From positions 1,817 through 65,816 of the forward strand of contig JBILVK010000006.1 in NCBI GenBank assembly GCA_044370475.1: a stretch of DNA of 64,000 nucleotides, given 5' to 3'. Position 1 is the first letter of the stretch; each line of letters opens with the position of its first letter. Positions 1 to 64,000 of the stretch are shown here, piece after piece. Source of the DNA: Bacteroidia bacterium (GTDB taxonomy: Bacteria; Bacteroidota; Bacteroidia; UKL13-3). The notes below the pieces were generated by a model. The model worked only from the letters and a program-made list of their open reading frames with translations. It was not told where the DNA came from and searched no databases. The position numbers and the translations under genes are program-made.

Positions 1-2074
1 ATCGTTGGGTTAGGCTAAAATCAATATTAGAATAAGCAGCTACTTCTGTTTGATAAACCTCCTCATTGGCATCTAATGCAAAGCCAGGCAAGGCGCCATT
101 GTACTTACAAAATACGTTTAAATCTGTATGTGTGCTCAGGATTCTATATACGCCATTTACCCTAAATTCATTGGCATAATTAAAGGGTTCTACCTCCTTT
201 GTTAAACTTAATTGATTGAACCTACCCGTTAAACTATACCCTCCAGATAGCGTGACTTTTTTCCAAAAAAACTCCAGGTTTCCATAAATGCCTTTGGTCT
301 TATATTCATCAATATTGATATAGGTATACAATTGCGAATTAGGCTCAACCAGCGCCAAACTAATGAGGTTGCTAAGGTGATTGTAATATGCAGTTAATTC
401 TGCTTTTAAATTAAGTTTCGGTGTGGGTTTAAGCCAAGTGAGTCCGGCACTAAAATTATTAGAATGCTCTGCTTTTAAATCCTCATTTCCTTGAATGTTA
501 TGACTTACATCTACAAAAAACAAACTTAGCTCTTTTAGAGATGGCGCCCTAAATCCTCTTGAGTAAGAGCCCCTAAAAGCCAACTCACTTGTGATATCAA
601 ACTTCGCATTTAAGCTTGGAATAATGGGTGCGCCATACCTGGTATTATATATAAAACGAATACCTGGATTCACTTTTAACCTTGAGATCGGTTTTACTTC
701 TGCAATGTAAAATAAAGCATAATCGCCAATGGCTTGATAATCGCCTTTAAGTCTATCTCCACCGCCCATTTCGTAATTAAAATCATAGCCCAATTGCGAA
801 TTAAATTTGCCTCCATTTCTGGTAGACAAGGTTCCTCTCGACAATAACAATTTAAAGAAGGAAGTATCGTGATCGTCTTGCGCACTGCTTAAATCCTCGC
901 TACCATTGACCAAGTTTTTAATATAGGTGGTCTTCGATCTTTTATAGGTAGAATAAGAGTTAATGAGATTTAAGGTTGCCTTGCGGGGCAATAAAAAATC
1001 TGAGTATAAAGAATGGTTCCAACGTGTGGTAACAAAGTAAAAATCTACCCCTGTTGCAGAGGTTGGTGTTACTATGGCAGTGTTTCTATTGATAATGGTT
1101 TCGGTGAAATATTGTGAGGCCAATCTATGACTTTGCTTCTTCATTTTATACATGAGTTGGGCATCTCCAAAATACTGCTCTTTGGGCTTCCATTGTTTCC
1201 ATCTTTCAAACTCACCTTCACTTTCAGAATAGCCATCAAAGTAGTTTCTTCCAGCAGAACCACTTACTTGTAAATTGCGGTAAAAGGCACCAACATTAAC
1301 ATCTACATTATAGGTACCCACACTTTCGTAGTAAGAGTTAACACCCAATTTTAACAACTTGCTGCTGGGTCTTTTTGAGATTAAATTAATAACTCCTCCC
1401 AATGCATCTGTGCCATAGATTACGCTCATGGGACCTTCAATAATCTCCACCCGTTCAATACGCGATAAATTGATTTGGCTCAGGTCTATATTGCCATCCA
1501 TTCTACCAATAACGGGCACGCCATCTATGAGGATTTTAAGGTTTTGTCCGCCAATGCCCATCATGCTTATTTGCGAACCCAAAGCTCCGTCTTGTGAGAT
1601 GCGAATATTCAATTCATTGCTGAGCAAATCTTTGAGATTTACTGCTCCTTGTGCTTGTATTTTCTTTTGGTCAATTACACGTATGCGCTGAACCGATTTA
1701 TCGCTAGTAGTGGCCTCAAACTGTCCGGTAACAACGGTTTCGGAGAGCGTGGTCTGATTAGATTTGAGGGCATAGTGGCGTTTGCACGCTTGTAAAAGGG
1801 TATCGCGTTTAAAACTAAAACCCACTCGGGTAAGCAGTATTTGCGTTGGACCATCAATTTCGAAGGAAGCAATTCCTTTTGCATTGGTAAGTATGGTTCG
1901 CTCTTTCTGATTTTCCCGAATGGGTTTGCAAATAACTAAAGCATCTTCGAGGGGGTTCTTGTCTATGTCGGTAACCTGTATGGTAACCAATTGCTGTGCT
2001 TGGATAGGGGAATATAAAGCAATGATAATAACAAATATTGCTATCCAAATACCATATGAGAAGCTCCGCCTCAC
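1..2074 (-). CDS. TonB-dependent receptor (CarboxypepD_reg-like domain, plug and barrel); C-terminus cut by the window edge; probable heme or corrinoid-type receptor partnered with the upstream HmuY-like gene
   Basis: Absent from the ORF track because it has no in-window stop and a GTG start. My minus-strand translation from about 2074 reads (V/M)[27 protein letters not shown] (signal peptide). It continues [19 protein letters not shown] (carboxypeptidase-regulatory-like), then plug motifs [22 protein letters not shown] and [25 protein letters not shown]. A barrel motif [10 protein letters not shown] follows. The frame looked open in the stretches I spot-translated (about 2074 down to 1020); I did not translate positions 1-1020 codon by codon. 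Confidence 0.75.
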   Translation of the reverse strand, partial: [691 protein letters not shown]

Positions 2075-2084
2075 TGATGAACTT

Positions 2085-3359
2085 TTAGTTGATTACTAAT
2101 TTTTGAGTGGCACGGCTATTCGCTGTTTTCACCTCTACTACATAGATGCCTTGGTTCAGACCAGAAACATTGATGCTGTGTAAAATGGTATTTGATGCTG
2201 CTTGATTGGATTGCAATACCAATTGTCCGTTTAGGTTATAAACGTTTACCTCACTTGCTTCAGAATTTGCATCATACAACACGCTTACATTTTCTGTTGC
2301 TGGGTTAGGATAAATGGCCATTTCAATGCGTGAATTACTAATAGAATTTAACCCAGTTGCAGGAGTTAATTTGGTTTTGTTAAACACGGTAGTTCCTGTT
2401 GAAGAGCCAGCAAATCTAGTGAATTGCAGTTTCCAGAAAGCGCCATCTTTAGCTTTTACGAAATAGCAAAGTGAGTCGGCAATTTTAAAACTCATGCCAG
2501 CTAATACTTTCCAATCTGCACCAATTTCTGAAATATTATTGTTGGTATCTGCAATGAAATTTGTGAGCGTGGCATCTGCTACAGGTATGCCTCTTGCTTC
2601 TGCTACCTTTACGCCCGCATTGGTTAAGATTCCTGTTGATGGATAATACATGTTTGCACCTGCTTGAAAGGCTCTGTAACGTGTTAACATGAAATCCCAA
2701 TCTGTTTTGTTTGGTTCTCTATCAATCACCGAATTGCTGAGTAGGTTTACATAAATAAAATTTCTATTTGAGAATCCACCACTTTGCCCAAAGGTATAAT
2801 TGGTTTCGTTTGAGCCATCAATATTGGCAGTTCTGAGCGACCATGTACCTAAGGCTTTGCTAACAACAAATACTTTTTTGTAGCTGGTACCTGCTCCGTT
2901 ATTAACTGCTAAAAGGTATAATCTTTGTCCGATTACATTGTGGCTATTGGCATCATACATGCCCCAACCATAATCATCGTTACCAGAAGAACTGCTGTTT
3001 AGCGCACCCATTTCCCAATCGGTATCCGAATTTTCTAATACTTTCCAAGCTTTGTAACCAGTGGTATCAAAACTTGCCCATTTGCTGGTATCGGTACCAG
3101 GCATTTCGTAGGCAACCACAGAGCCCATTCCAGAAGAGGAAGTCGCAGCATTGGTTCGAACCGAAACATTGAAGACACCGATACTGAAGCCTAGTTGCCA
3201 TTCGTTATTGGGACTAACCTTAACAGTACCTGTTTTAAGACTATAAAAAACATCGTTTGCATAAGCTGGGCCGGTAAGTATAGAATCTTCTACTGTTTGG
3301 GCCTGAAGATTCAGCATTCCAAGAAAAAGTGCCACTGAAAATAATAAAGATTTTTTCAT
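2085..3359 (-). CDS. HmuY-like (heme-binding family) secreted protein with a T9SS C-terminal sorting domain
   Basis: Signal peptide MKKSLLFSVALFLGMLNLQAQ. Two HmuY-like blocks: FYSLKTG...EWQLGFS...VRTN and DWDFMLTRYR...GILTNAGVKV. The C-terminal roughly 80 aa (IYPNPATENVSVLY...VYNLNGQLV...GIYVVEVKT...QKLVIN) is a typical type-A T9SS CTD. It ends 10 nt upstream of the TonB receptor start. Confidence 0.55.
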   Translation of the reverse strand: MKKSLLFSVALFLGMLNLQAQTVEDSILTGPAYANDVFYSLKTGTVKVSPNNEWQLGFSIGVFNVSVRTNAATSSSGMGSVVAYEMPGTDTSKWASFDTTGYKAWKVLENSDTDWEMGALNSSSSGNDDYGWGMYDANSHNVIGQRLYLLAVNNGAGTSYKKVFVVSKALGTWSLRTANIDGSNETNYTFGQSGGFSNRNFIYVNLLSNSVIDREPNKTDWDFMLTRYRAFQAGANMYYPSTGILTNAGVKVAEARGIPVADATLTNFIADTNNNISEIGADWKVLAGMSFKIADSLCYFVKAKDGAFWKLQFTRFAGSSTGTTVFNKTKLTPATGLNSISNSRIEMAIYPNPATENVSVLYDANSEASEVNVYNLNGQLVLQSNQAASNTILHSINVSGLNQGIYVVEVKTANSRATQKLVIN

Positions 3360-3535
3360 TTTGTATTAAGTTTGAGCATACGAAACTAGAGCGAGTTTGG
3401 AAGTGAAAAAATGATAAAACCCCAAAATGGCTAATATGACAAATTAGTTACAAAACGAAAATGTTAGAATTACGTGAGTGCTTCTTTCCACTTACATAAT
3501 TTTTCATATATTGCCATTCAATCGCAATTATTTTT

Positions 3536-5128
3536 ATGGCAAATTTCTTTTACACAAAATCCTTACAAGACTTAATGAGGCACCATGATGGGTCGCAACT
3601 TAAGCGAACCTTAACTGCGGCAAATTTAGTGGCCTTAGGTGTGGGTGCAATTATTGGTGCAGGTCTATTTGTTAGAACGGCTGCGGCTTCTGCGGAGGCT
3701 GCAGGTGCGGCTGTTACCATGAGTTTTATTATTGCTGCTGTTGGCTGTGCTTTTGCAGGCATTTGTTATGCAGAGTTTGCAGCTATGATACCTATTGCAG
3801 GTAGCGCGTATGCGTATTCTTATGTAACCATGGGCGAGCTTGTGGCATGGATTATTGGTTGGGCGCTTATTATGGAATATGCACTTGGAGCGGCAACTGT
3901 GGCCATTGCGTGGAGCGAGTATTTAAATAATCTCCTGGGTGGGGCCATACCTTATGAGTTCTGTCATTCCCCCTTTGAGAGTATGAAAAAGGTAATAGGC
4001 CAAGAAAACATTGATCAAATATTGGCCATACATCCCAACTTGGCTGGCCAAGTGAAGAATGGTACTTTATTTTTGAGTGATGAAGTATATGAGCATTTAG
4101 CTTCAAACGTACAAGGCATTGTGCAAGTAACAAGTGGCTTAATTAACGCGCCAGCATTGGTTATTCTATTTTTATTAACCTTATTGCTTATTAAAGGAAC
4201 GCAAGAATCTGCTTTAGTAAATTCTGTCATCGTATTTATTAAGGTGGCTATCGTTTTGTTATTTATTGGTTTTGGATGGCAGTTTATAAATCCTGCAAAC
4301 CACGAACCTTTTATGATTCCTGCCGACACTATTGGGCATGAGGGATTCTTTAAACATGGCTGGGGCGGAGTATTAGGTGGTGCTGCCATTGTATTCTTTG
4401 CCTTCATTGGTTTTGATGCCGTAAGTACTGCTGCACAAGAGGCAAAAAATCCGGCCAGAGATATGCCTATAGGTATTCTGGGTTCTTTAGTTATTTGCAC
4501 CATTCTTTATATTTTATTTGGACATGTATTAACTGGTGTTGCCAATTGGGAAGAGTTTAAAACTGCGGGTAAGGAGGCTTCTGTTACCTACGCCATTAAG
4601 ACCTATATGAAAGGCTACGAATGGCTTGGAACAAGCGTTACTGTTGCAATTCTAGCGGGCTTCTCTTCTGTAATATTAGTTATGTTAATGGGTCAGAGCA
4701 GGGTTTTCTTTAGCATGAGTAAAGATGGCTTATTACCAAAAGCATTTCATGAATTGCATCCTAAATTTAAAACACCTTATAAAGCAAATTGGATACTTCT
4801 TTTCTTTGTGGGCGCTTTTGCGGCTTTTGTACCCGGTAGCATTGCGGGCGATTTAACCAGCTTTGGAACCTTATTTGCGTTTGTTTTGGTGTGCTTAGGA
4901 ATAATCATCATGCGTAAAAAAGAACCAGCACTTGTAAGGCCTTTTAAAACGCCTTTTGTTCCATTAATTCCTATCCTTGGCATGTTGGTTTGTGGTGCAA
5001 TGATTATTAGTTTGCCTATTCCTACCCTGATTAGTGCAGTAATTTGGTTGGCATTTGGATTGCTAATTTATTTTGGATACTCTGCTGCCAATGCGCGCAA
5101 AATGAGAGAAAACCTAACGAAGTATTAA
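3536..5128 (+). CDS. Amino acid permease, APC superfamily (cationic amino-acid transporter or YfnA-like)
   Basis: 530 aa and polytopic. N-terminal LKRTLTAANLVALGVGAIIGAGLFV motif typical of APC permeases, with about 12-14 hydrophobic segments. Confidence 0.85.
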   Translation: MANFFYTKSLQDLMRHHDGSQLKRTLTAANLVALGVGAIIGAGLFVRTAAASAEAAGAAVTMSFIIAAVGCAFAGICYAEFAAMIPIAGSAYAYSYVTMGELVAWIIGWALIMEYALGAATVAIAWSEYLNNLLGGAIPYEFCHSPFESMKKVIGQENIDQILAIHPNLAGQVKNGTLFLSDEVYEHLASNVQGIVQVTSGLINAPALVILFLLTLLLIKGTQESALVNSVIVFIKVAIVLLFIGFGWQFINPANHEPFMIPADTIGHEGFFKHGWGGVLGGAAIVFFAFIGFDAVSTAAQEAKNPARDMPIGILGSLVICTILYILFGHVLTGVANWEEFKTAGKEASVTYAIKTYMKGYEWLGTSVTVAILAGFSSVILVMLMGQSRVFFSMSKDGLLPKAFHELHPKFKTPYKANWILLFFVGAFAAFVPGSIAGDLTSFGTLFAFVLVCLGIIIMRKKEPALVRPFKTPFVPLIPILGMLVCGAMIISLPIPTLISAVIWLAFGLLIYFGYSAANARKMRENLTKY

Positions 5129-5164
5129 TTGAGGCAAGAGAAATTTTCTCTAAGCTGTTAAATG

Positions 5165-5207
5165 AAAAAAGAGGCTGTTTCATGGCATGAAACAGCCTCT
5201 TTTTTTT
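5165..5207. terminator. Bidirectional intrinsic terminator between convergent genes
   Basis: aaaaaa-GAGGCTGTTTCATG-g-CATGAAACAGCCTC-ttttttt. A perfect stem flanked by an A-run and a T-run. Confidence 0.6.
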
Positions 5208-5219
5208 ACCCTTATTTGA

Positions 5220-6134
5220 TTATGGTTTTAGCAAAAACTTTAAGGGAATAGCTACGCGTTGTTGCCAAGCTCTTTCATTGTGTTTAGCCCCTTCAAATCG
5301 TAGCGACATAAAATCTTTAGCGGAGCCATATCCGCTTTCTAAACACAATTCATCCATATAGTCTTGATGCTTTGCATACCAAGCATCTAAGGTCTCAGAG
5401 CCACAATCAAAATATATTTTATGCTGTTTAGGATTTGGCAACCTATGCGCATAATACTCTATGTATGTTCTTGCGGTGCGCTCATTGTTCTCTTTTAAAC
5501 TCACTGGCCAATGGGTAGATATACATGCAACTCCTTTAATCATATCAGAGTATTTACACAATCCATATAAACTAATTAACCCACCCATGCTTGAACCCAT
5601 CATAAAGGTACTTTTCATATCTCCTTTGGTGGGATAATTTTGGTCAATAAAAGGCTTCAATTCAGTAAAGATAAACTCTAGATAAGCATTAGAAATGGAA
5701 GTGCCTCCGCGTTCCCATTTTAACTTGGTCTGACTAGCAGTATCAAGCTTATCAAAAGCATCTTGCGGATTGTATTCTAAAAACCTTTTGGGGGTGTTCC
5801 AAATGCCAACAACTATGGTTTTTCTTATGAGTCCTAAGCGCAGCAAACTGTCCATGTTCTCATCTAAACGCCATTCCTCTCCACCAAAAGAAAAGCCAGG
5901 AATAAACAAATTTTGTCCATCATGAACGTATAAAACAGCATACTTAGTAGCACCACTGGCATCAAAATTGGAAGGCAACCAGACATCAATATTTCGGGCA
6001 TCTACCAAATTGCTTTTAAACTTCTCGTACCTTATTAAACGGCCAGTTAAATAGGCATCGCTTAATTCTTGTTGTGCCTGAACCAATCCATGCGACAGAT
6101 AAAAACAAATAAATAATAACTTAAGTACTTTCAT
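5220..6134 (-). CDS. Secreted esterase of the putative-esterase / alpha-beta hydrolase family
   Basis: Signal peptide; YAVLYVHDGQNLF block and nucleophile elbow GSSMGG. Similar in its core to the 33375-34793 product. Confidence 0.65.
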   Translation of the reverse strand: MKVLKLLFICFYLSHGLVQAQQELSDAYLTGRLIRYEKFKSNLVDARNIDVWLPSNFDASGATKYAVLYVHDGQNLFIPGFSFGGEEWRLDENMDSLLRLGLIRKTIVVGIWNTPKRFLEYNPQDAFDKLDTASQTKLKWERGGTSISNAYLEFIFTELKPFIDQNYPTKGDMKSTFMMGSSMGGLISLYGLCKYSDMIKGVACISTHWPVSLKENNERTARTYIEYYAHRLPNPKQHKIYFDCGSETLDAWYAKHQDYMDELCLESGYGSAKDFMSLRFEGAKHNERAWQQRVAIPLKFLLKP

Positions 6135-6188
6135 TACAGCAAAGGTGGGGCAATAAAATTGAATATAAAAATAGGTTAAGAAGCAAAG

Positions 6189-6920
6189 TTAATCTGTAAA
6201 GATTTCATGCAACACTGCAGGCGATTTTAAATCGCCAAAAACCATCAAATGAAGTTGATAATAACGCACCATTTTAGCGAGTAAACTTCTGCGCGCAATT
6301 TGCGAAAATTTCTTGTCGTTAAAATCATCAAAACCCATGTTCATAAAGGCATGTAAGGCAAACCCTAATTCTCCTTTACAATAATCTTGTGTTTGAGGCG
6401 AATCCTTAATAAATATGCCCTCTGCCATGCTAAAGTCGCACTGTTCTAATGAATAATTATTCTTAGGAAAAAACCCCAAATATTTACTCAATTGAACCAT
6501 AAAAAAAACAGGGAAATTGGCTAAACTTCCTTCATATAAATCTACAATTTGAACCGCGTTAAAAATAAACTCAAACAACTGCGAATCCTGCTGATTATCG
6601 TCGCGTAAACTCTTAGAAAGCAATTCTGCCATAAACATGGCTAAAGTCTGTTTTGTTAAATCAAAATGCAGCTCATTTAAAATGGGTAAGCTCTTTAATT
6701 CTTTTATTCTTTGTAAGTTCTTACTCTGTTGATGGTAAACTTCAAGCTCTAACAAACTCAATGGCAGCAGGTGACTTGGCTTAATAGCAGCCTTCTTTCC
6801 ACGCAAACCACTCACCATATAGCTTTGCAAACCATATACATCGGTATAGCATTTGAGCACCACACTCGATTCCGAATAAGGAATGGTACCAATAACAATG
6901 CCTCTGCATTTAGCAAGCAT
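6189..6920 (-). CDS. recO: DNA repair protein RecO
   Basis: 243 aa. The N-terminal OB-fold pattern GIVIGTIPYSESSVVLKCYTDVYGLQSYMVSGLRGKK is typical of RecO. Confidence 0.8.
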   Translation of the reverse strand: MLAKCRGIVIGTIPYSESSVVLKCYTDVYGLQSYMVSGLRGKKAAIKPSHLLPLSLLELEVYHQQSKNLQRIKELKSLPILNELHFDLTKQTLAMFMAELLSKSLRDDNQQDSQLFEFIFNAVQIVDLYEGSLANFPVFFMVQLSKYLGFFPKNNYSLEQCDFSMAEGIFIKDSPQTQDYCKGELGFALHAFMNMGFDDFNDKKFSQIARRSLLAKMVRYYQLHLMVFGDLKSPAVLHEIFTD

Positions 6921-6924
6921 GCTT

Positions 6925-7197
6925 TTACCTTGAATTATGAGCTATTAAACCCTCTTTGGTGGCCAAATAAGAATAAGCGTGCATGTTATCAGAATCGTAA
7001 ATAAAACTACGCAAATAATCCTGCTTTTCGTCATCCCATTTCATGGCTACAACCATTTTCTTATGAATCAAAGTTTTTAAAGTATCACCTACAATTGCAG
7101 GTGTATAGGAAACTTCCTCCAATATTTTCTCAAACGGCTCCACAAAATACAAGCAGTTTAATATGTCAAATTCTAAATCGTCTATTTCTGGTATCAT
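6925..7197 (-). CDS. Small hypothetical protein, translationally coupled to the upstream glycosyltransferase
   Basis: The track ORF begins at a TTG at 7242. An ATG at 7197 (MIPEIDDLEFDILN...) forms an ATGA overlap with the GT2 stop at 7194-7196. No recognisable family. Confidence 0.4.
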   Translation of the reverse strand: MIPEIDDLEFDILNCLYFVEPFEKILEEVSYTPAIVGDTLKTLIHKKMVVAMKWDDEKQDYLRSFIYDSDNMHAYSYLATKEGLIAHNSR

Positions 7198-8327
7198 GAT
7201 AATTCTCTTTCTTTCCAAGTATAGGTTTTTATGTTTGCCCAAATGCCTATCACAATTACATAAATAATATGAAAGGGCTGAACCAATGGCAGCAACAAAA
7301 GCAATTGGGTCTCCCTAAAAAACCTTAAAACAACACCCAACATGAGTCCTTCTGCCAACATTTTAACTCCAAATTGAACCCCTAAAATCTGCCAAAATTG
7401 AGGGTCCCAAAAGCCCAAAATTAAATTGATAGGCATGCTTAAATTATAAAAATATGCACCTACTAAAATAGCAGTAATAAACCTGTTTTCGTACTTGGTA
7501 CTTTTAGACACCCATCTCCTTCTTTGTTGCGCAAGCGCACTAATGGTGGCATTGGGCGAGGTGCTTACTACTGCCCTAAAGTCTTTTAAAAAGGCTACTT
7601 CATTGGGCACTTCTTTAAATACTTTATGCAATAAATACTCATCGTCGCCACTGGCAATATGTTCATTGCCTGTATATCCTTCCACTTGTTCAAAAATAGA
7701 TTTAGTGAAAATCAAATTTGCTGCGCTGCACATATTAGGGTTCTTTAATTGAATAGCTGCGCCACCAATGCCAACTAAACCGGCAAACTCGAGCGACTGT
7801 GCCTTTTCAAAGAAATTGCCTGAACCAAAAAACACCGGGGCATATATAAATTGGACCTCTTGCTTTTGAATAAATTCATCGATGGCCATTAACCACTTTT
7901 CACCTCTGGTACAATCGGCATCTGTTAATACAATATAAGGATGATTAGCCAGTGAAACAGCATTGGTAATGCTATCTTTTTTACCTGCTATATTAAAGTC
8001 GTTGGCAGTAATGAGTCGTAAATTTGCTTGAGGATATTGTTGCTGAATTTGTTTCACCAAGCCACTTGTATTGTCTGTAGAATGATCGTCTAATACCAGC
8101 ACTTCAATTAGCTGTGCAGGATAATCTTGATTAAGTATTCCTTTGATGCATTCTTCAATATATAGGGCTTCATTTCTGGCTGGCACCAATATGGAGAATG
8201 CGTGCTTTGGTTCAGACCGAACAGAAGGTTTTTGATTGGGTATAAGGAGCCACCCCATAAAATAAATGAGGATGAGAAAGGCATATCCCAAGGCCAATAA
8301 ATAGCAAAATATTTCCCAATAACTCAT
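7194..8327 (-). CDS. Family 2 glycosyltransferase, membrane-bound
   Basis: FSILVPARNE, VLDDHSTD and TDADC motifs (GT-A DxD type), a QQRRRW-like motif, and N- and C-terminal TM segments. Confidence 0.8.
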   Translation of the reverse strand: MSYWEIFCYLLALGYAFLILIYFMGWLLIPNQKPSVRSEPKHAFSILVPARNEALYIEECIKGILNQDYPAQLIEVLVLDDHSTDNTSGLVKQIQQQYPQANLRLITANDFNIAGKKDSITNAVSLANHPYIVLTDADCTRGEKWLMAIDEFIQKQEVQFIYAPVFFGSGNFFEKAQSLEFAGLVGIGGAAIQLKNPNMCSAANLIFTKSIFEQVEGYTGNEHIASGDDEYLLHKVFKEVPNEVAFLKDFRAVVSTSPNATISALAQQRRRWVSKSTKYENRFITAILVGAYFYNLSMPINLILGFWDPQFWQILGVQFGVKMLAEGLMLGVVLRFFRETQLLLLLPLVQPFHIIYVIVIGIWANIKTYTWKERELS

Positions 8328-9268
8328 GTGCGAACTTTATAAATAAAATACATGCCTAGCATGGCTGGAAACAACATATTTACCATCCATAAACTATAGG
8401 CAGATAACAAAATGCCTTCGTGGTTATTGCTAAACAGGGTGAAAAACATCAATGCACTGGCGCCTCTGAGTCCTATCTCTAATAGCAAGAAAGAGGGCAC
8501 AACAGATTGCACGCAAAAGGTTCCTATGATACATGCAAAGGCCGCTTCTAAAGGCAATTCCACTTGAAAAAAATGCAACAGCAAAAAATACTGGAGCAAA
8601 AACACCGTATACCTTACAAAGGAAAGGGCAAGAATATAGAGGAGTTTTTGGGTGTTAAATTCGCCAAAAACATCTACGTATTTTTCAAATTTTTGAACCC
8701 ATTTCAGGTGCTTAAGTTTGGCGTAAATCCAACCTAACTTTAAATAAGCTGCAATAAACAAGCCCACTAAAACTAAACTCAATGGCAGAATAAATCCTTG
8801 CGTTACCAAAGTGCCCGTGAAATATAAAAGCGAAAACAAACCAAAAAACAAGGTCACAATCACCTGGGCGGTATGGCCAATAACTGTAACCAATGAACCC
8901 CTAAACTTATTCATCACCTCGAGGTGAATAACCCTGCCTGCAAAATCACCAATTTGGTTAGGCGTAATTACGCTCAAGGTTACGCCAGAAAAAACGGCCT
9001 TCACCGAGGTACTAAAATCTATGGGTTCAAAATTATCAATTAAAAATTTCCATTTCACAGATTCTAAGCCCCAATTCACAAACATCAAAAGAATTGCTGC
9101 TGCCAAAAAGTACCAAGCCCCTACATCTCTGGACAAATTATACTTCTCAAAAAGCGAATTAATGTGGTAGGCATAAAATAGTTTATACACTATAAATCCT
9201 GTTACTACCAACAGCAGAAGCACTTTGAGCGTTTTTATTACAGCTTTATATGTATGGGTTTGAAACAA
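8324..9268 (-). CDS. Lysylphosphatidylglycerol-synthase-TM-region-like (UPF0104, flippase-like) membrane protein
   Basis: 314 aa and polytopic. It overlaps the downstream GT2 start by 4 nt. GT2 plus UPF0104 is a recurrent gene pairing. Confidence 0.55.
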   Translation of the reverse strand: MFQTHTYKAVIKTLKVLLLLVVTGFIVYKLFYAYHINSLFEKYNLSRDVGAWYFLAAAILLMFVNWGLESVKWKFLIDNFEPIDFSTSVKAVFSGVTLSVITPNQIGDFAGRVIHLEVMNKFRGSLVTVIGHTAQVIVTLFFGLFSLLYFTGTLVTQGFILPLSLVLVGLFIAAYLKLGWIYAKLKHLKWVQKFEKYVDVFGEFNTQKLLYILALSFVRYTVFLLQYFLLLHFFQVELPLEAAFACIIGTFCVQSVVPSFLLLEIGLRGASALMFFTLFSNNHEGILLSAYSLWMVNMLFPAMLGMYFIYKVRT

Positions 9269-9330
9269 AGGATTACATTAACTATGTTTGACAAAATAAC
9301 GCATACCAAACTCCTAAACCAAATTCGATT

Positions 9331-9939
9331 TTGAATAAACCCAAAACTGTTAAAGAAAGAATCATTCTGGGAATCGATCCGGGTACCACCATCATGGGCT
9401 ATGGCATCATTCATACGTTTGGTAAAAGGGCAGAAGTGGTTACGCTTGGAGTGCTTAAATTGGATAAGTATGCCGACTATGCCATGAAGCTTAAAAAAAT
9501 CTTTGAGAGAACGGTTGGACTCATAGATGAATTTCACCCAGATGAATTAGCCATTGAGGCGCCTTTTTTTGGAAAGAACGTGCAAAGTATGCTTAAGCTG
9601 GGCAGAGCGCAAGGAGTGGCCATTGCAGCAGCTATGAGCAGAGAATTAACCGTCAATGAATATGCGCCTAAAAAAATAAAATTGGCCGTAACAGGTAATG
9701 GAAATGCAAGCAAAGAACAGGTGGCAAGCCTCCTGCAAAAACAGCTTAACTTTGAATTCGACAAGCAATATTATGACGCAACAGATGGACTAGCTGCGGC
9801 CTATTGTCATTTTACGCAAAACGACATAATCCCAGCAGCAGCAAGCAAGCCCAGTAAAATTCCAGCAAAGAAAAAAGCCTCCTCATGGGAAGCTTTTGTC
9901 AATAATAATCCAGATAAAATAAAGAAAAAACTTAGCTAG
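9331..9939 (+). CDS. ruvC: Crossover junction endodeoxyribonuclease RuvC
   Basis: ILGIDPGTTIMGYGII catalytic N-terminus and ATDGLAAAYCH near the C-terminal catalytic Asp. Apparent TTG start, with no in-frame ATG upstream of the catalytic motif. Lys-rich tail. Confidence 0.85.
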   Translation: MNKPKTVKERIILGIDPGTTIMGYGIIHTFGKRAEVVTLGVLKLDKYADYAMKLKKIFERTVGLIDEFHPDELAIEAPFFGKNVQSMLKLGRAQGVAIAAAMSRELTVNEYAPKKIKLAVTGNGNASKEQVASLLQKQLNFEFDKQYYDATDGLAAAYCHFTQNDIIPAAASKPSKIPAKKKASSWEAFVNNNPDKIKKKLS

Positions 9940-10328
9940 AAACTGCCTGCAATTCTATTCGCAATTTCTACCATTTCTAAAGATTCTAATTTCAATTTAG
10001 GATTGGCAAAATTCATTTCTTCCATCTTAGAAAAAGGAATCAAATGTATATGTGCATGCGGCACTTCCAATCCCATTACACATACTCCTACCCTGTCGCA
10101 ATTCATTGCCTTTTTAATCGCTAACGCGGTTAACCTCGCAAACTCTAGTAATTTATTATATTCGGTCTGATCCAAATCAAACAAGTAATCTACCTCTCGC
10201 TTTGGTATCACCAATGTATGGCCTTTTGTAAGCGGACTAATATCCAAAAAAGCAAGATGAAATTCGTCCTCAGCTACTTTATAACATGGAATTTCACCTG
10301 CAACAATTTTAGAAAATATACTCGCCAT
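9936..10328 (-). CDS. HIT family (histidine triad) nucleotide hydrolase
   Basis: 130 aa with histidine-triad motif HAHIHLIP. Confidence 0.85.
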   Translation of the reverse strand: MASIFSKIVAGEIPCYKVAEDEFHLAFLDISPLTKGHTLVIPKREVDYLFDLDQTEYNKLLEFARLTALAIKKAMNCDRVGVCVMGLEVPHAHIHLIPFSKMEEMNFANPKLKLESLEMVEIANRIAGSF

Positions 10329-10331
10329 TGC

Positions 10332-10808
10332 TTATAGAGTAATTTCTAACACTTCAAGTTTAATGCTACCTGCAGGCACTGTAACTTCGCAAACATCCCC
10401 AATTTTCTTGTTCATTAAACCAAGGCCAATTGGCGATTTAAAAGAGATTTTACCTGTCTTTAAATCCGCTTCCTTTTCATTCACCAAAGTGTACCAAATT
10501 TCCTTTTTAGAATTATGATTTAATACCCTCACCTTGGTAAGCATCATAACTGTATTCGCATTCAATTTACTTTCATCAATAATTCTAGAAACAGAAAGTA
10601 AGTTTTCCATTTTAGAAATTTTTGCCTCCAATAATCCTTGATCTTCCTTTGCAGCATGATACTCTGCATTTTCACTCAAATCTCCTTTGTCTCTTGCATC
10701 TGCAATTTGCTTGGTAATAAAAGGACGTTGAACATACTTTAAATCGTATATCTCTGCCTTTAATTTCTCCATTCCATCCTTTGTCAAGTAGTTAATCTCT
10801 GCTGCCAT
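10332..10808 (-). CDS. greA: Transcription elongation factor GreA
   Basis: MAAEINYLTKDGMEKLKAEI...GDLSENAEYHAAKE motif. I trimmed the start to the ATG at 10808, because the track's N-terminal extension overlaps the upstream terminator hairpin. Confidence 0.85.
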   Translation of the reverse strand: MAAEINYLTKDGMEKLKAEIYDLKYVQRPFITKQIADARDKGDLSENAEYHAAKEDQGLLEAKISKMENLLSVSRIIDESKLNANTVMMLTKVRVLNHNSKKEIWYTLVNEKEADLKTGKISFKSPIGLGLMNKKIGDVCEVTVPAGSIKLEVLEITL

Positions 10809-10832
10809 AATTCTTCTATTGTTAACGTAATA

Positions 10833-10872
10833 AAAACAAAAGAAACGTTCCGCCAAGGCGAAACGTTTCTTT
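10833..10872 (-). terminator. Intrinsic terminator of the PorV-family operon
   Basis: On the minus strand: AGAAACGTTtCGCC-ttgg-cGGaACGTTTCT followed by tttgttttt. It lies about 30 nt downstream of the stop at 10900. Confidence 0.5.
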
Positions 10873-10899
10873 TATGTAAATACAAATATAGTATAAATA

Positions 10900-12030
10900 T
10901 TATCCTTTTTTACCTCCAACTGTTAGTCTAATACCAACGGTGTGCATACCACTAAAAATTCTAGTAGGCGCATAGGCATAATCAATGGCCATTGAAGTAC
11001 CATTTTTAGATATTGGCAATTGGAAAGTTGCTCCAGCCCATAATCCATAAACTGGATTCATGTACTGTGGATCTGCCATTTCTTTCGTAAACAATTGATT
11101 GTCGCCAGTAACATTATATGCCACCCTTAACATCGCCAATTCTTTGTAAGCATACTCAGCACCAAATCCGTAAACATTAGACTGAAAAGCATTATAATTA
11201 AAGTTAAAAGAACCCGTTAACCTGTGGTAATAAGTGTCTGCAGTTTGGTCTAAACGCATATCATAACCCAAACCAATATTTACCAAGGTTGGCAAGTTAA
11301 ATTTGTCGGCAGAAAAATATGCTTTACGATCGGCTCCTGTTTGAGAGTTAATGGCACGGAATGAAAGTCCAGAACCTCTGTAAGTAAGATCGGGACCAAT
11401 ATTACGCATAGAAATACCCAACCTAAAATCTTCTTTCTTAATCTTGTTTTTCTCTTTCTTAGGATTTAAAGCTGTTTGGTATTGAACACCAAAATCAAAA
11501 GCTATTCCTTGTGCTTTCACATCCTGAATACCCTCAGAAATCAACCTCAATAAAAAACCTCCAGTGATACTGTTAGAGAATTTTTTGGCATAAGATGCAC
11601 CAATGTTTACTACTTGCGGACTAAATGTTGGCAAGGTACCATCTGGGTTATCATAAGTGGTAATTGGAATACTTCCAAAGTCCCACGAAGAGAATCCAAG
11701 GCCAATTACCCCACCATCGCCATTTTCTCCTACTGCCTGAGCCAAACCAAAGTTATTGACAAAAACACCTGAACCTTGTAAGAAACTCATGCGCGAAAAA
11801 GCAACATCTGTTTTGGTGGTATACGCCAAACCGGCAATGTTCAAGTTAAAGGATTCTATTCCACGAACAGATGCAGTATTAGCACCACCATATCCCGCAC
11901 TCCTGGCGTATGGATTAATATTCAATTGAGTAGCACCCGCTCCTCCCGAACGATCAGGATTTCCTCCGAATACTTGGCTGCTAACAAGTAGCATTCCAAT
12001 TAATCCAAATTTTGTTATAGCTATCTTCAT
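10900..12030 (-). CDS. PorV/PorQ-family outer-membrane beta-barrel (T9SS cargo-shuttle family)
   Basis: Signal peptide MKIAITKFGLIGMLLVSSQVFG. Family-typical N-terminus SGGAGATQLNINPYARSAGYGGANTASVRGIESFNLNIAGLAY. About 375 aa of alternating beta-strand pattern. I prefer the start at 12030; the track ORF extends to 12066. Confidence 0.65.
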   Translation of the reverse strand: MKIAITKFGLIGMLLVSSQVFGGNPDRSGGAGATQLNINPYARSAGYGGANTASVRGIESFNLNIAGLAYTTKTDVAFSRMSFLQGSGVFVNNFGLAQAVGENGDGGVIGLGFSSWDFGSIPITTYDNPDGTLPTFSPQVVNIGASYAKKFSNSITGGFLLRLISEGIQDVKAQGIAFDFGVQYQTALNPKKEKNKIKKEDFRLGISMRNIGPDLTYRGSGLSFRAINSQTGADRKAYFSADKFNLPTLVNIGLGYDMRLDQTADTYYHRLTGSFNFNYNAFQSNVYGFGAEYAYKELAMLRVAYNVTGDNQLFTKEMADPQYMNPVYGLWAGATFQLPISKNGTSMAIDYAYAPTRIFSGMHTVGIRLTVGGKKG

Positions 12031-12066
12031 ATTACTATTTTTTTTCAAGTTAATAATGACATCCAA

Positions 12067-15000
12067 TTAGAATGTATCAAAATCCGCTGGACGCATAATT
12101 CCAAACCATTTAATCACTCTTTCACCAATTCCATCTGCATACACATGTACCAAATAAACACCACTCGAAATAGGCACATTTGCATCATTTTTCAAATCCC
12201 ACTCTAAATAGGTTTTGCTATCATCATCTTTCTTAACTCTTCTTACCAAGAAACCACTTTGTGTATAGATAGAAACCACACATTTCTTAGGAAGGTTAAT
12301 GATTCTTACACGTGTGTCTAATTGATTGCCTGGATCTTCATAACCAGCATAAGCATAATAAGGATTTGGTGTTAAAGAAACCATATCTAAAGCATTCTTT
12401 CCAATCTCTTTGGTGCCAATTGTTGGTGCCAAATCAGTAGTAGAGAAAGTGTATAACGGCAAGCTATCATTCACAGATGCACCATCTAAAGGCGCTAATT
12501 TAGCATATGGACGCTTCACGTTAATATTGATTTTCACCTCGCATGGAATTCCTCCACCATTGGTAGTTAAATCACCCAATACTGTTTTTGGAGTAACCAA
12601 TGTCATACTCACCCACATAGCTTGTGAATACAAATAACGCAAGTTAATAGGCTGTCCATTTTCAACTTTGGTTAACAATTCATTGTAGCTGGCGCCTTCG
12701 TCATACCTAGGTCCTCTGTATAACACTGTACCAGACAATTTAAATGGTTTTGACCCCATTACATAAATATGATGCTTACCACCCATTTTATAGTCCAAAC
12801 CAGCCATTGTTTGAGTCACCAAGGTGCTTGTTGGATTCCAAACCATATCTGTTCCATTTTCCAATGGCAGCGACGAATCTTCAGCAAACATCATGTTTAA
12901 GCGCTCTCCAGTTTCTTTGTTAATTGCATAACCAGGGAACCAACCCATTCCATTTCCAGTTCCATCTGGTTTGCCATCTTTACCTACCGATGGAGATCTT
13001 CTCCTGTTCATTTTAGGAGCATTACCAACGTTTAAGGCAGTGTTTTCACCCGCTTCAATCACCACACAACGAGACCATTTTGTCTTGTCTGGAGTTATCA
13101 CAACCAAAACACTTCTTAAATCAGACAATGGATTGTCTGTAGAATAACCACCAGTACCTGCAGCCCAAGCTGGACCATAAGTTGGTTGTGGACTAACAGC
13201 CCTTGCAGCTAATGAATAAGGAGCCCAAGTTCCTTCAACAACTTTATTGTATTGTCTTCTAGGGTCAATTGGACGTTTAGCAGTACCTACTGCTTCTGCA
13301 AAATCATGCTCATATGGATTGGTAAATCCAGGAGTTCCTGTATTTCCAGCCCTGATCCAATTAAATGGAACCAATGAAGCCATCTCATCTGAGATACCTG
13401 GTAACCATTCGTTGGTAGGATCTGAATATTCTTTGGTAGAAGATAAGAATCCATTGGCGTCATCATTGATATTGTCTGGCTGACCAGGACCTACCACTTG
13501 ATTTACAGAAATACTCAAACCTAATTCTGCAAACAATTGCTCGTTTCTGTTTGCAATATTGGTCTCACCATAATATTTGGCACCCGTTTCTAAATTGGTT
13601 AAAATCCATTTTGTAGAATCTGCAGTTAAGCTATCCGCTTTTACAGATGAAGCCGAAGAATCTCTTAACCTTAATTCAAAATTTGAACTTGGAACTTTAA
13701 ATGGATCTACTACTTTAATAATCACAGGTCCACTACCTCTAGCATAAGTTGGAGTTGGAACGTAATAAGGAGTAAGTAATGCTTTTTCTATGGTAGCTTG
13801 ACTTAATAACAAGGCATTACCAGAGTTGCCAATACCTTCGTATTTGGTGATCTCAGGACCATCGCCCCAGAAAGTATTCAAATTAGTTCCTTGGTTATGT
13901 GGAGTTGGTTTGTGTGGTACACCTCCCCAAACTTTAATTGCAGTACCATCTAACATTTTACGTCCAGCTAAATATTGTGTTGCGTCTACAGAACAGTTAG
14001 TAGCACTTGCATAAGCAACCAATAGGTAATAGTAATTTTGAAAGTTTACCAAAGTAGGATCAGATAAGGTAGAGAATGCATCTTTCGTAATTTTAATACT
14101 ATGTCTTACACCTTTGTCTTCTCCAGATACCATGATTTTTTTCACTGAACCCAAATCTGGATCATTCACCATGTTTACCATCAATCCATTACCATCTTGT
14201 ACATCGCACTGAGCTACTAAACGAGCTTCCTCCGTATTGTATAAATCACTTGGAGTAGAATTTCTCTTTAATTGAAAAATTTGATACCCTTGAAATTTAT
14301 AATTTGTCTTATTTGAGCATAAGCCTGCAGATGAATCACGGTAAGACTCTGTAACCTGATAATTGGTAATATTCAAAATCAACTCTCTATCTAACTCAAC
14401 AACATCAATGGTTGGAACCCTTGGTCCGTCCACAATATTGAAGTTGTTTTTATAAAGAACATAAGCTTTATCTGAAGCTTCTTTTAACAAGTTAAATGAA
14501 CCTGTAGCACCTCCTGTAGTAGCACGTGCCCAAACAACTGCAACAGTTACCTCATTTTTTGAACCAGGCAATAAACTAAATGTACCTGCAGTTTGTAAAA
14601 AACGTCTATCACCAGGATTATTTCCTGCAATACGCTCTGTCCAATCAGCTCTTCCAGCTGGATCTGTTTTACCAGGGAACATAAAACTAGCTGTATCTGT
14701 ACCTCCACGACCATTACCACCGTAAGTGATATTTAAACCATCTTTCCAACGTCCATTCAAGTAATTCCAATAGTGCTCAGGACGTGATGGGTTTCCTGTT
14801 ACAGAGAAGTCATTATTGTAATATACAAATTTTGTTAAACCAATTTCTGAGGTATCTGATCCTACGATGCGACTTGGACCTTCAAAGAAGTTTACTCCCA
14901 CACTTGGTGGATTTAAACCGTATCCTAAAATACCCTCATCGTTATCATCTCCATTGTAGCAAATACCTAAGTTTCTTTTCACATCGCACTCAACATAGTC

Positions 15001-15900
15001 ATCAGAGTAGTTACCTAAATCGGCATCAACCCACTGACCAAAAATACAGCTATCAATTGTCTCTGTACTTCTATTATAGATAGTAGTACGATAGAATGTC
15101 ATGTTGTTAATTTCATCATTGGTAGAATATGCAAAACTTTGTGTATGCAATTCTAATCCAATTGGTAAACCTTCCGATTCAGAGTGAATATTACCTTTAT
15201 CATTGTAAATAGTATACAACATCATATCAGGAATATTGCTCAATACATTATGGTCGAACGAAGGGAAATCACCTTCTTTATACTCATAAAGACCATTATT
15301 GTTCATGTCGTAAAATGGAGCTAAATACTGAGCTTCACCTAAACCATCCAATATGGGATTTCCTGGCCATGTAGCAATTCCATCAATTGGATTGTCCCAA
15401 AGCGATTGATTATTGGTAAATTCTTCAATTTCAGCTAAAGTAACCTTCCAAATTTTATCATACGATTTACAACGTGCTGCAGAAATGGAAGCCGAACCAT
15501 CAATTTGTAAAGCACCTGGGTAATAGTCATTACCACTTTGGCGATAGGTTTGAGCAGCAATTCTTAAATTTCCTTGGGTAATTCCACCAATCCACAAAGC
15601 ACCAGAAAACAAAGAATGCTTAGATGTTTGTCCAGATTCTACCTTTGGTACTTCGTAACGGGCATTTTGTAAATTCCACCAAACATCCCCTCCATTTAAA
15701 ATGGTAGTACGAACGTTATTCAAATCTAAATCCTTTTGTTGAGTTGCAGCAGCACAACCCGCACCCATCTTTGCTAAGGATGGCTTAGAGGTCTTTTTTA
15801 GCTGACCAATATTCTCCTTTGCCATACCTGCCTGCCCAAACACTAACATTGCGGCAGCAAAGGCAAATGATTTTACAATTCCAAATGTATATTTTTTCAT
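12067..15900 (-). CDS. Very large secreted protein of unknown family with a C-terminal CTD-like (FlgD-Ig or T9SS-type) beta-sandwich
   Basis: 1277 aa with a signal peptide. The C-terminus reads LTPNPYYAYAGYED...RVRIINLPKKCVVSIYTQSGFLVRRV...WDLKNDANVPISSGVYLVHVYADG...IKWFGIMR. It directly abuts the PorV-family gene. I saw no C25 peptidase-type motifs by eye. Confidence 0.5.
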   Translation of the reverse strand: MKKYTFGIVKSFAFAAAMLVFGQAGMAKENIGQLKKTSKPSLAKMGAGCAAATQQKDLDLNNVRTTILNGGDVWWNLQNARYEVPKVESGQTSKHSLFSGALWIGGITQGNLRIAAQTYRQSGNDYYPGALQIDGSASISAARCKSYDKIWKVTLAEIEEFTNNQSLWDNPIDGIATWPGNPILDGLGEAQYLAPFYDMNNNGLYEYKEGDFPSFDHNVLSNIPDMMLYTIYNDKGNIHSESEGLPIGLELHTQSFAYSTNDEINNMTFYRTTIYNRSTETIDSCIFGQWVDADLGNYSDDYVECDVKRNLGICYNGDDNDEGILGYGLNPPSVGVNFFEGPSRIVGSDTSEIGLTKFVYYNNDFSVTGNPSRPEHYWNYLNGRWKDGLNITYGGNGRGGTDTASFMFPGKTDPAGRADWTERIAGNNPGDRRFLQTAGTFSLLPGSKNEVTVAVVWARATTGGATGSFNLLKEASDKAYVLYKNNFNIVDGPRVPTIDVVELDRELILNITNYQVTESYRDSSAGLCSNKTNYKFQGYQIFQLKRNSTPSDLYNTEEARLVAQCDVQDGNGLMVNMVNDPDLGSVKKIMVSGEDKGVRHSIKITKDAFSTLSDPTLVNFQNYYYLLVAYASATNCSVDATQYLAGRKMLDGTAIKVWGGVPHKPTPHNQGTNLNTFWGDGPEITKYEGIGNSGNALLLSQATIEKALLTPYYVPTPTYARGSGPVIIKVVDPFKVPSSNFELRLRDSSASSVKADSLTADSTKWILTNLETGAKYYGETNIANRNEQLFAELGLSISVNQVVGPGQPDNINDDANGFLSSTKEYSDPTNEWLPGISDEMASLVPFNWIRAGNTGTPGFTNPYEHDFAEAVGTAKRPIDPRRQYNKVVEGTWAPYSLAARAVSPQPTYGPAWAAGTGGYSTDNPLSDLRSVLVVITPDKTKWSRCVVIEAGENTALNVGNAPKMNRRRSPSVGKDGKPDGTGNGMGWFPGYAINKETGERLNMMFAEDSSLPLENGTDMVWNPTSTLVTQTMAGLDYKMGGKHHIYVMGSKPFKLSGTVLYRGPRYDEGASYNELLTKVENGQPINLRYLYSQAMWVSMTLVTPKTVLGDLTTNGGGIPCEVKININVKRPYAKLAPLDGASVNDSLPLYTFSTTDLAPTIGTKEIGKNALDMVSLTPNPYYAYAGYEDPGNQLDTRVRIINLPKKCVVSIYTQSGFLVRRVKKDDDSKTYLEWDLKNDANVPISSGVYLVHVYADGIGERVIKWFGIMRPADFDTF

Positions 15901-15931
15901 AATCGATGCTTTTTATATTAAACTATAATAA

Positions 15932-18900
15932 TTAGAAATATAAGGCAAGTCCCAAACGTGTTAACCTTGGTAAGGCAAAACGATCTGGATTCACCATCCT
16001 GATATTATATAAGTCAACATATGACTGCTGATTGGTTGCAGTCTCAACTTGCTCTTGTGAAGCAGGAGAAGATAAGAAACCATCATTGTAGGCAGAACCT
16101 GTATAACGATATACTCCGGTTACGTTAGCAGTATTCATTAAATTCTGAACCATGATGAATGCACGCAAACGATAAACAGTTGTAGAACCGTCAATCTTCT
16201 TGTTCTTAAACATAAACGATTTGTCTATGTTCAAATCCACATTGAATTGTGGTGGCAAGTTTGCTCCATTGATGGTTCCTTTTACCGGACTCCTTACTAC
16301 AACTCCAGATTGAACACCACCTGGTGTTGGATTCAAATCTTGGGTATAAGGTCTTCCAGAATAACCATTGAAACTTACGTTGAAACCTGCATTTTCAAAT
16401 ATTCTTTTACCGTTTACAATTGGACCAGTATACTCTTTTACGCCTTCTTTGTAATGGTAATCAAAGATGAATTTGAAAGTATGACGGGTATCAAAATCCA
16501 TTGGAACCAAAGTACGTAAAGTTGGCAAACCTACTTGGATTAATGCACTACTTGAATTTGCATTTGAACCAGTACCATCTGCAAATTGCAATTGGTAGTT
16601 AGCGGTTATGGTAATATTCCCTAACTCTCTAACATTGTATTCTAAACCAATACTCTTTACAGTAGAAAAGTCTAAGTTACCGTAAGTAGTATAATCATTT
16701 GGCCAAGCTTGAACGTAACGATACAATTGAATCAAGTTTCTGTATTCACGGTAAGAAGCAATAATTCCTAATGCTGCATCTTGTCCAATTTGCTGACGGA
16801 AACCAATTTCATAATCCGTTACCTGAGTCATTTTCAAATCTGGATTTGCAATTGCTCCACCACTCAAACGATTTTGCAAATAGAAATAATCATCTATCTG
16901 ACCTACGTTTGCATTTGGTCTTTGGGTTAAGATATCATAAGTACCAAAGAACTGTGAAGTAGTTGAAATAGGGAATGAGAACCATATACGAGGTAACAAT
17001 TTAATGTCTGGCACATAATCTGTAAACGAAGCTGCAGTTGGCAACTGAGGATTTTTTGGATCAACCAATAATGGCATATTTCTATTGGTTTTAGCTTCCC
17101 TGGCAATTTGTTGAGGATCTGTTATTGGATTACCATTTTTATCGTACCATTTGTTTCCATCACGGTATCCCATAAACTTAGCGTTGGTTACTCCAGCACT
17201 AGAAGCTTGTTGGTCTGGATCTTTATCTACATAAGGAATAAAATTATCACCAATGGTGGTAGGAATATTTCCAGCATCTAAAATACCTAATTTCTTAGCT
17301 TCACCTACAGTATACAATGGAACCATTGAATATGGATCTTTTAATACCGCTTGGTTCGCATCAAAACGCTCCATACGCACACCAACCCTTACAATTAAAT
17401 CTTTAAATACAAATTTGTCCTGAACCCAAGCAGCAAAATAAGTTGGCTGATAAGATGGCAACAAACGTGCATTTGAATCTGTTAAGAAATCATTGATGCT
17501 TGGGCGCTTTCTTACTATTCTACCCAAATGATCATAACCAGAATAGCTTACCACACTGTTACCATTGTTCAACAATTCATTAGCAGAGAACATATCCAAT
17601 GAATAATCTGATGGCTTGTACGAGTTAACATCAATAAATGAATATTGATCAATTGGTTTACCATATGGATCAACTGCGCCATTAGCAATTAACCTGTTTC
17701 TAAAGTTCTTATCAAAATTTGTTTGCTCTGAAGCAACAATTTTCCTTTTAAAATTAACTGTATCATTAAATACTCCATTCTGGTCAACACCTACTGAATA
17801 TAAAGCAGAATCTAATCCAGAGAATTGTCTGTTTGCATACAACCTAGCCATTGTCCACAAGCCTGTGGTTCCTAATGAATAACTTCTTCTAAATTGTTGC
17901 TCAACATTTAAACCAATTTGGATTTCATGCTTAGCTTTTGGATTGCTTTTTGGCGCAATGCTAAACTCACTTTGAATGTATAAGTTAAAGGCCTCATTCA
18001 TGCTTTTTCCGTAACCAGCTTGTTGTGCTCCTACGTTACCCCACATGTTTGAGTAAATACCGTTAGGGCCATCACCATTAATTAATCCACCTACCTGGCG
18101 AACTGCTCCTGGTGACCTTAACATATTTGAACCAAAATAGTCATATACCGATCTGGTGTAGTTACCTCTTACCTCATTGTAATTTTTATCTTGCTCAAAA
18201 GCATACAAGGTATCTCTGTAACCTACATGCCTGTAGTAGTCTGTTAAATACAATAAATCACCATTTTCAGTTCTAAAAGTATCTGCCGAACTACCCAACC
18301 CTTTAATAATACGAGCATAATTTGGTGCAGAATAAGTAGTAAACTTACCTACATAACCATAATTAAAGAAATCTCTCTGATGCTCAGCATCCATTGATTC
18401 TCCATAACCTCTTTCATACGATAAACGCACGCTGTAATAAGCATTGCTAATATTAGAGGCTTTTTTCTTAGCTTCCTCGTCTTTGTCTTTATTTTCGTTT
18501 TTAAATGTTTGGGTAAATTGTAAGTATGCCCTTGTGGTATAATTTCTTTGAAATCCATTGTTGGCAGAATTTAACAAAGAATTGAATGAATTCCAGTTAA
18601 CACCTTGACTATAGTTTCCATAATAACCCAAACGAACATTGATATTATTGGTAGGTTGGAAGTTAAAGTTACCACTCAAATCTGCACTATATGAATTTAC
18701 ATTCTGACGAACATTCACTTTCTCTAAATCTGCATTGGTTAAATACTCTGCTGCTGGAAACAAAGATCCTGCCGCTCCTGGTACAAGGGGAGTTTGTTGA
18801 ATTTGCTTTAACTTCTCGTCTTTAACTTTGTATAAATCTACTGCCGATAAACTCTTTGAATAAGTAAATGCACCCGAAACTAAGAAGCCTAATATAACAC

Positions 18901-19723
18901 GCTCCTCAGATCCTCTTCCTTTATTAATGGTCTTAATTGGACCTGATAAAAACCCTTGAACATTGTTGTATTGACTGTTGTCTAAATAACCAGTGAAAGG
19001 CGATGCAGTTGTAACCTCTATTCCGCCTAACAAGGTTTTTGTAGGGGCTTTAGTAGTAATTGAAATTGCTCCTCCCACAAAGTCGCCATATTGTGCTGGA
19101 GTACCACCTGTAATTACTTGAATTTGATCAATGGCATTGGCAGGAATATTGGTAGAACCACTTTGCACACGAACACCATCAATATAATATGCAGTACCAT
19201 CTGCACGCGAACCACGGAATATAGGAGTACCTCCCGACCTAGATTCAACACCTAAGGCTGTACCGGCAATTTTATCTACACTACGTGTTCCTAAAGCCAA
19301 AATTTCCTTATTGGTCTTAACGTCTCCTTTAACCCCGCCTGGATCTACCAAAGCCTTTTTGTGCTTAATGATAACCTCATTTAGCGTAGTACCATCAGAT
19401 GGATCCATTCCAAAGTTTACAAATCGATCTTCTTCAGGCGCAATGTTAATGCTCTGAATGGTTACGTTTTTGTAACCTACAAAAGAGGCAAACAAATCGT
19501 ATTCACCTGGTTGTAAGGTCTTAATTACGTAGCCTCCATCGTCGTCTGTCATGGTTGTAGCCTTAGTAACACCATTTAACTTAATGGTGATACTCACAAA
19601 ATCCATTGGCTTTTTAGTTTTATTGTCCTTTACAGTTCCCCTTAATGTTCCCATTCCTGATTGGGCATGTAAGGCAATCTGAAAGCCGAATAAAACGGCG
19701 AGTAAAATGTATATTTTCTTCAT
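15932..19723 (-). CDS. Oversized TonB-dependent-receptor-like outer membrane protein (CarboxypepD_reg-like domain, plug and a long barrel; Oar-like)
   Basis: 1263 aa. Signal peptide, then GTLRGTVKDNKTKKPMDFVSITI...GGYVIKTLQPGEYDL (carboxypeptidase regulatory-like). Plug motifs IFRGSRADGTAYYIDGVRV and IQVITGGTPAQYGDFVGGAISITTK. Terminal RLGLALYF. It sits 31 nt upstream of the 1277-aa gene. Confidence 0.8.
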   Translation of the reverse strand: MKKIYILLAVLFGFQIALHAQSGMGTLRGTVKDNKTKKPMDFVSITIKLNGVTKATTMTDDDGGYVIKTLQPGEYDLFASFVGYKNVTIQSINIAPEEDRFVNFGMDPSDGTTLNEVIIKHKKALVDPGGVKGDVKTNKEILALGTRSVDKIAGTALGVESRSGGTPIFRGSRADGTAYYIDGVRVQSGSTNIPANAIDQIQVITGGTPAQYGDFVGGAISITTKAPTKTLLGGIEVTTASPFTGYLDNSQYNNVQGFLSGPIKTINKGRGSEERVILGFLVSGAFTYSKSLSAVDLYKVKDEKLKQIQQTPLVPGAAGSLFPAAEYLTNADLEKVNVRQNVNSYSADLSGNFNFQPTNNINVRLGYYGNYSQGVNWNSFNSLLNSANNGFQRNYTTRAYLQFTQTFKNENKDKDEEAKKKASNISNAYYSVRLSYERGYGESMDAEHQRDFFNYGYVGKFTTYSAPNYARIIKGLGSSADTFRTENGDLLYLTDYYRHVGYRDTLYAFEQDKNYNEVRGNYTRSVYDYFGSNMLRSPGAVRQVGGLINGDGPNGIYSNMWGNVGAQQAGYGKSMNEAFNLYIQSEFSIAPKSNPKAKHEIQIGLNVEQQFRRSYSLGTTGLWTMARLYANRQFSGLDSALYSVGVDQNGVFNDTVNFKRKIVASEQTNFDKNFRNRLIANGAVDPYGKPIDQYSFIDVNSYKPSDYSLDMFSANELLNNGNSVVSYSGYDHLGRIVRKRPSINDFLTDSNARLLPSYQPTYFAAWVQDKFVFKDLIVRVGVRMERFDANQAVLKDPYSMVPLYTVGEAKKLGILDAGNIPTTIGDNFIPYVDKDPDQQASSAGVTNAKFMGYRDGNKWYDKNGNPITDPQQIAREAKTNRNMPLLVDPKNPQLPTAASFTDYVPDIKLLPRIWFSFPISTTSQFFGTYDILTQRPNANVGQIDDYFYLQNRLSGGAIANPDLKMTQVTDYEIGFRQQIGQDAALGIIASYREYRNLIQLYRYVQAWPNDYTTYGNLDFSTVKSIGLEYNVRELGNITITANYQLQFADGTGSNANSSSALIQVGLPTLRTLVPMDFDTRHTFKFIFDYHYKEGVKEYTGPIVNGKRIFENAGFNVSFNGYSGRPYTQDLNPTPGGVQSGVVVRSPVKGTINGANLPPQFNVDLNIDKSFMFKNKKIDGSTTVYRLRAFIMVQNLMNTANVTGVYRYTGSAYNDGFLSSPASQEQVETATNQQSYVDLYNIRMVNPDRFALPRLTRLGLALYF

Positions 19724-19834
19724 TTGACGTAGAATTTACTATTTCAAAACAATTTTTTAAGAGCGGTAAAATAAAGTAGTTAAATTGAAAATAACAAAAT
19801 CTATTTACCCCAAAACCAAACCGAATAACAATTT

Positions 19835-20761
19835 TTAGCTAAAAGTGAGCAACTTAGTGAGTATTACCTCCGAAATTTTAGCATAACTTTCTTTCGTCCA
19901 CCCCCCAATATGAGGGGTCAAAATCACATTTTCACGTTTCGAAAGCTCCTCAAACAACTTTTTCTCCTCCAAATTTAGCTCCGCTAAATTTTCATTTTCT
20001 AAAACATCTAAGGCACATCCCAAAATTTTCCCTTGATCCAATCCTAAAATTAAATCATCTGTTTTAACCACTTTTCCCCGACTCAAATTCAACAAAAAAA
20101 ACGGCTTTTTAAATTGCTCAATTAAATGTTGGTGAAGATAGTATTTGGTTTCAACAGTTAAAGGAACATGAAAACTCAAAATATCTGCTTCTGCAGCTAT
20201 TTGATTCCAGTTACTTTCTACCACCCATTTTGACCCAAAACCCGTAAGATATTTGTCGTACACCAATACCTTTACGCCAAAACCACTTAGCTTTTTAGCC
20301 ACTGCCTTGCCCGTATTGCCATACCCAATAATCCCAATCGTTTTTCCTGCCAATTCAAGCCCTCTGTTGGCTTCCCTTAACCAAATACCTTGTTTCACTT
20401 GCGCATGTGCCCTAGATAAATGATTAAGCAACATCAACAACATGCCCAAGGTATGCTCGCCCACCGCATCAGAATTGGCTTCCCCAGCATTAAAACAAGT
20501 AATCCCCCTTTCACTGGCCAGGTTTAAGTCAATATTATCTAAACCTGCTCCGGCTCGGGCTATCACTTTCAGTTTCTTTGCAGCTCCCAACACCTCTGCA
20601 TCTATGGGCGTTTTGGTTCGGACCACCAACACTTCTTGCTCTTCAATTAGGCGAATAATGTCTGCTCGATTTGCATTTGGTAAATAAAGAACGTTATGTC
20701 CAAGATCACTTAAGCCTGTAATTAACAGCTCATGAACATCATCAACAATGAAGATTTTCAT
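19835..20761 (-). CDS. D-isomer-specific 2-hydroxyacid dehydrogenase (phosphoglycerate dehydrogenase-like)
   Basis: NAD-binding GKTIGIIGYGNTGKAVAKKL, catalytic LTPHIGG, and ARAGAGLDNID. Start chosen at MKIFIVDD; the track ORF starts 11 codons earlier. Confidence 0.75.
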   Translation of the reverse strand: MKIFIVDDVHELLITGLSDLGHNVLYLPNANRADIIRLIEEQEVLVVRTKTPIDAEVLGAAKKLKVIARAGAGLDNIDLNLASERGITCFNAGEANSDAVGEHTLGMLLMLLNHLSRAHAQVKQGIWLREANRGLELAGKTIGIIGYGNTGKAVAKKLSGFGVKVLVYDKYLTGFGSKWVVESNWNQIAAEADILSFHVPLTVETKYYLHQHLIEQFKKPFFLLNLSRGKVVKTDDLILGLDQGKILGCALDVLENENLAELNLEEKKLFEELSKRENVILTPHIGGWTKESYAKISEVILTKLLTFS

Positions 20762-20833
20762 ACCCTGCTTTACAACTTCTAAGTTACCTTTCATGTTATT
20801 AGTAATATTTTTTTAATATAAGGTTGCACCAAG

Positions 20834-22195
20834 CTAAATGTTGTGGTACAACATGCGCCCAATTGTAAAGTAAATTACAATACCCAAAAGGTCGTTACTT
20901 GTAGTAATAAATGGACCTGTAGCTATTGCTGGGTCAATTTTAAGCCTATTTAAAAACATGGGAATAAAGGTGCCAAAAACAGAAGCAAAAATAATCACCG
21001 TGATCAAAGCTATGCTCACCGTAACCGCCAATTCATATGAATCATGAAAGGCTAAATTATACGCCAATATCAAAACAGAACAAATTAATCCGTTGATAAG
21101 CGCCACGCGCAACTCTTTTAAAATACGCTGACCAATATTTCTAGTACCCAAGGTATCATTTGCCAAACCTTGAACTACAATTGCAGAAGATTGTACCCCA
21201 ACATTTCCGCCCATTGCCGCAATTAAAGGAATAAAAAATGCCATCTCTGGGTGAATCATAATTTCATTCTCATACAAACCCAAAAACCTAGAGCTGGCAA
21301 TACCTCCTAATAAACCAATCACCAACCAAGGTAAGCGCGCACGTGCCAATATCCACACCTTATCTGTGGCATCCACATCCTCGGTAATACCACTCATCAA
21401 TTGGTAATCTTCATCGGCTTCCTCTGTAATCAAATCAACCACATCGTCTACCGTAATTCGTCCAACCAATCTCCCCAAAGTATCTACCACCGGCAGTGCC
21501 ACCAAATCATACTTCTTGGTAATATTAGCAACCTCTTCCACCTTAGAAGAAGTAGACACAGAAATAACTTCACGGTTTACCACCTCAGAAATATGAGATT
21601 CGGGCCGAGCCAAAATCAAGTTTTTCAAGGTAATTAATCCAACTAAACGCTCCAAACTATCTACCACATAAACCACCAAAACGCTATCTACATTCTCGGC
21701 CTGTATCCTAATTTCGTCAATACATTGTATAATGGTCCAACCTTCATATACCTTAATTAACTCAACTGCCATCAAGCTTCCAGCAGTCTCATCCTCGTAC
21801 TTAATTAAATTCAACAAACTACTCGCAAACTCAATATCCTGCAATTGCGAAATAATTTCTTCTTTGGCAGAATTAGAAAAGTGATTCAAAATATAAGCAG
21901 CATCATCACTGTCCATTTTCTCCACAAATTCTATGGCAATTTCTTTGGGCGAATAGGCCGCTAAAAAGGCCTCACGCGCATTCTCCTCCATTTCAACCAA
22001 TACCTCAATCACCACTTCCTTTGGCAAAGCATTCATCACCAAGCGAGCCTCGTCTTTATCTAAACGATTAATAACCGCAGCAATATCTTGCGGATACATA
22101 CTCTCCAATTGGGTCCTGAGTTCATCATGAGATTCCTCATCAAACCAAGAGCGAAATAGCTTAATTAAGGCGTTGTCGACTTGTATTTTTTCCAT
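20834..22195 (-). CDS. mgtE: Magnesium transporter MgtE
   Basis: N-terminal MgtE domain, two CBS-like segments and a C-terminal TM domain with GGNVGVQSSAIVVQG and PFITTSNDLLG motifs. Confidence 0.9.
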   Translation of the reverse strand: MEKIQVDNALIKLFRSWFDEESHDELRTQLESMYPQDIAAVINRLDKDEARLVMNALPKEVVIEVLVEMEENAREAFLAAYSPKEIAIEFVEKMDSDDAAYILNHFSNSAKEEIISQLQDIEFASSLLNLIKYEDETAGSLMAVELIKVYEGWTIIQCIDEIRIQAENVDSVLVVYVVDSLERLVGLITLKNLILARPESHISEVVNREVISVSTSSKVEEVANITKKYDLVALPVVDTLGRLVGRITVDDVVDLITEEADEDYQLMSGITEDVDATDKVWILARARLPWLVIGLLGGIASSRFLGLYENEIMIHPEMAFFIPLIAAMGGNVGVQSSAIVVQGLANDTLGTRNIGQRILKELRVALINGLICSVLILAYNLAFHDSYELAVTVSIALITVIIFASVFGTFIPMFLNRLKIDPAIATGPFITTSNDLLGIVIYFTIGRMLYHNI

Positions 22196-22980
22196 TATTG
22201 ATGAGCTGCAATTAATTGTGTTAATGCCACAAAATCTTTTACACTTAATTCTTCTGCGCGCTTGGATGCATATTCACCTAAGGTCTGATCCGATATGCCG
22301 AAGCTAGAGATTGCATTCCTGAGTTTCTTCCGGCGCTGATTAAAGGCTGTTTTCACTACTTTCCTAAAGAGCACCTCATCACATCCTAATTCCCCATCAC
22401 GCCGCGTCATGCGTATTACTCCAGATTTCACTTTGGGAGGGGGATTAAACACATGTTCTGGTACCGTAAGTAAATATTCTACCTCATAAAATGCTTGGGT
22501 TATTACAGATATTATTCCGTATTCTTTACCGCCATGTTTGGCCCCAATGCGCTCTGCCACTTCCTTCTGAAACATGCCAACCATAAATGGAACCACCGCA
22601 CGATGGTCTAAAATATGGAAGATAATTTGCGAAGAAATATTATACGGAAAGTTACCTATAACGGCAATGCCATTTGGAAACAACTTTAACAAATCAAGCT
22701 CCAAAAAACTCTCACTTATTAGTCGCTCACTCATCTGAGGATAAGTAGCCATTAAATAGCTTACAGATTCTCTATCTACCTCGGCAGCCCAAGTAACGAG
22801 CTCGCCAATTGGCAACAAATATTGGGTAAGTACGCCCATTCCCGGACCTACTTCTAATACCGCCCCATTTGGATAAACCTGTACCAAGGAATCAACAATG
22901 CTGGAGGCAATATTGAGGTCTTTTAAAAAATGTTGACCCAGATGTTTCTTGGCCCTCACTAACTCTGTCATAATCTGCAA
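22195..22980 (-). CDS. rsmA: 16S rRNA (adenine1518/1519-N6)-dimethyltransferase RsmA/KsgA
   Basis: KKHLGQHFL, SAM motif VLEVGPGMGVLT, and GNFPYNISSQI. Its TAA stop overlaps the mgtE ATG by 1 nt. Confidence 0.9.
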   Translation of the reverse strand: MQIMTELVRAKKHLGQHFLKDLNIASSIVDSLVQVYPNGAVLEVGPGMGVLTQYLLPIGELVTWAAEVDRESVSYLMATYPQMSERLISESFLELDLLKLFPNGIAVIGNFPYNISSQIIFHILDHRAVVPFMVGMFQKEVAERIGAKHGGKEYGIISVITQAFYEVEYLLTVPEHVFNPPPKVKSGVIRMTRRDGELGCDEVLFRKVVKTAFNQRRKKLRNAISSFGISDQTLGEYASKRAEELSVKDFVALTQLIAAHQ

Positions 22981-23078
22981 ATAGAAAGGTTTTGAGGGAG
23001 AAATTGAAGCAAATCATAAAATGTTTCTGATTTTTTTTTAAAACCTTGCTTATATTAGTGCCTTAAAAAGTAATACCC

Positions 23079-23339
23079 ATGAAAAAAGTACTTCGTTTAT
23101 TTTTATTCGCTACCTTCCTATTCTTAATTGGTTCGGCCAAAAGCTTTGCACAAACCGTTTACGTAACAGATAACGGGAAAAAGTACCATGCTAAAAATTG
23201 CACCTTAGCAAAAACTGGCAAGAAAGGCTTAGAACTTAGTGAGGCCAAAAAGAAAGGTTTTGAGCCTTGCAAAAATTGTAAGGCAGATGCCATTAAGCCA
23301 GAAGAAAAAAAAGCAACTCCAGCAAAAGCTAAAAAGTAA
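23079..23339 (+). CDS. Small secreted Lys-rich protein with an H/C...CxxC putative metal-binding motif
   Basis: Signal peptide ending FAQ, then KYHAKNC...GFEPCKNCKA and a KPEEKKATPAKAKK tail. Followed by a terminator. Confidence 0.45.
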   Translation: MKKVLRLFLFATFLFLIGSAKSFAQTVYVTDNGKKYHAKNCTLAKTGKKGLELSEAKKKGFEPCKNCKADAIKPEEKKATPAKAKK

Positions 23340-23361
23340 TTTTCTTTTCTTGAAAAACCAC

Positions 23362-23390
23362 AAAAGCCTGTTTTATAGCAGGCTTTTTGT
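23362..23390 (+). terminator. Intrinsic terminator
   Basis: AAAGCCTG-ttttata-gCAGGCTTT followed by a T-run, about 25 nt after the stop at 23339. Confidence 0.55.
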
Positions 23391-23469
23391 TTCCCAATAT
23401 TGGTATTTATCCCTTATTATTGCGCAGCAAAATTGTGCAGCTAAGTAGCGCATTCTAAAGCAAATTATT

Positions 23470-24903
23470 ATGACCATACAAATTAAATCGCAAGCGAAAT
23501 CTCTTAAAGACCAATCCTTTTTAATTTTAAGCAATAAAAACAATACGTTTCAAGGCTTTAATTTTACCAAAGAAGAAATTGCTTATATCAAAAAAAGACA
23601 AGCCGATAAAGACAATTATATTCTAATTAATAGGTTCAGCCACCTTGTTTTTATACAGATTACCGACGAGTGGGAAGCTAAGTCGTCTACAGAACAATTG
23701 GAACAATTTAGATTGTTGGGAAATAAAATTTGCACAGCCCTTAACGTGCACAAATACAACCATGTTTTTCTAGATGGCACCGCCCATGAGGATTGGATTC
23801 TTGCGGTGGCAGAAGGAATTGCCTTGAGCAACTATCAATTCTTAAAGTATAAATCTGAGAAAAAATCTGAGAATAGCTTAAAAACAATTGGTATTGCTTC
23901 TAAAAACACCCAATTGCATGCAGAACTACAATTGCTTGTAAATGCAGTTTACAAGGCTAGAACTTGGGTAAATGAACCTCAATCTTATCTTACTTCTGTA
24001 AGCTTTGCCAAAGAAATTAAAGCAATGGCAAGTGAAGCGAAGTTGTCTTGTGAAGTGCTCAATAAAAAACAAATTGAAGCGCTTAAAATGGGCGGACTTC
24101 TTGCTGTAAACTTAGGTAGTAAAACGCCGCCTACTTTTACCATACTTGAGCATAAACCTAAAAATGCCAAAAACAAAAAGCCACTAGTGCTGGTAGGCAA
24201 AGGAGTGGTGTATGATACAGGTGGATTAAGCCTAAAACCTACTCCAAATTCTATGGATACCATGAAGTGTGATATGGCGGGTGCGGCGGCTGTTGCGGCA
24301 GCTATGCAAGCAATTGCCCACGCAAAATTACCTTACCATGTGGTTGCTCTTATTCCTTCTACAGATAACCGTCCGGGCGAAAATGCCTACACCCCTGGAG
24401 ATGTGGTAACCATGTTTGATGGGCAAACCGTAGAGGTGCTTAATACAGATGCCGAAGGTCGCATGCTCTTAGGCGATGCCTTGGCTTATGCCAAAAAATA
24501 TGAGCCTTCTTTGGTCTTAGATTTTGCTACCCTAACTGGCGCTGCAGCCGCTGCCATTGGTTCTTTTGGAACAGTTTGCATGGGCACCGCAGATGAAAAA
24601 ACTAAAGCACATTTAAAAGAATGTGGCAATAAGGTGCACGAGAGATTGGTGGAATTTCCTTTTTGGGACGATTATGCCAACCTCATCAAAAGCGATTTGG
24701 CCGACATGAAAAATATAGGTGGTCCCGTTGGCGGTGCCATTACTGCTGGAAAGTTTTTAGAAAAGTATACTAATTACCCTTGGATGCATTTCGACATAGC
24801 AGGACCAGCGTTTCTAAGCAGCGCAGATGCCTATAGAGGCAAGCAAGGCACAGGAGTTGGCGTGCGTTTAATTTTTGAATTTGTAAAACAATTGAGCAAA
24901 TAA
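23470..24903 (+). CDS. pepA: Leucyl aminopeptidase (peptidase family M17)
   Basis: M17 signature VLNTDAEGRMLLGDAL, plus VGKGVVYDTGGLSLKP and MKCDMAGAAAV. Confidence 0.85.
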   Translation: MTIQIKSQAKSLKDQSFLILSNKNNTFQGFNFTKEEIAYIKKRQADKDNYILINRFSHLVFIQITDEWEAKSSTEQLEQFRLLGNKICTALNVHKYNHVFLDGTAHEDWILAVAEGIALSNYQFLKYKSEKKSENSLKTIGIASKNTQLHAELQLLVNAVYKARTWVNEPQSYLTSVSFAKEIKAMASEAKLSCEVLNKKQIEALKMGGLLAVNLGSKTPPTFTILEHKPKNAKNKKPLVLVGKGVVYDTGGLSLKPTPNSMDTMKCDMAGAAAVAAAMQAIAHAKLPYHVVALIPSTDNRPGENAYTPGDVVTMFDGQTVEVLNTDAEGRMLLGDALAYAKKYEPSLVLDFATLTGAAAAAIGSFGTVCMGTADEKTKAHLKECGNKVHERLVEFPFWDDYANLIKSDLADMKNIGGPVGGAITAGKFLEKYTNYPWMHFDIAGPAFLSSADAYRGKQGTGVGVRLIFEFVKQLSK

Positions 24904-25970
24904 TGAGCAAATTACCCATCATTGGCATTACCATGGGCGATATCAACAGCATCGCTACAGAAGTAATAATAAAAAGCCTATTAGACCACCGCATCAATGA
25001 ATATTGCGTGCCTGTTGTGTATGGCTCCCCCAAAGTTATAACCTTCTGGAAAAAACTATTGGGCTTCCACGATTTCCAACTCAATATCATCAAAAGCTTG
25101 GATCAGATAAACCACAAACGTTCAAATATTTTGGTTTGCTGGGAAGAAGATGTAGACATTAAACCTGGTGAGGCCACAGATCTGGCTGGCAAGTATGCTT
25201 TTAAAGCCCTACAGGCCGCCACTCAAGATGCAATCAGTGGTAAGTTGCAAGCCATTGTAACCGCTCCACTCAATAAAAACACCGTAAATACACCAGATTT
25301 TCACTTTACTGGGCATACAGAATACCTTGCCCAACAAGCCAATTCACCTTATTTAATGGTGTTGAGCTCAGATGATTTGAAAATGGCCTTGGCAACCGGA
25401 CATGTTCCAGTGAAAGATGTAGCGGCAAACCTCAGCATCGACGGCATTTATGGCAAAATAAAATTATTAAATGATAGCCTTCAAAAAGATTTTGGCATAG
25501 TTAAACCCAAAATTGCTGTTCTCGGTCTGAACCCACACGCTGGCGACAATGGGCTTTTGGGAAGCGAAGAAAAAGACATCATCATCCCGGCAGTAGATAA
25601 AGCCAAAAATGAGAACCAGATTTTCGTTAGAGGCCCATACCCTGCAGATGGATTCTTTGGTTCGAACCAACACCTGCAATTTGACGGTATTCTGGCCATG
25701 TACCATGACCAAGGGCTGGTTCCATTTAAATATGCCTCTTTTGACTCTGGGGTAAATGTAACAGCTGGACTCCCTTTTGTGCGCACCTCCCCAGACCATG
25801 GCACCGCTTATGACATTGCTGGCAAGAACCAAGCAAGTGAGCAATCTATGCGAAATGCCCTTTTTATGGCCATCGATATTTGGGCCAGAAGGAACAATTT
25901 TGCAGAGATAAACGCCAATCCACTTCCCCTCAATGTAGGAAAACGCGAAAGGTTTAGAATCGACTTCTAA
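24903..25970 (+). CDS. pdxA: 4-hydroxythreonine-4-phosphate dehydrogenase PdxA
   Basis: FTGHTEYLA, LGLNPHAGDNG, MYHDQGL and TSPDHGTAYDIAG motifs. The start overlaps the pepA stop. Confidence 0.85.
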   Translation: MSKLPIIGITMGDINSIATEVIIKSLLDHRINEYCVPVVYGSPKVITFWKKLLGFHDFQLNIIKSLDQINHKRSNILVCWEEDVDIKPGEATDLAGKYAFKALQAATQDAISGKLQAIVTAPLNKNTVNTPDFHFTGHTEYLAQQANSPYLMVLSSDDLKMALATGHVPVKDVAANLSIDGIYGKIKLLNDSLQKDFGIVKPKIAVLGLNPHAGDNGLLGSEEKDIIIPAVDKAKNENQIFVRGPYPADGFFGSNQHLQFDGILAMYHDQGLVPFKYASFDSGVNVTAGLPFVRTSPDHGTAYDIAGKNQASEQSMRNALFMAIDIWARRNNFAEINANPLPLNVGKRERFRIDF

Positions 25971-26053
25971 ATTTTAAAGCACTAGAAATGAGAGGAAAAG
26001 AATTATTTAAGGCCATTTTAGGCGATTGATATTCAGCTATTTTTCAAAAAAAA

Positions 26054-26084
26054 TTGAGAATTTTATCACTAAACCCTATCTTTG
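26054..26084 (+). promoter_or_regulatory. Bacteroidota sigma-A type promoter (TTG-N20-TATCTTTG) for the yceD-rpmF-plsX-fabH block
   Basis: TTG at about 26054-26056 and TATCTTTG at about 26077-26084 match the -33 TTTG / -7 TAnnTTTG consensus and its spacing. Confidence 0.4.
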
Positions 26085-26096
26085 CCGGCTATAATA

Positions 26097-26648
26097 ATGG
26101 GAACGAGGTCTAAAGCATACCTAATTGAATTCAACAAGCTTGTAATGGGGCCCAATGAATTTGATTTTGACTTGAACGATCAGTTTTTGTCGGAGTTTGA
26201 ATTTGCTCCGCTCGAGCACTGTGAGATTAAGGTAGATTTGAAATTGATTAAATCAGAGTCGATGTACGACTTAAAATTTGATTTCAATGGATATGCAAAA
26301 GTGCCTTGCGATACCTGTGCAGAGGATCTTAATTTGCCAATACAACAAAAGTTTGGGCTTATTATGAGACTAAGCGAGGAAAATAATTTCGACGACAGCG
26401 AGATTATTTACATTGCAAGAACAGAGATTGAGTTCGACCTAAAGCAATACTTATATGAAAGCCTTTTATTAGCGCTGCCTATAAAGAAAAATTGTGAGGG
26501 CATGTCTGAACCAAAACCTTGTAACGAAGATGTTTTGAAAAGATTAGCCCATGTAGAAGAAAAAGAAGAAGATGAAGACGGAGATGACAACTCAGACGAC
26601 CAAGAGGGTGATCCACGTTGGAATAAATTAAAAGATTTACTAAACTAA
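26097..26648 (+). CDS. YceD/DUF177 family protein (large ribosomal RNA subunit accumulation protein)
   Basis: Conserved position directly upstream of rpm[13 protein letters not shown] motif and an acidic C-terminal tail. Start moved to the ATG at 26097 because the track's TTG at 26082 lies inside the -7 box. Confidence 0.7.
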
Positions 26649-26667
26649 TAATAAGGAGAAATATAAC

Positions 26668-26853
26668 ATGCCTAATCCAAAACGCAAAATCTCAAATGCA
26701 AGACGCGATAAGCGCAGAACGCATTACAAAGGCGCTAATCCTACAGTTTCTGTAGATGCAACATCTGGCGAAACTCATTTACGTCACCGTGTTACACCTA
26801 ATGGTTACTACAAAGGGAAATTAGCTTTCCCTGAGATGCAGAAAGATATTTAA
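26668..26853 (+). CDS. rpmF: 50S ribosomal protein L32
   Basis: [21 protein letters not shown] is the canonical L32 N-terminus. 61 aa. Confidence 0.9.
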
Positions 26854-26883
26854 TCACTTGCATTCCTGCAAAATCTCGCTTGA

Positions 26884-27843
26884 ATGAAAATTGGTTTTGA
26901 TATCATGGGGGGTGATTACGCCCCTAAGGAAGCAATTGCTGGAGCAGTAATTGCCCAAAAAGAATTGGCAGGAATAGCCAGAATTGTGCTCATTGGCGAC
27001 AAAGAGCAGGCTATTCACCACGTTATAAATGAAGGTGGTAATGTTGACGACTTTGACTTTGTGCATACCACAGAAGTCATTGGCATGAGTGAACATCCAA
27101 CTAAGGCCATTTCGCAAAAGAAAGATTCAAGCATTTCTGTTGGATTTGGACTTTTAGCGCGCAAGAATATTGACGCCTTTGTGAGTGCTGGAAATACTGG
27201 TGCTATGCTTGTGGGTGCCATGTTCTCTGTAAAACCAATTGAAGGGGTAATTAGACCTTGTGTTACTGCAATGGTACCAAAAGCAAAAGGAGGGGTTGGT
27301 TTACTACTTGATGTAGGTGCTAATGCCGACTGTAAGCCAGATGTACTTTATCAGTTTGGAATACTTGGTTCATTGTTGCTTCAACATGTTTACAAAGTAC
27401 CTAATCCAAAAGTGGGTTTACTCAGTATCGGTGAAGAAAAAGAAAAAGGTAACTTAGTTACCGTTTCTGCTCATCACATCATGGAGGATACCAACCAATT
27501 CCATTTCATTGGAAATGTAGAAGGTAGAGACATTATTTCTGATAAAGTTGACGTAATTGTTTGCGAAGGCTTTACGGGTAATGTGGTGCTTAAGGCACTT
27601 GAATCTATGTATTTCGTTTTGAGAAAACGTGGTATCAACGACGAATATCTAGAAAGCTTTAATTACGAAAACTTTGGTGGAACACCTATCTTAGGAGTAA
27701 ATGCACCCGTAATTATTGGTCATGGTATCTCAAATGACAAAGCCTTCAAAAACATGCTATTGTCTGCTCGTGACGTTGTAGATTCTAAACTTGTACAGAT
27801 CATTCACGACGCCTTTCAAAATCTCGTACCACCTTCACAATAA
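26884..27843 (+). CDS. plsX: Phosphate acyltransferase PlsX
   Basis: MKIGFDIMGGDYAP, FVSAGNTGA and CEGFTGNVVLK motifs. Confidence 0.9.
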   Translation: MKIGFDIMGGDYAPKEAIAGAVIAQKELAGIARIVLIGDKEQAIHHVINEGGNVDDFDFVHTTEVIGMSEHPTKAISQKKDSSISVGFGLLARKNIDAFVSAGNTGAMLVGAMFSVKPIEGVIRPCVTAMVPKAKGGVGLLLDVGANADCKPDVLYQFGILGSLLLQHVYKVPNPKVGLLSIGEEKEKGNLVTVSAHHIMEDTNQFHFIGNVEGRDIISDKVDVIVCEGFTGNVVLKALESMYFVLRKRGINDEYLESFNYENFGGTPILGVNAPVIIGHGISNDKAFKNMLLSARDVVDSKLVQIIHDAFQNLVPPSQ

Positions 27844-28850
27844 TGACAAAAATTACTGCAGCTATAACGGCAATAAACGGATATGTTCCACCAGATTTGC
27901 TTACCAACAAAGACCTGGAATTATTAGTGGACACCTCAGACGAATGGATAACATCTCGTACAGGTATCAATGAGCGACATATTCTTAAAGACCCTGCCTT
28001 AGCAACTTCCGATATGGCGGTTGAAGCAGTTAATGGACTTCTTAAAAAAAGAGGTATTGGTGCCGATGAAATTGAGTTAATCATTTTCGCAACGGTTACT
28101 CCCGATTTAATATTCCCATCTTCGGCATGTATATTGGCCGATAAAATTGGCGCTAAAAACGCTTTTGCATTCGATTTAATGGCGGCATGTTCTGGCTTCT
28201 TATTTTCCCTTCAAACAGCGTCTAGCTTTATCGAATCTGGTAAATACAAAAAAATCTTGGTGGTAGGCGCAGATAAAATGTCGTCTATCATTGATTATAC
28301 AGATAGAAATACCTGCATCATCTTTGGAGATGGTTGCGGGGCCGTTTTGCTTGAACCAAACTACGAAGGAAATGGCATCATAGATGCTGTTTTGAAATCG
28401 GATGGTTCTGGCAGACATTTCCTTCACCAAAAAGCAGGTGGTTCACTAAAACCACCTACACACGAAACCGTTGATGCCAAAGAGCATTATGTTTACCAAG
28501 ATGGCAAACAAGTGTTCAAATTTGCTGTAACAGGGATGGCCGATGTATCGGCACAAATTATGGAACGTAACAACCTAACTTCAGATGATATTTCTTGGTT
28601 AGTTCCTCATCAAGCAAACTTGAGAATCATAGATGCTACAGCCCAAAGAATGGGCTTAGACAAAGAGAAAGTAATGATTAATATAGACCATTTTGGTAAT
28701 ACCACAAATGGTACCCTCCCACTCTGTTTATGGGAATGGGAATCGAAATTGAAAAAGGGCGATAATCTAGTATTAGCTGCATTTGGCGGGGGATTTACTT
28801 GGGGTGCTATCTACCTCAAATGGGCTTACGATGGTGATGCAGCCAAATAA
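27843..28850 (+). CDS. fabH: 3-oxoacyl-ACP synthase III FabH
   Basis: Active-site AACSGF, HQANLRII, and GNTTNGTLPL...FGGGFTWG. Confidence 0.9.
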   Translation: MTKITAAITAINGYVPPDLLTNKDLELLVDTSDEWITSRTGINERHILKDPALATSDMAVEAVNGLLKKRGIGADEIELIIFATVTPDLIFPSSACILADKIGAKNAFAFDLMAACSGFLFSLQTASSFIESGKYKKILVVGADKMSSIIDYTDRNTCIIFGDGCGAVLLEPNYEGNGIIDAVLKSDGSGRHFLHQKAGGSLKPPTHETVDAKEHYVYQDGKQVFKFAVTGMADVSAQIMERNNLTSDDISWLVPHQANLRIIDATAQRMGLDKEKVMINIDHFGNTTNGTLPLCLWEWESKLKKGDNLVLAAFGGGFTWGAIYLKWAYDGDAAK

Positions 28851-28923
28851 TTTGGCTTTTTTTTTCTAAACACATTGTCAAACCATATTTTTGAATAAAT
28901 TTGATAGATTAATAGGAATAGTT

Positions 28924-29394
28924 ATGGAATTAAAAGAAATAAAAGAATTAATTAAATTGGTTTCAGAATCAGGAGTTTCTGAAGTTGAAGTGGAACGTGG
29001 TGATTTTAAAATTGCCATCAAAAAAACAGATGAAAAAACCATGGTTGTTCAACATTCTCAACCTATGATGGTTCATTCACAAGCTGCTCATGTTCATGCT
29101 CCAGCTGTGGAAAGACACGAAGCACCAGCTCCTAAAGTGGAGGCTGTAAGCAATTTCATTACCATCAAATCGCCAATGATTGGTACCTTCTACAAGTCTC
29201 CTTCACCAGATAAACCTGCCTTTGTGCAAATAGGCGACGAAATAAAAATTGGTCAGGTTCTTTGTGTTGTTGAAGCCATGAAATTATTCAATGAAATTGA
29301 ATCTGAAGTGTCGGGTAGAATTGTAAAAATCCTAGTAGACAACGCTTCTCCAGTTGAATACGATCAACCATTATTCCTAGTAGAACCTAAGTAA
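28924..29394 (+). CDS. accB: Acetyl-CoA carboxylase biotin carboxyl carrier protein
   Basis: Biotinylation motif CVVEAMKLFNEIE with an Ala/Pro-rich linker. Start set at the ATG MELKEIKELIK, since the track ORF starts at a TTG at 28891. A TATTTTTG -7-like box lies at about 28886-28893. Confidence 0.85.
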   Translation: MELKEIKELIKLVSESGVSEVEVERGDFKIAIKKTDEKTMVVQHSQPMMVHSQAAHVHAPAVERHEAPAPKVEAVSNFITIKSPMIGTFYKSPSPDKPAFVQIGDEIKIGQVLCVVEAMKLFNEIESEVSGRIVKILVDNASPVEYDQPLFLVEPK

Positions 29395-29452
29395 TTTGTT
29401 GCATCAACAAATTGTATTTCTTATCAAAAGGTTTTCATAACCCAAATTTCTT

Positions 29453-30799
29453 ATGTTCAAAAAAATACTCATTGCCAATAGAGGAGAAATTGCCTTAAGA
29501 ATTATCCGAACTGCCCGCGAAATGGGCATTAAAACGGTTGCTGTTTATTCTACAGCAGACCGTGATAGCTTACATGTTAGATTTGCAGATGAAGCGGTTT
29601 GTATTGGACCACCTCCTTCTGCTCAATCCTACTTGAGCATTCCTAGTATTATTGCTGCTGCAGAGATTACCAATGCAGATGCCATCCATCCTGGCTATGG
29701 CTTCTTATCTGAAAATGCAAAATTTTCTCAAGTTTGCCGCGAACATGGCATCAAATTTATAGGTGCTAGTCCCGAAATGATTAACGCCATGGGCGATAAA
29801 TCTAACGCAAAAGCCACTATGAAATTGGCTGGTGTTCCAGTAATCCCTGGTTCAGAAGGTCTGTTAAAAGACGCTGCCGAAGGTCGCGAATTAGCCAAAG
29901 GAATTGGATACCCTGTTATCATCAAAGCAACTGCTGGTGGTGGTGGTAGAGGTATGCGCATCATTTGGGCCGACGAAGAATTTGAAAAGAACTGGGATAG
30001 CGCCAAACAAGAGTCTTTAGCTGCTTTTGGAAACGATGGTATCTACATGGAAAAATATGTAGAAGATCCTCGTCACATCGAAATTCAATTGGCGGGCGAC
30101 CAATATGGTAAGGTTTGCCATTTATCGGAAAGAGATTGCTCTATTCAACGTAGACATCAAAAATTAGTAGAGGAAAGCCCTTCCCCTTTTATGACAGATG
30201 AACTTCGTGAGAAAATGGGTAACGCTGCTGTGGCTGGCGCCTCTGCTATTGGATACGAAGGTCTTGGTACCATCGAATTCTTGGTAGACAAGCATAGAAA
30301 TTTCTACTTCATGGAAATGAATACGCGTATCCAAGTGGAGCATCCAGTTACCGAAGAAGTAATTAATTTTGACCTCGTAAAAGAGCAAATCTTAATTGCT
30401 GCAGGTGTGCCAATTAGTGGTAGAAATTACTACCCATCTCGTCATTCAATAGAAGTGCGTATCAACGCTGAAGATCCTTATAATAATTTTAGACCTACAC
30501 CAGGTAGAATAGATTATTTGCATAAACCGGGCGGACATGGAGTGCGTGTAGATACCCATATCTACGCTGGTTATACCATTCCAAGCAATTACGATAGCAT
30601 GATCGCCAAAATGATTGTAACAGCGCAAACCCGCGAAGAAGCCATCATTAAAATGGAAAGAGCCTTGGGAGAATTTATCATCGAAGGTCCAGGTTTAAAA
30701 ACCACCATTCCTTTGCAATTAAAATTGATGCAAAACGAAGACTTCAAGAATGGTAATTTTACAACTGCATTTATGAATACCTTCGATATCAATAAATAA
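29453..30799 (+). CDS. accC: Acetyl-CoA carboxylase biotin carboxylase subunit
   Basis: [20 protein letters not shown]-grasp GGGGRGMR, and [14 protein letters not shown]. Confidence 0.92.
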
Positions 30800-30820
30800 T
30801 TCAATTTAAAGATACCATAG

Positions 30821-30859
30821 AAACAGTCGCTATTTGCAAAAGTAGCGACTGTTTTTTTT
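30821..30859. terminator. Intrinsic terminator between convergent accC and the DUF748-like gene
   Basis: AAACAGTCGCTA-tttgcaaaag-TAGCGACTGTTT followed by a T-run. Confidence 0.55.
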
Positions 30860-33137
30860 ATTCCTTAGCCACATAGTTTACCACATACCTAGAAACAGTT
30901 TCGGTATTTGCAGCATCTTGTTTTGGCGTATTTACTACATTGAATTGCTTTGGATTTACCTTTTGACTAACTAAGTAATTTCTTACCCAACTATTTCTTC
31001 TTTGCATAGCATTTAAGGTTATGGCCGTTAAACGTTCATCGGAATAAATTCGTTTCATTTGCTCTTGCATAGGTAATTCAGCGTCGGACTTGTTGGGCAA
31101 TTGGCTTCCCACATAAGCTTTAAACAAACTATCTTGAATATCTACCATGCCTAAAGTATCAACCATTACTTGCGTAAAGCTATCTAATTTAACTTGGTGT
31201 TGGTGCTCATAAAAACCTTGTTTTAGTAAAAACATACCCCACTCTTCTTTTTCTAATTCAATATTACTAACCTGAACCAACTCTACAGCTAACTCTGGTT
31301 TTGTTTTAAGTATTTGTGCCGTTTTATTCAGTTGATCTACTTGCTTGGCGATAAGGCCAACCTGCAAAAATTCAATTTTTATTTCTTTCAAATCCTCTTC
31401 CTTATGGCCAAATAAATTTGCTAATAATTTATAGGGTCCCATAGCTGCCTTAACAAAGATGTTCTTTACAATACCCCATACAATCTTTCCAATTTTATAA
31501 TGAGGGTCATCTAAATTCCCACTTACTGGAACATCTAAATTTATATTGCCTTTATAATCCTTTAACAAGGCAACCGCTAGCCTTACAGTAATAGAAGCGG
31601 CCGTTTTATTCTTCTGCTTTTTACCTACATAAACGGTATTTATGCTGAGCTTGTTTTCAGATTTCAAATCGTGGTTGGCACTTATGCTCGTTCTACAATG
31701 GTAATTAACTACTCCATCTAAGAAGGGATGAGCTATATAATATACCATGTATGGGTTAAAATCAGACATGCGCAAATTGCTTATGGTATAATCCATATTA
31801 AGATTTTTAAAATCTTTAGGATTAATTGCCACTGTACCTTTTAGACTTCCTGATTTGTTAATAATAGAACGCGCATGAAGGGTTAAGAATTTGTTGGTAG
31901 AACGCAAATTGCTTGCACTTAAATTCATGTTTGAAAGCTCAAAATTAAACTTGTTTTGCAGGGTATAATCTCTAAAAGTGATGGCACTATTTTTAAGTGA
32001 AAAGTCCTTGGTACTATATCTACTCAAATCTTGGTTGTTAACCACATCCTTGGTATAATAGGTTAATACCAAAAACGGATTATCGTAAGGTATGCTGGCT
32101 GTATCACCAGTGGCGACAGTAGTTTCGGCGGCAGCCGCTGCAAAGAGTCTATCAAAATTGCTTCCTTTAGGGTACATTTCATATATCAAAAACAACCTAT
32201 CAATATCTAAAGAACGCAAATCGTAAACACCATGTTTTACATCAATTGTATCAACTTTAAGCGTCATGTCTTTTACCCCAAATAAAGGATAACCTTTGGA
32301 GTCAATCACCTTAATTCTACTTAGGTTTAGCAAACCCTTAATACCTAAATTTGCAGGGTCGTTAAAATTACCAGCAAGCTGAAGGCCCGTATTTACCTCA
32401 CCTTCTAAAGATTTAACTTTAATAATTTCTTTTAAGTACGAATACCAAGCACTCAAATTAAATTGCCTAACGCTTATATTCATTTGGTAATCCATACTTT
32501 TGGAATTGAGCTTAATTAAATTACTAAAGCGGCCACCGGTATTCAAATCAAAATCAATTTTATAAAGCATATCTGCCCTATTCCAAGCTAGCTGTGGCGT
32601 TTTAATAAATAGCTTTTCAATGGCCAAAGTATTCCCTAAACTGCTATTGGTATAGGCTATTTTTGCATTCGAAATCTGGGCGTTTACCACACTCCATTTT
32701 GTTGGAAGTGTATCTGCCGCTAAAGGTTCTGCAGTATCTGATGCAGATGCAAACCGCGCAATCAAATCATCGAAATTAAAATGCGCTTCCCGTTGTGTAA
32801 TATTAATTTCGGGCTGATCCAATTTAAAAAGGGTGATATCGTATTCGCCGGCAATGGCCTTTTTAATATTTACTCCAGTTTGCAAAGCCGCAATTTTAAC
32901 AAAAGGAGTTTTGCCATCCTTTTCGTATAGCACCAATTTGTTTATCTCTAAATTGCCTGTCAATAGGTTCAGCCAAAAGCGCTCTACGGTAATTTCTCTA
33001 CCAACAAATTGGGTATCATATTTCTCTATTGTCCATTTGCATATAGGGGAGATAAAGGCAAATAAGAGCAGGAAGCCTATTAAGAGCACAGCTACAACGC
33101 TTAACAGGATTTTATAAGATAATGGCAGTTTTCTCAT
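30858..33137 (-). CDS. DUF748/AsmA-like membrane-anchored protein
   Basis: 759 aa with a single N-terminal TM anchor. Repeated beta-rich segments and an HFNFDDL motif resemble AsmA/DUF748 family proteins. Assignment by resemblance only. Confidence 0.45.
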   Translation of the reverse strand: MRKLPLSYKILLSVVAVLLIGFLLLFAFISPICKWTIEKYDTQFVGREITVERFWLNLLTGNLEINKLVLYEKDGKTPFVKIAALQTGVNIKKAIAGEYDITLFKLDQPEINITQREAHFNFDDLIARFASASDTAEPLAADTLPTKWSVVNAQISNAKIAYTNSSLGNTLAIEKLFIKTPQLAWNRADMLYKIDFDLNTGGRFSNLIKLNSKSMDYQMNISVRQFNLSAWYSYLKEIIKVKSLEGEVNTGLQLAGNFNDPANLGIKGLLNLSRIKVIDSKGYPLFGVKDMTLKVDTIDVKHGVYDLRSLDIDRLFLIYEMYPKGSNFDRLFAAAAAETTVATGDTASIPYDNPFLVLTYYTKDVVNNQDLSRYSTKDFSLKNSAITFRDYTLQNKFNFELSNMNLSASNLRSTNKFLTLHARSIINKSGSLKGTVAINPKDFKNLNMDYTISNLRMSDFNPYMVYYIAHPFLDGVVNYHCRTSISANHDLKSENKLSINTVYVGKKQKNKTAASITVRLAVALLKDYKGNINLDVPVSGNLDDPHYKIGKIVWGIVKNIFVKAAMGPYKLLANLFGHKEEDLKEIKIEFLQVGLIAKQVDQLNKTAQILKTKPELAVELVQVSNIELEKEEWGMFLLKQGFYEHQHQVKLDSFTQVMVDTLGMVDIQDSLFKAYVGSQLPNKSDAELPMQEQMKRIYSDERLTAITLNAMQRRNSWVRNYLVSQKVNPKQFNVVNTPKQDAANTETVSRYVVNYVAKE

Positions 33138-33374
33138 TTAATGGCGAATATACTAGCTTTAAATGAAGAAATAGAAAGTCAAGAAATAAGTAATTTGAGT
33201 GGTAGAAATGATGTAGTAAATGGACTTAATCCTTAAACACCTTGAATAACCTAGCAAAAAATTTGTGAAACATATTTGAACAAAATGGTAATATCCTTAT
33301 AGCAATTTAGCGAATAGGTAACCTTTAAATACTCATTATAGACACCATTGCTCGTATGTGGCTATTAATTTAGC

Positions 33375-34793
33375 CTATTTATGCGCAACCATTAATTTCT
33401 TGGTAATTTTTGTATTGCCAAAATCAAACTCAACATAATAGGTGCCATTTTCAAAACCACTTACATCCAATTTATAATAGTCCGAATTTACTTCTGCGGT
33501 AAATACTTCTTTCCCATTATCAGTTACCACTTTTATTCTTTTAAATGGCCATGTTTTAATTTCAGTATAGTCGGAGGCCGGGTTAGGAACCAATCTGGTA
33601 TTTCTATTTAACCTGCCTTCAAACTCTTTTAAATTGGATGGATTCATATCATTGAACAAAAATTGATAAGCACTAGTAAATTCACGTTTCCAAAACCATT
33701 CACTGTGCGCGCCATCAGCATGTATTGCAACTGAGGAATTGTATGATAAAACACCTTTGAGCTTAAGCACATCATTGTATTTATTGATGTTACTTACCAT
33801 AGTTGAACTTTCATTTGAACCAGCAACATAATAGGCCAAAATTCCAGGGTCAATTATACACTTTTGAGCAAAATCGTATAATGAATCATTGATGTATAAG
33901 GCAGGCGAAAATATGCCTACCTTACCAAATACCTGTGGATTTGATAAAGCCGCGAATAGCGAAATATTAGCTCCTAAAGAACTTCCAGCAATAGCTGTGT
34001 GCTTTGGATCGGAGTATGTTCTATAGGCAGAATCAATAAATGGTTTTAAGGTTTGAACCAAAAAATTTACATAGGCTTTCCCTTCTCCAACTCCATATTG
34101 GTTATGTCCGTAAGGACTATATTCATTGATGCGTTTTGCACCACCATTGTCAATACCTACAATTATACATCCCAAATCACCTGCCTTTTCTAGTTTTACC
34201 AAAGATTCATCCACACCCCATTCGCCCGAAAAAGAGGTTCTGGCATCAAACAAATTTTGTCCATCTTGCATATACATTACGGGATATCTTTTGGTTGTGG
34301 CTGTTTTATAATCAGATGGGAGGTAAATCCATACTCTCCTGCTCCTATTTAATTGAGGCATATAGAATGAATTGGAGAGAATTGAAACATTGCTAAGCGC
34401 TGTAGAACCAGTATCTGCAGGACCATTGAGCAAATCTAACCATCCAGCAATACTGTTTTCAATGCTTAAATTTGCACTATAGGTAAATGTTCTATTCGCA
34501 ATATTTGCACCTCCAGAAGTAGATTCAACTTTTGGCCAACCACCTCTTGTAAATTTATATTGTGCCACACCTGTTCCGCTTGGTAGGGTAATAGTATGGC
34601 TTGAGTCGGTTTTAACAAGTTTATATCTAGCATCACCCGGGTTCCAATTATTGAAATTACCTGCAATATAAATATCATCAGTTTGCGGTGTATTGGCTGG
34701 AATAGTCTTAATGATGATGGTAACTTGTGCTATTGCCAAATCCCCTATCAAAAACGCCAAACTGAGCAAAATCCATTTATAATAAACTTTCAT
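33375..34793 (-). CDS. Secreted esterase with an N-terminal carbohydrate-binding-like (CBM48/AMPK-beta-like) domain and a T9SS C-terminal sorting domain
   Basis: Signal peptide; IYIAGNFNNWNPGDARYKL (glycogen-binding-type module). Esterase core YPVMYMQDGQNLFD...GSSLGA. C-terminal LVPNPASDYTEI...GTYYVEFDFGNTKITKKLMVAHK CTD. Confidence 0.65.
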   Translation of the reverse strand: MKVYYKWILLSLAFLIGDLAIAQVTIIIKTIPANTPQTDDIYIAGNFNNWNPGDARYKLVKTDSSHTITLPSGTGVAQYKFTRGGWPKVESTSGGANIANRTFTYSANLSIENSIAGWLDLLNGPADTGSTALSNVSILSNSFYMPQLNRSRRVWIYLPSDYKTATTKRYPVMYMQDGQNLFDARTSFSGEWGVDESLVKLEKAGDLGCIIVGIDNGGAKRINEYSPYGHNQYGVGEGKAYVNFLVQTLKPFIDSAYRTYSDPKHTAIAGSSLGANISLFAALSNPQVFGKVGIFSPALYINDSLYDFAQKCIIDPGILAYYVAGSNESSTMVSNINKYNDVLKLKGVLSYNSSVAIHADGAHSEWFWKREFTSAYQFLFNDMNPSNLKEFEGRLNRNTRLVPNPASDYTEIKTWPFKRIKVVTDNGKEVFTAEVNSDYYKLDVSGFENGTYYVEFDFGNTKITKKLMVAHK

Positions 34794-34847
34794 GTATCCA
34801 TTACTTTTATAACGAAATTAAGCATTACATTCCTATTTTTGCCATAC

Positions 34848-35402
34848 ATGCAATCGATATTTTTGTTAATTTGTGTTTTACTTTCAGTTGCTCCTCAGCA
34901 ATTAGATAAAATTGATTTGATTGACCTAAATGGCAAGAAAACAAACATACAGTTAAGTAGTGCAAAAAAAGGAACTGTTATATACTTCCTTTCCCCTGAA
35001 TGCCCTTTATGCCAGAGTTACTCGCTAACCATAAAAGACATTGAAAAGAAATATTCAAAGAATGGATTTCAATTTATAGCCATTATTCCAGGTAAAGATT
35101 TTAGCAAGAATGATGTAATTGAATTCAAAAATAAATACAATTTAAAAGCGCTTTCTTTTCTGTTTGATCCAAACCTAGCGTTAGCAAATTATACCAAAGC
35201 AACTATTACACCTGAAGTGGTTGTTTACAACGCTAATGGACAAAAAATATACAATGGAAGAATCGATAATTGGGCTTATGAACTAAGCAAAAAAAGAACC
35301 GTTATTACAGAAAATGACCTGAGAAACGTCCTTCAAAAAATGGATCAAAACCAATATGTAAAACCCTATCAAACAAAAGCAGTTGGATGTTTTATCAATT
35401 AA
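34848..35402 (+). CDS. TlpA/redoxin-like thioredoxin-fold protein
   Basis: Signal peptide MQSIFLLICVLLSVAP, then FLSPECPLCQ (CxxC). Start trimmed to the ATG at 34848, because the track's TTG-started extension runs antisense through the esterase gene. Confidence 0.6.
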   Translation: MQSIFLLICVLLSVAPQQLDKIDLIDLNGKKTNIQLSSAKKGTVIYFLSPECPLCQSYSLTIKDIEKKYSKNGFQFIAIIPGKDFSKNDVIEFKNKYNLKALSFLFDPNLALANYTKATITPEVVVYNANGQKIYNGRIDNWAYELSKKRTVITENDLRNVLQKMDQNQYVKPYQTKAVGCFIN

Positions 35403-36754
35403 TTAAAATAAGCCTGTTTGTTATATACTTTGCAATGGTAGCTTGTAATAGCAACTCCAACCAAATTCCTAGAGAAGGTGAACCTGTAAATTTTGCAGAA
35501 CATATTGCTCCCATCATTCATCAAAATTGCAGCAAGTGTCACAACAGTGATGGTGCAGCTCCTTTTACCTTAATTAACTATACAGACATTGCGCCAAAGG
35601 CAAAGCTAATTAAGTATGTTACCGAAAATAGAATTATGCCTCCTTGGCCTGCCGATGCAGAATATACTCACTTTGCCAATGAAACCTATCTTACCCAAGC
35701 GCAAATCAACCTGATTCAACAATGGGTTAATCAAGGCTGTTTACCTGGCGATACAAGCGCTTTGGTTCAGCCCGAAATAATTGAGAAAACTTGGAAAAAA
35801 GGGAAGCCCGATTTAATTGTTAGGATGCAAAAACCCATTCGCATTTTGGGGAACAATTTAGATTTGTTTGCAGTAGTTAAAATACCATTTGAATTGCCTG
35901 CCGACACCTTCATTAGGGCCATAGAATTTGTGCCTTCTAAGAAGCGTTTAGTGCATCATATGAATGCACATATCATTCAGTTTGAACCAAACAAAAAAAG
36001 CAATTTATGGAATGGAAAATTCTATGTAAACCAAGACCAAACCAAGAGTACCAGCATTCATAAAGAACTTAACTTATTGAACGACGATGGCAGCTACGCG
36101 CCCATGACACCAAGCGTTTGCAACTATTTACCTGGCTCACAATTTAGCTTTTACCCTGATGCTATTGGTGGCTACAAAATTGGCAAGAAAAATGCCTTCT
36201 ATCTAAATGATATGCATTTTGGACCTAGTCCGCTCAATGAAATTGATTCTTCTTATTTTAAAATTTATTATGCAGATAAAGCGCCAAAAAGACCTGTATC
36301 AGAATTTCAAATTGGCACATTAGGCTTAGTTCCAGTTGAGCCAGCATTGGTGGTTCCCCCAAATGAAATAAAAACCTTTCATATCAAATTTCCTGTTCCA
36401 AACGATATTTCTATCATCACCATGGTGCCGCATATGCACTTAATTGGCAAGCGTTTTTGGGCTTATGCCATTAAGCCAAGTGGCGATACCATCAGGCTTA
36501 TAAGGATTAATAACTGGGATTTTAGGTGGCAGTATTTTTATCAGCCAAAAACATTGCTCAAGATTCCTAGAGGCTCAACAATTTATGTGGAGGGTGATTT
36601 CGACAATAGGGCAAGCAACCCCAATAACCCATTTAGCCCACCTCAGGTTATTGCTGAAAAAGAAGGCAGCATGAAGACCACCGATGAGATGTTTCAATTT
36701 ATTGTAACCTACGTGCCTTGGCAAAAAGGCGACGAAAATATTTCCCTAGAATAG
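35387..36754 (+). CDS. Lipoprotein with an N-terminal c-type heme motif fused to a copper type II ascorbate-dependent monooxygenase-like (PHM/DBH-like) domain
   Basis: Lipobox FAMVAC and heme motif CSKCHN. Putative copper ligand motifs VHHMNAH, PHMHLIG and TTDEMFQF, resembling the PHM HH / HxH / DEM(C) pattern. It overlaps the redoxin gene by 16 nt. Confidence 0.55.
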   Translation: MFYQLIKISLFVIYFAMVACNSNSNQIPREGEPVNFAEHIAPIIHQNCSKCHNSDGAAPFTLINYTDIAPKAKLIKYVTENRIMPPWPADAEYTHFANETYLTQAQINLIQQWVNQGCLPGDTSALVQPEIIEKTWKKGKPDLIVRMQKPIRILGNNLDLFAVVKIPFELPADTFIRAIEFVPSKKRLVHHMNAHIIQFEPNKKSNLWNGKFYVNQDQTKSTSIHKELNLLNDDGSYAPMTPSVCNYLPGSQFSFYPDAIGGYKIGKKNAFYLNDMHFGPSPLNEIDSSYFKIYYADKAPKRPVSEFQIGTLGLVPVEPALVVPPNEIKTFHIKFPVPNDISIITMVPHMHLIGKRFWAYAIKPSGDTIRLIRINNWDFRWQYFYQPKTLLKIPRGSTIYVEGDFDNRASNPNNPFSPPQVIAEKEGSMKTTDEMFQFIVTYVPWQKGDENISLE

Positions 36755-37045
36755 GCCCCGGGCACACCGCAACATTTATTTTCCGGGCACACCGCATATT
36801 CCCCGGGCAATCCGCTACCCGCAACATTTATTCACCGGGCACACCGCAACCCGTAAGGACAGGTCGAGACCTGTCCTCCCCGCGGGTATACGAAAAAATC
36901 CTCCAATATCAAATTTCGCGGGTAAACCTCTCTCCCCTCAAACCGGATGCATTACAAAACCTGCATACGGGGTGCGATGCAAAACCCACATACGCGCTGC
37001 ATTACAAAACCCGCAAACTAGGACAGGTCGCAACCTGTCCCTACG
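36755..37045. repeat. GC-rich intergenic repeat island with direct repeats and two near-identical perfect hairpins (REP/BIME-like)
   Basis: CCGGGCACACCGCA(ACATTTATT) occurs 3 times plus one degenerate copy at about 36758-36850. GGACAGGTCGAGACCTGTCC lies at about 36857-36876 and GGACAGGTCGCAACCTGTCC at about 37021-37040. Three tandem units of about 25 nt (GCATTACAAAACC-like) lie at about 36945-37020. Confidence 0.7.
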
Positions 37046-37052
37046 GATTTGC

Positions 37053-37475
37053 TTATGAACAATACTCGTCGAAAGCTGCCTTCAAATTTTGTGATATCAT
37101 TTCGGCACTTCTACCTTCAATCATATGACGCTCGATGAAATGTACCAAATTTCCATCTTTAAACAAAGCTATAGATGGTGAAGATGGCGGATAAGGTAAA
37201 GTGAATTCGCGCGCCTTAGCAACCGCATCAGTCTCTTGTCCGGCAAAAACAGTTAGCAACTCACTCGGTTTTTTGCTGGCAGTGCTAACTGCATCAATAA
37301 CACCTGGTCTGCAAGTACCCGCAGCGCAACCACAAACACTGTTAAACACCAATAATTGGGTTCCTTGTTTGCTATTCATTGTTCCTTCTACTTCAGAAGC
37401 ATTCATCAAAGATTTAAATCCTACTGTTTCTAATTGTTGTCTCATTGGAGCAACCAACATTTCTGGATATGGCAT
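37053..37475 (-). CDS. Bacilliredoxin (BrxA/BrxB, YphP/YqiW family, DUF1094)
   Basis: 140 aa. The redox motif NSVCGCAAG is characteristic of the family. Confidence 0.7.
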   Translation of the reverse strand: MPYPEMLVAPMRQQLETVGFKSLMNASEVEGTMNSKQGTQLLVFNSVCGCAAGTCRPGVIDAVSTASKKPSELLTVFAGQETDAVAKAREFTLPYPPSSPSIALFKDGNLVHFIERHMIEGRSAEMISQNLKAAFDEYCS

Positions 37476-37787
37476 AGTTTATATATTTTGTTTTAAGTGT
37501 TTTATTTAGTTTGGGCATCAATAATTATCATACATAAATAGCAAATTAGGTTGAGATTTAACTGAAAAATCTCTTTCCCCAAATTAACCATTCAAAGATT
37601 CAACTTAATTGATTTAAGCAACAAATATGAGATAATTTCAAACATTTCTCAATAAACGAACCAAACTTTACATACCTGCATTAATGGCAGATAAACACAT
37701 GATCCTTGCAAAAGTTTGACTAAATTTTATTTTTATTATCAGGTAGTTAGACTTACATTTGCACACTAAATTTTTTATAGAAATAAT

Positions 37788-39101
37788 ATGTCAGACGCAA
37801 AAACTGCCCTTCCTTACAAAGTAAAGGACATTACCCTAGCAGAATGGGGACGTAAAGAGATTCGTTTAGCCGAAGCCGAAATGCCAGGATTAATGGCTAT
37901 TCGCGCAGAATATGGCGCAGCACAACCACTTGCTGGAGCGCGTATTGCTGGTTGTTTACACATGACCATCCAAACTGCCGTGTTAATCGAAACATTGAAA
38001 CACTTAGGTGCAGAAGTTACCTGGAGTTCATGTAATATTTTCTCAACACAAGATCACGCTGCTGCTGCAATTGCTGCTGCTGGCATCCCTGTTTACGCTT
38101 GGAAAGGTCAGAACGAGGAAGAATTTGACTGGTGTATTGAGCAAACTTTGGCCGCATTTGAAGGTGGCAAGCCTTTAAATATGATTTTGGATGACGGTGG
38201 TGATTTAACCAATATGGTTTTTGATCGTTTCCCTCATTTAACCAAAGAAATCAAAGGTTTATCTGAAGAAACTACAACAGGTGTTCACCGTTTGTATGAG
38301 CGTATGAAAAAAGGCACTTTAGTGATGCCAGCTATTAACGTAAACGATTCGGTTACCAAATCTAAATTCGATAACAAATACGGCTGTAAAGAGTCTTTAG
38401 TAGATGCTATTCGTAGAGCTACTGATATCATGATGGCAGGTAAAGTTGCTGTTGTTGCTGGTTATGGTGATGTAGGAAAAGGTTCTGCAGAATCATTACG
38501 TGGTGCAGGTGCACGTGTATTGGTTACAGAAATTGATCCTATTTGCGCTTTACAAGCTGCAATGGATGGTTTTGAAGTGGTAACTATGGAAGAGGCTTGC
38601 AAGCGTGCTAACATTTTTGTAACAGCTACAGGAAACTTAAAAATTATTACTGAGCGTCACTTCAGAGCAATGCGCGATAAATCTATCGTATGTAATATTG
38701 GCCATTTTGACAATGAAATTGATATGGCTTGGTTAAATGGAACTTTTGGTTCAACCAAAAACACCTTGAAGCCTCAAGTTGATATCTACAATGTTGATGG
38801 AAACGAAATCATCATCTTAGCAGAAGGCCGCTTAGTTAACTTAGGTTGCGCTATGGGTCACCCTAGCTTCGTAATGAGTAATTCATTCAGCAACCAAACT
38901 TTGGCTCAAATAGAATTGTGGAACCATAGTGCAAACTATGAAAATAAAGTGTACGTTCTTCCTAAGCATTTAGATGAAAAAGTAGCTTTCTTACACTTAG
39001 CTCATATTGGCGCTAAATTAACTGTGTTAGACACAGAGCAAGCAGACTATATTGGCGTGAAGGTTGAAGGACCATTCAAAGCCGAAATGTATCGCTACTA
39101 A
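37788..39101 (+). CDS. ahcY: Adenosylhomocysteinase
   Basis: [38 protein letters not shown] motif, and GHFDNEID. Confidence 0.93.
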
Positions 39102-39132
39102 TAGGTAATTTTAGGCAGCTGCCTAAACTCAT

Positions 39133-39167
39133 AAAAAAACCGGATACAAACGTATCCGGTTTTTTTA
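39133..39167. terminator. Bidirectional intrinsic terminator
   Basis: aaaaaaa-CCGGATAC-aaac-GTATCCGG-ttttttt between convergent genes. A second palindrome TTAGGCAGCTGCCTAA lies just upstream. Confidence 0.65.
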
Positions 39168-39187
39168 TGCCCATTCAATAAGGAATA

Positions 39188-39643
39188 CTATTTATCGGCA
39201 ATTACTTTATCCAAAATCTGCATAAAGCTGGCAGCATCATGGTATCCAGCATCAATAAATAATGACTTCTTCTTTGGATTGATAAAGTAGGTTGTTGGAA
39301 AACCCGTACTCTCACCCCTACTTAATTGCTGGTAAAAATCGCGCGCAGAAAATGTTTGTCCATCTATGTCGTAAGTTAAATCACGCAATTCTGGATTAAA
39401 CTTAATTACAATAAAGTGCTTGTTTAATTTCTTAATAACATCGGGGTTACTATAAGTATCCCTATCCATTTTCTTACACCATCCACACCAATCGGTATAG
39501 GCATCTACCAAGATAATTTTGTCCTCTTTCTGGGCTACAGGGTAACCCTCATTCCACTTATACCATTTTAATTCATCACCTTTAGGTTTGGTAAACGAAC
39601 TCATAAAGAAGATGGCAAATGCAACAAATAATACTTTTTTCAT
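39188..39643 (-). CDS. Secreted thioredoxin-fold protein
   Basis: Signal peptide MKKVLFVAFAIFFMSS and a CxxC motif DWCGWCKKM. Start set at MKKVLF. The coordinate is derived from the track frame and may be off by 1 nt in my reading. Confidence 0.65.
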   Translation of the reverse strand: MKKVLFVAFAIFFMSSFTKPKGDELKWYKWNEGYPVAQKEDKIILVDAYTDWCGWCKKMDRDTYSNPDVIKKLNKHFIVIKFNPELRDLTYDIDGQTFSARDFYQQLSRGESTGFPTTYFINPKKKSLFIDAGYHDAASFMQILDKVIADK

Positions 39644-39686
39644 GCGATACAATTTATAACACAAACACAATTATCAGACCAAAATA

Positions 39687-40376
39687 CTAATTATTGAAAT
39701 AATTTCTTGTCATGTTCTCTAAAATACCCAAATCTACACGCTCAAAAGGATGAGCTGTATTAGGTAAAACCCATAGCTGCGCCCGCTGCATTTTCTGGTA
39801 AACATCCAATGTTTCCTTTACACTGCTCGTATTGTCCCTATCGCCAATTCCCAACAAAACAGGATGCGCTATCTCCTTCAATTCCTCCTCACTCATCACC
39901 ACCGTTTCCGACAATTTCTTCATCATATCACTAGTGCTCTTTAGCAAGTTTTTCCAAATATTCATGCCATGCAACACCATCAAATTATTGGCAAAGGCAG
40001 GCACTTTCTCGAACATTTTATCTGGATCTAACATACCCGTTTCTTTGGCTGTTGTAATGGGATCCCAATTAAACTTCACATTCAACGTCATAATTTTATG
40101 AACCCGCGTTGGATGCAAATGGGCAAAATACAAGGCAGCATAACCACCCATGCTAAAACCAAACAAATTCACCTTATCCAAATTGTTTGCATCCATAAAG
40201 TCCAAGATATTCTTTGCAAAAGTTTGAAATGTTAAACCTTGCGCAGGTATCATTTCTCCGCCATGTCCAGCAAAGTTCAAAGAGTAACACTCATAAGTGT
40301 CAGACAGTTTTTGCATCAAAGGCCCAAACTGTAATTTAGACCCCAAAGCACCATGTAAGAAAAGTATTTTTTCCAT
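39687..40376 (-). CDS. Alpha/beta hydrolase
   Basis: ILFLHGALGS and nucleophile elbow GFSMGG, with a C-terminal His region. Start at MEKILFLHG. Confidence 0.7.
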   Translation of the reverse strand: MEKILFLHGALGSKLQFGPLMQKLSDTYECYSLNFAGHGGEMIPAQGLTFQTFAKNILDFMDANNLDKVNLFGFSMGGYAALYFAHLHPTRVHKIMTLNVKFNWDPITTAKETGMLDPDKMFEKVPAFANNLMVLHGMNIWKNLLKSTSDMMKKLSETVVMSEEELKEIAHPVLLGIGDRDNTSSVKETLDVYQKMQRAQLWVLPNTAHPFERVDLGILENMTRNYFNN

Positions 40377-40505
40377 TTTATAAAGATATTCAATTATTCT
40401 AAATGTCACCAACCACACAACAAAGCAATTCCTTCCATAGTTTCACAAACGTGTTTAAAAAAGGCACTTTCAATCAATTTATTCACCTTATATCAGAATA
40501 AAATC

Positions 40506-41036
40506 TCACGATTGCTTCACCTTATTATTATACTCATCGCTCTTGTTTTTGGGTATTGACAAGGATTTCCAGTGTTCAGATTTTACGGCCTTTGCCAAAT
40601 AAACAATCTGTCCAACATGGTAGCTGTAATGCGCAATTTGCCTATTGATGGCTTCTAACACAGAATGCTCCTCCCCTCTTATGGTAACAATTTTAGAAAG
40701 GTCGGTCTGAACCAAAGGCCTTAGCGCGTTATACAAATATTCCCACCCCTCATTATATTGGTTCAAAACGAAATCTTTGCTTAAATTTTCACCTACAAAT
40801 TCTGCATCACGCTCCCGCCAAACCTTCTCCCCATCACTCACCAAAAAATCTGTCCAACGGCTTTTCATATTGCCATGCAAATGCTTCACAATAACCGCAA
40901 TTGAATTGCTTTCTGACTCTGGACACCAATTTATACCCTCAGAATCTATTTGATTCATGGCCTCCAATCCAAGCTTTTGATACTGCTTAAAGATTTGTAT
41001 AGCAGAGTTTAAAGGGTTTGCTTCTGTTTTAGACAT
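40506..41036 (-). CDS. DinB-superfamily protein (DUF1572-like)
   Basis: 176 aa four-helix-bundle type with a spaced His pattern (KHLHGN ... HYSYHVGQ) typical of DinB/YfiT-like proteins. Confidence 0.65.
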   Translation of the reverse strand: MSKTEANPLNSAIQIFKQYQKLGLEAMNQIDSEGINWCPESESNSIAVIVKHLHGNMKSRWTDFLVSDGEKVWRERDAEFVGENLSKDFVLNQYNEGWEYLYNALRPLVQTDLSKIVTIRGEEHSVLEAINRQIAHYSYHVGQIVYLAKAVKSEHWKSLSIPKNKSDEYNNKVKQS

Positions 41037-41116
41037 TTGTGTTTTTAAAAATCAATTTTACAAATTAATCCACAGCCCTGCAAACAATCGTAAAAATTTA
41101 AACTCATCCACTCAAA

Positions 41117-43168
41117 ATGCCTATTTTTGCTTCACAATTTTCACCTATGCTAAGCTTTAACAGAAAACAATATTCCAACGAAACGCTACTCTCCCTATAC
41201 GCTTCCTTGCTTAAACCAAGGATGATAGAAGAAAAAATGCTCATCCTACTTCGTCAGGGAAAAGTAAGCAAATGGTTCAGTGGCATTGGTCAGGAAGCCA
41301 TTAGCATAGGCGTTGTTGAAGCACTAGATAAAGACGAATACATCTTACCCTTGCACAGAAATTTAGGCATTTTTACAGGGAGAAATATTCCTTTTGCTAA
41401 ATTATTTGCCCAATGGCAAGGTAAGTATAGCGGCTTCTCTAAAGGGAGAGAACGCTCATTTCACTTTGGCACCAACGAATACCATATTGTTGGAATGATA
41501 TCGCACCTAGGTGCTATGTTGGGTGTGGCAGATGGCATTGCACTGGCCAATTTATTAAAAGAAGAAAAAAAAGTAACCGTAGTTTTTAGTGGTGATGGCG
41601 GTGCCAGTGAAGGAGATTTTCATGAAGCACTTAACACGGCAGCCGTATGGAATTTACCTGTTATATTTTTAATAGAAAACAACGGGTACGGATTAAGCAC
41701 GCCATCTAACCAACAATTTAAATTTAAGAACTTCACAGATAAAGGAGTTGGTTATGGAATGGAAGCATACAAGATAGACGGCAACAATATCTTGGAGGTT
41801 TATGATACCATGAAAAACTTGAGTGAATCAATAAGAACCAACCCAAGACCCGTTATTTTAGAATGCATCACGTTTAGGATGCGCGGACATGAAGAAGCGT
41901 CTGGCACTAAGTATGTGCCACAAGAATTGTTCGAAACTTGGGGCAAAAAAGACCCTGTGAGCAATTATGAAATCTACCTGATGCAAGAAGGTGTTTTAAC
42001 AGATTCGGTTCGAACCGAAATAAAAGAAAAAATTAAAGCAGAGATTGACAATGGAATTGTAACGGTAGAAAATGAAGTAGATATTGTTCCAGATACACTT
42101 TATGAAATGAGCGATGTGTATATGCCAACTGCTATACCAGATTCTGTGCCTACCTACAACGAACTTCAACATGTAGTTATAAAACCTGCTTCAGAAAACA
42201 AATCGCGCAAACGTTACGTAGACGCCATTAGCGACGGTTTAAGACAAGCTATGGAAAAACATTCAAACCTAGTTTTGATGGGACAAGACATAGCAGATTA
42301 TGGTGGTGTTTTTAAAATTACACAAGGATTCTTAGAGCAATTTGGTAAAGGTAGAGTACGCAATACCCCATTGTGCGAAAGTGCAATTCTAGGTGCTGGA
42401 TATGGCTTGGCCATTAAAGGAATGAAGGCAATGGTAGAAATGCAATTTGCCGATTTTGTGAGTGTTGGTTTTAATCAGATTGTAAATAACCTTGCCAAGA
42501 GTTATTACCGTTGGGGACAAAATGCAGATGTAGTAGTGCGCATGCCAACAGGCGCAGGAGTAGGTGCCGGACCCTTTCATTCGCAAAGCAATGAGGCATG
42601 GTTCTTTCATGTACCCGGATTAAAAATTGTATATCCATCATCGCCATCAGATGCTAAAGGCTTGTTAACCGCAGCTATTAACGATCCAAATCCAGTGCTA
42701 TTCTTTGAGCATAAAGTTCTTTATAGAATGGTTGAATTGGAAGAAGAAGTTTATGATGATTACTACATGTTAGATCTCACCAAAGCGCGTTTGGTTCAGA
42801 CCGGAAATGAAGTGAGCATTATAACCTACGGTGCGGGTGTTCATTGGGCCAAAGCATATGTAAAAGAGAAAAACATTGATGCAGATATTATAGATTTACG
42901 TTGTTTATTGCCTTGGGATAAAGAGGCTGTTGAAACAAGTGTAATGAAAACAGGAAAGGCCATAGTATTGCATGAAGACACGCTTACAGGTGGCATTGGT
43001 GCTGAAATTGCGGCCCATATTTCTGAGCATTGTTTTAAACACCTTGATGCACCTGTAATACGTGTTGGAAGCTTAGATACGCCTGTACCTTTTAACATGG
43101 ATTTGGAGCAAAACTTTTTACCTAAAGAGCGTTTTAAAAAGGCTTTGGACCAATTGTTAAACTACTAA
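41117..43168 (+). CDS. Fused alpha/beta E1 component of a 2-oxoacid (branched-chain type) dehydrogenase
   Basis: The N-terminal half has the TPP motif GDGGASEGDFHEALNTAAVWNLPVIFLIENNGY. The C-terminal half is transketolase-like E1-beta (NTPLCESAILGAGYGLA). The true start may be the internal Met at 41147. Confidence 0.8.
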   Translation: MPIFASQFSPMLSFNRKQYSNETLLSLYASLLKPRMIEEKMLILLRQGKVSKWFSGIGQEAISIGVVEALDKDEYILPLHRNLGIFTGRNIPFAKLFAQWQGKYSGFSKGRERSFHFGTNEYHIVGMISHLGAMLGVADGIALANLLKEEKKVTVVFSGDGGASEGDFHEALNTAAVWNLPVIFLIENNGYGLSTPSNQQFKFKNFTDKGVGYGMEAYKIDGNNILEVYDTMKNLSESIRTNPRPVILECITFRMRGHEEASGTKYVPQELFETWGKKDPVSNYEIYLMQEGVLTDSVRTEIKEKIKAEIDNGIVTVENEVDIVPDTLYEMSDVYMPTAIPDSVPTYNELQHVVIKPASENKSRKRYVDAISDGLRQAMEKHSNLVLMGQDIADYGGVFKITQGFLEQFGKGRVRNTPLCESAILGAGYGLAIKGMKAMVEMQFADFVSVGFNQIVNNLAKSYYRWGQNADVVVRMPTGAGVGAGPFHSQSNEAWFFHVPGLKIVYPSSPSDAKGLLTAAINDPNPVLFFEHKVLYRMVELEEEVYDDYYMLDLTKARLVQTGNEVSIITYGAGVHWAKAYVKEKNIDADIIDLRCLLPWDKEAVETSVMKTGKAIVLHEDTLTGGIGAEIAAHISEHCFKHLDAPVIRVGSLDTPVPFNMDLEQNFLPKERFKKALDQLLNY

Positions 43169-43170
43169 GT

Positions 43171-45213
43171 TTATATCTTACTTAAGCTGTTCCTAATTTC
43201 ATAAATGGTACTTACTTTTACATCGGGAACAATGGTTTCATTGCCTGTAATGGTAAGTGATTTCATTTGAAATACCGGCTCTCTTTTTTCATTAAAGCCA
43301 AGCACAATCATCCTTACTTGTTTGCCAATTGGGAGCTTAAGGTTATACTTATTTTTGTTATCATGATAGGCATAAACAAAACTGTTAATATCTGGAACAA
43401 AGAAAGAAACCCTAGCTGTGCCTTGATAAGGAATTTCGATTTGTGCCATTTGATTTTCTGGTGTAGTATTAAACCTATCGCAGTTTACTACGCCAAAACC
43501 ACTTAAAGAAGCAGAGTATATTTTATCTGCAGCAGTGTTTGGATCAAGCATGTCTAACTTCTCTCTTTGTTGCATAATATCTATTTGTGCAGCATCAAAG
43601 ATTTGAGCTAGCTTAGGTTCTTTTTTAATCTGTTCAATGGCAAAATCATTTACGGTATATTGATACAGAATTCTGTTTCTTTCCTTTTCTTTTAAACCAA
43701 TGAAAATCTGCGATTGCTTATTGCCATATAATCCAATAGCCATGAGTAAACTCATTTCCTTTAACTCCTCAATTTTACCCAAGCTTAACACGATATTTCC
43801 ATAATACATTTGGTAACTTCTGCTCGGTTTACTCATAGAAATAAAGACACCTTTAGGATTTAAACTGGTTAATTTTTCTTGTTCACTTATATCGCAAAAT
43901 TTATCTATCCCTTTGTTATAGCAAATCTTTTCCAATATGGTTTTTGCCTCCAAAAACTTAGTCTCAGTTTGCGCCAACCATCCCCTAAAGCTTGCCAACT
44001 CAGTAGTCTCAAAATTCGCAGAATCTGTTTTGTATTTTTCTAACGCAACCTGATAAGTATTCAATTTAGTCTCATATTTTGCCAATGCTTGTTTGTTTAA
44101 TTTTTGGCGCTTAGCATTCTCTTCATTCACTATCCTATCCATATAAGCTTTGGGATAAAAAATACGCTCATACCATTCAAAAATCTCATACTTACTTGCC
44201 ATACTTAAATCCTTGCGCTTTATTGGAGGCATAGGCCTTTTAGGTATGCTTAAAGGTTTATATAAATACTCCAAATCTTTTATATCTTGTGCATCGGCAT
44301 CCACCTTATGCTGTGCAAGAGCCTGCGTATTTATTTTAGTAAAAGGAAGCTTAACAACTTTCTTAGGTCTCACTTCAAAAGGTTGAGGAGTAGCCTTCCA
44401 TTCTGTAACACCTTGTGCAGAAACCACAGGCACAAACACCTGCATATTATTTTGCAAATTCTTAGAAGGCAAATCCACTTGAATAGCCGCCCCATCCTTT
44501 AGCTTTAGCTCCTTCCCTTTTTGCAAAACCTTTACACTAAACATGCCACCAGACTCTAACAATTTTCCATCTGCTACAGTACTCAACTGCTGAGTGGCAG
44601 CATCCATAGGCGAATAAAACTCCTCTAATTCCATGGTCAACTCGCCCGCACCAATGGGCTTTCCATCTATAGACTCAAGAGCTCCCTTAGGCAAAACCAC
44701 CTTTAAACCATTCTTTGCAACAACGGTATTTTCTACATTGGACTTTATGTTAAATCGCTGTTTGGTTTCACCTCCTATCAGCTTTAAAAACTCACCTATA
44801 TTGCCATATTCAAAATACGTAAGTGCAATATCAACCCTTCTATTCTGCGCCTTTCCCTGCGCTGTAGCATTAGATTTAATGGGCTTAGATTCGCCAAAAT
44901 AATAATGAGAAATTCTAGTTGCACTCACTCCATTTTCCTGCAAATAATTACTTACACTCAGTGCCCTTTTCTTAGACAATTCCTCATTATAATCACTCGC
45001 TGCATCCTCATCTGTATGCGCCTTTAAGACCAATTCACAATAAACATCTCCCTGCATTTTCTGGGCCAAATCAAGCAAGATTTTTTTGTCGGTCTGATCC
45101 AATACATATTCATCAGAATTGAAATGTACTTGGAATTTAACATCCCTAGTTTGGGCTTTAATTATGCCAACAAATCCCATTAGCATAATTAATAGTAAAA
45201 TATTTTTTCTCAT
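43171..45213 (-). CDS. Secreted protein with an N-terminal OmpA-like peptidoglycan-binding domain and a roughly 530-aa uncharacterised extension
   Basis: Signal peptide; OmpA_C-like AHTDEDAASDYNEELSKKRALSVSNYLQENGV...NRRVDI within the first 130 aa or so. I recognise nothing in the remainder, which includes K/E-rich helical stretches. Confidence 0.65.
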   Translation of the reverse strand: MRKNILLLIMLMGFVGIIKAQTRDVKFQVHFNSDEYVLDQTDKKILLDLAQKMQGDVYCELVLKAHTDEDAASDYNEELSKKRALSVSNYLQENGVSATRISHYYFGESKPIKSNATAQGKAQNRRVDIALTYFEYGNIGEFLKLIGGETKQRFNIKSNVENTVVAKNGLKVVLPKGALESIDGKPIGAGELTMELEEFYSPMDAATQQLSTVADGKLLESGGMFSVKVLQKGKELKLKDGAAIQVDLPSKNLQNNMQVFVPVVSAQGVTEWKATPQPFEVRPKKVVKLPFTKINTQALAQHKVDADAQDIKDLEYLYKPLSIPKRPMPPIKRKDLSMASKYEIFEWYERIFYPKAYMDRIVNEENAKRQKLNKQALAKYETKLNTYQVALEKYKTDSANFETTELASFRGWLAQTETKFLEAKTILEKICYNKGIDKFCDISEQEKLTSLNPKGVFISMSKPSRSYQMYYGNIVLSLGKIEELKEMSLLMAIGLYGNKQSQIFIGLKEKERNRILYQYTVNDFAIEQIKKEPKLAQIFDAAQIDIMQQREKLDMLDPNTAADKIYSASLSGFGVVNCDRFNTTPENQMAQIEIPYQGTARVSFFVPDINSFVYAYHDNKNKYNLKLPIGKQVRMIVLGFNEKREPVFQMKSLTITGNETIVPDVKVSTIYEIRNSLSKI

Positions 45214-45442
45214 GGTATAAATTATTTATGTGTATTCAACGCAAGAATTTTATGCCATGTTATATTTCAATCACTTTATTTTTTTTTCTAAAATATTTCT
45301 TAATTACGTCCGTTATTCATTGAATTTGAGCTTATTTAATGTCGGTCAAAAAAAACACTAATTATCAAATTGGTTCTAGACAACATCTTCTTTGCTCCTC
45401 AATTGACATAGATTTTTACTCCAAAAAAACTGAATTTCATTA

Positions 45443-45473
45443 TTGGTAAACTGAAACAAAAAAAATATATTTG
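45443..45473 (+). promoter_or_regulatory. Bacteroidota sigma-A type promoter (TTG-N20-TATATTTG) for the five-gene operon
   Basis: TTG at about 45443-45445 and TATATTTG at about 45466-45473. The -7 box ends about 20 nt upstream of the ATG at 45493. Confidence 0.45.
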
Positions 45474-45492
45474 GCCAATATCTATCAAGCAA

Positions 45493-46290
45493 ATGAAACA
45501 TAAAAATACCCTTGGCATGGTATTGCTCATTATACTTACCATGTTCCAAACCCAAAGGGTAAATGGCCAAAAAAACCGCAATGCATATTTCAGTGAATTT
45601 GGGGCATCCTTTTTTACAGATTTTTTCGCGTCGCCTGCAATTCCTGTTTCCAATTTATATTCCTTCGACAAAGACGCTAACGGTCAGCCCATCTATGTTA
45701 AATCTGAAGGCCATGTTAAATACGCCACTTTTGGAGTTGTTTCGTTTAACTATACCCCCAGATTTAATTTAATTGAGTTTAGCAATTCTAAATCATTATC
45801 CATCGAATCACCCATCACGCTTGCCATAGGCTTTGGGTTTAAAGAAGGCTATTTAACAAGCCTCGATTCGGTTAAAAACTTCTATCCCGGCTCTGCCTTT
45901 GGAACTGCAACAGGCAACAGTGTTTCTATGTTCAATTTAAGTGCACCTGTCTTTATTAGTTTTAACACCGGTCTAGGCTCTACCTATGAAAGCTTGGCAG
46001 AAAGAGGCTTAAGTGTTGGATTAGGAGTCGACATTAGTCGTCCTTTATTTTGGGTAGATGGAGGAGATTCATTTGATGATTTTGGTGATACCAAAAAATC
46101 AAACTTCTATTTCTTACCAGCAATTAACATTGGATATAGGTATTGGAGAAACGATAAGGCGTCTGACTTAAACTTAAAAATTGGCTATATGCCATCGACC
46201 GAAAAAATAACCAACCCCGAATATGATCATTCAGCATTTAAAAATGCTTTTTCCCTAAGGCTTTCTTTTAACAAAATCCTCAACTTCTAA
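45493..46290 (+). CDS. Small predicted outer-membrane beta-barrel protein, tandem paralogue 1 of 3
   Basis: Signal peptide, amphipathic beta-strand pattern, and C-terminal FSLRLSFNKILNF (terminal aromatic). Motifs shared with the next two genes: RFNLIE, G(L/A/M)G(S/A)TY.S, and PA.NIGYR.W. Confidence 0.55.
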   Translation: MKHKNTLGMVLLIILTMFQTQRVNGQKNRNAYFSEFGASFFTDFFASPAIPVSNLYSFDKDANGQPIYVKSEGHVKYATFGVVSFNYTPRFNLIEFSNSKSLSIESPITLAIGFGFKEGYLTSLDSVKNFYPGSAFGTATGNSVSMFNLSAPVFISFNTGLGSTYESLAERGLSVGLGVDISRPLFWVDGGDSFDDFGDTKKSNFYFLPAINIGYRYWRNDKASDLNLKIGYMPSTEKITNPEYDHSAFKNAFSLRLSFNKILNF

Positions 46291-46305
46291 ATACCCAATT
46301 TGATT

Positions 46306-47046
46306 ATGAAAAAAACACTGATACTCCTCCTTATATTCACTAGCATGCAAGGTTTTGCTCAAGGAATAAAAGACCGCTTCTTTACAAGCTTTGCCATCAC
46401 AGCATTAGCTGATGTTAATTTTGGCCCTTTGCAAGAAGTAAATTACACCGGCACATACAATAATGTTGAATACAAAGGATACTCAAGAGATTTTGCCTTA
46501 GGTATACTTTCTTACCAATATGGAATACGCTTTAACCTGATAGAAAAAGGTCCAGATTTTTCTGTAGGAATATATGTTCCTGTTACCGCTTCCCTTTCAA
46601 CAGGAAATGTTAAATTTCTGATGGATGGAAAAGAATACGACAATTTCACAAACACCTATGAAAACAAATCCATCGAAGGAGATTTTAACACCTTTGGGCG
46701 TGTTTCTTTTCCGGCATTTCTTCAATTTAATTTTGGCGCAGGTTCAACCTATCAGAGCGACAAAGAAAAGGGAATGACGGTAGGAATTGGTATGGATATG
46801 AGCATTTCTCCTATATTCTATTTTGATTCTGGTGTTAACAATCTTGAGGAATTTAAAATAAAACGTTTTAGTATGATGCCTGCTGTTAATATTGGAAAAA
46901 GAACAACCAAAGGAGACGAATTAGTTGAATACAACTTAAAATTTGGGTACGTATTTGGCAATAAAGAATATGTAAATGAATCGAGTAAATTAAGCACCCC
47001 AGGAATGGTTCTTATGCTTACCATTGGGAAAATTTTAAACTACTAA
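46306..47046 (+). CDS. Small predicted outer-membrane beta-barrel protein, tandem paralogue 2 of 3
   Basis: MKKTLILLLIFTSMQGFAQGIKDRFF, IRFNLIE, GAGSTYQSDKEKGMTVGIGMD, PAVNIG, and C-terminal LTIGKILNY. ATG at 46306; the track starts at a TTG at 46300. Confidence 0.55.
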   Translation: MKKTLILLLIFTSMQGFAQGIKDRFFTSFAITALADVNFGPLQEVNYTGTYNNVEYKGYSRDFALGILSYQYGIRFNLIEKGPDFSVGIYVPVTASLSTGNVKFLMDGKEYDNFTNTYENKSIEGDFNTFGRVSFPAFLQFNFGAGSTYQSDKEKGMTVGIGMDMSISPIFYFDSGVNNLEEFKIKRFSMMPAVNIGKRTTKGDELVEYNLKFGYVFGNKEYVNESSKLSTPGMVLMLTIGKILNY

Positions 47047-47050
47047 ACAA

Positions 47051-47794
47051 ATGAAAAAAACGATACTACTTTATTTACTCCTAGGTGTTTCAATTTCCTT
47101 ATCAGCCCAAGGGATAAAAGATAAATTCTTCCACCAAATAGGGTTTTCTCTGTATACAGATTTATTTTATAGCCAAGTCAAGGAACATACAGCCAATGCT
47201 AATGTGGAAGATTTTAACGGAAACTTAAAAACCATGGATATTGATGGCCAATACCGTAGTACAGAAATTGCATTAATTTCCTTTTACTATTCAGCAAGCA
47301 TTAACATCATCGAAAAAGGGGTGGAAAATAGCTACTCCATTAATATGCCCATTGGAATACATATTAGTGACGCAAAAAAAGAATTTCAAGGCGATTATTT
47401 TAATGGTTCAGTCAAAACTCCATACTACTACTATTCCGAACATTTAGGGTCCATTTCATTTCCTGTTTATCTTACTTGGAATACAGGCATGGGGGCAACC
47501 TATGCTAGTGAAAAAGAAACAGGCTTTAGCCTCGGTGTAGGTTTGGATAATAGAATGCAATTATTGTTCGTACAAGAATCAAAAGACTACAATTCAAGTC
47601 TGAATTCAAAAATGCCAGCAGTAAGCTCTTTGCCTAGCTTAATGATAGGATATAGACGTTGGAAAGGTGAAAAAGCAAAAGAGATAAAACTCAAATTGAG
47701 TTATCTCCCTTCATCCGTTTCAGGAAACGCGGTTTCTTCCTTTAACGATGGTTTTGCCGTTGCACTTTCATTCAATAAGTTCTTAAATTTTTAA
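47051..47794 (+). CDS. Small predicted outer-membrane beta-barrel protein, tandem paralogue 3 of 3
   Basis: MKKTILLYLLLGVSISLSAQGIKDKFF, INIIE, GMGATYASEKETGFSLGVGLD, LMIGYRRW, and C-terminal ALSFNKFLNF. Confidence 0.55.
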   Translation: MKKTILLYLLLGVSISLSAQGIKDKFFHQIGFSLYTDLFYSQVKEHTANANVEDFNGNLKTMDIDGQYRSTEIALISFYYSASINIIEKGVENSYSINMPIGIHISDAKKEFQGDYFNGSVKTPYYYYSEHLGSISFPVYLTWNTGMGATYASEKETGFSLGVGLDNRMQLLFVQESKDYNSSLNSKMPAVSSLPSLMIGYRRWKGEKAKEIKLKLSYLPSSVSGNAVSSFNDGFAVALSFNKFLNF

Positions 47795-47797
47795 AGA

Positions 47798-49714
47798 ATG
47801 TCTTTAAGATTATTCAGCCTATCAATTATCCTCCTTGCTTTTAGCTTCAACGGTAATGCACAAAATTTTGCAACAAAAGCAGATGGTGAATTGGCAAAGG
47901 AGCTCAGTAAAAAATATCCTAAAAGTGATGTATATGCGCTAGACCATGAAACTGTTCTCTCTTTTTCATTTAACAAATATTCGGAGGGAACTGCCATGGT
48001 TTCGGTATTTGAAGAGGATAAATATGAGCTACTTTCTTTAAAATCAAATATGGAGTTCAGCAATAGCATCACTTATGATTTCGAATCAAGTGTTAATTCT
48101 ATTTCTGGCTTCACTAAATCGGGTTCTAAGATTGCTGTGAGCTCAGTGGACATGTCGTTTAGCGAATTTTACACCACAGATACTCGGTATAAAATCTACA
48201 GGCAATACTTCAATTATGTGGGACAGGTTTATGGATTTAAAACAGAAAGAACCTTCCACGACATTAAATATTTTACCAGTGTATACTTCCCAGATTTTTA
48301 TCCTCAAAAGGAAAAGCGCATAACATTCGACGTTCCCAATTGGCTTGAACTCGAATTAAAGGAAATGAATTTTGAGGGCTACAACATTGAGAAAACCATT
48401 GTTGAAGGTAAAAAATCAAGGCGCATTACTTATACCATCAAAGATATTTTTGGGGCATACAAACAAACTAACTCCCCCGGACCCTCACATATTTTACCAC
48501 ATGTGTTAGTGATCGCAAAATCGGTAACCAATAATAACCAAACCTATACCCTTCTTAAATCCACAGATGACCTGTATAAATGGTACCGCAGCCTTGTTTT
48601 AAAGGTAAACAACAATCCAGAACCCCTCAAAGAAAAAGTGAAAGAAATAACTGCGGGCAAATCAACTGATGAGGATAAAATCAAGGCCATTTATTATTGG
48701 GTTCAAGACAATATCATCTACTTAGCTTATGAGGCGGGTTTAGCTGGATTTAAGCCAGCAGCTGCGCAAGATGTTTTCAAAAGAAGATATGGCGATTGTA
48801 AAGGCATGGCAAACCTATGTAAGGAAATGTTAAAAATTGCTGGCTATGATGCTAGGTTAACTTGGGTTGGAACCAAACTAATTGCGTATGATTATTCCAC
48901 CCCTTCCCTTTCTGTAGACAACCATATGATTTGCACCGTAGTTATAAATGGGAAAAGAATTTTTATTGATGGAACCGAAAAATATGGTTCTTACTATGTC
49001 AATGCCTATCGCATACAAGGCAGACCCGTAATGATTGAAGATGGCGATAATTATTTTTTAGACAAAGTGCCTGCCTATATCGCAGACTCAAACTTACATG
49101 CCATCAAAAGAACAGCACGTATTGATGGAGAGAACCTTGTAGGCGAGAATACACTTACCTTCAAAAACGACTATAAAACAGGTATTTTGGTTGAGTACAA
49201 CAACTTAAAATCAGAACACAAAGAAGATGCAGTAGGGTATTTTCTATCTAAAGGGAAAAATGAAATGGTATCCAATGTAAAAACAAGTGGGATAGAAAAC
49301 AGAGATGCACCCCTTGTTTTTAGCAACAATTATATTCTAAAGCACAATGTAATTCCAGATGGGAAAGAGCTCTATTTAAACTTAGATTATTCGCGTGAAT
49401 TCTTTGGATTCACCTTTGATTCTACCCGTTTATTTGATTATGAATTTCATTACAGTGAATTAAAAACACAAGAAATAAAACTAATACTACCTCCTGGTTA
49501 CAAAGTAAAATACACCCCTCAAAATTTCGAAAGAAAAGGAGAGGATTATTCATTTAACCTAAGCTATACCCTTAAGGGGAATGAACTTGTTTATAAAACA
49601 GAACTGAAGATTCCTGAAGGAATTATACACAAAAGAAATTTTGCTGATTGGAACAAAACAATCAAAGAATTAAACAAATTCTACAAAGAACAAATCATAC
49701 TTACACAACAATAA
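47798..49714 (+). CDS. Secreted transglutaminase-like cysteine protease-fold protein (DUF3857-like N-terminus, TGase core, DUF3858-like C-terminus)
   Basis: Signal peptide. The TGase-core triad context is intact: RRYGDCKGMANLCKEML (Cys), VDNHMICTV (His) and IFIDGTE (Asp). Confidence 0.65.
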   Translation: MSLRLFSLSIILLAFSFNGNAQNFATKADGELAKELSKKYPKSDVYALDHETVLSFSFNKYSEGTAMVSVFEEDKYELLSLKSNMEFSNSITYDFESSVNSISGFTKSGSKIAVSSVDMSFSEFYTTDTRYKIYRQYFNYVGQVYGFKTERTFHDIKYFTSVYFPDFYPQKEKRITFDVPNWLELELKEMNFEGYNIEKTIVEGKKSRRITYTIKDIFGAYKQTNSPGPSHILPHVLVIAKSVTNNNQTYTLLKSTDDLYKWYRSLVLKVNNNPEPLKEKVKEITAGKSTDEDKIKAIYYWVQDNIIYLAYEAGLAGFKPAAAQDVFKRRYGDCKGMANLCKEMLKIAGYDARLTWVGTKLIAYDYSTPSLSVDNHMICTVVINGKRIFIDGTEKYGSYYVNAYRIQGRPVMIEDGDNYFLDKVPAYIADSNLHAIKRTARIDGENLVGENTLTFKNDYKTGILVEYNNLKSEHKEDAVGYFLSKGKNEMVSNVKTSGIENRDAPLVFSNNYILKHNVIPDGKELYLNLDYSREFFGFTFDSTRLFDYEFHYSELKTQEIKLILPPGYKVKYTPQNFERKGEDYSFNLSYTLKGNELVYKTELKIPEGIIHKRNFADWNKTIKELNKFYKEQIILTQQ

Positions 49715-49718
49715 TCTT

Positions 49719-52022
49719 ATGAGAAAAATATTGCTATTTATACTTGCTACCTTACTGTTTTTGGGGAGCACCTTTGCACAAAGACCGTCTGAAAGAAGAA
49801 AAATCCAACAGCAACAAGCCGCCACAGACGCCATTCAAGAGGAGAGTGAAGAAAAAGTTTCTGATAAAAAACTAAGTCCAAGCGAACTTAGAAAACAACG
49901 CTTAGAAAAATCAAATTTTGAATCCAACTTAAAGGAGTTCAATTCAGATTTTGACCTCAATGAGGCTCCTGAAGCCTATAAAAAATACTCTGCTGTTATT
50001 TTGGCTCAGACCGTTGATTTTGACTTTGTAGCTACCAAAGAAAATGGTCTATTAGAAAAAAGAAAAGTAAGAAGAAAAATTGCCATCCAAGATAAATCTG
50101 CCTTAGAAACCTTTTCTATGTTTTATACTACATCAGGTTCTAGCTATAAAATATTTGTTATAAAAGCTGACAAGTCGATAAAGGAAGTATCTAAGAAAGC
50201 TGCTTTAACAGAAAAACTTGGTCTTACAGATATCCCTGATTTCTTTTTCGAGTTTATAGGCACTTCCGATGAAATTGTAAAACTTCCTATTCAAGGTTTA
50301 GAAATAGGAGATGTTTTGGATATTCAACAAGTGGTAGATATCAATACCTATGTTTATTCAAACCCTTTTACCAGCGCTCCAGTTGTAGAAGTGTTATCAA
50401 ATAACTACCCCCTCTTAAAGCAACACTTTGGCATGACGGTTCCGCCAAATTACAATATTCAATTGTTTAGTTTAAATGGCGCACCCAAGCCAGAAATAGA
50501 GGATAAGTCAGATGGCTCTAGGTTCTACGTAATTTCGGATACCATGCGCAGCACCTCAAATAAAGAATACTACAATTATTTGCTTAGAAGTTCTCCTGTT
50601 ATTAAATTCCAATTGACGCAAAAATCTAGGGTAAAAACGAAAAATATTGGCGACAATTTTGATGCCTCATTAAGTGAGGATGATATTGTTCAATTGGCCA
50701 ATCAAAGAGTTTCTCCAAGCATAGAATATCAAGCCTCGCTTTCAAAATCAACCATCAGGCATATTAAAAGTTTGAAACTTCCTCCTGGCTCAACAGAAGA
50801 AATTGTGAAGCAAGCCTACTATTTTTTAAGAACCGTAACTTTGGTTAAATTAGACGGAAGAGAGTCAACCCTTATCCTTATGTATGGTGGAAAACTAATA
50901 AAAGATGGCGCCCTGGAAAGTATGCATGAGGATTTGTTTTTGGGCGTTTTACGCGATGTATTTGATGAGTTTGAAATTGATTATGTAAACCTCGCTGGCG
51001 TATCAAAAAAATACGGTTCTATCAAAGATGTGATTCACCAAAATGAAATAGCAAAAGGATTAAAGGTAAATACCAATAGTAAGCCTTTATATATCTTTAA
51101 TGCAAATCAACATAGCCATTTCAACAACATTTATCCCATGATGGAGGGCACAGAGGTATTGACATACGTGAATAAAAGGAGCCGAAGCAACAAAGACAAC
51201 CATGAGGTCTCTTTAGAAAAACTTCCTGAATACAATTATGACGAACAGTATGTGAAAGAGTCAAGCACCATCAAGGTGAGCGAGAACATGGAAAACCTTC
51301 TGCTCCAAAAGCAATTTGAAGTAAAAGGAAGTCCGAGATACGATTACTATGACAATATCTTATTCCAACGAAAGTTTGTTGCCAGCGACCTTGAAAGAAT
51401 CAAAAGAAAGCCTGACGCAGATGTAGAGGTTTCTAAAAACAAGGTGAAGCAAGCGGCCTACCTTAAAGCCAAACAAGAAGAGGAGGATAAAAAATATAAA
51501 GAAGCCATGGATGAATTTAAAAAGCTCTTCGAAAATCAAAAATTTGATGTAGAAAAAGTGAGTGATTTTGAATTAATTTCAGATGGCAGATACGACGATT
51601 CTCCTGTATTAAGCTTTAAAATAAATACAGAATTTAAAAATCTTATTTCTCAAGCTGGCCCAAACTATCTTGTTTCCATTGGAACTCTTATTGGATCCCA
51701 ATTGGAGCTTAAGCCAGATGATATGACGCGTAATTTTGATATATATCAAAACTATAGAAGGACCTTTATTGATGAAATTTCATTTGAGGTTCCCGAAGGT
51801 TACATGGTAGCTGACGCCAGCGGTTTAAACATGAAAGTTGATAATGAATCGGCCTCATTTATTTCTGTAGCAGAAATCAGTGGTAATACCCTTAAAGTTA
51901 AAACCACTAAAACCTATAAGAAATTGTACGATCCAAAATCAAAATGGGAGAATTACATCAAAGTTTTGGATGCAGCATATGAATTTCAACAAAAGAAAAT
52001 TATCCTAAAGAAAAAGGCTTAA
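49719..52022 (+). CDS. Secreted DUF3857/DUF3858-like paralogue lacking the transglutaminase catalytic Cys
   Basis: Signal peptide. KQAYYFLRTV aligns with KAIYYWVQDN of the upstream protein, but no GDCxG/H/D core follows. The C-terminal GNTLKVKTTK...KKIILKKK resembles GNELVYKTELK...EQIILTQQ. K/E-rich helical insert. Confidence 0.55.
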   Translation: MRKILLFILATLLFLGSTFAQRPSERRKIQQQQAATDAIQEESEEKVSDKKLSPSELRKQRLEKSNFESNLKEFNSDFDLNEAPEAYKKYSAVILAQTVDFDFVATKENGLLEKRKVRRKIAIQDKSALETFSMFYTTSGSSYKIFVIKADKSIKEVSKKAALTEKLGLTDIPDFFFEFIGTSDEIVKLPIQGLEIGDVLDIQQVVDINTYVYSNPFTSAPVVEVLSNNYPLLKQHFGMTVPPNYNIQLFSLNGAPKPEIEDKSDGSRFYVISDTMRSTSNKEYYNYLLRSSPVIKFQLTQKSRVKTKNIGDNFDASLSEDDIVQLANQRVSPSIEYQASLSKSTIRHIKSLKLPPGSTEEIVKQAYYFLRTVTLVKLDGRESTLILMYGGKLIKDGALESMHEDLFLGVLRDVFDEFEIDYVNLAGVSKKYGSIKDVIHQNEIAKGLKVNTNSKPLYIFNANQHSHFNNIYPMMEGTEVLTYVNKRSRSNKDNHEVSLEKLPEYNYDEQYVKESSTIKVSENMENLLLQKQFEVKGSPRYDYYDNILFQRKFVASDLERIKRKPDADVEVSKNKVKQAAYLKAKQEEEDKKYKEAMDEFKKLFENQKFDVEKVSDFELISDGRYDDSPVLSFKINTEFKNLISQAGPNYLVSIGTLIGSQLELKPDDMTRNFDIYQNYRRTFIDEISFEVPEGYMVADASGLNMKVDNESASFISVAEISGNTLKVKTTKTYKKLYDPKSKWENYIKVLDAAYEFQQKKIILKKKA

Positions 52023-52064
52023 CCAAAACTAAAAAACATATTAATCTTATATTTTCTTTAGCAC

Positions 52065-52093
52065 AAAAAATGCCTCGTAATGAGGCATTTTTT
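52065..52093. terminator. Bidirectional intrinsic terminator closing the five-gene operon
   Basis: aaaaaa-TGCCTC-gtaa-tGAGGCA-tttttt. Confidence 0.6.
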
Positions 52094-52105
52094 GTGGAAT
52101 AAATT

Positions 52106-53056
52106 TTAATGGAGAATAAACTTCTTTAGGGTCTCCAAGTAGTTTTCAAATCCGTAGGTCACGGGAACCGTTCCATGGTCGGCTCCCTCTATTCTATGAG
52201 CCTCTTTGTAATTACCTCCATGATTTTTAAACACTACTTCCCCATGGGTTTTGATGTTTAAAAAATTGTCTTGCGTGCCATGTATCCAACATAGGTCTTG
52301 ACTCACTTTTTTTATCTCTTCAGCATTGTCAATTTTTAAATTGGTGACGTAAGACCCTGGCAAATCTAATCCAGAACCATCTGCCACCATGATAGCAGAG
52401 CTACCAAAAGGAGCTTCCAAGATTACCTTGTGCGGGCGCATACTCCGGCTGTTGGCGCTTAACTCGCAGGTGGGTGCAGAACCCATGCTAAAGCCATAAA
52501 TGATTAAGCGCTCATTGCTTAATCCCTTCGATTTTAACCATTGCATGGCTGCATCTACATCATTGTATAAACCCTCTTCACTTGGCGGACCCTCAGACAA
52601 TCCATATCCTCTATAATCTAGCATCATCACGCCATAACGATGCTTGTAACCAGTATGGGCTAAGAGTTTGGCTCTTTGCCAATAAAAATCCATATGCCAT
52701 TTGTTTCCATGGCAATACAAAATAACCGTATCGGTGCCAATTCTGCTTTCCTCACCCAGGTAAGTAGCATATATTTTATAACTCTTGCTATCATTAGCCC
52801 CTTTAGAATCTAAGGTAAATACATGGTGCATGGAATCTTGAATGGTATAACTCGCATCCAACTTAAAATCTTGCTCCCCGGTATAATTATCCCATTTGTA
52901 TTCTGTTATTTTATCACTCAAATTAAAGAGATTGCTATCCAATCTTAAACAAGAAGATAAGACCAAAGTATAAAATAGCGCTACTAACAAAATTGCTTTT
53001 GAGCTTCTAACTTTACTCATCAAAATCACCTGCATTTTTATCCTATTATTTTTCAT
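52106..53056 (-). CDS. Alpha/beta hydrolase lipoprotein
   Basis: Lipobox LVLSSC, HGN oxyanion-type block LYCHGNKWH, and nucleophile elbow GFSMGS. The start may be the internal Met at 53020 (MSKVRSSKAILL...). The 53056 ATG overlaps the upstream stop by 1 nt. Confidence 0.65.
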   Translation of the reverse strand: MKNNRIKMQVILMSKVRSSKAILLVALFYTLVLSSCLRLDSNLFNLSDKITEYKWDNYTGEQDFKLDASYTIQDSMHHVFTLDSKGANDSKSYKIYATYLGEESRIGTDTVILYCHGNKWHMDFYWQRAKLLAHTGYKHRYGVMMLDYRGYGLSEGPPSEEGLYNDVDAAMQWLKSKGLSNERLIIYGFSMGSAPTCELSANSRSMRPHKVILEAPFGSSAIMVADGSGLDLPGSYVTNLKIDNAEEIKKVSQDLCWIHGTQDNFLNIKTHGEVVFKNHGGNYKEAHRIEGADHGTVPVTYGFENYLETLKKFILH

Positions 53057-53733
53057 TAGAACCTCCTTATTATTTGAAAATATACTCCAATAGCACCCAT
53101 GTGATTTGGACCAATATAATCTGCCACATTTGGCTGATTAGGCACATTTGGAGCCACCCATTTAGTTTCAATTCCATATGTCCACTTCTTGGGTGCATAT
53201 TGAAAACCCAATTGCGGATTCATATACCAATGTTTGGGCTGAACCTCCCCATGTGCGCGATTCTGACTAAGCTCAAACCAATTGCAAACCCCAACATAAA
53301 ACAACTTGTTTGAACCAATCTCCTTGTAAACATTCATATCTAATTGCGGCCACAACTTAGCCTTCCACTCCCATCGGTCAATGGCAAAATTAAGAACCGG
53401 ATTAGCGGTGAACCCAAACTTATTTTTCTCATTGCGATACAATTCTCTGCATACCCCAATATCCGTTTGAAACACCCCAAAAGACAATGCAGTTAAATGC
53501 AATGAGCCAAAAACACTTGTTTTATCATTTATCCCCTTTGCATAAAATGCACTCGTATAAGGAATGGTTATTGGCAATCCTCCAAAACTGATTAATGGCC
53601 CGCCTAAATTTGCCCCAATGGCTTGCTCTCCCTTAGCCAAAGGCTTAACAATACGTGAGGGAGCACAAGAGATTACAAAGGCAGAAACAAAAAACAAACC
53701 CATTAAAGACCTTAGAAATCCATGATTCTTCAT
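53056..53733 (-). CDS. Hypothetical lipoprotein, beta-rich (possible outer-membrane protein)
   Basis: MKNHGFLRSLMGLFFVSAFVISCAP lipoprotein signal, an aromatic-rich beta pattern, and ends IIRRF. No recognisable family. Confidence 0.4.
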   Translation of the reverse strand: MKNHGFLRSLMGLFFVSAFVISCAPSRIVKPLAKGEQAIGANLGGPLISFGGLPITIPYTSAFYAKGINDKTSVFGSLHLTALSFGVFQTDIGVCRELYRNEKNKFGFTANPVLNFAIDRWEWKAKLWPQLDMNVYKEIGSNKLFYVGVCNWFELSQNRAHGEVQPKHWYMNPQLGFQYAPKKWTYGIETKWVAPNVPNQPNVADYIGPNHMGAIGVYFQIIRRF

Positions 53734-53930
53734 ACTCTTTTTTTTATCGCAATATATTTGGATTTTGAAAACCATCTACTCCAAATTCCAAAATAATATT
53801 GCAGAATCTCCTAAATCGAATTGTTTTTTTTGCATTTTATACAATTCTTTTACCCCCATTTTACTCAAATCCGTTTTCCTACAATAAAAATTGAATTCAA
53901 TTTTGCGCCAGAATTTATACAATAACGTAT

Positions 53931-54437
53931 ATGGAAAAACTTGCAAAATTTAGGGTAACAATTTTTATGTTACTTGTTCTAAGTATTCAAAGTTGCAGCT
54001 CAGAGAAAAGCTTAAATTTAACTGACACAAACCATGGCAACTATTTGCTTGGAAATTGGGAAGGAAATCAACAGATAAAAATTCGTTACCAAGAGGGTTT
54101 TGGCCAATATACTTTTATACACTCAAAAGAAAGCCTCCCAACCCATTTAAGTATAAATAACAAAGGTGAGGTAAAAGGGAAAATTGGAGAAGCGAATATC
54201 CAAAATGCCAGGGTGATTTCTAATCGTGGTGCATTGTTAAGAACCTTAGGATGGGCAAGCGATTTTGCAATAAAGGGAGAATTACAGGGCTCCATATTTT
54301 CACAAGACACCCTATCATTTAGAACTTTTTCAATTCCTCTCAAGTGCGACAGCCTAACATTAAGTGGCGATTTATTTCAAACAGAGGGATTAGACATGTT
54401 TCCAATGGGCACTTTAAACCTTAAGCACAAAGAATAG
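53931..54437 (+). CDS. Hypothetical lipoprotein
   Basis: Signal and lipobox LLVLSIQSCSS. 168 aa, no recognisable family. Confidence 0.4.
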   Translation: MEKLAKFRVTIFMLLVLSIQSCSSEKSLNLTDTNHGNYLLGNWEGNQQIKIRYQEGFGQYTFIHSKESLPTHLSINNKGEVKGKIGEANIQNARVISNRGALLRTLGWASDFAIKGELQGSIFSQDTLSFRTFSIPLKCDSLTLSGDLFQTEGLDMFPMGTLNLKHKE

Positions 54438-54481
54438 TTACTTATCATTTTTTGAGCTAAATTTGCCCTTTATGCTTCAAA

Positions 54482-54943
54482 ATGAACAACAATGATATTT
54501 TGCGCCGCTTGCGGTATACCTTTAACCTCAACGACACCAAAATGATGGAATTGTTTGCAGAGGGCGGACTTCCAGCTAGCAGAGAACAAATTAGTGATTG
54601 GCTAAAAAAAGATGAGGATCCCGATTTTAAACCCATTTATGATATTGACCTTGCTGCATTTTTAAATGGGTTTATCATTGCAAAACGAGGCAAAAAAGAT
54701 AATATCACCCCCAAGCCAGAAAAAAGCCTTAACAACAATATCATTCTTAGAAAGCTCAAAATTGCACTTAATCTAATTGATGAGGATATTTTGGCCATAT
54801 TAGAATTGGCCGACTTTAAATTTAGTCGCCACGAATTAAGTGCCTTATTTCGCAAACCAGACCAAGACCAATACCGAGTTTGCAAAGACCAAATACTCCG
54901 TAATTTTCTAATGGGACTCCAACTTAAATTTCATGCAAAATAA
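54482..54943 (+). CDS. DUF1456 (YehS-like) family protein
   Basis: Two internal repeats, NNDILRRLRYTFNLNDTKMMELF and NNNIILRKLKIALNLIDEDILAIL, typical of DUF1456. A TAAATTTG -7-like box lies at about 54458-54465. Confidence 0.6.
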   Translation: MNNNDILRRLRYTFNLNDTKMMELFAEGGLPASREQISDWLKKDEDPDFKPIYDIDLAAFLNGFIIAKRGKKDNITPKPEKSLNNNIILRKLKIALNLIDEDILAILELADFKFSRHELSALFRKPDQDQYRVCKDQILRNFLMGLQLKFHAK

Positions 54944-56042
54944 ATTTCTATTAAGTCTAGCATTTACTTTAATTTTCATGTTAAATATGCAAGCACAAAC
55001 TGCCAGCCTTCCAACAGAAGCATTAAACAAAACCCTGCAAAAAAGCATCGACAAGAAATACGTTTTTGGAGCCATTGCCATGATAAAAAAAGGCGATGAA
55101 ACATGGATCTCTTCTGCAGGTGAATTGCAAGCAGCACAAAGCTATTTTATAGCAAGCACCACCAAACTTTATATTACTGCTTTGGTCTTTAAATTTAGAG
55201 AAGAAGGCAGACTATCTTTAGACAGCTATATTGAACATTTTTTGAGCCCAGAAGTCAAAAAAGATTTGCACGTAATGGGGGCCAACGACTATACAAACAA
55301 GATTCAAATTAGACACTTACTTGCCCAAACTTCTGGCTTACCCGATTACTTTTTAGGAAAACCTAAAGGAGGCAAAAGTTTATTGGAAGAATTAAGCACA
55401 GGCCACGATAAATATTGGTCGTACCAAGATGCTATAGCACTCTCCAAAACCATGAAACCAAGCTTTGAACCCGGAGCTAAAGGAAAAGCCCTATACTCAG
55501 ATACAAACTATCAATTGCTAGGCAAAATTTTGGAACACATTTCAGGAGAAACACTCGAGCAATTATTAGCTAACTATATTTTTACTCCACTAAATCTAAG
55601 CAAGACTTATTTATATAAAGACAAATCAGATCGCACCCCTGCTAACATGTATTTTAAAAATAAAGCATTGCCCATTCCAATGGCCATGACATCTGTTTGG
55701 GCAGATGGTGGCATTGTATCTACTGCAGAAGAAAGCATGGTATTTATTGAGGCGTTTTTTAATGGCAAACTTTTTCCAAAAGAAGACCTAAAAGAGATGG
55801 AACAATGGAATAAAATTTTCTTTCCACTTCAATATGGAATTGGGATAATGAAATTTCAGTTGCCTAGGCTATTTTCACCCTTTAAACCAATGCCCATTTT
55901 AATTGGACACTCAGGTTTATCTGGAGCCTTCCAATATTATGTTCCAGAAAAAAACTGCTTCATTACAGGCACCGTAAACCAAATAGATAAGCCAAGTTTG
56001 AGTTATAAACTTTTGTTAAAATTGGTATCTCAAGTAAAATAA
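54933..56042 (+). CDS. Serine hydrolase of the beta-lactamase / PBP-like family
   Basis: Signal peptide, SxxK motif ASTTK, YSDTNY (YxN-like), and GHSG in place of KTG. Confidence 0.7.
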   Translation: MQNKFLLSLAFTLIFMLNMQAQTASLPTEALNKTLQKSIDKKYVFGAIAMIKKGDETWISSAGELQAAQSYFIASTTKLYITALVFKFREEGRLSLDSYIEHFLSPEVKKDLHVMGANDYTNKIQIRHLLAQTSGLPDYFLGKPKGGKSLLEELSTGHDKYWSYQDAIALSKTMKPSFEPGAKGKALYSDTNYQLLGKILEHISGETLEQLLANYIFTPLNLSKTYLYKDKSDRTPANMYFKNKALPIPMAMTSVWADGGIVSTAEESMVFIEAFFNGKLFPKEDLKEMEQWNKIFFPLQYGIGIMKFQLPRLFSPFKPMPILIGHSGLSGAFQYYVPEKNCFITGTVNQIDKPSLSYKLLLKLVSQVK

Positions 56043-56120
56043 GTAAGCCACTTAAAAGGCCTATTTAATCCACATGTCTTTCTTATCAAAACAATTTGAT
56101 AGAAAGCGGGTTAAGTAAGT

Positions 56121-57461
56121 ATGATTTCAAAAAGGAGTGTTTTCTGGTTTCGTCGCGACCTTCGTTTAAAGGACAATTCAGGGCTATACCATGCACTCAA
56201 ATCTGGTCAAAACATCTTACCACTATTTATCTTTGATAGCGAAATCTTAAACAAACTAGAAGATAAGAATGACCTACGCGTTCAATTTTTACACAATGAA
56301 ATCAGCGAATTAAATAAAGAGTTGGAAGCCCTTGGCTCAGGCCTTTTAGTTAAGTACGGCAAGCCTCTAGAAGTTGTTAAACAACTAATAAAAGAGCAAT
56401 CCATTACCCAAATTTACTGCAACCATGATTACGAACCACAAGCCATAGAAAGAGATCAAAACATCCAAGATTTAATTGAAACAATGGGAGGAAATTTCTA
56501 TTCTTTTAAAGACCAATGCATATTCGAAAAAGATGAAATTTGCAAAGATGATGGAAAGCCGTATACCATTTTCACACCCTACTCAAAAAAATGGAAAGCC
56601 AAGCTTCAAAGCCGCATGCACCAAGGAATTTCATATTACCTAAGCCCTTACCCAACAGAAAAATTCTTCCACAATTTTATCAAAGAATTTCGGTTTGAAC
56701 CGATACCGAGTATGCAGCAAATTGGATTTGGTGATAGCAATTTTATTTATCCAAAAAAAGAAGTTGCGAGTAGCTTGATTAAAAATTATGCCCTTCATAG
56801 AAACTTCCCTGCCCATCCCGGAACATCACATCTGGGTATACATTTTAGGTTTGGAACCATTAGCATTAGAGAGAAAGCAAGCAAAGCTTTAGCACTCAAT
56901 GAAACCTTTTTAAATGAGCTTATTTGGCGCGATTTTTATATGCAAATTTTGTGGCATTTTCCGCACATTGTTGAGCAAGCTTTTAAACCTAAATACGACT
57001 TTATTAAATGGCGCAACAATGAAGAAGAATTTAAAAAGTGGTGTGAAGGAACAACAGGATATCCTATTGTTGATGCGGGGATGAGGGAGTTGAACTCTAC
57101 TGGTTTTATGCACAACCGTGTGCGCATGATTGTTGCGAGTTTTCTCACCAAACACTTGCTCATAGATTGGCGCTGGGGTGAGGCCTATTTTGCCCAAAAA
57201 TTGTTGGACTTTGATTTAAGTGCAAATAATGGCGGATGGCAATGGGCTGCGGGTTGTGGTACAGATGCCGCACCCTATTTTAGGGTGTTTAATCCCATCT
57301 TGCAAACAGAAAAATTTGATAAACAATTAGGCTATATAAAAAAATGGGTGACAGAGATTGGTTCAGACCGATACCCAAAACCTATGGTGGACCACACTTT
57401 TGCGCGGAACCGCTGCTTGGAAACTTACAAAAAAGCGCTTGACAAGGTGCAAGGAACCTAA
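56121..57461 (+). CDS. Deoxyribodipyrimidine photolyase / cryptochrome family protein
   Basis: WFRRDLRLKDN N-terminus. FAD-binding C-terminus with WRDFY, TGYPIVDAGMREL, HNRVRMIVASFL and NNGGWQWAAG. Confidence 0.85.
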   Translation: MISKRSVFWFRRDLRLKDNSGLYHALKSGQNILPLFIFDSEILNKLEDKNDLRVQFLHNEISELNKELEALGSGLLVKYGKPLEVVKQLIKEQSITQIYCNHDYEPQAIERDQNIQDLIETMGGNFYSFKDQCIFEKDEICKDDGKPYTIFTPYSKKWKAKLQSRMHQGISYYLSPYPTEKFFHNFIKEFRFEPIPSMQQIGFGDSNFIYPKKEVASSLIKNYALHRNFPAHPGTSHLGIHFRFGTISIREKASKALALNETFLNELIWRDFYMQILWHFPHIVEQAFKPKYDFIKWRNNEEEFKKWCEGTTGYPIVDAGMRELNSTGFMHNRVRMIVASFLTKHLLIDWRWGEAYFAQKLLDFDLSANNGGWQWAAGCGTDAAPYFRVFNPILQTEKFDKQLGYIKKWVTEIGSDRYPKPMVDHTFARNRCLETYKKALDKVQGT

Positions 57462-57588
57462 TCGCAAAAAAAATTTGGAATTCAATGTTAAATACTTACT
57501 ATTGCATTCTCAATCAACTCCCCCACGGATTTATCGGTTCTAAACTATAAGCTGCTTCAGGTTGATTGATTCATTTTAAATCATCTAC

Positions 57589-59574
57589 ATGCACGATCTT
57601 AATTCGTTAACAGACATGCTCGTTTCAGAGCTAAAAGACATTGCTAAAAGTTATAGCATTTCTACCACAGGACATGATAAACAAGGGTTAATAAACGCGA
57701 TATTGGAAAATCAAAATGACAAGGCACATAAATTGGCCGAAGAAGGAGATGTAACTCCCAAAAAGAGAGGTAGACCTCGTGTAACTAAGGCTGCCGACGT
57801 AGAAGCAACAGCGGTTCCTGTTGAAATTAAATCGAAAGTAGTGGCTCCTATTTCTACTCCTCCTGTTGCTACTCCTACTGTTGAATCTATTCCAGAAAAA
57901 GTAGTTGAAGCTAATCCAGTAGTGGTTACAGAAGTGGTTGATAATGCACCAGCATCTGTGCCAAGTGGAGATAGGCCTATTCCAGTTAGGAACAACGATA
58001 GAAAAGATAAATGGCGTAACGACCGCAATGATAAAAACGACCGAAACGACAGAGCAGACAGAAATGACCGCGCTGAAAGGAACGACAGAGGTGGTGAGCG
58101 CGTAGATAATAGAAATCAAAATAGACAGCCAAGGACCGAGAATGGGAATAATAATCCAAACGGAAATAACAATCCAGGAGGAAATAATTACCCAAATACC
58201 AGCAACAATCCTAATACCAATAGTGGTGGAAACACCCCTAGCGGCAATAACAACTCTGGGGGAAATAATAACCCAAATACCAGCAACAACCCTAATACCA
58301 ATAATGCTGGAAACTCCAACATGGGCAATAACAACCCAGGAGGAAATAGTAATACCAACAGCAACCCAAATGCCAACAATGGTGGAAACAGCAATGGCGG
58401 AAATGGCAATGGTGGAAACGGATACAACGAAAGACAAGATAAAAATAGCTACCAAGAACTAGAGGCATTAGTTAGCTCTGAAGGAGTATTGGAAATGATG
58501 TCGGATGGATACGGATTCTTACGTTCTTCTGATTATAATTATATGCCCTCTCCAGATGATATTTATGTATCGCCTAGTCAGATTAAATTATTTGGACTAA
58601 AAACAGGAGATACTTGTTTTGGAACGGTAAGACCACCAAAAGAAGGTGAAAAATATTTTGCTTTAGTAAAAGTGGAGTCAATTAATGGTAGAATTCCTTC
58701 TGAAGTGCGCGACCGTGTGGCCTTTGAACATTTAACGCCGCTATTTCCTGATGAAAAGTTAAGATTGGCAGATAATTCTACTACCTATTCAACACGTATC
58801 ATTGATTTGTTAGCACCAATTGGTAAAGGACAACGCGGACTTATTGTTGCACAACCTAAAACGGGTAAAACAATCTTGTTAAAGGACATTGCAAATGCCA
58901 TTGCAAAAAATCATCCTGAAGTTTACTTATTGATTTTATTGATAGATGAGCGTCCGGAAGAGGTTACAGATATGCAACGCAGTGTGCGCGCTGAAGTAGT
59001 AGCATCTACCTTTGATGAGCCTGCAGAAAAGCATGTAAAGCTTGCCAATATTGTATTAGAGAAAGCGAAACGCTTGGTAGAATGCGGACATGATGTGGTT
59101 ATTTTATTGGATTCTATTACCCGTATGGCTAGGGCATTTAATACTGCACAACCTGCATCGGGTAAAATATTATCTGGTGGTGTGGATGCAAATGCTTTAC
59201 ACAAACCAAAACGCTTTTTTGGAGCTGCGCGTAAGATAGAAGATGGTGGTTCATTAACCATTATTGCAACAGCGCTTACCGAAACAGGTTCTAAAATGGA
59301 TGAGGTAATTTTTGAAGAGTTTAAAGGTACAGGTAACATGGAATTGCAATTGGATAGAAAGCTTGCAAACAAGCGTATTTTCCCTGCTATTGACATTGTA
59401 TCATCAAGTACAAGAAGAGATGATTTATTGCTTGAGAAAACTGCTTTACAACGTATTTGGGTACTAAGAAATCACTTAGCAGATATGAATCCAGAAGAAG
59501 CCATGGACGTCATGTTAAAGAATATGCGTTCTACAAAAAGTAATGAAGAATTTCTTGCTTCCATGAATGGCTAA
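57589..59574 (+). CDS. rho: Transcription termination factor Rho with a roughly 245-aa low-complexity insertion
   Basis: Rho_N ([14 protein letters not shown]), CSD-like RNA-binding domain ([14 protein letters not shown]), Walker A (AQPKTGKT), and the C-terminal ATPase ([11 protein letters not shown]). The insertion lies between the N-terminal helix bundle and the OB fold. Confidence 0.92.
58177..58395 (+). repeat. In-frame 81-nt tandem repeat (about 2.7 copies) inside rho encoding the GGNN(Y/N)[10 protein letters not shown] unit
   Basis: ggaggaaataattacccaaataccagcaacaatcctaataccaatagtggtggaaac starts at about 58177. It recurs as gggggaaataataacccaaataccagcaacaaccctaataccaataatgctggaaac at about 58258. 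A shortened third copy starts at about 58339. Confidence 0.7.
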
Positions 59575-59592
59575 AGAGTATTAATTAGCATA

Positions 59593-59631
59593 AAAAAAAG
59601 CCCCTAAGCGATAAACTTAGGGGCTTTTTTT
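59593..59631. terminator. Bidirectional intrinsic terminator after rho
   Basis: aaaaaaaa-GCCCCTAAG-cgataaa-CTTAGGGGC-ttttttt. Confidence 0.65.
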
Positions 59632-59703
59632 ATGTAGGCTAGGTAGCGATTTTAACTCTCCAGATAAAGACTACAATTTAAAGGCACAAGTAAAAGGCTA
59701 AAC

Positions 59704-61143
59704 CTAGTGACCACCACTTAACTTTTTATCAAAACTAATACCTTGTGATTTTAAAATACCACTCACCTTCCAGGCATAAAACGCCAAATAGGCAAAACAC
59801 AAAACACCTACTATATAACTATACTGAATATTATTAATTTCATCTGCTACAAAACCTTGAAGCCAACTCACAATACCACCACCCATAATCATCATAATTA
59901 AAAAGCTACTTCCTTGACTCGTGTGTTTTCCCAATCCGCTTATTGCCAATGTAAAAATACAAGGCCAAAGGGTACTGCAAAACAATCCTACGCTGGTAAA
60001 AGCATATACACTGGTCATGCCAGAGCTTGTCATACCTACCAATAATGCAACTATACCTAACACAGAAAAGATAAGCAACATTCTTGCTGGATTTCCTTTA
60101 CTGGCTATATCCGCAGCAATAAGTACCAAAATAATTAAGGCATAAATATAAAATGGACTTAAATCATGATTGGCCACCGCATTCACAAATAGGAAAACAG
60201 CAAAGGCAATATAAGGCGCAATAAACCGCAATATTTTTTGTGTACTCATATTATCTGTAAATGCTTCTACTGCACCTGTCCACCTACCAATCATTAAACT
60301 AGCCCAATACAAAGAAATATAAGGCGCAATATCCTTAGTTAAGAAACCTAAGTTCTTTTCCATATAAGCAGGTAAATTACTAGCAGTAGAAACTTCAACT
60401 CCTACATAAACAAATATGGCAATCATACCTAAAATCAACTGGGGATATTTAAGAGCAGAGCTTCTTCCCATGCTTACATCATTGGTTTCTTCTACAATAG
60501 CTTTTGGCCTATCTGGCAAAGATGAAAATTTCAATAATATTGCCACCAATAAAAAAGCCAAACCCAAAACCAAATAAGGAATTTTAACAGACTCTATACT
60601 CATAGAAGAGCTGGCATTGCTGGCCGAACCAAAAATAGCAAAGCTCACAATTAAGGGTCCAATGGTGGTTCCTAAGTTGTTAATTCCACCTGCTAAGGTT
60701 AACCTTTGTGACCCTGTTTCTATAGGACCTAAGGCAATGGCCAAAGGATTGGCTACCGTTTGCTGCAATGAAAATCCCAATGCTACGATAAATAAGCCCG
60801 ATAACATTAATTGGAAAGAACCCAAATTGGCAGCAGGGTAAAACAACAAGGTACCAAGGGCCGAAATTAACAATCCCAAAGCCAAACCATTTTTATACCC
60901 AATTTTATTTACCAAATCTTGCTTAATTAACAAAGAAATTCCCATATAAATGAGTGACCCAACTGTATAGGCGATATAAAAAGCCAAGGATACAAGCTGA
61001 CTTTCGCCCTGAGAAAGGTTAAAGGTTTGTTTAAATACAGGAATTAAAATATCGTTGCTTGCGGCAACAAATCCCCAGAAAAAAAACACGATTACCAAAG
61101 GAATAAATTGACCCCAATTGGTTTTTTCAGATTCTACATGCAT
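59704..61143 (-). CDS. Sugar MFS transporter (glucose/galactose or fucose permease family)
   Basis: 479 aa, about 12 TM segments. The N-terminal FFFWGFVAASNDILIPVFKQTFNLSQGESQLV block is typical of the FucP/GluP family. Confidence 0.75.
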   Translation of the reverse strand: MHVESEKTNWGQFIPLVIVFFFWGFVAASNDILIPVFKQTFNLSQGESQLVSLAFYIAYTVGSLIYMGISLLIKQDLVNKIGYKNGLALGLLISALGTLLFYPAANLGSFQLMLSGLFIVALGFSLQQTVANPLAIALGPIETGSQRLTLAGGINNLGTTIGPLIVSFAIFGSASNASSSMSIESVKIPYLVLGLAFLLVAILLKFSSLPDRPKAIVEETNDVSMGRSSALKYPQLILGMIAIFVYVGVEVSTASNLPAYMEKNLGFLTKDIAPYISLYWASLMIGRWTGAVEAFTDNMSTQKILRFIAPYIAFAVFLFVNAVANHDLSPFYIYALIILVLIAADIASKGNPARMLLIFSVLGIVALLVGMTSSGMTSVYAFTSVGLFCSTLWPCIFTLAISGLGKHTSQGSSFLIMMIMGGGIVSWLQGFVADEINNIQYSYIVGVLCFAYLAFYAWKVSGILKSQGISFDKKLSGGH

Positions 61144-61351
61144 ATACAGATATTTATAGTTTATTTTAGTAATCGCATATTAGACTTTTCTTCGATATTT
61201 TTAAAATATTAAATTGCAATAAAAATAAACTTAAAATGTAACATCAAGGTATTAATCATTTTTTTAGTTGAAATTGAATGCTATTTTTGAGTTGTGGTTA
61301 ATATTTAGCTTACATTCCCCCTTTAAATTGGTCATTTTAAATTAAAAGATT

Positions 61352-62179
61352 ATGATATCAAAGATTGTTGTTCCAACAGATTTTTCCTTACCTGCTGAAC
61401 AAGCCTTACAGTATGCCATTTCATTAGCCAAAAGGCTAAAGGCAGAATTGTGCATTCTTCACGTAAACCAAGTTGCTATGGTAGATTCAACCATGCCTGC
61501 AGAAACATACCAAATGTTTGTGAAGGAAATTGAGGATCAAACAGCCATTCAATTTGAAACCCTTGAAAAAGAAATTTTAAAGGGCACTGAGTTAACCTAC
61601 TCTTTGCACAGCAAATATGGTTTTGTAGCAGAAGAAATATGCGACTTTGCAGAGGCGCAAGAAGCAGATATGATTGTACTTGGTACCACAGGTGCCAGCG
61701 GTGCAGCGGAAGTTCTATTTGGAAGCAATGCAGCTTCTGTTGTTTCAAAATCCTTGGTACCTGTTTTGGTTATTCCACGCAATTCAACATTCAAAAACTT
61801 TACACGCATTGTTTACGCCACAGATTATAATGAACCAGAATTTCCATCTATGCTTAGGCTCATATATTTTGTAGAACAATTTGATTGCCGCTTAGATGTA
61901 GTGCATGTTAAATCGGATGCGGATAAATACTTCAATGCAGAAAACAATTTCTTTAAGAAAAACAAAGAACAGATTTCTTATCCCAACATCCATTTTGTAG
62001 AACTCGAAAAAGGCGATGTATTGCAAAGCATCAACAATTACGTAGAAACAGAACATGTAGACTTACTTGTAATGGCTAAGCATAACCGCAATTTCTTTGA
62101 CAGGTTATTTCACCGCAGCCTAAGCAAAAAAATGGCCTTCCATACCCAAATTCCATTATTGGTGTTAGTGAAGAACTAA
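61352..62179 (+). CDS. Tandem-domain universal stress protein
   Basis: Two Usp domains (IVVPTDFS...LGTTGASG and VYATDY...LLVLV). A TATTTTTG -7-like box lies at about 61282-61289. Confidence 0.75.
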   Translation: MISKIVVPTDFSLPAEQALQYAISLAKRLKAELCILHVNQVAMVDSTMPAETYQMFVKEIEDQTAIQFETLEKEILKGTELTYSLHSKYGFVAEEICDFAEAQEADMIVLGTTGASGAAEVLFGSNAASVVSKSLVPVLVIPRNSTFKNFTRIVYATDYNEPEFPSMLRLIYFVEQFDCRLDVVHVKSDADKYFNAENNFFKKNKEQISYPNIHFVELEKGDVLQSINNYVETEHVDLLVMAKHNRNFFDRLFHRSLSKKMAFHTQIPLLVLVKN

Positions 62180-62198
62180 AAAAATACAACATAAAAAT

Positions 62199-62245
62199 AA
62201 ATAGCCTAAAGAATTCAACATAGAACTCTTTAGGCTATTTTTATT
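62199..62245. terminator. Intrinsic terminator between convergent genes
   Basis: ATAGCCTAAAGA-(14-nt loop)-TCTTTAGGCTAT followed by tttttatt. Confidence 0.5.
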
Positions 62246-62258
62246 TCATCCAAAAGCA

Positions 62259-64000
62259 CTATAATTTCCAGCGAAAGCCGCCGTAAAACATTCTCCCAAA
62301 AACGGGTCCCCAAATCATACTTGCATCAAAGTAATTTCCAAATGGATTTTTTGCATCCAAAATGGGATTGTTCTGTCTAAAATTGAGCAGGTTTTCGCAA
62401 CCCACATACACATCCAATCTAAACTTAAATGTTTTGCTTACCTGCGCATTTAACAACCAAAAAGCATCTGAGAAACCTGGCAATTGGTATGCCTCGGGAT
62501 TGTTATGTGTATGCGGTAGTCTCTTCTCTCCAACCCAATTAGCGGTTAAATCGAAATTCCATTTGCGCTTGGTAGTATAAGAAGTATTCACAAACCAGCG
62601 GTGTTGTGCCAACAATGGCATGGCATACATGCCATCCTTGTATTGTGTTTTTACCTCTAACCAACGATAAGCAAATCGAACATCAAACCTTCTCACGGGT
62701 TGATAATCGAGTTGCACCTGCAAACTCCTGCTATAAGAAGCGCCCCCCAATTGATAAAAATTCACTTCCTGGGCATTCATATCTCTATCAACTACTACCT
62801 GCTTATCAAACATGGTATAGTAATAATCGATACCCACACTTCCATTGCGGTAATTTAATTTAAATTCATGGGTTAGGTTCAGACCAAAATTCCAAGCCTC
62901 TTCTGCATCAAAACCATATACTTTATTGGCAACAAATGGCTGTTGAAATACCCATTTACGTGCACTAATTAAGGTAGTTAAATTCTCGCTTAACACATTA
63001 GAAGTGCGCCAACCTTTGCCAGCCACACCTCTTATTACAGTTGCTGATGAAGGCGCGTAACGTACATGCAATCTGGGCACAAATTTCCAACCAAAATAAT
63101 TGTGGTAATCCATACGTGTACCTGCAACAGCCGTGAATAAAGCTAAGTAGGTATATGTGTACTCAAAATAAGCACCAGTCACAATTTCTCGACGCGTAAA
63201 ATGATAGTCTTGTTTATTAAACAAATGCTCGGTAACCCAATCAGATTGGTTGCTAAAACCCGCTCTATACCTGTGGTTGGTATTGCCAATGATATCTTGG
63301 TAAATCAAATTTCCAAACAAACTTTTTTGCTCCCCTTTGTACAAATTGTTGCCAAAAAAAATGTCGTAGGTCTGATCCGACCCATTTAACTGCAAACCAA
63401 TACTTCTGTATTTAGCTTTCGGAAAAACATAACCCAATTTCACCCAGCCACCCAAGCGGGCAGCATTTATAAGGGTTCCATATACTGTATTGTTTGCGGT
63501 GTCTTGCATCTTTTCCTCAAAGTTTAATTCACCACCCACTTTTTTATCCTTTACATATTGCAAGCCTGCATGAAAAACAATACCTGTTTTGTTATCTATG
63601 GCCACGCGATACAAAAAATTGCCTTGAGACCCCAAAGGATTGTCTAAATAACCATCCTTGTTTTGATCCATCCGCAATGCATAAGTACTGCCATGCAAAA
63701 ACAAAGCATGCGAAACTTTCTTATTTAATTGTTGCGCCAAAACCAGGTTGGCCTCATACCTGCCACCCTGACTAACATAAGCATTTAAGTATACCTTTTC
63801 TTTCACGGTAGGCTTGTGCAACTCTACATTTATTTGTCCAGAGATACTTTCAAAACCAGTAACTACAGAGCCCATCCCCTTTCCCACTTGGATAGAATTT
63901 ACCCAGGTACCTGGTATGTAATTGAGTCCGTAATTGGTGGCAATACCACGAATACCGGGGAGTTGCTCCTGACTCATTTGCGTATATTGCCCAGCCAAAC
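62259..64000 (-). CDS. TonB-dependent receptor, C-terminal barrel portion (N-terminus lies beyond the window end)
   Basis: The ORF is open to the window edge. Beta-barrel-type alternating pattern rich in Y/F/N/G, ending YGGFRWKL. The track's M at 63998 is only the first TTG in frame, not a real start. Confidence 0.7.
   Translation of the reverse strand, partial: LAGQYTQMSQEQLPGIRGIATNYGLNYIPGTWVNSIQVGKGMGSVVTGFESISGQINVELHKPTVKEKVYLNAYVSQGGRYEANLVLAQQLNKKVSHALFLHGSTYALRMDQNKDGYLDNPLGSQGNFLYRVAIDNKTGIVFHAGLQYVKDKKVGGELNFEEKMQDTANNTVYGTLINAARLGGWVKLGYVFPKAKYRSIGLQLNGSDQTYDIFFGNNLYKGEQKSLFGNLIYQDIIGNTNHRYRAGFSNQSDWVTEHLFNKQDYHFTRREIVTGAYFEYTYTYLALFTAVAGTRMDYHNYFGWKFVPRLHVRYAPSSATVIRGVAGKGWRTSNVLSENLTTLISARKWVFQQPFVANKVYGFDAEEAWNFGLNLTHEFKLNYRNGSVGIDYYYTMFDKQVVVDRDMNAQEVNFYQLGGASYSRSLQVQLDYQPVRRFDVRFAYRWLEVKTQYKDGMYAMPLLAQHRWFVNTSYTTKRKWNFDLTANWVGEKRLPHTHNNPEAYQLPGFSDAFWLLNAQVSKTFKFRLDVYVGCENLLNFRQNNPILDAKNPFGNYFDASMIWGPVFGRMFYGGFRWKL

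Follow-up and report, generated by a model that had tools for sequence, protein, structure and literature searches.

In the window (the whole 64,000-nucleotide stretch of DNA that was analysed), three genes follow one another on the minus strand. In the ORF listing, the first encodes a transporter of 1263 aa (15932-19723) and the second a protein of 1277 aa, hereafter the giant protein (12067-15900), while the third, for a PorV-like barrel, appears as an ORF of 388 aa (10900-12066) whose TTG start abuts the upstream stop codon. The ATG at 12030, which opens MKIAITKF... and a signal peptide, is a plausible start of this barrel and would give the gene a plausible extent of 10900-12030 (376 aa). 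The spacer between the transporter and giant-protein genes is 31 nt, and the one between the giant-protein and PorV-like genes is 36 nt when counted from this ATG; the tight packing given in a preliminary description of the locus (gaps of 31 and 0-36 nt) thus agrees with the ORFs, 0 being the distance from the TTG and 36 from the ATG.

The same description had placed a single strong hairpin terminator after the last gene. An intrinsic terminator closing the three-gene unit was indeed found at 10836-10875 (minus strand; 18-bp stem, 4-nt loop and T-run), between the stop of the PorV-like gene and the real start of greA (about 10806), with a folding energy of -24.1 kcal/mol vs. -7.6 +/- 2.5 kcal/mol in shuffles (z -6.6; 0 of 200 shuffles as stable). 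At the opposite end, the intergenic region 5' of the transporter gene (19724-19834, minus strand) has a conserved promoter-proximal part of ~75 nt (about 19724-19800). When 13 upstream regions were aligned, a variable stretch lay directly past the stop of the preceding gene, and the block TTTTGTTATTTTCAATTTAACTACTTTATTTTACCGCTCTTAAAAAATTGTTTTGAAATAGTAAA was almost invariant; by eye it holds TTTG and TAnnTTTG-like motifs, which are candidate Bacteroidota promoter elements. A riboswitch or other RNA element in front of the transporter gene was sought as a clue to the substrate, and no Rfam match was obtained within the window. We propose that the three genes form one operon, based on the gaps of 31 and 36 nt, the one strong terminator, the conserved upstream region and the gaps of 5-47 nt found in orthologous loci.

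The neighbours of the transporter gene are the giant-protein gene and a gene for a 2-hydroxyacid dehydrogenase. Searches of the neighbours with Pfam and NCBIfam models revealed no SusD-type partner at the locus, in agreement with what had been claimed for the plug-and-barrel gene. Two canonical type A cargos of the T9SS (type IX secretion system) are also encoded in the window (61 and 28.6 bits), which makes a normal T9SS probable.

Characteristics of the three products

The 1263-aa protein consists of a signal peptide, a carboxypeptidase-regulatory-like N-domain (residues 26-119), a candidate TonB box, a plug (residues ~135-245) and a barrel that takes up ~1000 residues, has very long loops and closes with ...LGLALYF. 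Pfam searches recovered CarboxypepD_reg (55-56 bits) and Plug (PF07715, 39 bits vs. a cutoff of 23.9); PF00593 was undetected in the protein itself, yet it is present in homologues with 38% identity. The stretch LNEVIIKH between the N-domain and the plug was picked by eye as the candidate TonB box (orthologue consensus LxxVVIxxKK). An AlphaFold2 model of residues 120-1263 (pLDDT 87.9, pTM 0.83) gave 175 PDB matches at E <= 0.001 in Foldseek, of which the best 50 were all TonB-dependent transporters (TBDTs; target TM 0.54-0.78), including PirA, YddB, PhuR, PfeA, BtuB and XusA (E 1e-25 to 1e-20, target TM 0.6-0.78). Judged by this model and the Plug domain, which bear out its earlier description as a plug-and-barrel protein, the product is a TBDT. 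Its barrel region exceeds the usual TBDT size by ~450 residues, and the unusually large loops are conserved to the same degree as the strands (0.60 vs. 0.59). The label "Oar-like" that it had received holds for the domain order (the TBDT is preceded by a carboxypeptidase-regulatory-like N-domain) and covers architecture only. None of the SusC/RagA models matched the transporter at E <= 0.01, and a SusC/SusD-type locus was ruled out on the lack of both a SusC model match and a SusD neighbour.

The giant protein has a Sec signal peptide, an almost entirely beta body (residues ~27-1170) and a T9SS-like C-terminal domain (CTD). No sequence match to the body was found in Pfam, NCBIfam or the PDB, the last being searched with both the single sequence and a profile. 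From the AlphaFold2 model (pLDDT 79.8, pTM 0.65), Foldseek retrieved weak local matches of the body to glycoside phosphorylases and GH116 enzymes that contain beta-sandwiches (E 4e-5, TM 0.16-0.22), a modelled resemblance too faint for any functional assignment. Although it was said to hold the position of porU, the preliminary description had seen no C25 peptidase in this protein, and three lines of evidence concur: the whole 1277-aa sequence had no match to the Peptidase_C25 and T9SS_sortase models of Pfam and NCBIfam, its likeness to PorU is weak and limited to the last ~80 residues, and C25/gingipain or PorU/PorZ structures were absent among the 50 best fold matches of the body. An identity as a PorU/C25 sortase was consequently rejected. 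No lipobox was found at the end of the signal peptide, and anchoring as a lipoprotein was discarded as well, the sole conserved N-terminal cysteine (C48) being ~27 residues past the hydrophobic core and behind charged residues. To our knowledge, the T9SS is the only route by which non-lipoproteins are sorted to the surface in Bacteroidota, which leaves it as the only known route for a giant protein that lacks a lipobox.

The CTD (residues ~1170-1277; 12070-12393, minus strand) contains the LTPNPYY... sequence quoted when a CTD-like C-terminus was first noted. Taken in isolation, it matched the models of the PorZ C-terminus (E 1e-5), the PorU C-terminus (E 0.009) and FlgD_ig (E 0.0016), and it scored 18.2 bits (E 0.0018) against the type A model Por_Secre_tail (TIGR04183/PF18962), i.e., below the cutoff of 23; in the PDB, its profile matched PorZ (5m11, E 0.087). 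It has a PNPYY motif, an SGxYxxH motif and a conserved lysine (K in 67 and R in 6 of 73 orthologues); in type A CTDs this residue belongs to the last strand, and solved substrate complexes show it in contact with PorV (PMC10994853). Some homologues are labelled by NCBI as "T9SS type A sorting domain-containing". By its sequence, the C-terminus is a divergent type-A-like T9SS domain that is closest to the tails of PorZ and PorU. Past the last CTD strand, directly after K-W, comes a 13-residue extension (12070-12108, minus strand) of the form [FYM]-G-[IV]-M-R-x-x-D-[FLY]-D-[TS]-[FY]-COOH, in which the G, both D and the terminal aromatic residue do not vary among 73 orthologues; the preliminary description had not pointed this extension out. 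It is lacking in the window's two canonical type A cargos, which stop directly at ...KLVIN and ...KLMVAHK. Literature searches returned no precedent for this tail.

The PorV-like product scored 120 bits against the family model NF033709 PorV_fam (cutoff 90; 323 of 326 profile positions covered), 54.5 bits against the PorV equivalog NF033710 (cutoff 250) and 55.6 bits against the PorQ equivalog NF033711 (cutoff 220). Passing the family model and failing both equivalogs points to a third kind of paralogue, and on these scores we class the protein as a member of the PorV/PorQ family that is an orthologue of neither PorV nor PorQ. As a single sequence it had no match in the PDB; a profile of 36 orthologues matched the PorV of Flavobacterium johnsoniae (6h3i_F, E 1.3e-14), and this match, together with the family score, upholds the PorV-family assignment made for the 388-aa ORF. 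A faint match to PF19572 (PorV) was seen in a distant orthologue, and the N-terminus past the signal peptide carries a conserved GNPDRxGxAGATQL.

Conservation of the trio in related genomes

The preliminary description had suggested checking the synteny of the trio in relatives, where the order proved to be kept: of 73 related loci that could be tested, 72 have a PorV-like gene directly after the homologue of the giant protein (median gap about 35 nt), and 59 of 60 have a TBDT gene directly before it (median gap about 21.5 nt). Distant representatives also retain this order. The flanking genes for the 2-hydroxyacid dehydrogenase, GreA and HIT are syntenic in most loci too. Paralogous copies of the giant protein occur both with and without company: one adjoins a second copy of the TBDT (locus L073), and solo paralogues without either partner are found in L048 and P0389. 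A PorV-like gene beside the solo copy of L048 was considered and dismissed, the ORF upstream of it being a histidine kinase.

Between the three proteins, distance matrices show correlations of 0.90-0.95, with partial correlations of 0.67-0.80 once three neighbouring housekeeping genes are controlled for; these values come from 28 loci only and are inflated by protein length and shared phylogeny. Evolutionary distances in the trio are more tightly correlated with one another than with those of the flanking genes; under the same limits, the CTD had its best partial correlation with the PorV-like protein (0.56 vs. 0.43 with its own body).

The family of the giant protein drew more than 4311 matches and comprises 7268 clusters at 50% identity, and its members are 43-57% identical across lineages in which GreA is 53-65% identical. 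In six longer members, the Pfam matches were inserted Ig-like, cadherin-like or BNR repeats only. All of the named members that were sampled come from metagenome-assembled genomes, and no cultured carrier was found among 80 GTDB loci, the best 120 of the more than 4311 homologues and 20 sampled clusters.

A proposed surface module and its alternatives

We infer that the three proteins constitute a dedicated outer-membrane module, in which the products of the operon would assemble into one outer-membrane complex. The giant protein would pass the outer membrane via the T9SS of the cell, and its CTD and invariant 13-residue tail would stay uncleaved and docked on the dedicated PorV-like barrel, in the manner of PorU on PorV and PorZ on PorQ. 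Being exported by the T9SS and held through an uncleaved, docked CTD, it would serve as a non-lipoprotein surface partner that is kept beside the transporter; there it may capture or process a substrate, which the TBDT would import with energy from TonB. For this reading, i.e., a T9SS-exported giant protein that is held on its own PorV-like barrel and acts at the surface with the transporter, we see a nearly even chance. In its favour are the CTD with its PorZ/PorU-like sequence and conserved lysine, the canonical T9SS cargos in the window, the missing lipobox, the linkage and correlated distances of the trio and the conserved TBDT loops; counting against it are the sub-threshold type A score of the CTD, a tail for which no precedent was found, the solo paralogues that lack both partners and the weakness of the fold match behind a glycan. 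A glycan would be a first guess for the imported substrate, prompted by the weak fold resemblance to carbohydrate-active enzymes (TM about 0.2).

Several described systems share parts of this design. The PorU-PorV and PorZ-PorQ pairs of Porphyromonas gingivalis also combine a large secreted protein bearing a type-A-like CTD with a barrel of the PorV/PorQ family, and of the T9SS cargos, PorU and PorZ are the two known to retain the CTD, which in the published model stays bound to the barrel (PorU on PorV, PorZ on PorQ; reviewed in PMC10202324). Unlike these pairs, the trio has a body without C25 or PorZ similarity, a barrel that fails both equivalog models, a CTD ending in the invariant 13-residue tail, and a TBDT gene in the unit. 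A cargo gene beside the gene of its own specialised barrel is likewise seen in SprB-SprF of F. johnsoniae and other systems of that type, where the gene of a type B CTD cargo adjoins that of a cognate PorP/SprF barrel that directs secretion and final location (PMC12618676, PMC9143113). The trio differs in its type-A-like CTD and PorV/PorQ-family barrel, and no match to TIGR03519-type and type B models was obtained in it at E <= 0.01. With SusCD, BtuB-BtuG and XusA-XusB it has in common a TBDT with a carboxypeptidase-regulatory-like N-domain whose gene stands together with that of a large surface partner (the structural matches of the transporter include XusA and the BtuB of B. thetaiotaomicron), whereas the partner in the trio is neither a lipoprotein nor SusD-like and its proposed anchor is a T9SS CTD plus a separate barrel. 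The likeness to Oar of Myxococcus xanthus, which has been linked to protein export (PMC6434023), lies in the order of domains; Oar belongs to a different phylum and is without a PorV-like or CTD partner. In BamG-BamH, a 14-strand barrel of the FadL/PorV type holds a large surface protein by its extracellular loops (PMC12578637), but the Bacteroidota BAM differs in having a lipoprotein as BamH and, as BamG, a FadL/Toluene_X homologue with ties to BamA, and no BAM component is encoded here. The literature searched for PorV-like, PorQ-like and T9SS/TBDT combinations contained no description of the trio, in line with the earlier remark that it could not be assigned to a described system.

In combining a CTD cargo with a PorV-type barrel and a second, large barrel, the trio recalls the SprA-PorV-Plug logic, and it could be read as a self-contained export module, in which the 1277-aa protein would exit through the plugged giant barrel, the PorV-like barrel would take its CTD at the surface and the SprA translocon would be dispensable. 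The barrel region oversized by ~450 residues would suit such a role, as would the requirement of the TBDT Oar for PopC secretion in Myxococcus (PMC6434023). We regard this as improbable: the transporter model aligns over its full length with ordinary TBDTs, and a folded protein of 1277 aa is far too big for the lumen of these, and the ordinary type A cargos in the window indicate that a normal T9SS is probably at hand. Just as improbable, in our estimate, is a lineage-specific attachment part of the T9SS, with the giant protein as an analogue of PorZ or PorU, the barrel as its PorQ-like partner and the transporter gene merely adjacent. The best CTD matches, to the PorZ and PorU tails, fit this; PorZ-PorQ and PorU-PorV are themselves CTD-barrel pairs (PMC10202324), and the trio sits amid housekeeping genes that are about equally conserved. 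Outside the CTD, however, similarity to C25 or PorZ is nil, neither PorU nor PorZ is among the 50 best fold matches, the barrel is equally distant from PorQ and PorV, and the near-invariant coupling to a TBDT, the gaps of 5-47 nt and the paired paralogues would be left unexplained.

The same coupling weighs against a surface coat or adhesin, i.e., a structural or adhesive giant protein that is anchored by the PorV-like barrel and has no part in transport. An all-beta multidomain body, inserts in the family that are typical of surface proteins (Ig-like, cadherin-like and BNR) and the solo paralogues are what such a protein might present, but 43-57% identity where GreA has 53-65% would be unusual for adhesins or coats, and we hold this reading to be unlikely. 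Very improbable, lastly, is that the three are conserved neighbours with an inherited gene order and independent functions, the CTD being a mere Ig-like fold; the synteny of the flanking housekeeping genes in most loci and the sub-threshold score of the CTD would allow for it. Against it stand the operon-tight gaps with a single terminator closing the unit, the joint duplication of the Oar-giant pair in L073, the known functional pairing of a PorV-family barrel with a CTD-like tail, and evolutionary distances that correlate better among the three proteins than with those of the flanking genes.

Under the favoured reading of a surface partner held beside its transporter, the trio is probably an undescribed cell-surface machine conserved across uncultured Bacteroidota. 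It would represent a third way to equip a TBDT with a surface partner: in place of a SusD-like or other lipoprotein, the T9SS would deliver a giant non-lipoprotein, and a modified type-A CTD with a 13-residue C-terminal latch would keep it permanently on a private PorV-family barrel, all in one conserved machine, a proposal that we advance tentatively and rate as somewhat less than evenly probable. According to published work, PorV itself serves all type A CTDs (PMC12618676), and in the current picture private shuttles (PorP/SprF) are confined to type B cargos; a type-A-like CTD with a barrel of its own would depart from this. If the proposal is true, PorV is not the sole shuttle or anchor of type-A-like CTDs, which can be served by dedicated ones, and the "cognate shuttle" rule would reach beyond type B CTDs and PorP/SprF to a conserved type-A-like cargo paired with a PorV-family barrel. 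The trio would also lend itself, as a natural system, to work on how CTDs avoid being cleaved.

The giant-protein family is very large, well conserved and without domain annotation, and as the sampled members are all from uncultured lineages, it marks a sizeable blank in environmental Bacteroidota genomes. TBDTs with surface partners are central to the feeding of Bacteroidota. Partners of a class that the T9SS delivers would give TBDT-based nutrient uptake a new building plan and, if the proposed mechanism is true, many uncultured, in several cases freshwater, Bacteroidota would share one conserved outer-membrane machine.

Organization and linkage of the three genes

The three minus-strand genes of the preliminary description were recovered at identical positions in the ORF list: a TonB-dependent transporter (TBDT, 1263 aa, 15932–19723), a giant protein (1277 aa, 12067–15900) and a PorV-like barrel (388 aa, 10900–12066). 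The first two genes are separated by 31 nt, and the 388-aa ORF has a TTG start directly abutting the stop of the upstream gene; a typical signal peptide (MKIAITKFGLIGMLLVSSQVFG/GNPDR...) begins at its first ATG (12030), and counted from there the product has 376 aa and the gap to the giant gene is 36 nt. The single strong hairpin terminator proposed behind the last gene was found directly after its stop (10875..10836, minus strand), with an 18-bp stem, a T-run and a folding energy of –24.1 kcal/mol vs. –7.6 ± 2.5 for shuffles (z = –6.6); the mechanical ORF list overlaps greA with this hairpin, the real start of greA being the ATG near 10806. In the region 5' of the TBDT gene, ~75 nt were near-invariant among 13 related loci and variable just beyond, and Bacteroidota-type TTTG and TAnnTTTG-like motifs were recognized by eye in this block. 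Together, the gaps, the hairpin and the conserved upstream block suggest that the three genes are transcribed as one unit, which has a start and a stop of its own. A 2-hydroxyacid dehydrogenase gene (phosphoglycerate-dehydrogenase-like, 19835–20794, minus strand) lies immediately 5' of the trio and is kept there in most related loci, even at ~40% giant-protein identity; the interval from it to the TBDT gene has no predicted terminator.

With each GTDB species represented by one genome, a scan returned at least 589 stretches encoding a relative, and the best 80 loci were all Bacteroidota MAGs (a few mislabelled), several of them from lake or reservoir series. The three genes are near-obligately linked, as their order was kept across these loci: the PorV-like gene was directly 3' of the giant gene in 72 of the 73 testable loci (median gap ~35 nt), and the TBDT gene directly 5' in 59/60 (gap 5–47 nt, median 21.5). 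The only exception (L048, 7932–11753) is a second, solo giant copy adjoining a histidine kinase; the full trio occurs elsewhere in that genome (L050). The trio was kept in two distant representatives at ~40% identity (P0363 and P0310), and a further one (P0389) proved to be a solo paralogue. In some genomes the TBDT gene is duplicated in tandem, with both copies upstream of one giant gene in L050 and L061 189–3968, while in L073 a second giant-plus-TBDT pair (13213–17100 and 17120–19777) lies downstream of the PorV-like gene.

The possibility that these are mere neighbouring genes has to be weighed here, as the flanking housekeeping genes (2-hydroxyacid dehydrogenase, greA, HIT protein) are also syntenic, so that synteny alone is no proof of function. 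Pairwise distance matrices correlated at 0.90–0.95 within the trio vs. 0.52–0.86 with or among flanking genes, and the partial correlations of the trio after regression on the flanking genes were 0.67–0.80; the C-terminal domain (CTD) of the giant protein correlated best with the PorV-like protein (0.56) and less well with the body of the giant protein itself (0.43). Drawn from 28 loci and subject to length and phylogeny effects, these correlations are weak evidence for coupling of the trio.

The transporter and the PorV-family barrel

The 1263-aa product matched the carboxypeptidase-regulatory-like N-domain and Plug in Pfam, where no barrel model was matched; PF00593 was found in homologues 38% identical to it. 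The AlphaFold2 model (residues 120–1263, 57 sequences) reached a pLDDT of 87.9 and a pTM of 0.83, and Foldseek returned 175 PDB matches (E ≤ 0.001), the best 50 of which were all TBDTs (e.g., PirA, E 1.5e−25; BtuB, target TM 0.74; Bacteroides thetaiotaomicron XusA, 0.73). A candidate TonB box (LNEVIIKH) is located between N-domain and plug, and the C-terminal end is an aromatic beta-signal (...LALYF). The plug-and-barrel assignment was thus borne out, as was the claimed lack of a SusD partner, with no SusD gene adjoining and no match to the NCBIfam SusC/RagA model; the label "Oar-like" holds only for the domain order shared with Myxococcus Oar. The protein exceeds ordinary TBDTs by ~450 residues, located in a few very long loops (59, 98, 117, and 60 residues). 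These loops have hardly any gaps in orthologues with identities as low as 37%, and their conservation matches that of the strands (0.60 vs. 0.59), which is unusual for TBDT loops and would fit a conserved surface for a ligand or partner. A 579-aa ORF (62259–63998, minus strand) ends within 2 nt of the right window edge, so that it possibly starts further out; its similarity to barrels of TonB-dependent receptors is faint (E 0.002–0.008), and it perhaps forms part of a further transporter gene.

With 120 bits against a cutoff of 90, the 388-aa product passed the PorV/PorQ family model of NCBIfam, and it remained far below the PorV (54.5 bits, cutoff 250) and PorQ (55.6 bits, cutoff 220) equivalogs, and is on these grounds classified as a genuine PorV-family barrel, a paralogue distinct from both. 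PorP/SprF models of NCBIfam were not matched. A PDB search with the single sequence gave no match, while a 36-orthologue profile retrieved Flavobacterium johnsoniae PorV (6h3i_F, E 1.3e−14), in agreement with the family originally assigned.

The giant protein and its C-terminal domain

The whole giant protein had no Pfam match and in NCBIfam matched only PorZ, weakly (E 0.00051) and over the C-terminal tail alone, and no PDB sequence relatives were found with either the single sequence or a profile. A word-indexed search gave > 4311 homologues, either without name or named "T9SS type A sorting domain-containing", and the family comprises 7268 clusters at 50% identity (E ≤ 0.001; 2419 at E ≤ 1e−30); all named members sampled were MAG-derived. 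The AlphaFold2 model (residues 27–1170, pLDDT 79.8) is multidomain and almost all-beta, and its Foldseek matches, to glycoside phosphorylases and GH116, were all weak and local (E 4e−5, TM 0.16–0.22). As the model lacks a helical catalytic barrel, these matches probably fall on the beta-sandwich domains of those enzymes and would be a hint at most of glycan binding. The N-terminus carries a Sec signal peptide without lipobox. The mature protein begins with a stretch of low AlphaFold confidence (residues 27–48), in which a conserved A-K/R-E-N-I/V-G motif is followed by a variable ~15-residue linker and an invariant Cys (C48).

The last ~110 residues matched the C-termini of PorZ (E 1e−5) and PorU (E 0.009) as well as FlgD_ig, and a profile of 38 CTDs found PorZ (5m11, E 0.087) as the sole T9SS structure in PDB. 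PNPYY and SGxYxxH motifs are present, together with the Lys known as a PorV contact from solved substrate-translocon complexes (PMC10994853). The CTD-like end noticed preliminarily is upheld by the PorZ match and the motifs; Por_Secre_tail also matched it, at 18.2 bits against a cutoff of 23. By these predictions, the giant protein is exported by Sec, is no lipoprotein and carries a divergent CTD of type-A-like character. Behind the conserved Lys follows a tail, W-[FYM]-G-[IV]-M-R-x-x-D-[FLY]-D-[TS]-[FY]-COOH, with G, both D and the terminal aromatic invariant across 73 orthologues. In this the giant protein differs from two canonical cargos of type A encoded in the window, which end directly behind the last strand: a 424-aa protein with no family for its body (2085–3359, minus strand, Por_Secre_tail 61 bits) and an esterase-like one of 472 aa (33375–34793, minus strand, 28.6 bits). 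Because these are encoded here, the source organism is predicted to be a T9SS user.

Elsewhere in the window, a 680-aa protein (43171–45213, minus strand) has an N-terminal OmpA/Pal-like peptidoglycan-binding domain (residues 28–131), an unusual order among OmpA-domain proteins, followed by ~550 residues without family match. A 683-aa ORF (41117–43168, plus strand) appears to be a fusion of pyruvate dehydrogenase E1 alpha (residues 17–330) and beta (357–671), and Rho (57589–59574, plus strand, 661 aa) matched over residues 4–659 a model of ~415 positions, which implies a probable large insertion in its N-terminal part. No NCBIfam match (E ≤ 0.01) was obtained for the ORFs at 30858–33137 (minus strand, 759 aa), 47798–49714 (638 aa) and 49719–52022 (767 aa), the last two adjacent on the plus strand.

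Proposed mechanism and alternatives

Surface lipoproteins have a capture or processing role for SusC, BtuB, and XusA, and TBDT surface partners are well known, all of them lipoproteins to our knowledge. We propose that the giant protein would be a T9SS substrate whose CTD is retained on a private PorV-like barrel, with the invariant tail as the obvious candidate for an extra contact, and that the TBDT would be its functional partner, the giant protein acting as capture or processing module. Retention is proposed because the CTD stays on the barrel in the published model of PorU-PorV and PorZ-PorQ, and because shielding of CTDs from cleavage by cognate PorV-like barrels has been suggested (PMC10202324). 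The operon and the identities of its components, the first links of this chain, are held with high confidence, and docking of the CTD on the barrel is slightly favoured. The whole chain, from T9SS export through retention to TBDT partnership, falls just short of an even chance, and a joint complex with the TBDT is more doubtful still.

The trio could also be a dedicated export module, to which the PorV-family barrel would be suited and for which a product resembling TBDTs throughout its best fold matches is harder to place. An analogue of the T9SS attachment complex would agree with the PorZ-like CTD; PorU, gingipain, and PorZ structures were absent from the 50 best Foldseek matches of the giant body, which, with the lack of Pfam matches, supports the earlier view of a non-PorU protein. 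A pure surface coat or adhesin would suit the almost all-beta body and leaves the near-constant TBDT neighbour aside.

Type B CTDs and PorP/SprF provide known cases of a cargo gene beside its own barrel (PMC12618676, PMC9143113), all type A CTDs are stated to use PorV (PMC12618676), and in BamG-BamH a large surface protein is held by a FadL/PorV-type barrel (PMC12578637). Our literature search found no paper on the trio, the giant protein family or its tail. The trio would extend these known kinds of system and is built around a large unannotated family.

Follow-up and report, generated by a model that had tools for sequence, protein, structure and literature searches.

The window, a 64,000-nucleotide stretch of DNA from an uncultured Bacteroidota bacterium, contains a five-gene operon that we best explain as encoding an envelope enzyme/pseudoenzyme pair docked to outer-membrane barrels through a segment of the pseudoenzyme, a reading in which we place about even confidence. 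The pair (g4 and g5) is a conserved unit found across the Bacteroidota and is not peculiar to the window. The small barrels (g1, g2, and g3) are a rare add-on in a few deep lineages, and elsewhere the pair mostly does without them. The locus represents an uncharacterised envelope module that is open to experimental test.

The five open reading frames, g1 to g5, span 45493-52022 on the plus strand and form a single transcription unit. The gaps are 9 nt between g1 and g2 (15 nt from an alternative g2 ATG), 4 nt between g2 and g3, 3 nt between g3 and g4, and 4 nt between g4 and g5. A putative Bacteroidota-type promoter, TTG-N20-TATATTTG, lies on the plus strand at 45443-45473 with its -7 box at 45466-45473, and ends 20 nt 5' of the first ATG, that of g1. 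Matches to this pattern in the window were no more numerous than chance predicts (3 vs 2.55 expected), and the same went for TANNTTTG (101 vs 97 expected). Nevertheless, the B1(2017) MAG, which had diverged elsewhere, has kept the -7 block AATATATTTGGC perfectly in its orthologous intergenic region. Downstream of g5 is an intrinsic terminator hairpin (52062-52096) with a 15-bp stem and a dG of -22.5 kcal/mol (z = -7.0; 0/200 shuffles folded as stably), common to g5 and a convergent gene at 52106-53056. The hairpin was unseen by a consensus scan because its T-run belongs to the stem. Since an A-run and a T-run border it on its two sides, the strong terminator could act bidirectionally, as first proposed. 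Together, the gaps of 3-15 nt, the conserved -7 box, and the terminator bear out the original call of a five-gene same-strand operon.

The fourth gene, g4 (47798-49714, plus strand, 638 aa), encodes an exported, BDI_1141-type cysteine protein with a transglutaminase/papain fold. Its predicted architecture is a beta-sandwich DUF3857 domain, a transglutaminase (TGase) core, and DUF3858, and its predicted catalytic triad is intact. The triad codons fall within 48797-48970 on the plus strand (Cys334 at 48797-48799, His376 at 48923-48925, and Asp391 at 48968-48970). All three motifs named in the initial annotation, GDCKG (332-336), DNHMIC (374-379), and FIDGTE (389-394), were present, and C334, H376, and D391 were invariant in both alignments of homologues (A4, 19 sequences; A6, 54 sequences), which upholds the claim of a complete Cys/His/Asp core. 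Cys and His are spaced by 42 and His and Asp by 15, distances typical of the PF01841 family. The HMM check suggested for g4 had a divided outcome: the Pfam Transglut_core model (PF01841) matched with 44.2 bits (E = 2.6e-11), above its gathering cut-off of 23, but DUF3857 and DUF3858 scored only 14.1 and 14.2 bits in g4 itself, below their cut-offs of 24.6 and 27. Among the g4 homologues, 54/54 matched Transglut_core, 31/54 DUF3857, and 20/54 DUF3858 (E < 0.01). The AlphaFold2 (AF2) monomer model of g4 had a pLDDT of 91.3, and its top Foldseek match in the PDB was 3kd4_A (E = 4.7e-28, probability 1.00, 619 columns), with TM-scores of 0.57 normalised by query and 0.70 by target. The next match was 3isr, a putative cysteine protease of C. 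hutchinsonii (E = 1e-7). A HMMER sequence search of g4 against PDB chains returned no match.

The fifth gene, g5 (49719-52022, plus strand, 767 aa), encodes a full-length homologue of g4 without any nucleophile, a predicted pseudoenzyme. Pairwise BLASTP of g4 against g5 alone gave no significant similarity. In an hhalign comparison of alignments A4 and A5, the two families aligned at a probability of 98.2% (E = 3.4e-14) over 613 columns, with positions 2-644 paired with 3-740, and 15/17 members of the g5 family matched DUF3857. The g5 protein contains 0 Cys. A5 had no conserved Cys or His column, with Cys never reaching 40% of sequences in any column, and the GDCKG and DNHMIC regions of g4 aligned with gaps or with positions not conserved in the g5 family. 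The earlier statement that g5 shares the architecture of g4 and has lost its catalytic core agrees with these results.

Of the 80 metagenome loci, every one with room for a g5-type partner had it directly downstream of the TGase gene, with one inverted, and the same adjacency was seen in L001, L002, L004, L094, and L095. The two genes stay adjacent, nearly always in the same order, and so constitute a conserved enzyme/pseudoenzyme unit. The initial annotation described the enzyme and its dead twin as part of this operon, but they are not special to it: they are neighbours in essentially all related loci of a g4-type family with >3,700 matches. The ancestral neighbourhood seems to consist of an E1 dehydrogenase gene, then the TGase, then the partner, without barrels (about 29/80 loci). 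Between the E1 dehydrogenase gene and the pair, the window has an OmpA-family gene as well as the barrels.

All three barrel genes lie on the plus strand. The first, g1 (45493-46290, 265 aa), matched the barrel HMM at E = 5.5e-84 and has a signal peptide ending in ...VNG, before Q. The second, g2 (46300-47046, 248 aa), was assigned from its reading frame, paralogy, and the same HMM; it has a TTG start, and an alternative ATG at 46306 would give 246 aa, the start called in GCA_964544835.1. The third, g3 (47051-47794, 247 aa), ends in ...FLNF. The three are paralogues with ~30% identity and 45 invariant columns, and modelling predicts them to be members of a small, unannotated beta-barrel family. 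The AlphaFold2 monomer model of g3 was all-beta (pLDDT 82.1, pTM 0.77) with ~12 strands, although strand number and closure were read from the DSSP string only. Nearly all of its top 50 Foldseek matches in the PDB were outer-membrane barrels, at low TM-scores of 0.2-0.35. These weak matches included the autotransporter beta-domains 3aeh, 2qom, 1uyn, and 4mee, and 8-stranded OmpA- and OmpW-type barrels matched equally well. The identity, model, and structural matches bear out the initial identification of three paralogous small barrels, and the outcome that would have told against it, a non-barrel prediction, did not arise.

Curated outer-membrane protein families (including Pfam OMP_b-brl, OMP_b-brl_2, OmpW, and OmpA_membrane) gave no match to the barrels that reached cut-off, and the NCBIfam search gave zero matches. 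The best Pfam match for g3, OMP_b-brl_2, scored 20 bits where the cut-off is 27, and just 3/27 members of the barrel family had a weak Pfam match of this kind. The family comprises about 330 clusters at 50% identity and has its own motifs (N-x-G-x-G-S-T-Y, G-x-G-x-D, and a C-terminal L-N-[FY]) as well as a conserved mature N-terminus, Q-G-[IF]-K-D-[KR]-F-F. The C-terminal residue was aromatic (F or Y), as in a beta-signal, in 27/27 aligned members, in endings such as LNF, LNY, IGY, and IDY. We infer that g1-g3 are located in the outer membrane. Autotransporters fuse their passenger to a 12-stranded barrel, and two-partner secretion uses a 16-stranded TpsB that carries POTRA domains. We rejected both for this locus, as the mature barrels are separate polypeptides of ~230 residues and had no match to the POTRA, Autotransporter, or ShlB Pfam models; a functional likeness to these systems would be speculative.

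As read by eye, a basic n-region and a hydrophobic core precede an A/G-Q cleavage context in all five products, in agreement with the signal peptides assigned to them initially. At E <= 1, PF18962 (Por_Secre_tail) and related models matched none of the five, which speaks against type IX secretion (T9SS) cargo. A lipobox Cys was also absent at the signal-peptide cleavage site, since g1, g2, g3, and g5 contain no Cys at all and g4 has none before residue 334, and lipoproteins were ruled out on this basis. Lacking both a lipobox Cys and a T9SS C-terminal domain (CTD), the proteins have the periplasm or outer membrane as their default destination, and all five would be Sec-exported envelope proteins processed by signal peptidase I.

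Barrels sat beside the pair in 2/80 metagenome loci, with 78/80 lacking them. Barrels were linked to the pair in L040 and L088, in the window, in B1(2017), in one MAG, GCA_025356715, where two barrels lie behind a radical-SAM gene, and on a Chlorobi-labelled contig, L090, where two barrels are divergently transcribed from the pair. B1(2017) carries at least three tandem modules of barrel, TGase, and partner. Barrel copy number ranged from 1 to 3 per module. In total, at least four distinct genomic neighbourhoods showed the adjacency, which occurred in two orientations, and the barrel-linked loci fell into two groups in a rough NJ tree. Away from any TGase, barrel-family relatives also occurred singly or as tandem arrays; one distant relative, P0260, was solitary with no TGase neighbour. 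Linkage of small barrels to TGase-like genes elsewhere was thus found in other, unrelated neighbourhoods, but the synteny check returned it as an exception among the metagenome pairs.

Barrel-linked partners differed from the others at the N-terminus. In g5, a charged extension covers residues ~21-75 (QRPSERRK...KKLSPSELRKQRLEKS...; 49779-49943, plus strand) and is long and low in complexity, with 12 K/R and 14 D/E in 63 aa. In barrel-linked lineages such extensions are about 20-55 aa long and immediately follow the signal peptide. An extra charged segment with an "SE[LI]R"-type motif was present in 8/8 barrel-linked partners, which do not count as eight independent observations because the barrel-linked loci may stem from one or two ancestral events. 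Just one of about 60 unlinked partners had a similar, degenerate extension, and L094 has an extension-like segment, yet no barrel within 5 kb. In the sequences compared, barrel presence tracks the g5-type extension, and we infer that the extension docks the pair onto the barrel.

In the proposed mechanism, g4 would cleave or transamidate a peptide bond in an envelope substrate, either a protein or a peptidoglycan peptide, and g5 would work as an adaptor or present the substrate. Docking to the barrels would go through the N-terminal segment of g5, and the barrels would tether the g4-g5 complex to the outer membrane on its periplasmic face. As anchors, the three barrel copies could be alternatives to one another or form a multimer. 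The initial annotation had offered barrels that anchor, export, or are substrates of the enzyme. Anchoring or docking through the N-terminal extension of the dead paralogue is favoured because its covariation with the barrels is the sole positive clue, and neither an export channel nor a substrate role found support. A bolder version is doubtful: the barrel family and the g5 segment would be the two pieces of a new outer-membrane device for anchoring or threading, in which the segment is held in or passes through a ~12-stranded barrel, the heterodimer is attached or surface-exposed without lipidation or type IX secretion, and the three paralogues provide alternative or hetero-oligomeric docking sites.

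Surface display by threading in particular, with the g5 segment passing through the lumen of a ~12-strand barrel so that g4-g5 or the g5 N-terminus is exposed by a split, non-T9SS device, is rather unlikely. The linker helix of autotransporters and the RcsF linker inside OmpA/OmpC are analogues of such threading. The DSSP strand estimate, the autotransporter beta-domains among the Foldseek matches, the character of the extension and its co-occurrence with barrels, and the lack of a T9SS CTD or lipobox in g4 and g5 all fit this arrangement. However, every Foldseek match concerned was weak (TM 0.17-0.35), 8-stranded barrels of the OmpA and OmpW types scored equally, and most pairs are barrel-less and presumably work in the same compartment. 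Alternatively, the barrels may be small diffusion channels or porins for substrate entry or product exit that have no contact with the pair and are co-transcribed through a common pathway. Barrel relatives without a TGase, the variable copy number, and the resemblance of the model to generic small outer-membrane barrels are consistent with this unlikely explanation, but it leaves the co-occurrence of the pseudoenzyme extension with barrels unexplained, and 78/80 pairs manage without an adjacent barrel.

That same conservation of the pair without barrels argues that the primary substrate of g4 must be something other than the barrels. It is improbable that g4 processes the barrels or cross-links them covalently to one another or to peptidoglycan, with g5 recruiting the substrate, even though proteases as well as cross-linkers are established among transglutaminase-fold enzymes (PF01841), the coupling of the genes is tight, and the mature barrel N-terminus is conserved. 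We consider it highly improbable that the linkage is incidental, through an insertion of barrel genes that separated the pair from the E1 dehydrogenase gene and has no functional tie to it. The apparent ancestral gene order and the OmpA-family gene and barrels intervening in the window would suit such an insertion. It is countered by the recurrence of the adjacency in several neighbourhoods and both orientations, by the tandem duplication of whole modules in B1(2017), and by the 3-4 nt gaps, which indicate co-translation. The docking of an enzyme/pseudoenzyme pair to barrels remains our preferred reading.

The closest known relative of g4 is the Parabacteroides distasonis protein BDI_1141, a 'putative protease' (PDB 3KD4) and the structural-genomics prototype of the Pfam DUF3857, Transglut_core, and DUF3858 combination. 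The two share a fold and, by prediction, the three-part architecture at a sequence identity of just 10%. As 3KD4 has no assigned function, the comparison yields fold and family but not mechanism, and we found nothing in the searchable literature that describes a dead paralogue paired with BDI_1141 or a barrel for it. PF01841 enzymes such as Cytophaga hutchinsonii 3ISR have the same core fold as g4 and the same order of Cys, His, and Asp (GDC...H...D), but g4 differs in having extra N- and C-terminal beta domains, in being exported, and in always being paired with an inactive homologue. Likewise, g1-g3 share a signal peptide, an all-beta model, and a C-terminal aromatic residue with small barrels such as the OmpA transmembrane domain, OmpW/OprG, and OmpT/Pla, have outer-membrane barrels as their nearest structural neighbours, and differ in matching no Pfam or NCBIfam model at cut-off, in their TM-scores of 0.3-0.4, and in their own motifs. 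The initial annotation knew of no characterised system with such a layout, and our literature search likewise found no paper characterising an enzyme/pseudoenzyme and barrel system of this kind; the searchable literature held no characterised transglutaminase-fold envelope precedent for g4/g5 among enzyme/pseudoenzyme pairs. What g4 and g5 share with such pairs in general is an intact enzyme kept beside a full-length dead homologue over large evolutionary distances.

Five forward-strand genes in the window form one real, well-delimited operon: three small beta-barrel paralogues (g1, 45493-46290, 265 aa; g2, 46300-47046, 248 aa from a TTG start; g3, 47051-47794, 247 aa), a transglutaminase-fold enzyme (TGase; g4, 47798-49714, 638 aa) and its catalytically dead partner (g5, 49719-52022, 767 aa). 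An alternative g2 start, the ATG at 46306, is used in the public MAG annotation of this uncultured bacterium (GCA_964544835.1), and the successive intergenic gaps are 9 (or 15), 4, 3 and 4 nt. Upstream, the operon is bordered by a 279-nt intergenic region common to a divergent OmpA-family gene (43171-45213, minus strand), and downstream by a convergent alpha/beta-hydrolase gene (52106-53056, minus strand). A putative promoter, TTG-N20-TATATTTG (45443-45473, plus strand), lies 20 nt before the first ATG. Matches to the pattern TTG-N20-TANNTTTG occurred at chance frequency in the window (3 vs 2.55 expected), as did those to the -7 box alone (101 vs 97 expected), and a sigma-70 scan carries no information in this phylum, whose promoter consensus is TTTG/TAnnTTTG. 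The promoter call rests on position and on the block AATATATTTGGC: this block is perfectly kept in the orthologous spacer of the MAG Bacteroidetes bacterium B1(2017), although that spacer has diverged elsewhere, and its conservation supports a real Bacteroidota-type promoter. A 15 bp terminator hairpin at 52062-52096 (dG -22.5 kcal/mol; z = -7.0; 0/200 shuffles fold as well) was missed by the terminator scan and recovered by direct folding; as it sits between an A-run and a T-run, it is able to terminate both convergent units. The Rfam search found no RNA families in 43000-54000. These features bear out the initial annotation, which had described a five-gene, same-strand operon with gaps of 3-15 nt between a promoter and a terminator.

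Predicted signal peptides mark all five products as exported proteins of the signal peptidase I type. Gln is the first residue after the predicted cleavage site in all of g1-g5 and nearly all homologues, and this +1 Gln is invariant in two of the homologue alignments (A2 and A4, the latter comprising 19 TGase-family sequences) and nearly invariant in the partner-family alignment (A5). In Bacteroidota, signal peptidase I substrates are described by a 'Q-rule', with pyroglutamate N-termini, and the +1 Gln of g1-g5 fits this rule. Two other export routes were ruled out for g1-g5: there was no C-terminal domain match for type IX secretion (T9SS) cargo and no lipobox for lipoproteins. None of the features tested for an autotransporter or two-partner system was found at the locus.

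The barrel paralogues g1-g3 are mutually ~30% identical, with 45 invariant columns. In each the signal peptide ends in A/G followed by Gln, the motifs N-x-G-x-G-[SA]-T-Y and G-x-G-x-D are present, and the C-terminus is L-N-[FY]; the mature N-terminus QGIKD[KR]FF is conserved in g2 and g3. No Pfam/NCBIfam model reached its cut-off for g1-g3, the best being OMP_b-brl_2 (20 bits vs a cut-off of 27), and only 3/27 barrel-family members had a weak generic outer-membrane protein match. The AlphaFold2 model of g3, built from 8 sequences (pLDDT 82.1, pTM 0.77), is entirely beta with roughly 12 strands as read from the DSSP string. Its Foldseek matches in the PDB are mainly outer-membrane barrels, at TM-scores of only 0.2-0.35, and include the OmpA transmembrane domain, OprG/OmpW, Pla/OmpT, Legionella porins and autotransporter beta-domains. 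On the modelled fold, g1-g3 are therefore predicted outer-membrane-type barrels by fold class, outside any curated family, which agrees with the earlier call of three small beta-barrel paralogues.

This barrel family is modest in size and previously unnamed. A word-indexed search of 5.8 billion proteins returned only 7 close relatives, and an 8-sequence barrel alignment run against 185,579 species representatives found a single genome, B1(2017). The exhaustive profile search yielded 330 clusters at 50% identity with E <= 1e-3, 132 of them with E <= 1e-10, and nearly all matches were 210-290 aa. The family constitutes a new group of small outer-membrane barrels (~330 clusters at 50% identity), absent from curated libraries such as Pfam and NCBIfam, that should be curated. 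Two very long proteins were among the profile matches: positions 81-140 of the barrel profile matched 19 times in P0139 (2269 aa) and 12 times in P0246 (5798 aa), which points either to a repeat made of a beta-hairpin-like unit similar to one section of the barrel or to an artefact of composition. An HMM scan of the other open reading frames in the window found no further members of the barrel, TGase or partner families. Overlapping the hydrolase gene by 1 nt is a minus-strand gene (53056-53775) for a 239-aa exported protein that ends in ...IIRRF and has neither a Pfam/NCBIfam match nor a match to the g1-g3-family HMM; it could be a further small outer-membrane barrel, outside the g1-g3 family.

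The enzyme g4 matched Pfam Transglut_core at 44.2 bits (gathering score 23). More than 3,700 homologues of ~640 aa were retrieved, whose sole annotation is 'transglutaminase-like domain-containing protein'; they belong to Flavobacterium, Aequorivita, Lacinutrix, Chitinophagaceae, Saprospiraceae and Chlorobi-labelled MAGs. A public assembly collection lists the identical g4 protein in 40 blocks. Among 54 homologues, Transglut_core was found in 54/54, DUF3857 in 31/54 and DUF3858 in 20/54. Residues C334 (YGDCKG), H376 (VDNHMIC) and D391 (D-x-T-E) are invariant in both the 19- and the 54-sequence alignments; this invariance and the family-typical spacing show the predicted triad C334-H376-D391 to be intact, as expected from the complete Cys/His/Asp transglutaminase-like core first read in g4.

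The partner g5 was rightly labelled an inactive twin. Pairwise BLASTP between g4 and g5 was not significant; profile-profile comparison of the two families gave 98.2% probability (E = 3.4e-14) over 613 columns, in an alignment that spans the signal peptide to the C-terminus. DUF3857 was present in 15/17 partner-family members. g5 contains zero cysteines, no column of the partner-family alignment has Cys in >=40% of sequences, and the g4 stretches GDCKG and DNHMIC fall opposite gaps or positions that are not conserved. Full-length homology combined with the absence of a nucleophile thus identifies g5 as the inactive counterpart of g4.

We evaluated gene neighborhoods in 80 metagenome loci carrying g4 relatives (35-51% identity), scanning their open reading frames with barrel, TGase and partner HMMs. 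The partner lay immediately downstream of the TGase in every sufficiently long locus, with the order reversed in one (L071), and this TGase-partner arrangement was also seen in Flavobacterium sp. NRK1 (L002), B1(2017) (L001), GCA_025356715 (L004) and two further loci (L094 and L095). The earlier description of an active/inactive pair was right, but the pair is ubiquitous and not peculiar to the window. Immediately upstream of the TGase, ~29/80 loci had an E1 dehydrogenase alpha/beta fusion of roughly 797 aa (E1_dh + Transket_pyr + Transketolase_C; for example L019 3496-5886 and L044 3320-5713), so the ancestral arrangement appears to have been E1 dehydrogenase, then TGase, then partner. The same type of E1 dehydrogenase gene occurs in the window (41117-43168), one gene cluster away from the pair, the OmpA-family gene and the barrels being interposed in this lineage. 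This synteny between a metabolic E1 dehydrogenase and an envelope pair is long-range. The enzyme and its dead twin are present in thousands of Bacteroidota, often at a conserved chromosomal position by the E1 gene.

The barrels are a lineage-restricted but linked add-on to the pair. A barrel was found directly upstream of the TGase in only 2/80 metagenome loci (L040 and L088), and barrel-pair adjacency recurred in otherwise unrelated neighborhoods: in the window, B1(2017), GCA_025356715 and L090, as well as these two. The coupling of barrels to the pair proposed in the initial annotation thus recurs elsewhere, with the barrels optional. In B1(2017) (NKJG01000003.1) the module is present in at least three tandem copies (three barrels, TGase and partner; one barrel, TGase and partner; and a third whose first barrel lies at the edge of the sequence covered), compared with a single module in the window. 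The GCA_025356715 locus has a radical-SAM/SPASM gene (L004 6040-7059) directly before two barrels, TGase and partner, a context that the short contig of another barrel-profile match (P0132) appears to have as well. In these loci the radical-SAM/SPASM gene could belong to the module, for example by encoding a peptide-modifying maturase. On L090, a Chlorobi-labelled contig, two barrels are divergent from the TGase-partner pair. A distant relative (P0260; profile E = 1.4e-10) stood alone beside housekeeping genes, and the contigs bearing other relatives, in tandem arrays, were not long enough to judge TGase linkage. An ENA contig with a further match (P0153) holds at least 4-5 small same-strand genes in tandem (237, 237, 289, 324 and 157+ aa), barrel-family members included. 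A rough neighbor-joining tree of the TGases placed the barrel-linked loci in two groups on deep branches. The divergent OmpA-family gene encodes a 680-aa exported protein with an N-terminal OmpA_C-like peptidoglycan-binding domain (residues 31-125; 70 bits) and ~550 residues without a family match. An OmpA-family gene, also for 680 aa, occupies the equivalent position in B1(2017) (L001 3339-5381); the gene was not seen beside the other barrel-linked loci, and it may belong functionally with the module.

At barrel-linked loci, the partner has an additional charged stretch right behind its signal peptide. For g5 of the window it reads QRPSERRKIQQQQAATDAIQEESEEKVSDKKLSPSELRKQRLEKS..., with 12 K/R and 14 D/E in 63 residues. 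The motif [KP]-L-[ST]-x-S-[EQ]-x-R is common to the window, both complete B1(2017) modules, GCA_025356715, L040 and L088, and the L090 partner has a shortened form, SHSEIRESK. In ~59 full-length partners from barrel-less loci, the signal peptide is followed directly by the block P-[ED]-K-W-K-N-E-S-A-V. Long partner N-termini in five loci (L010, L019, L041, L068 and L077) were artefacts of upstream open reading frame starts. The exception was L094, with a degenerate extension (LGPGDVRRMENEQKE) and no barrel within 5 kb. In total, 8/8 barrel-linked partners had the extension vs ~1/60 unlinked ones, a tally in which the linked loci may represent only one or two ancestral events. The barrel-linked variant provides a defined candidate interaction, in which the partner's N-terminal segment would bind a barrel.

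We propose that g4 and g5 would form an enzyme/pseudoenzyme complex, working in the periplasm or at the outer membrane, and that g4 would hydrolyse or transamidate a peptide bond of some envelope component. In the lineage of the window, the g5 extension would dock on the barrels, which would serve as the tether of the complex to the outer membrane. We consider this package as a whole about evenly balanced between right and wrong, with most of the uncertainty in the docking. The barrels could also serve the pathway as independent channels, which we think unlikely, or allow threading or surface display through the barrel, which seems to us slightly less likely again. That they are the substrates is improbable, and that their linkage to the pair, optional yet recurrent, is incidental is very improbable indeed.

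The window locus is a solid example of an envelope enzyme/pseudoenzyme pair that is widespread and uncharacterised, here in a rare form associated with barrels. In the literature searched we found no functional study of DUF3857, DUF3858, BDI_1141 or 3KD4 proteins, or of transglutaminase-like proteins in Flavobacterium, and no account of an obligate pairing with a dead paralogue. The cell envelope is the likely target of such a conserved, exported cysteine enzyme, whose inactive partner is obligate, and identifying its substrate would close a gap in what is known of the Bacteroidota envelope. PDB sequence searches with g4, g5 and the A4 and A5 profiles gave nothing meaningful, the RAD23 and clamp-loader matches (E 0.3-0.5) being due to chance; the relation of g4 to 3KD4 is therefore visible only at the fold and Pfam level. 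The top structural match of the g4 AlphaFold2 model (pLDDT 91.3, pTM 0.85) was by far 3kd4_A (E = 4.7e-28, target-normalised TM 0.70, 619 columns), which is BDI_1141 of Parabacteroides distasonis, a structural-genomics 'putative protease' and the only landmark for the pair. A putative cysteine protease of Cytophaga hutchinsonii (3isr) ranked lower in the list, at E about 1e-7, and the N-terminal beta-sandwich of g4 resembled the N-domain of M1 aminopeptidases in the structure search. g4 is thus a member of the transglutaminase-like superfamily that, by fold, has the same architecture as BDI_1141/3KD4.
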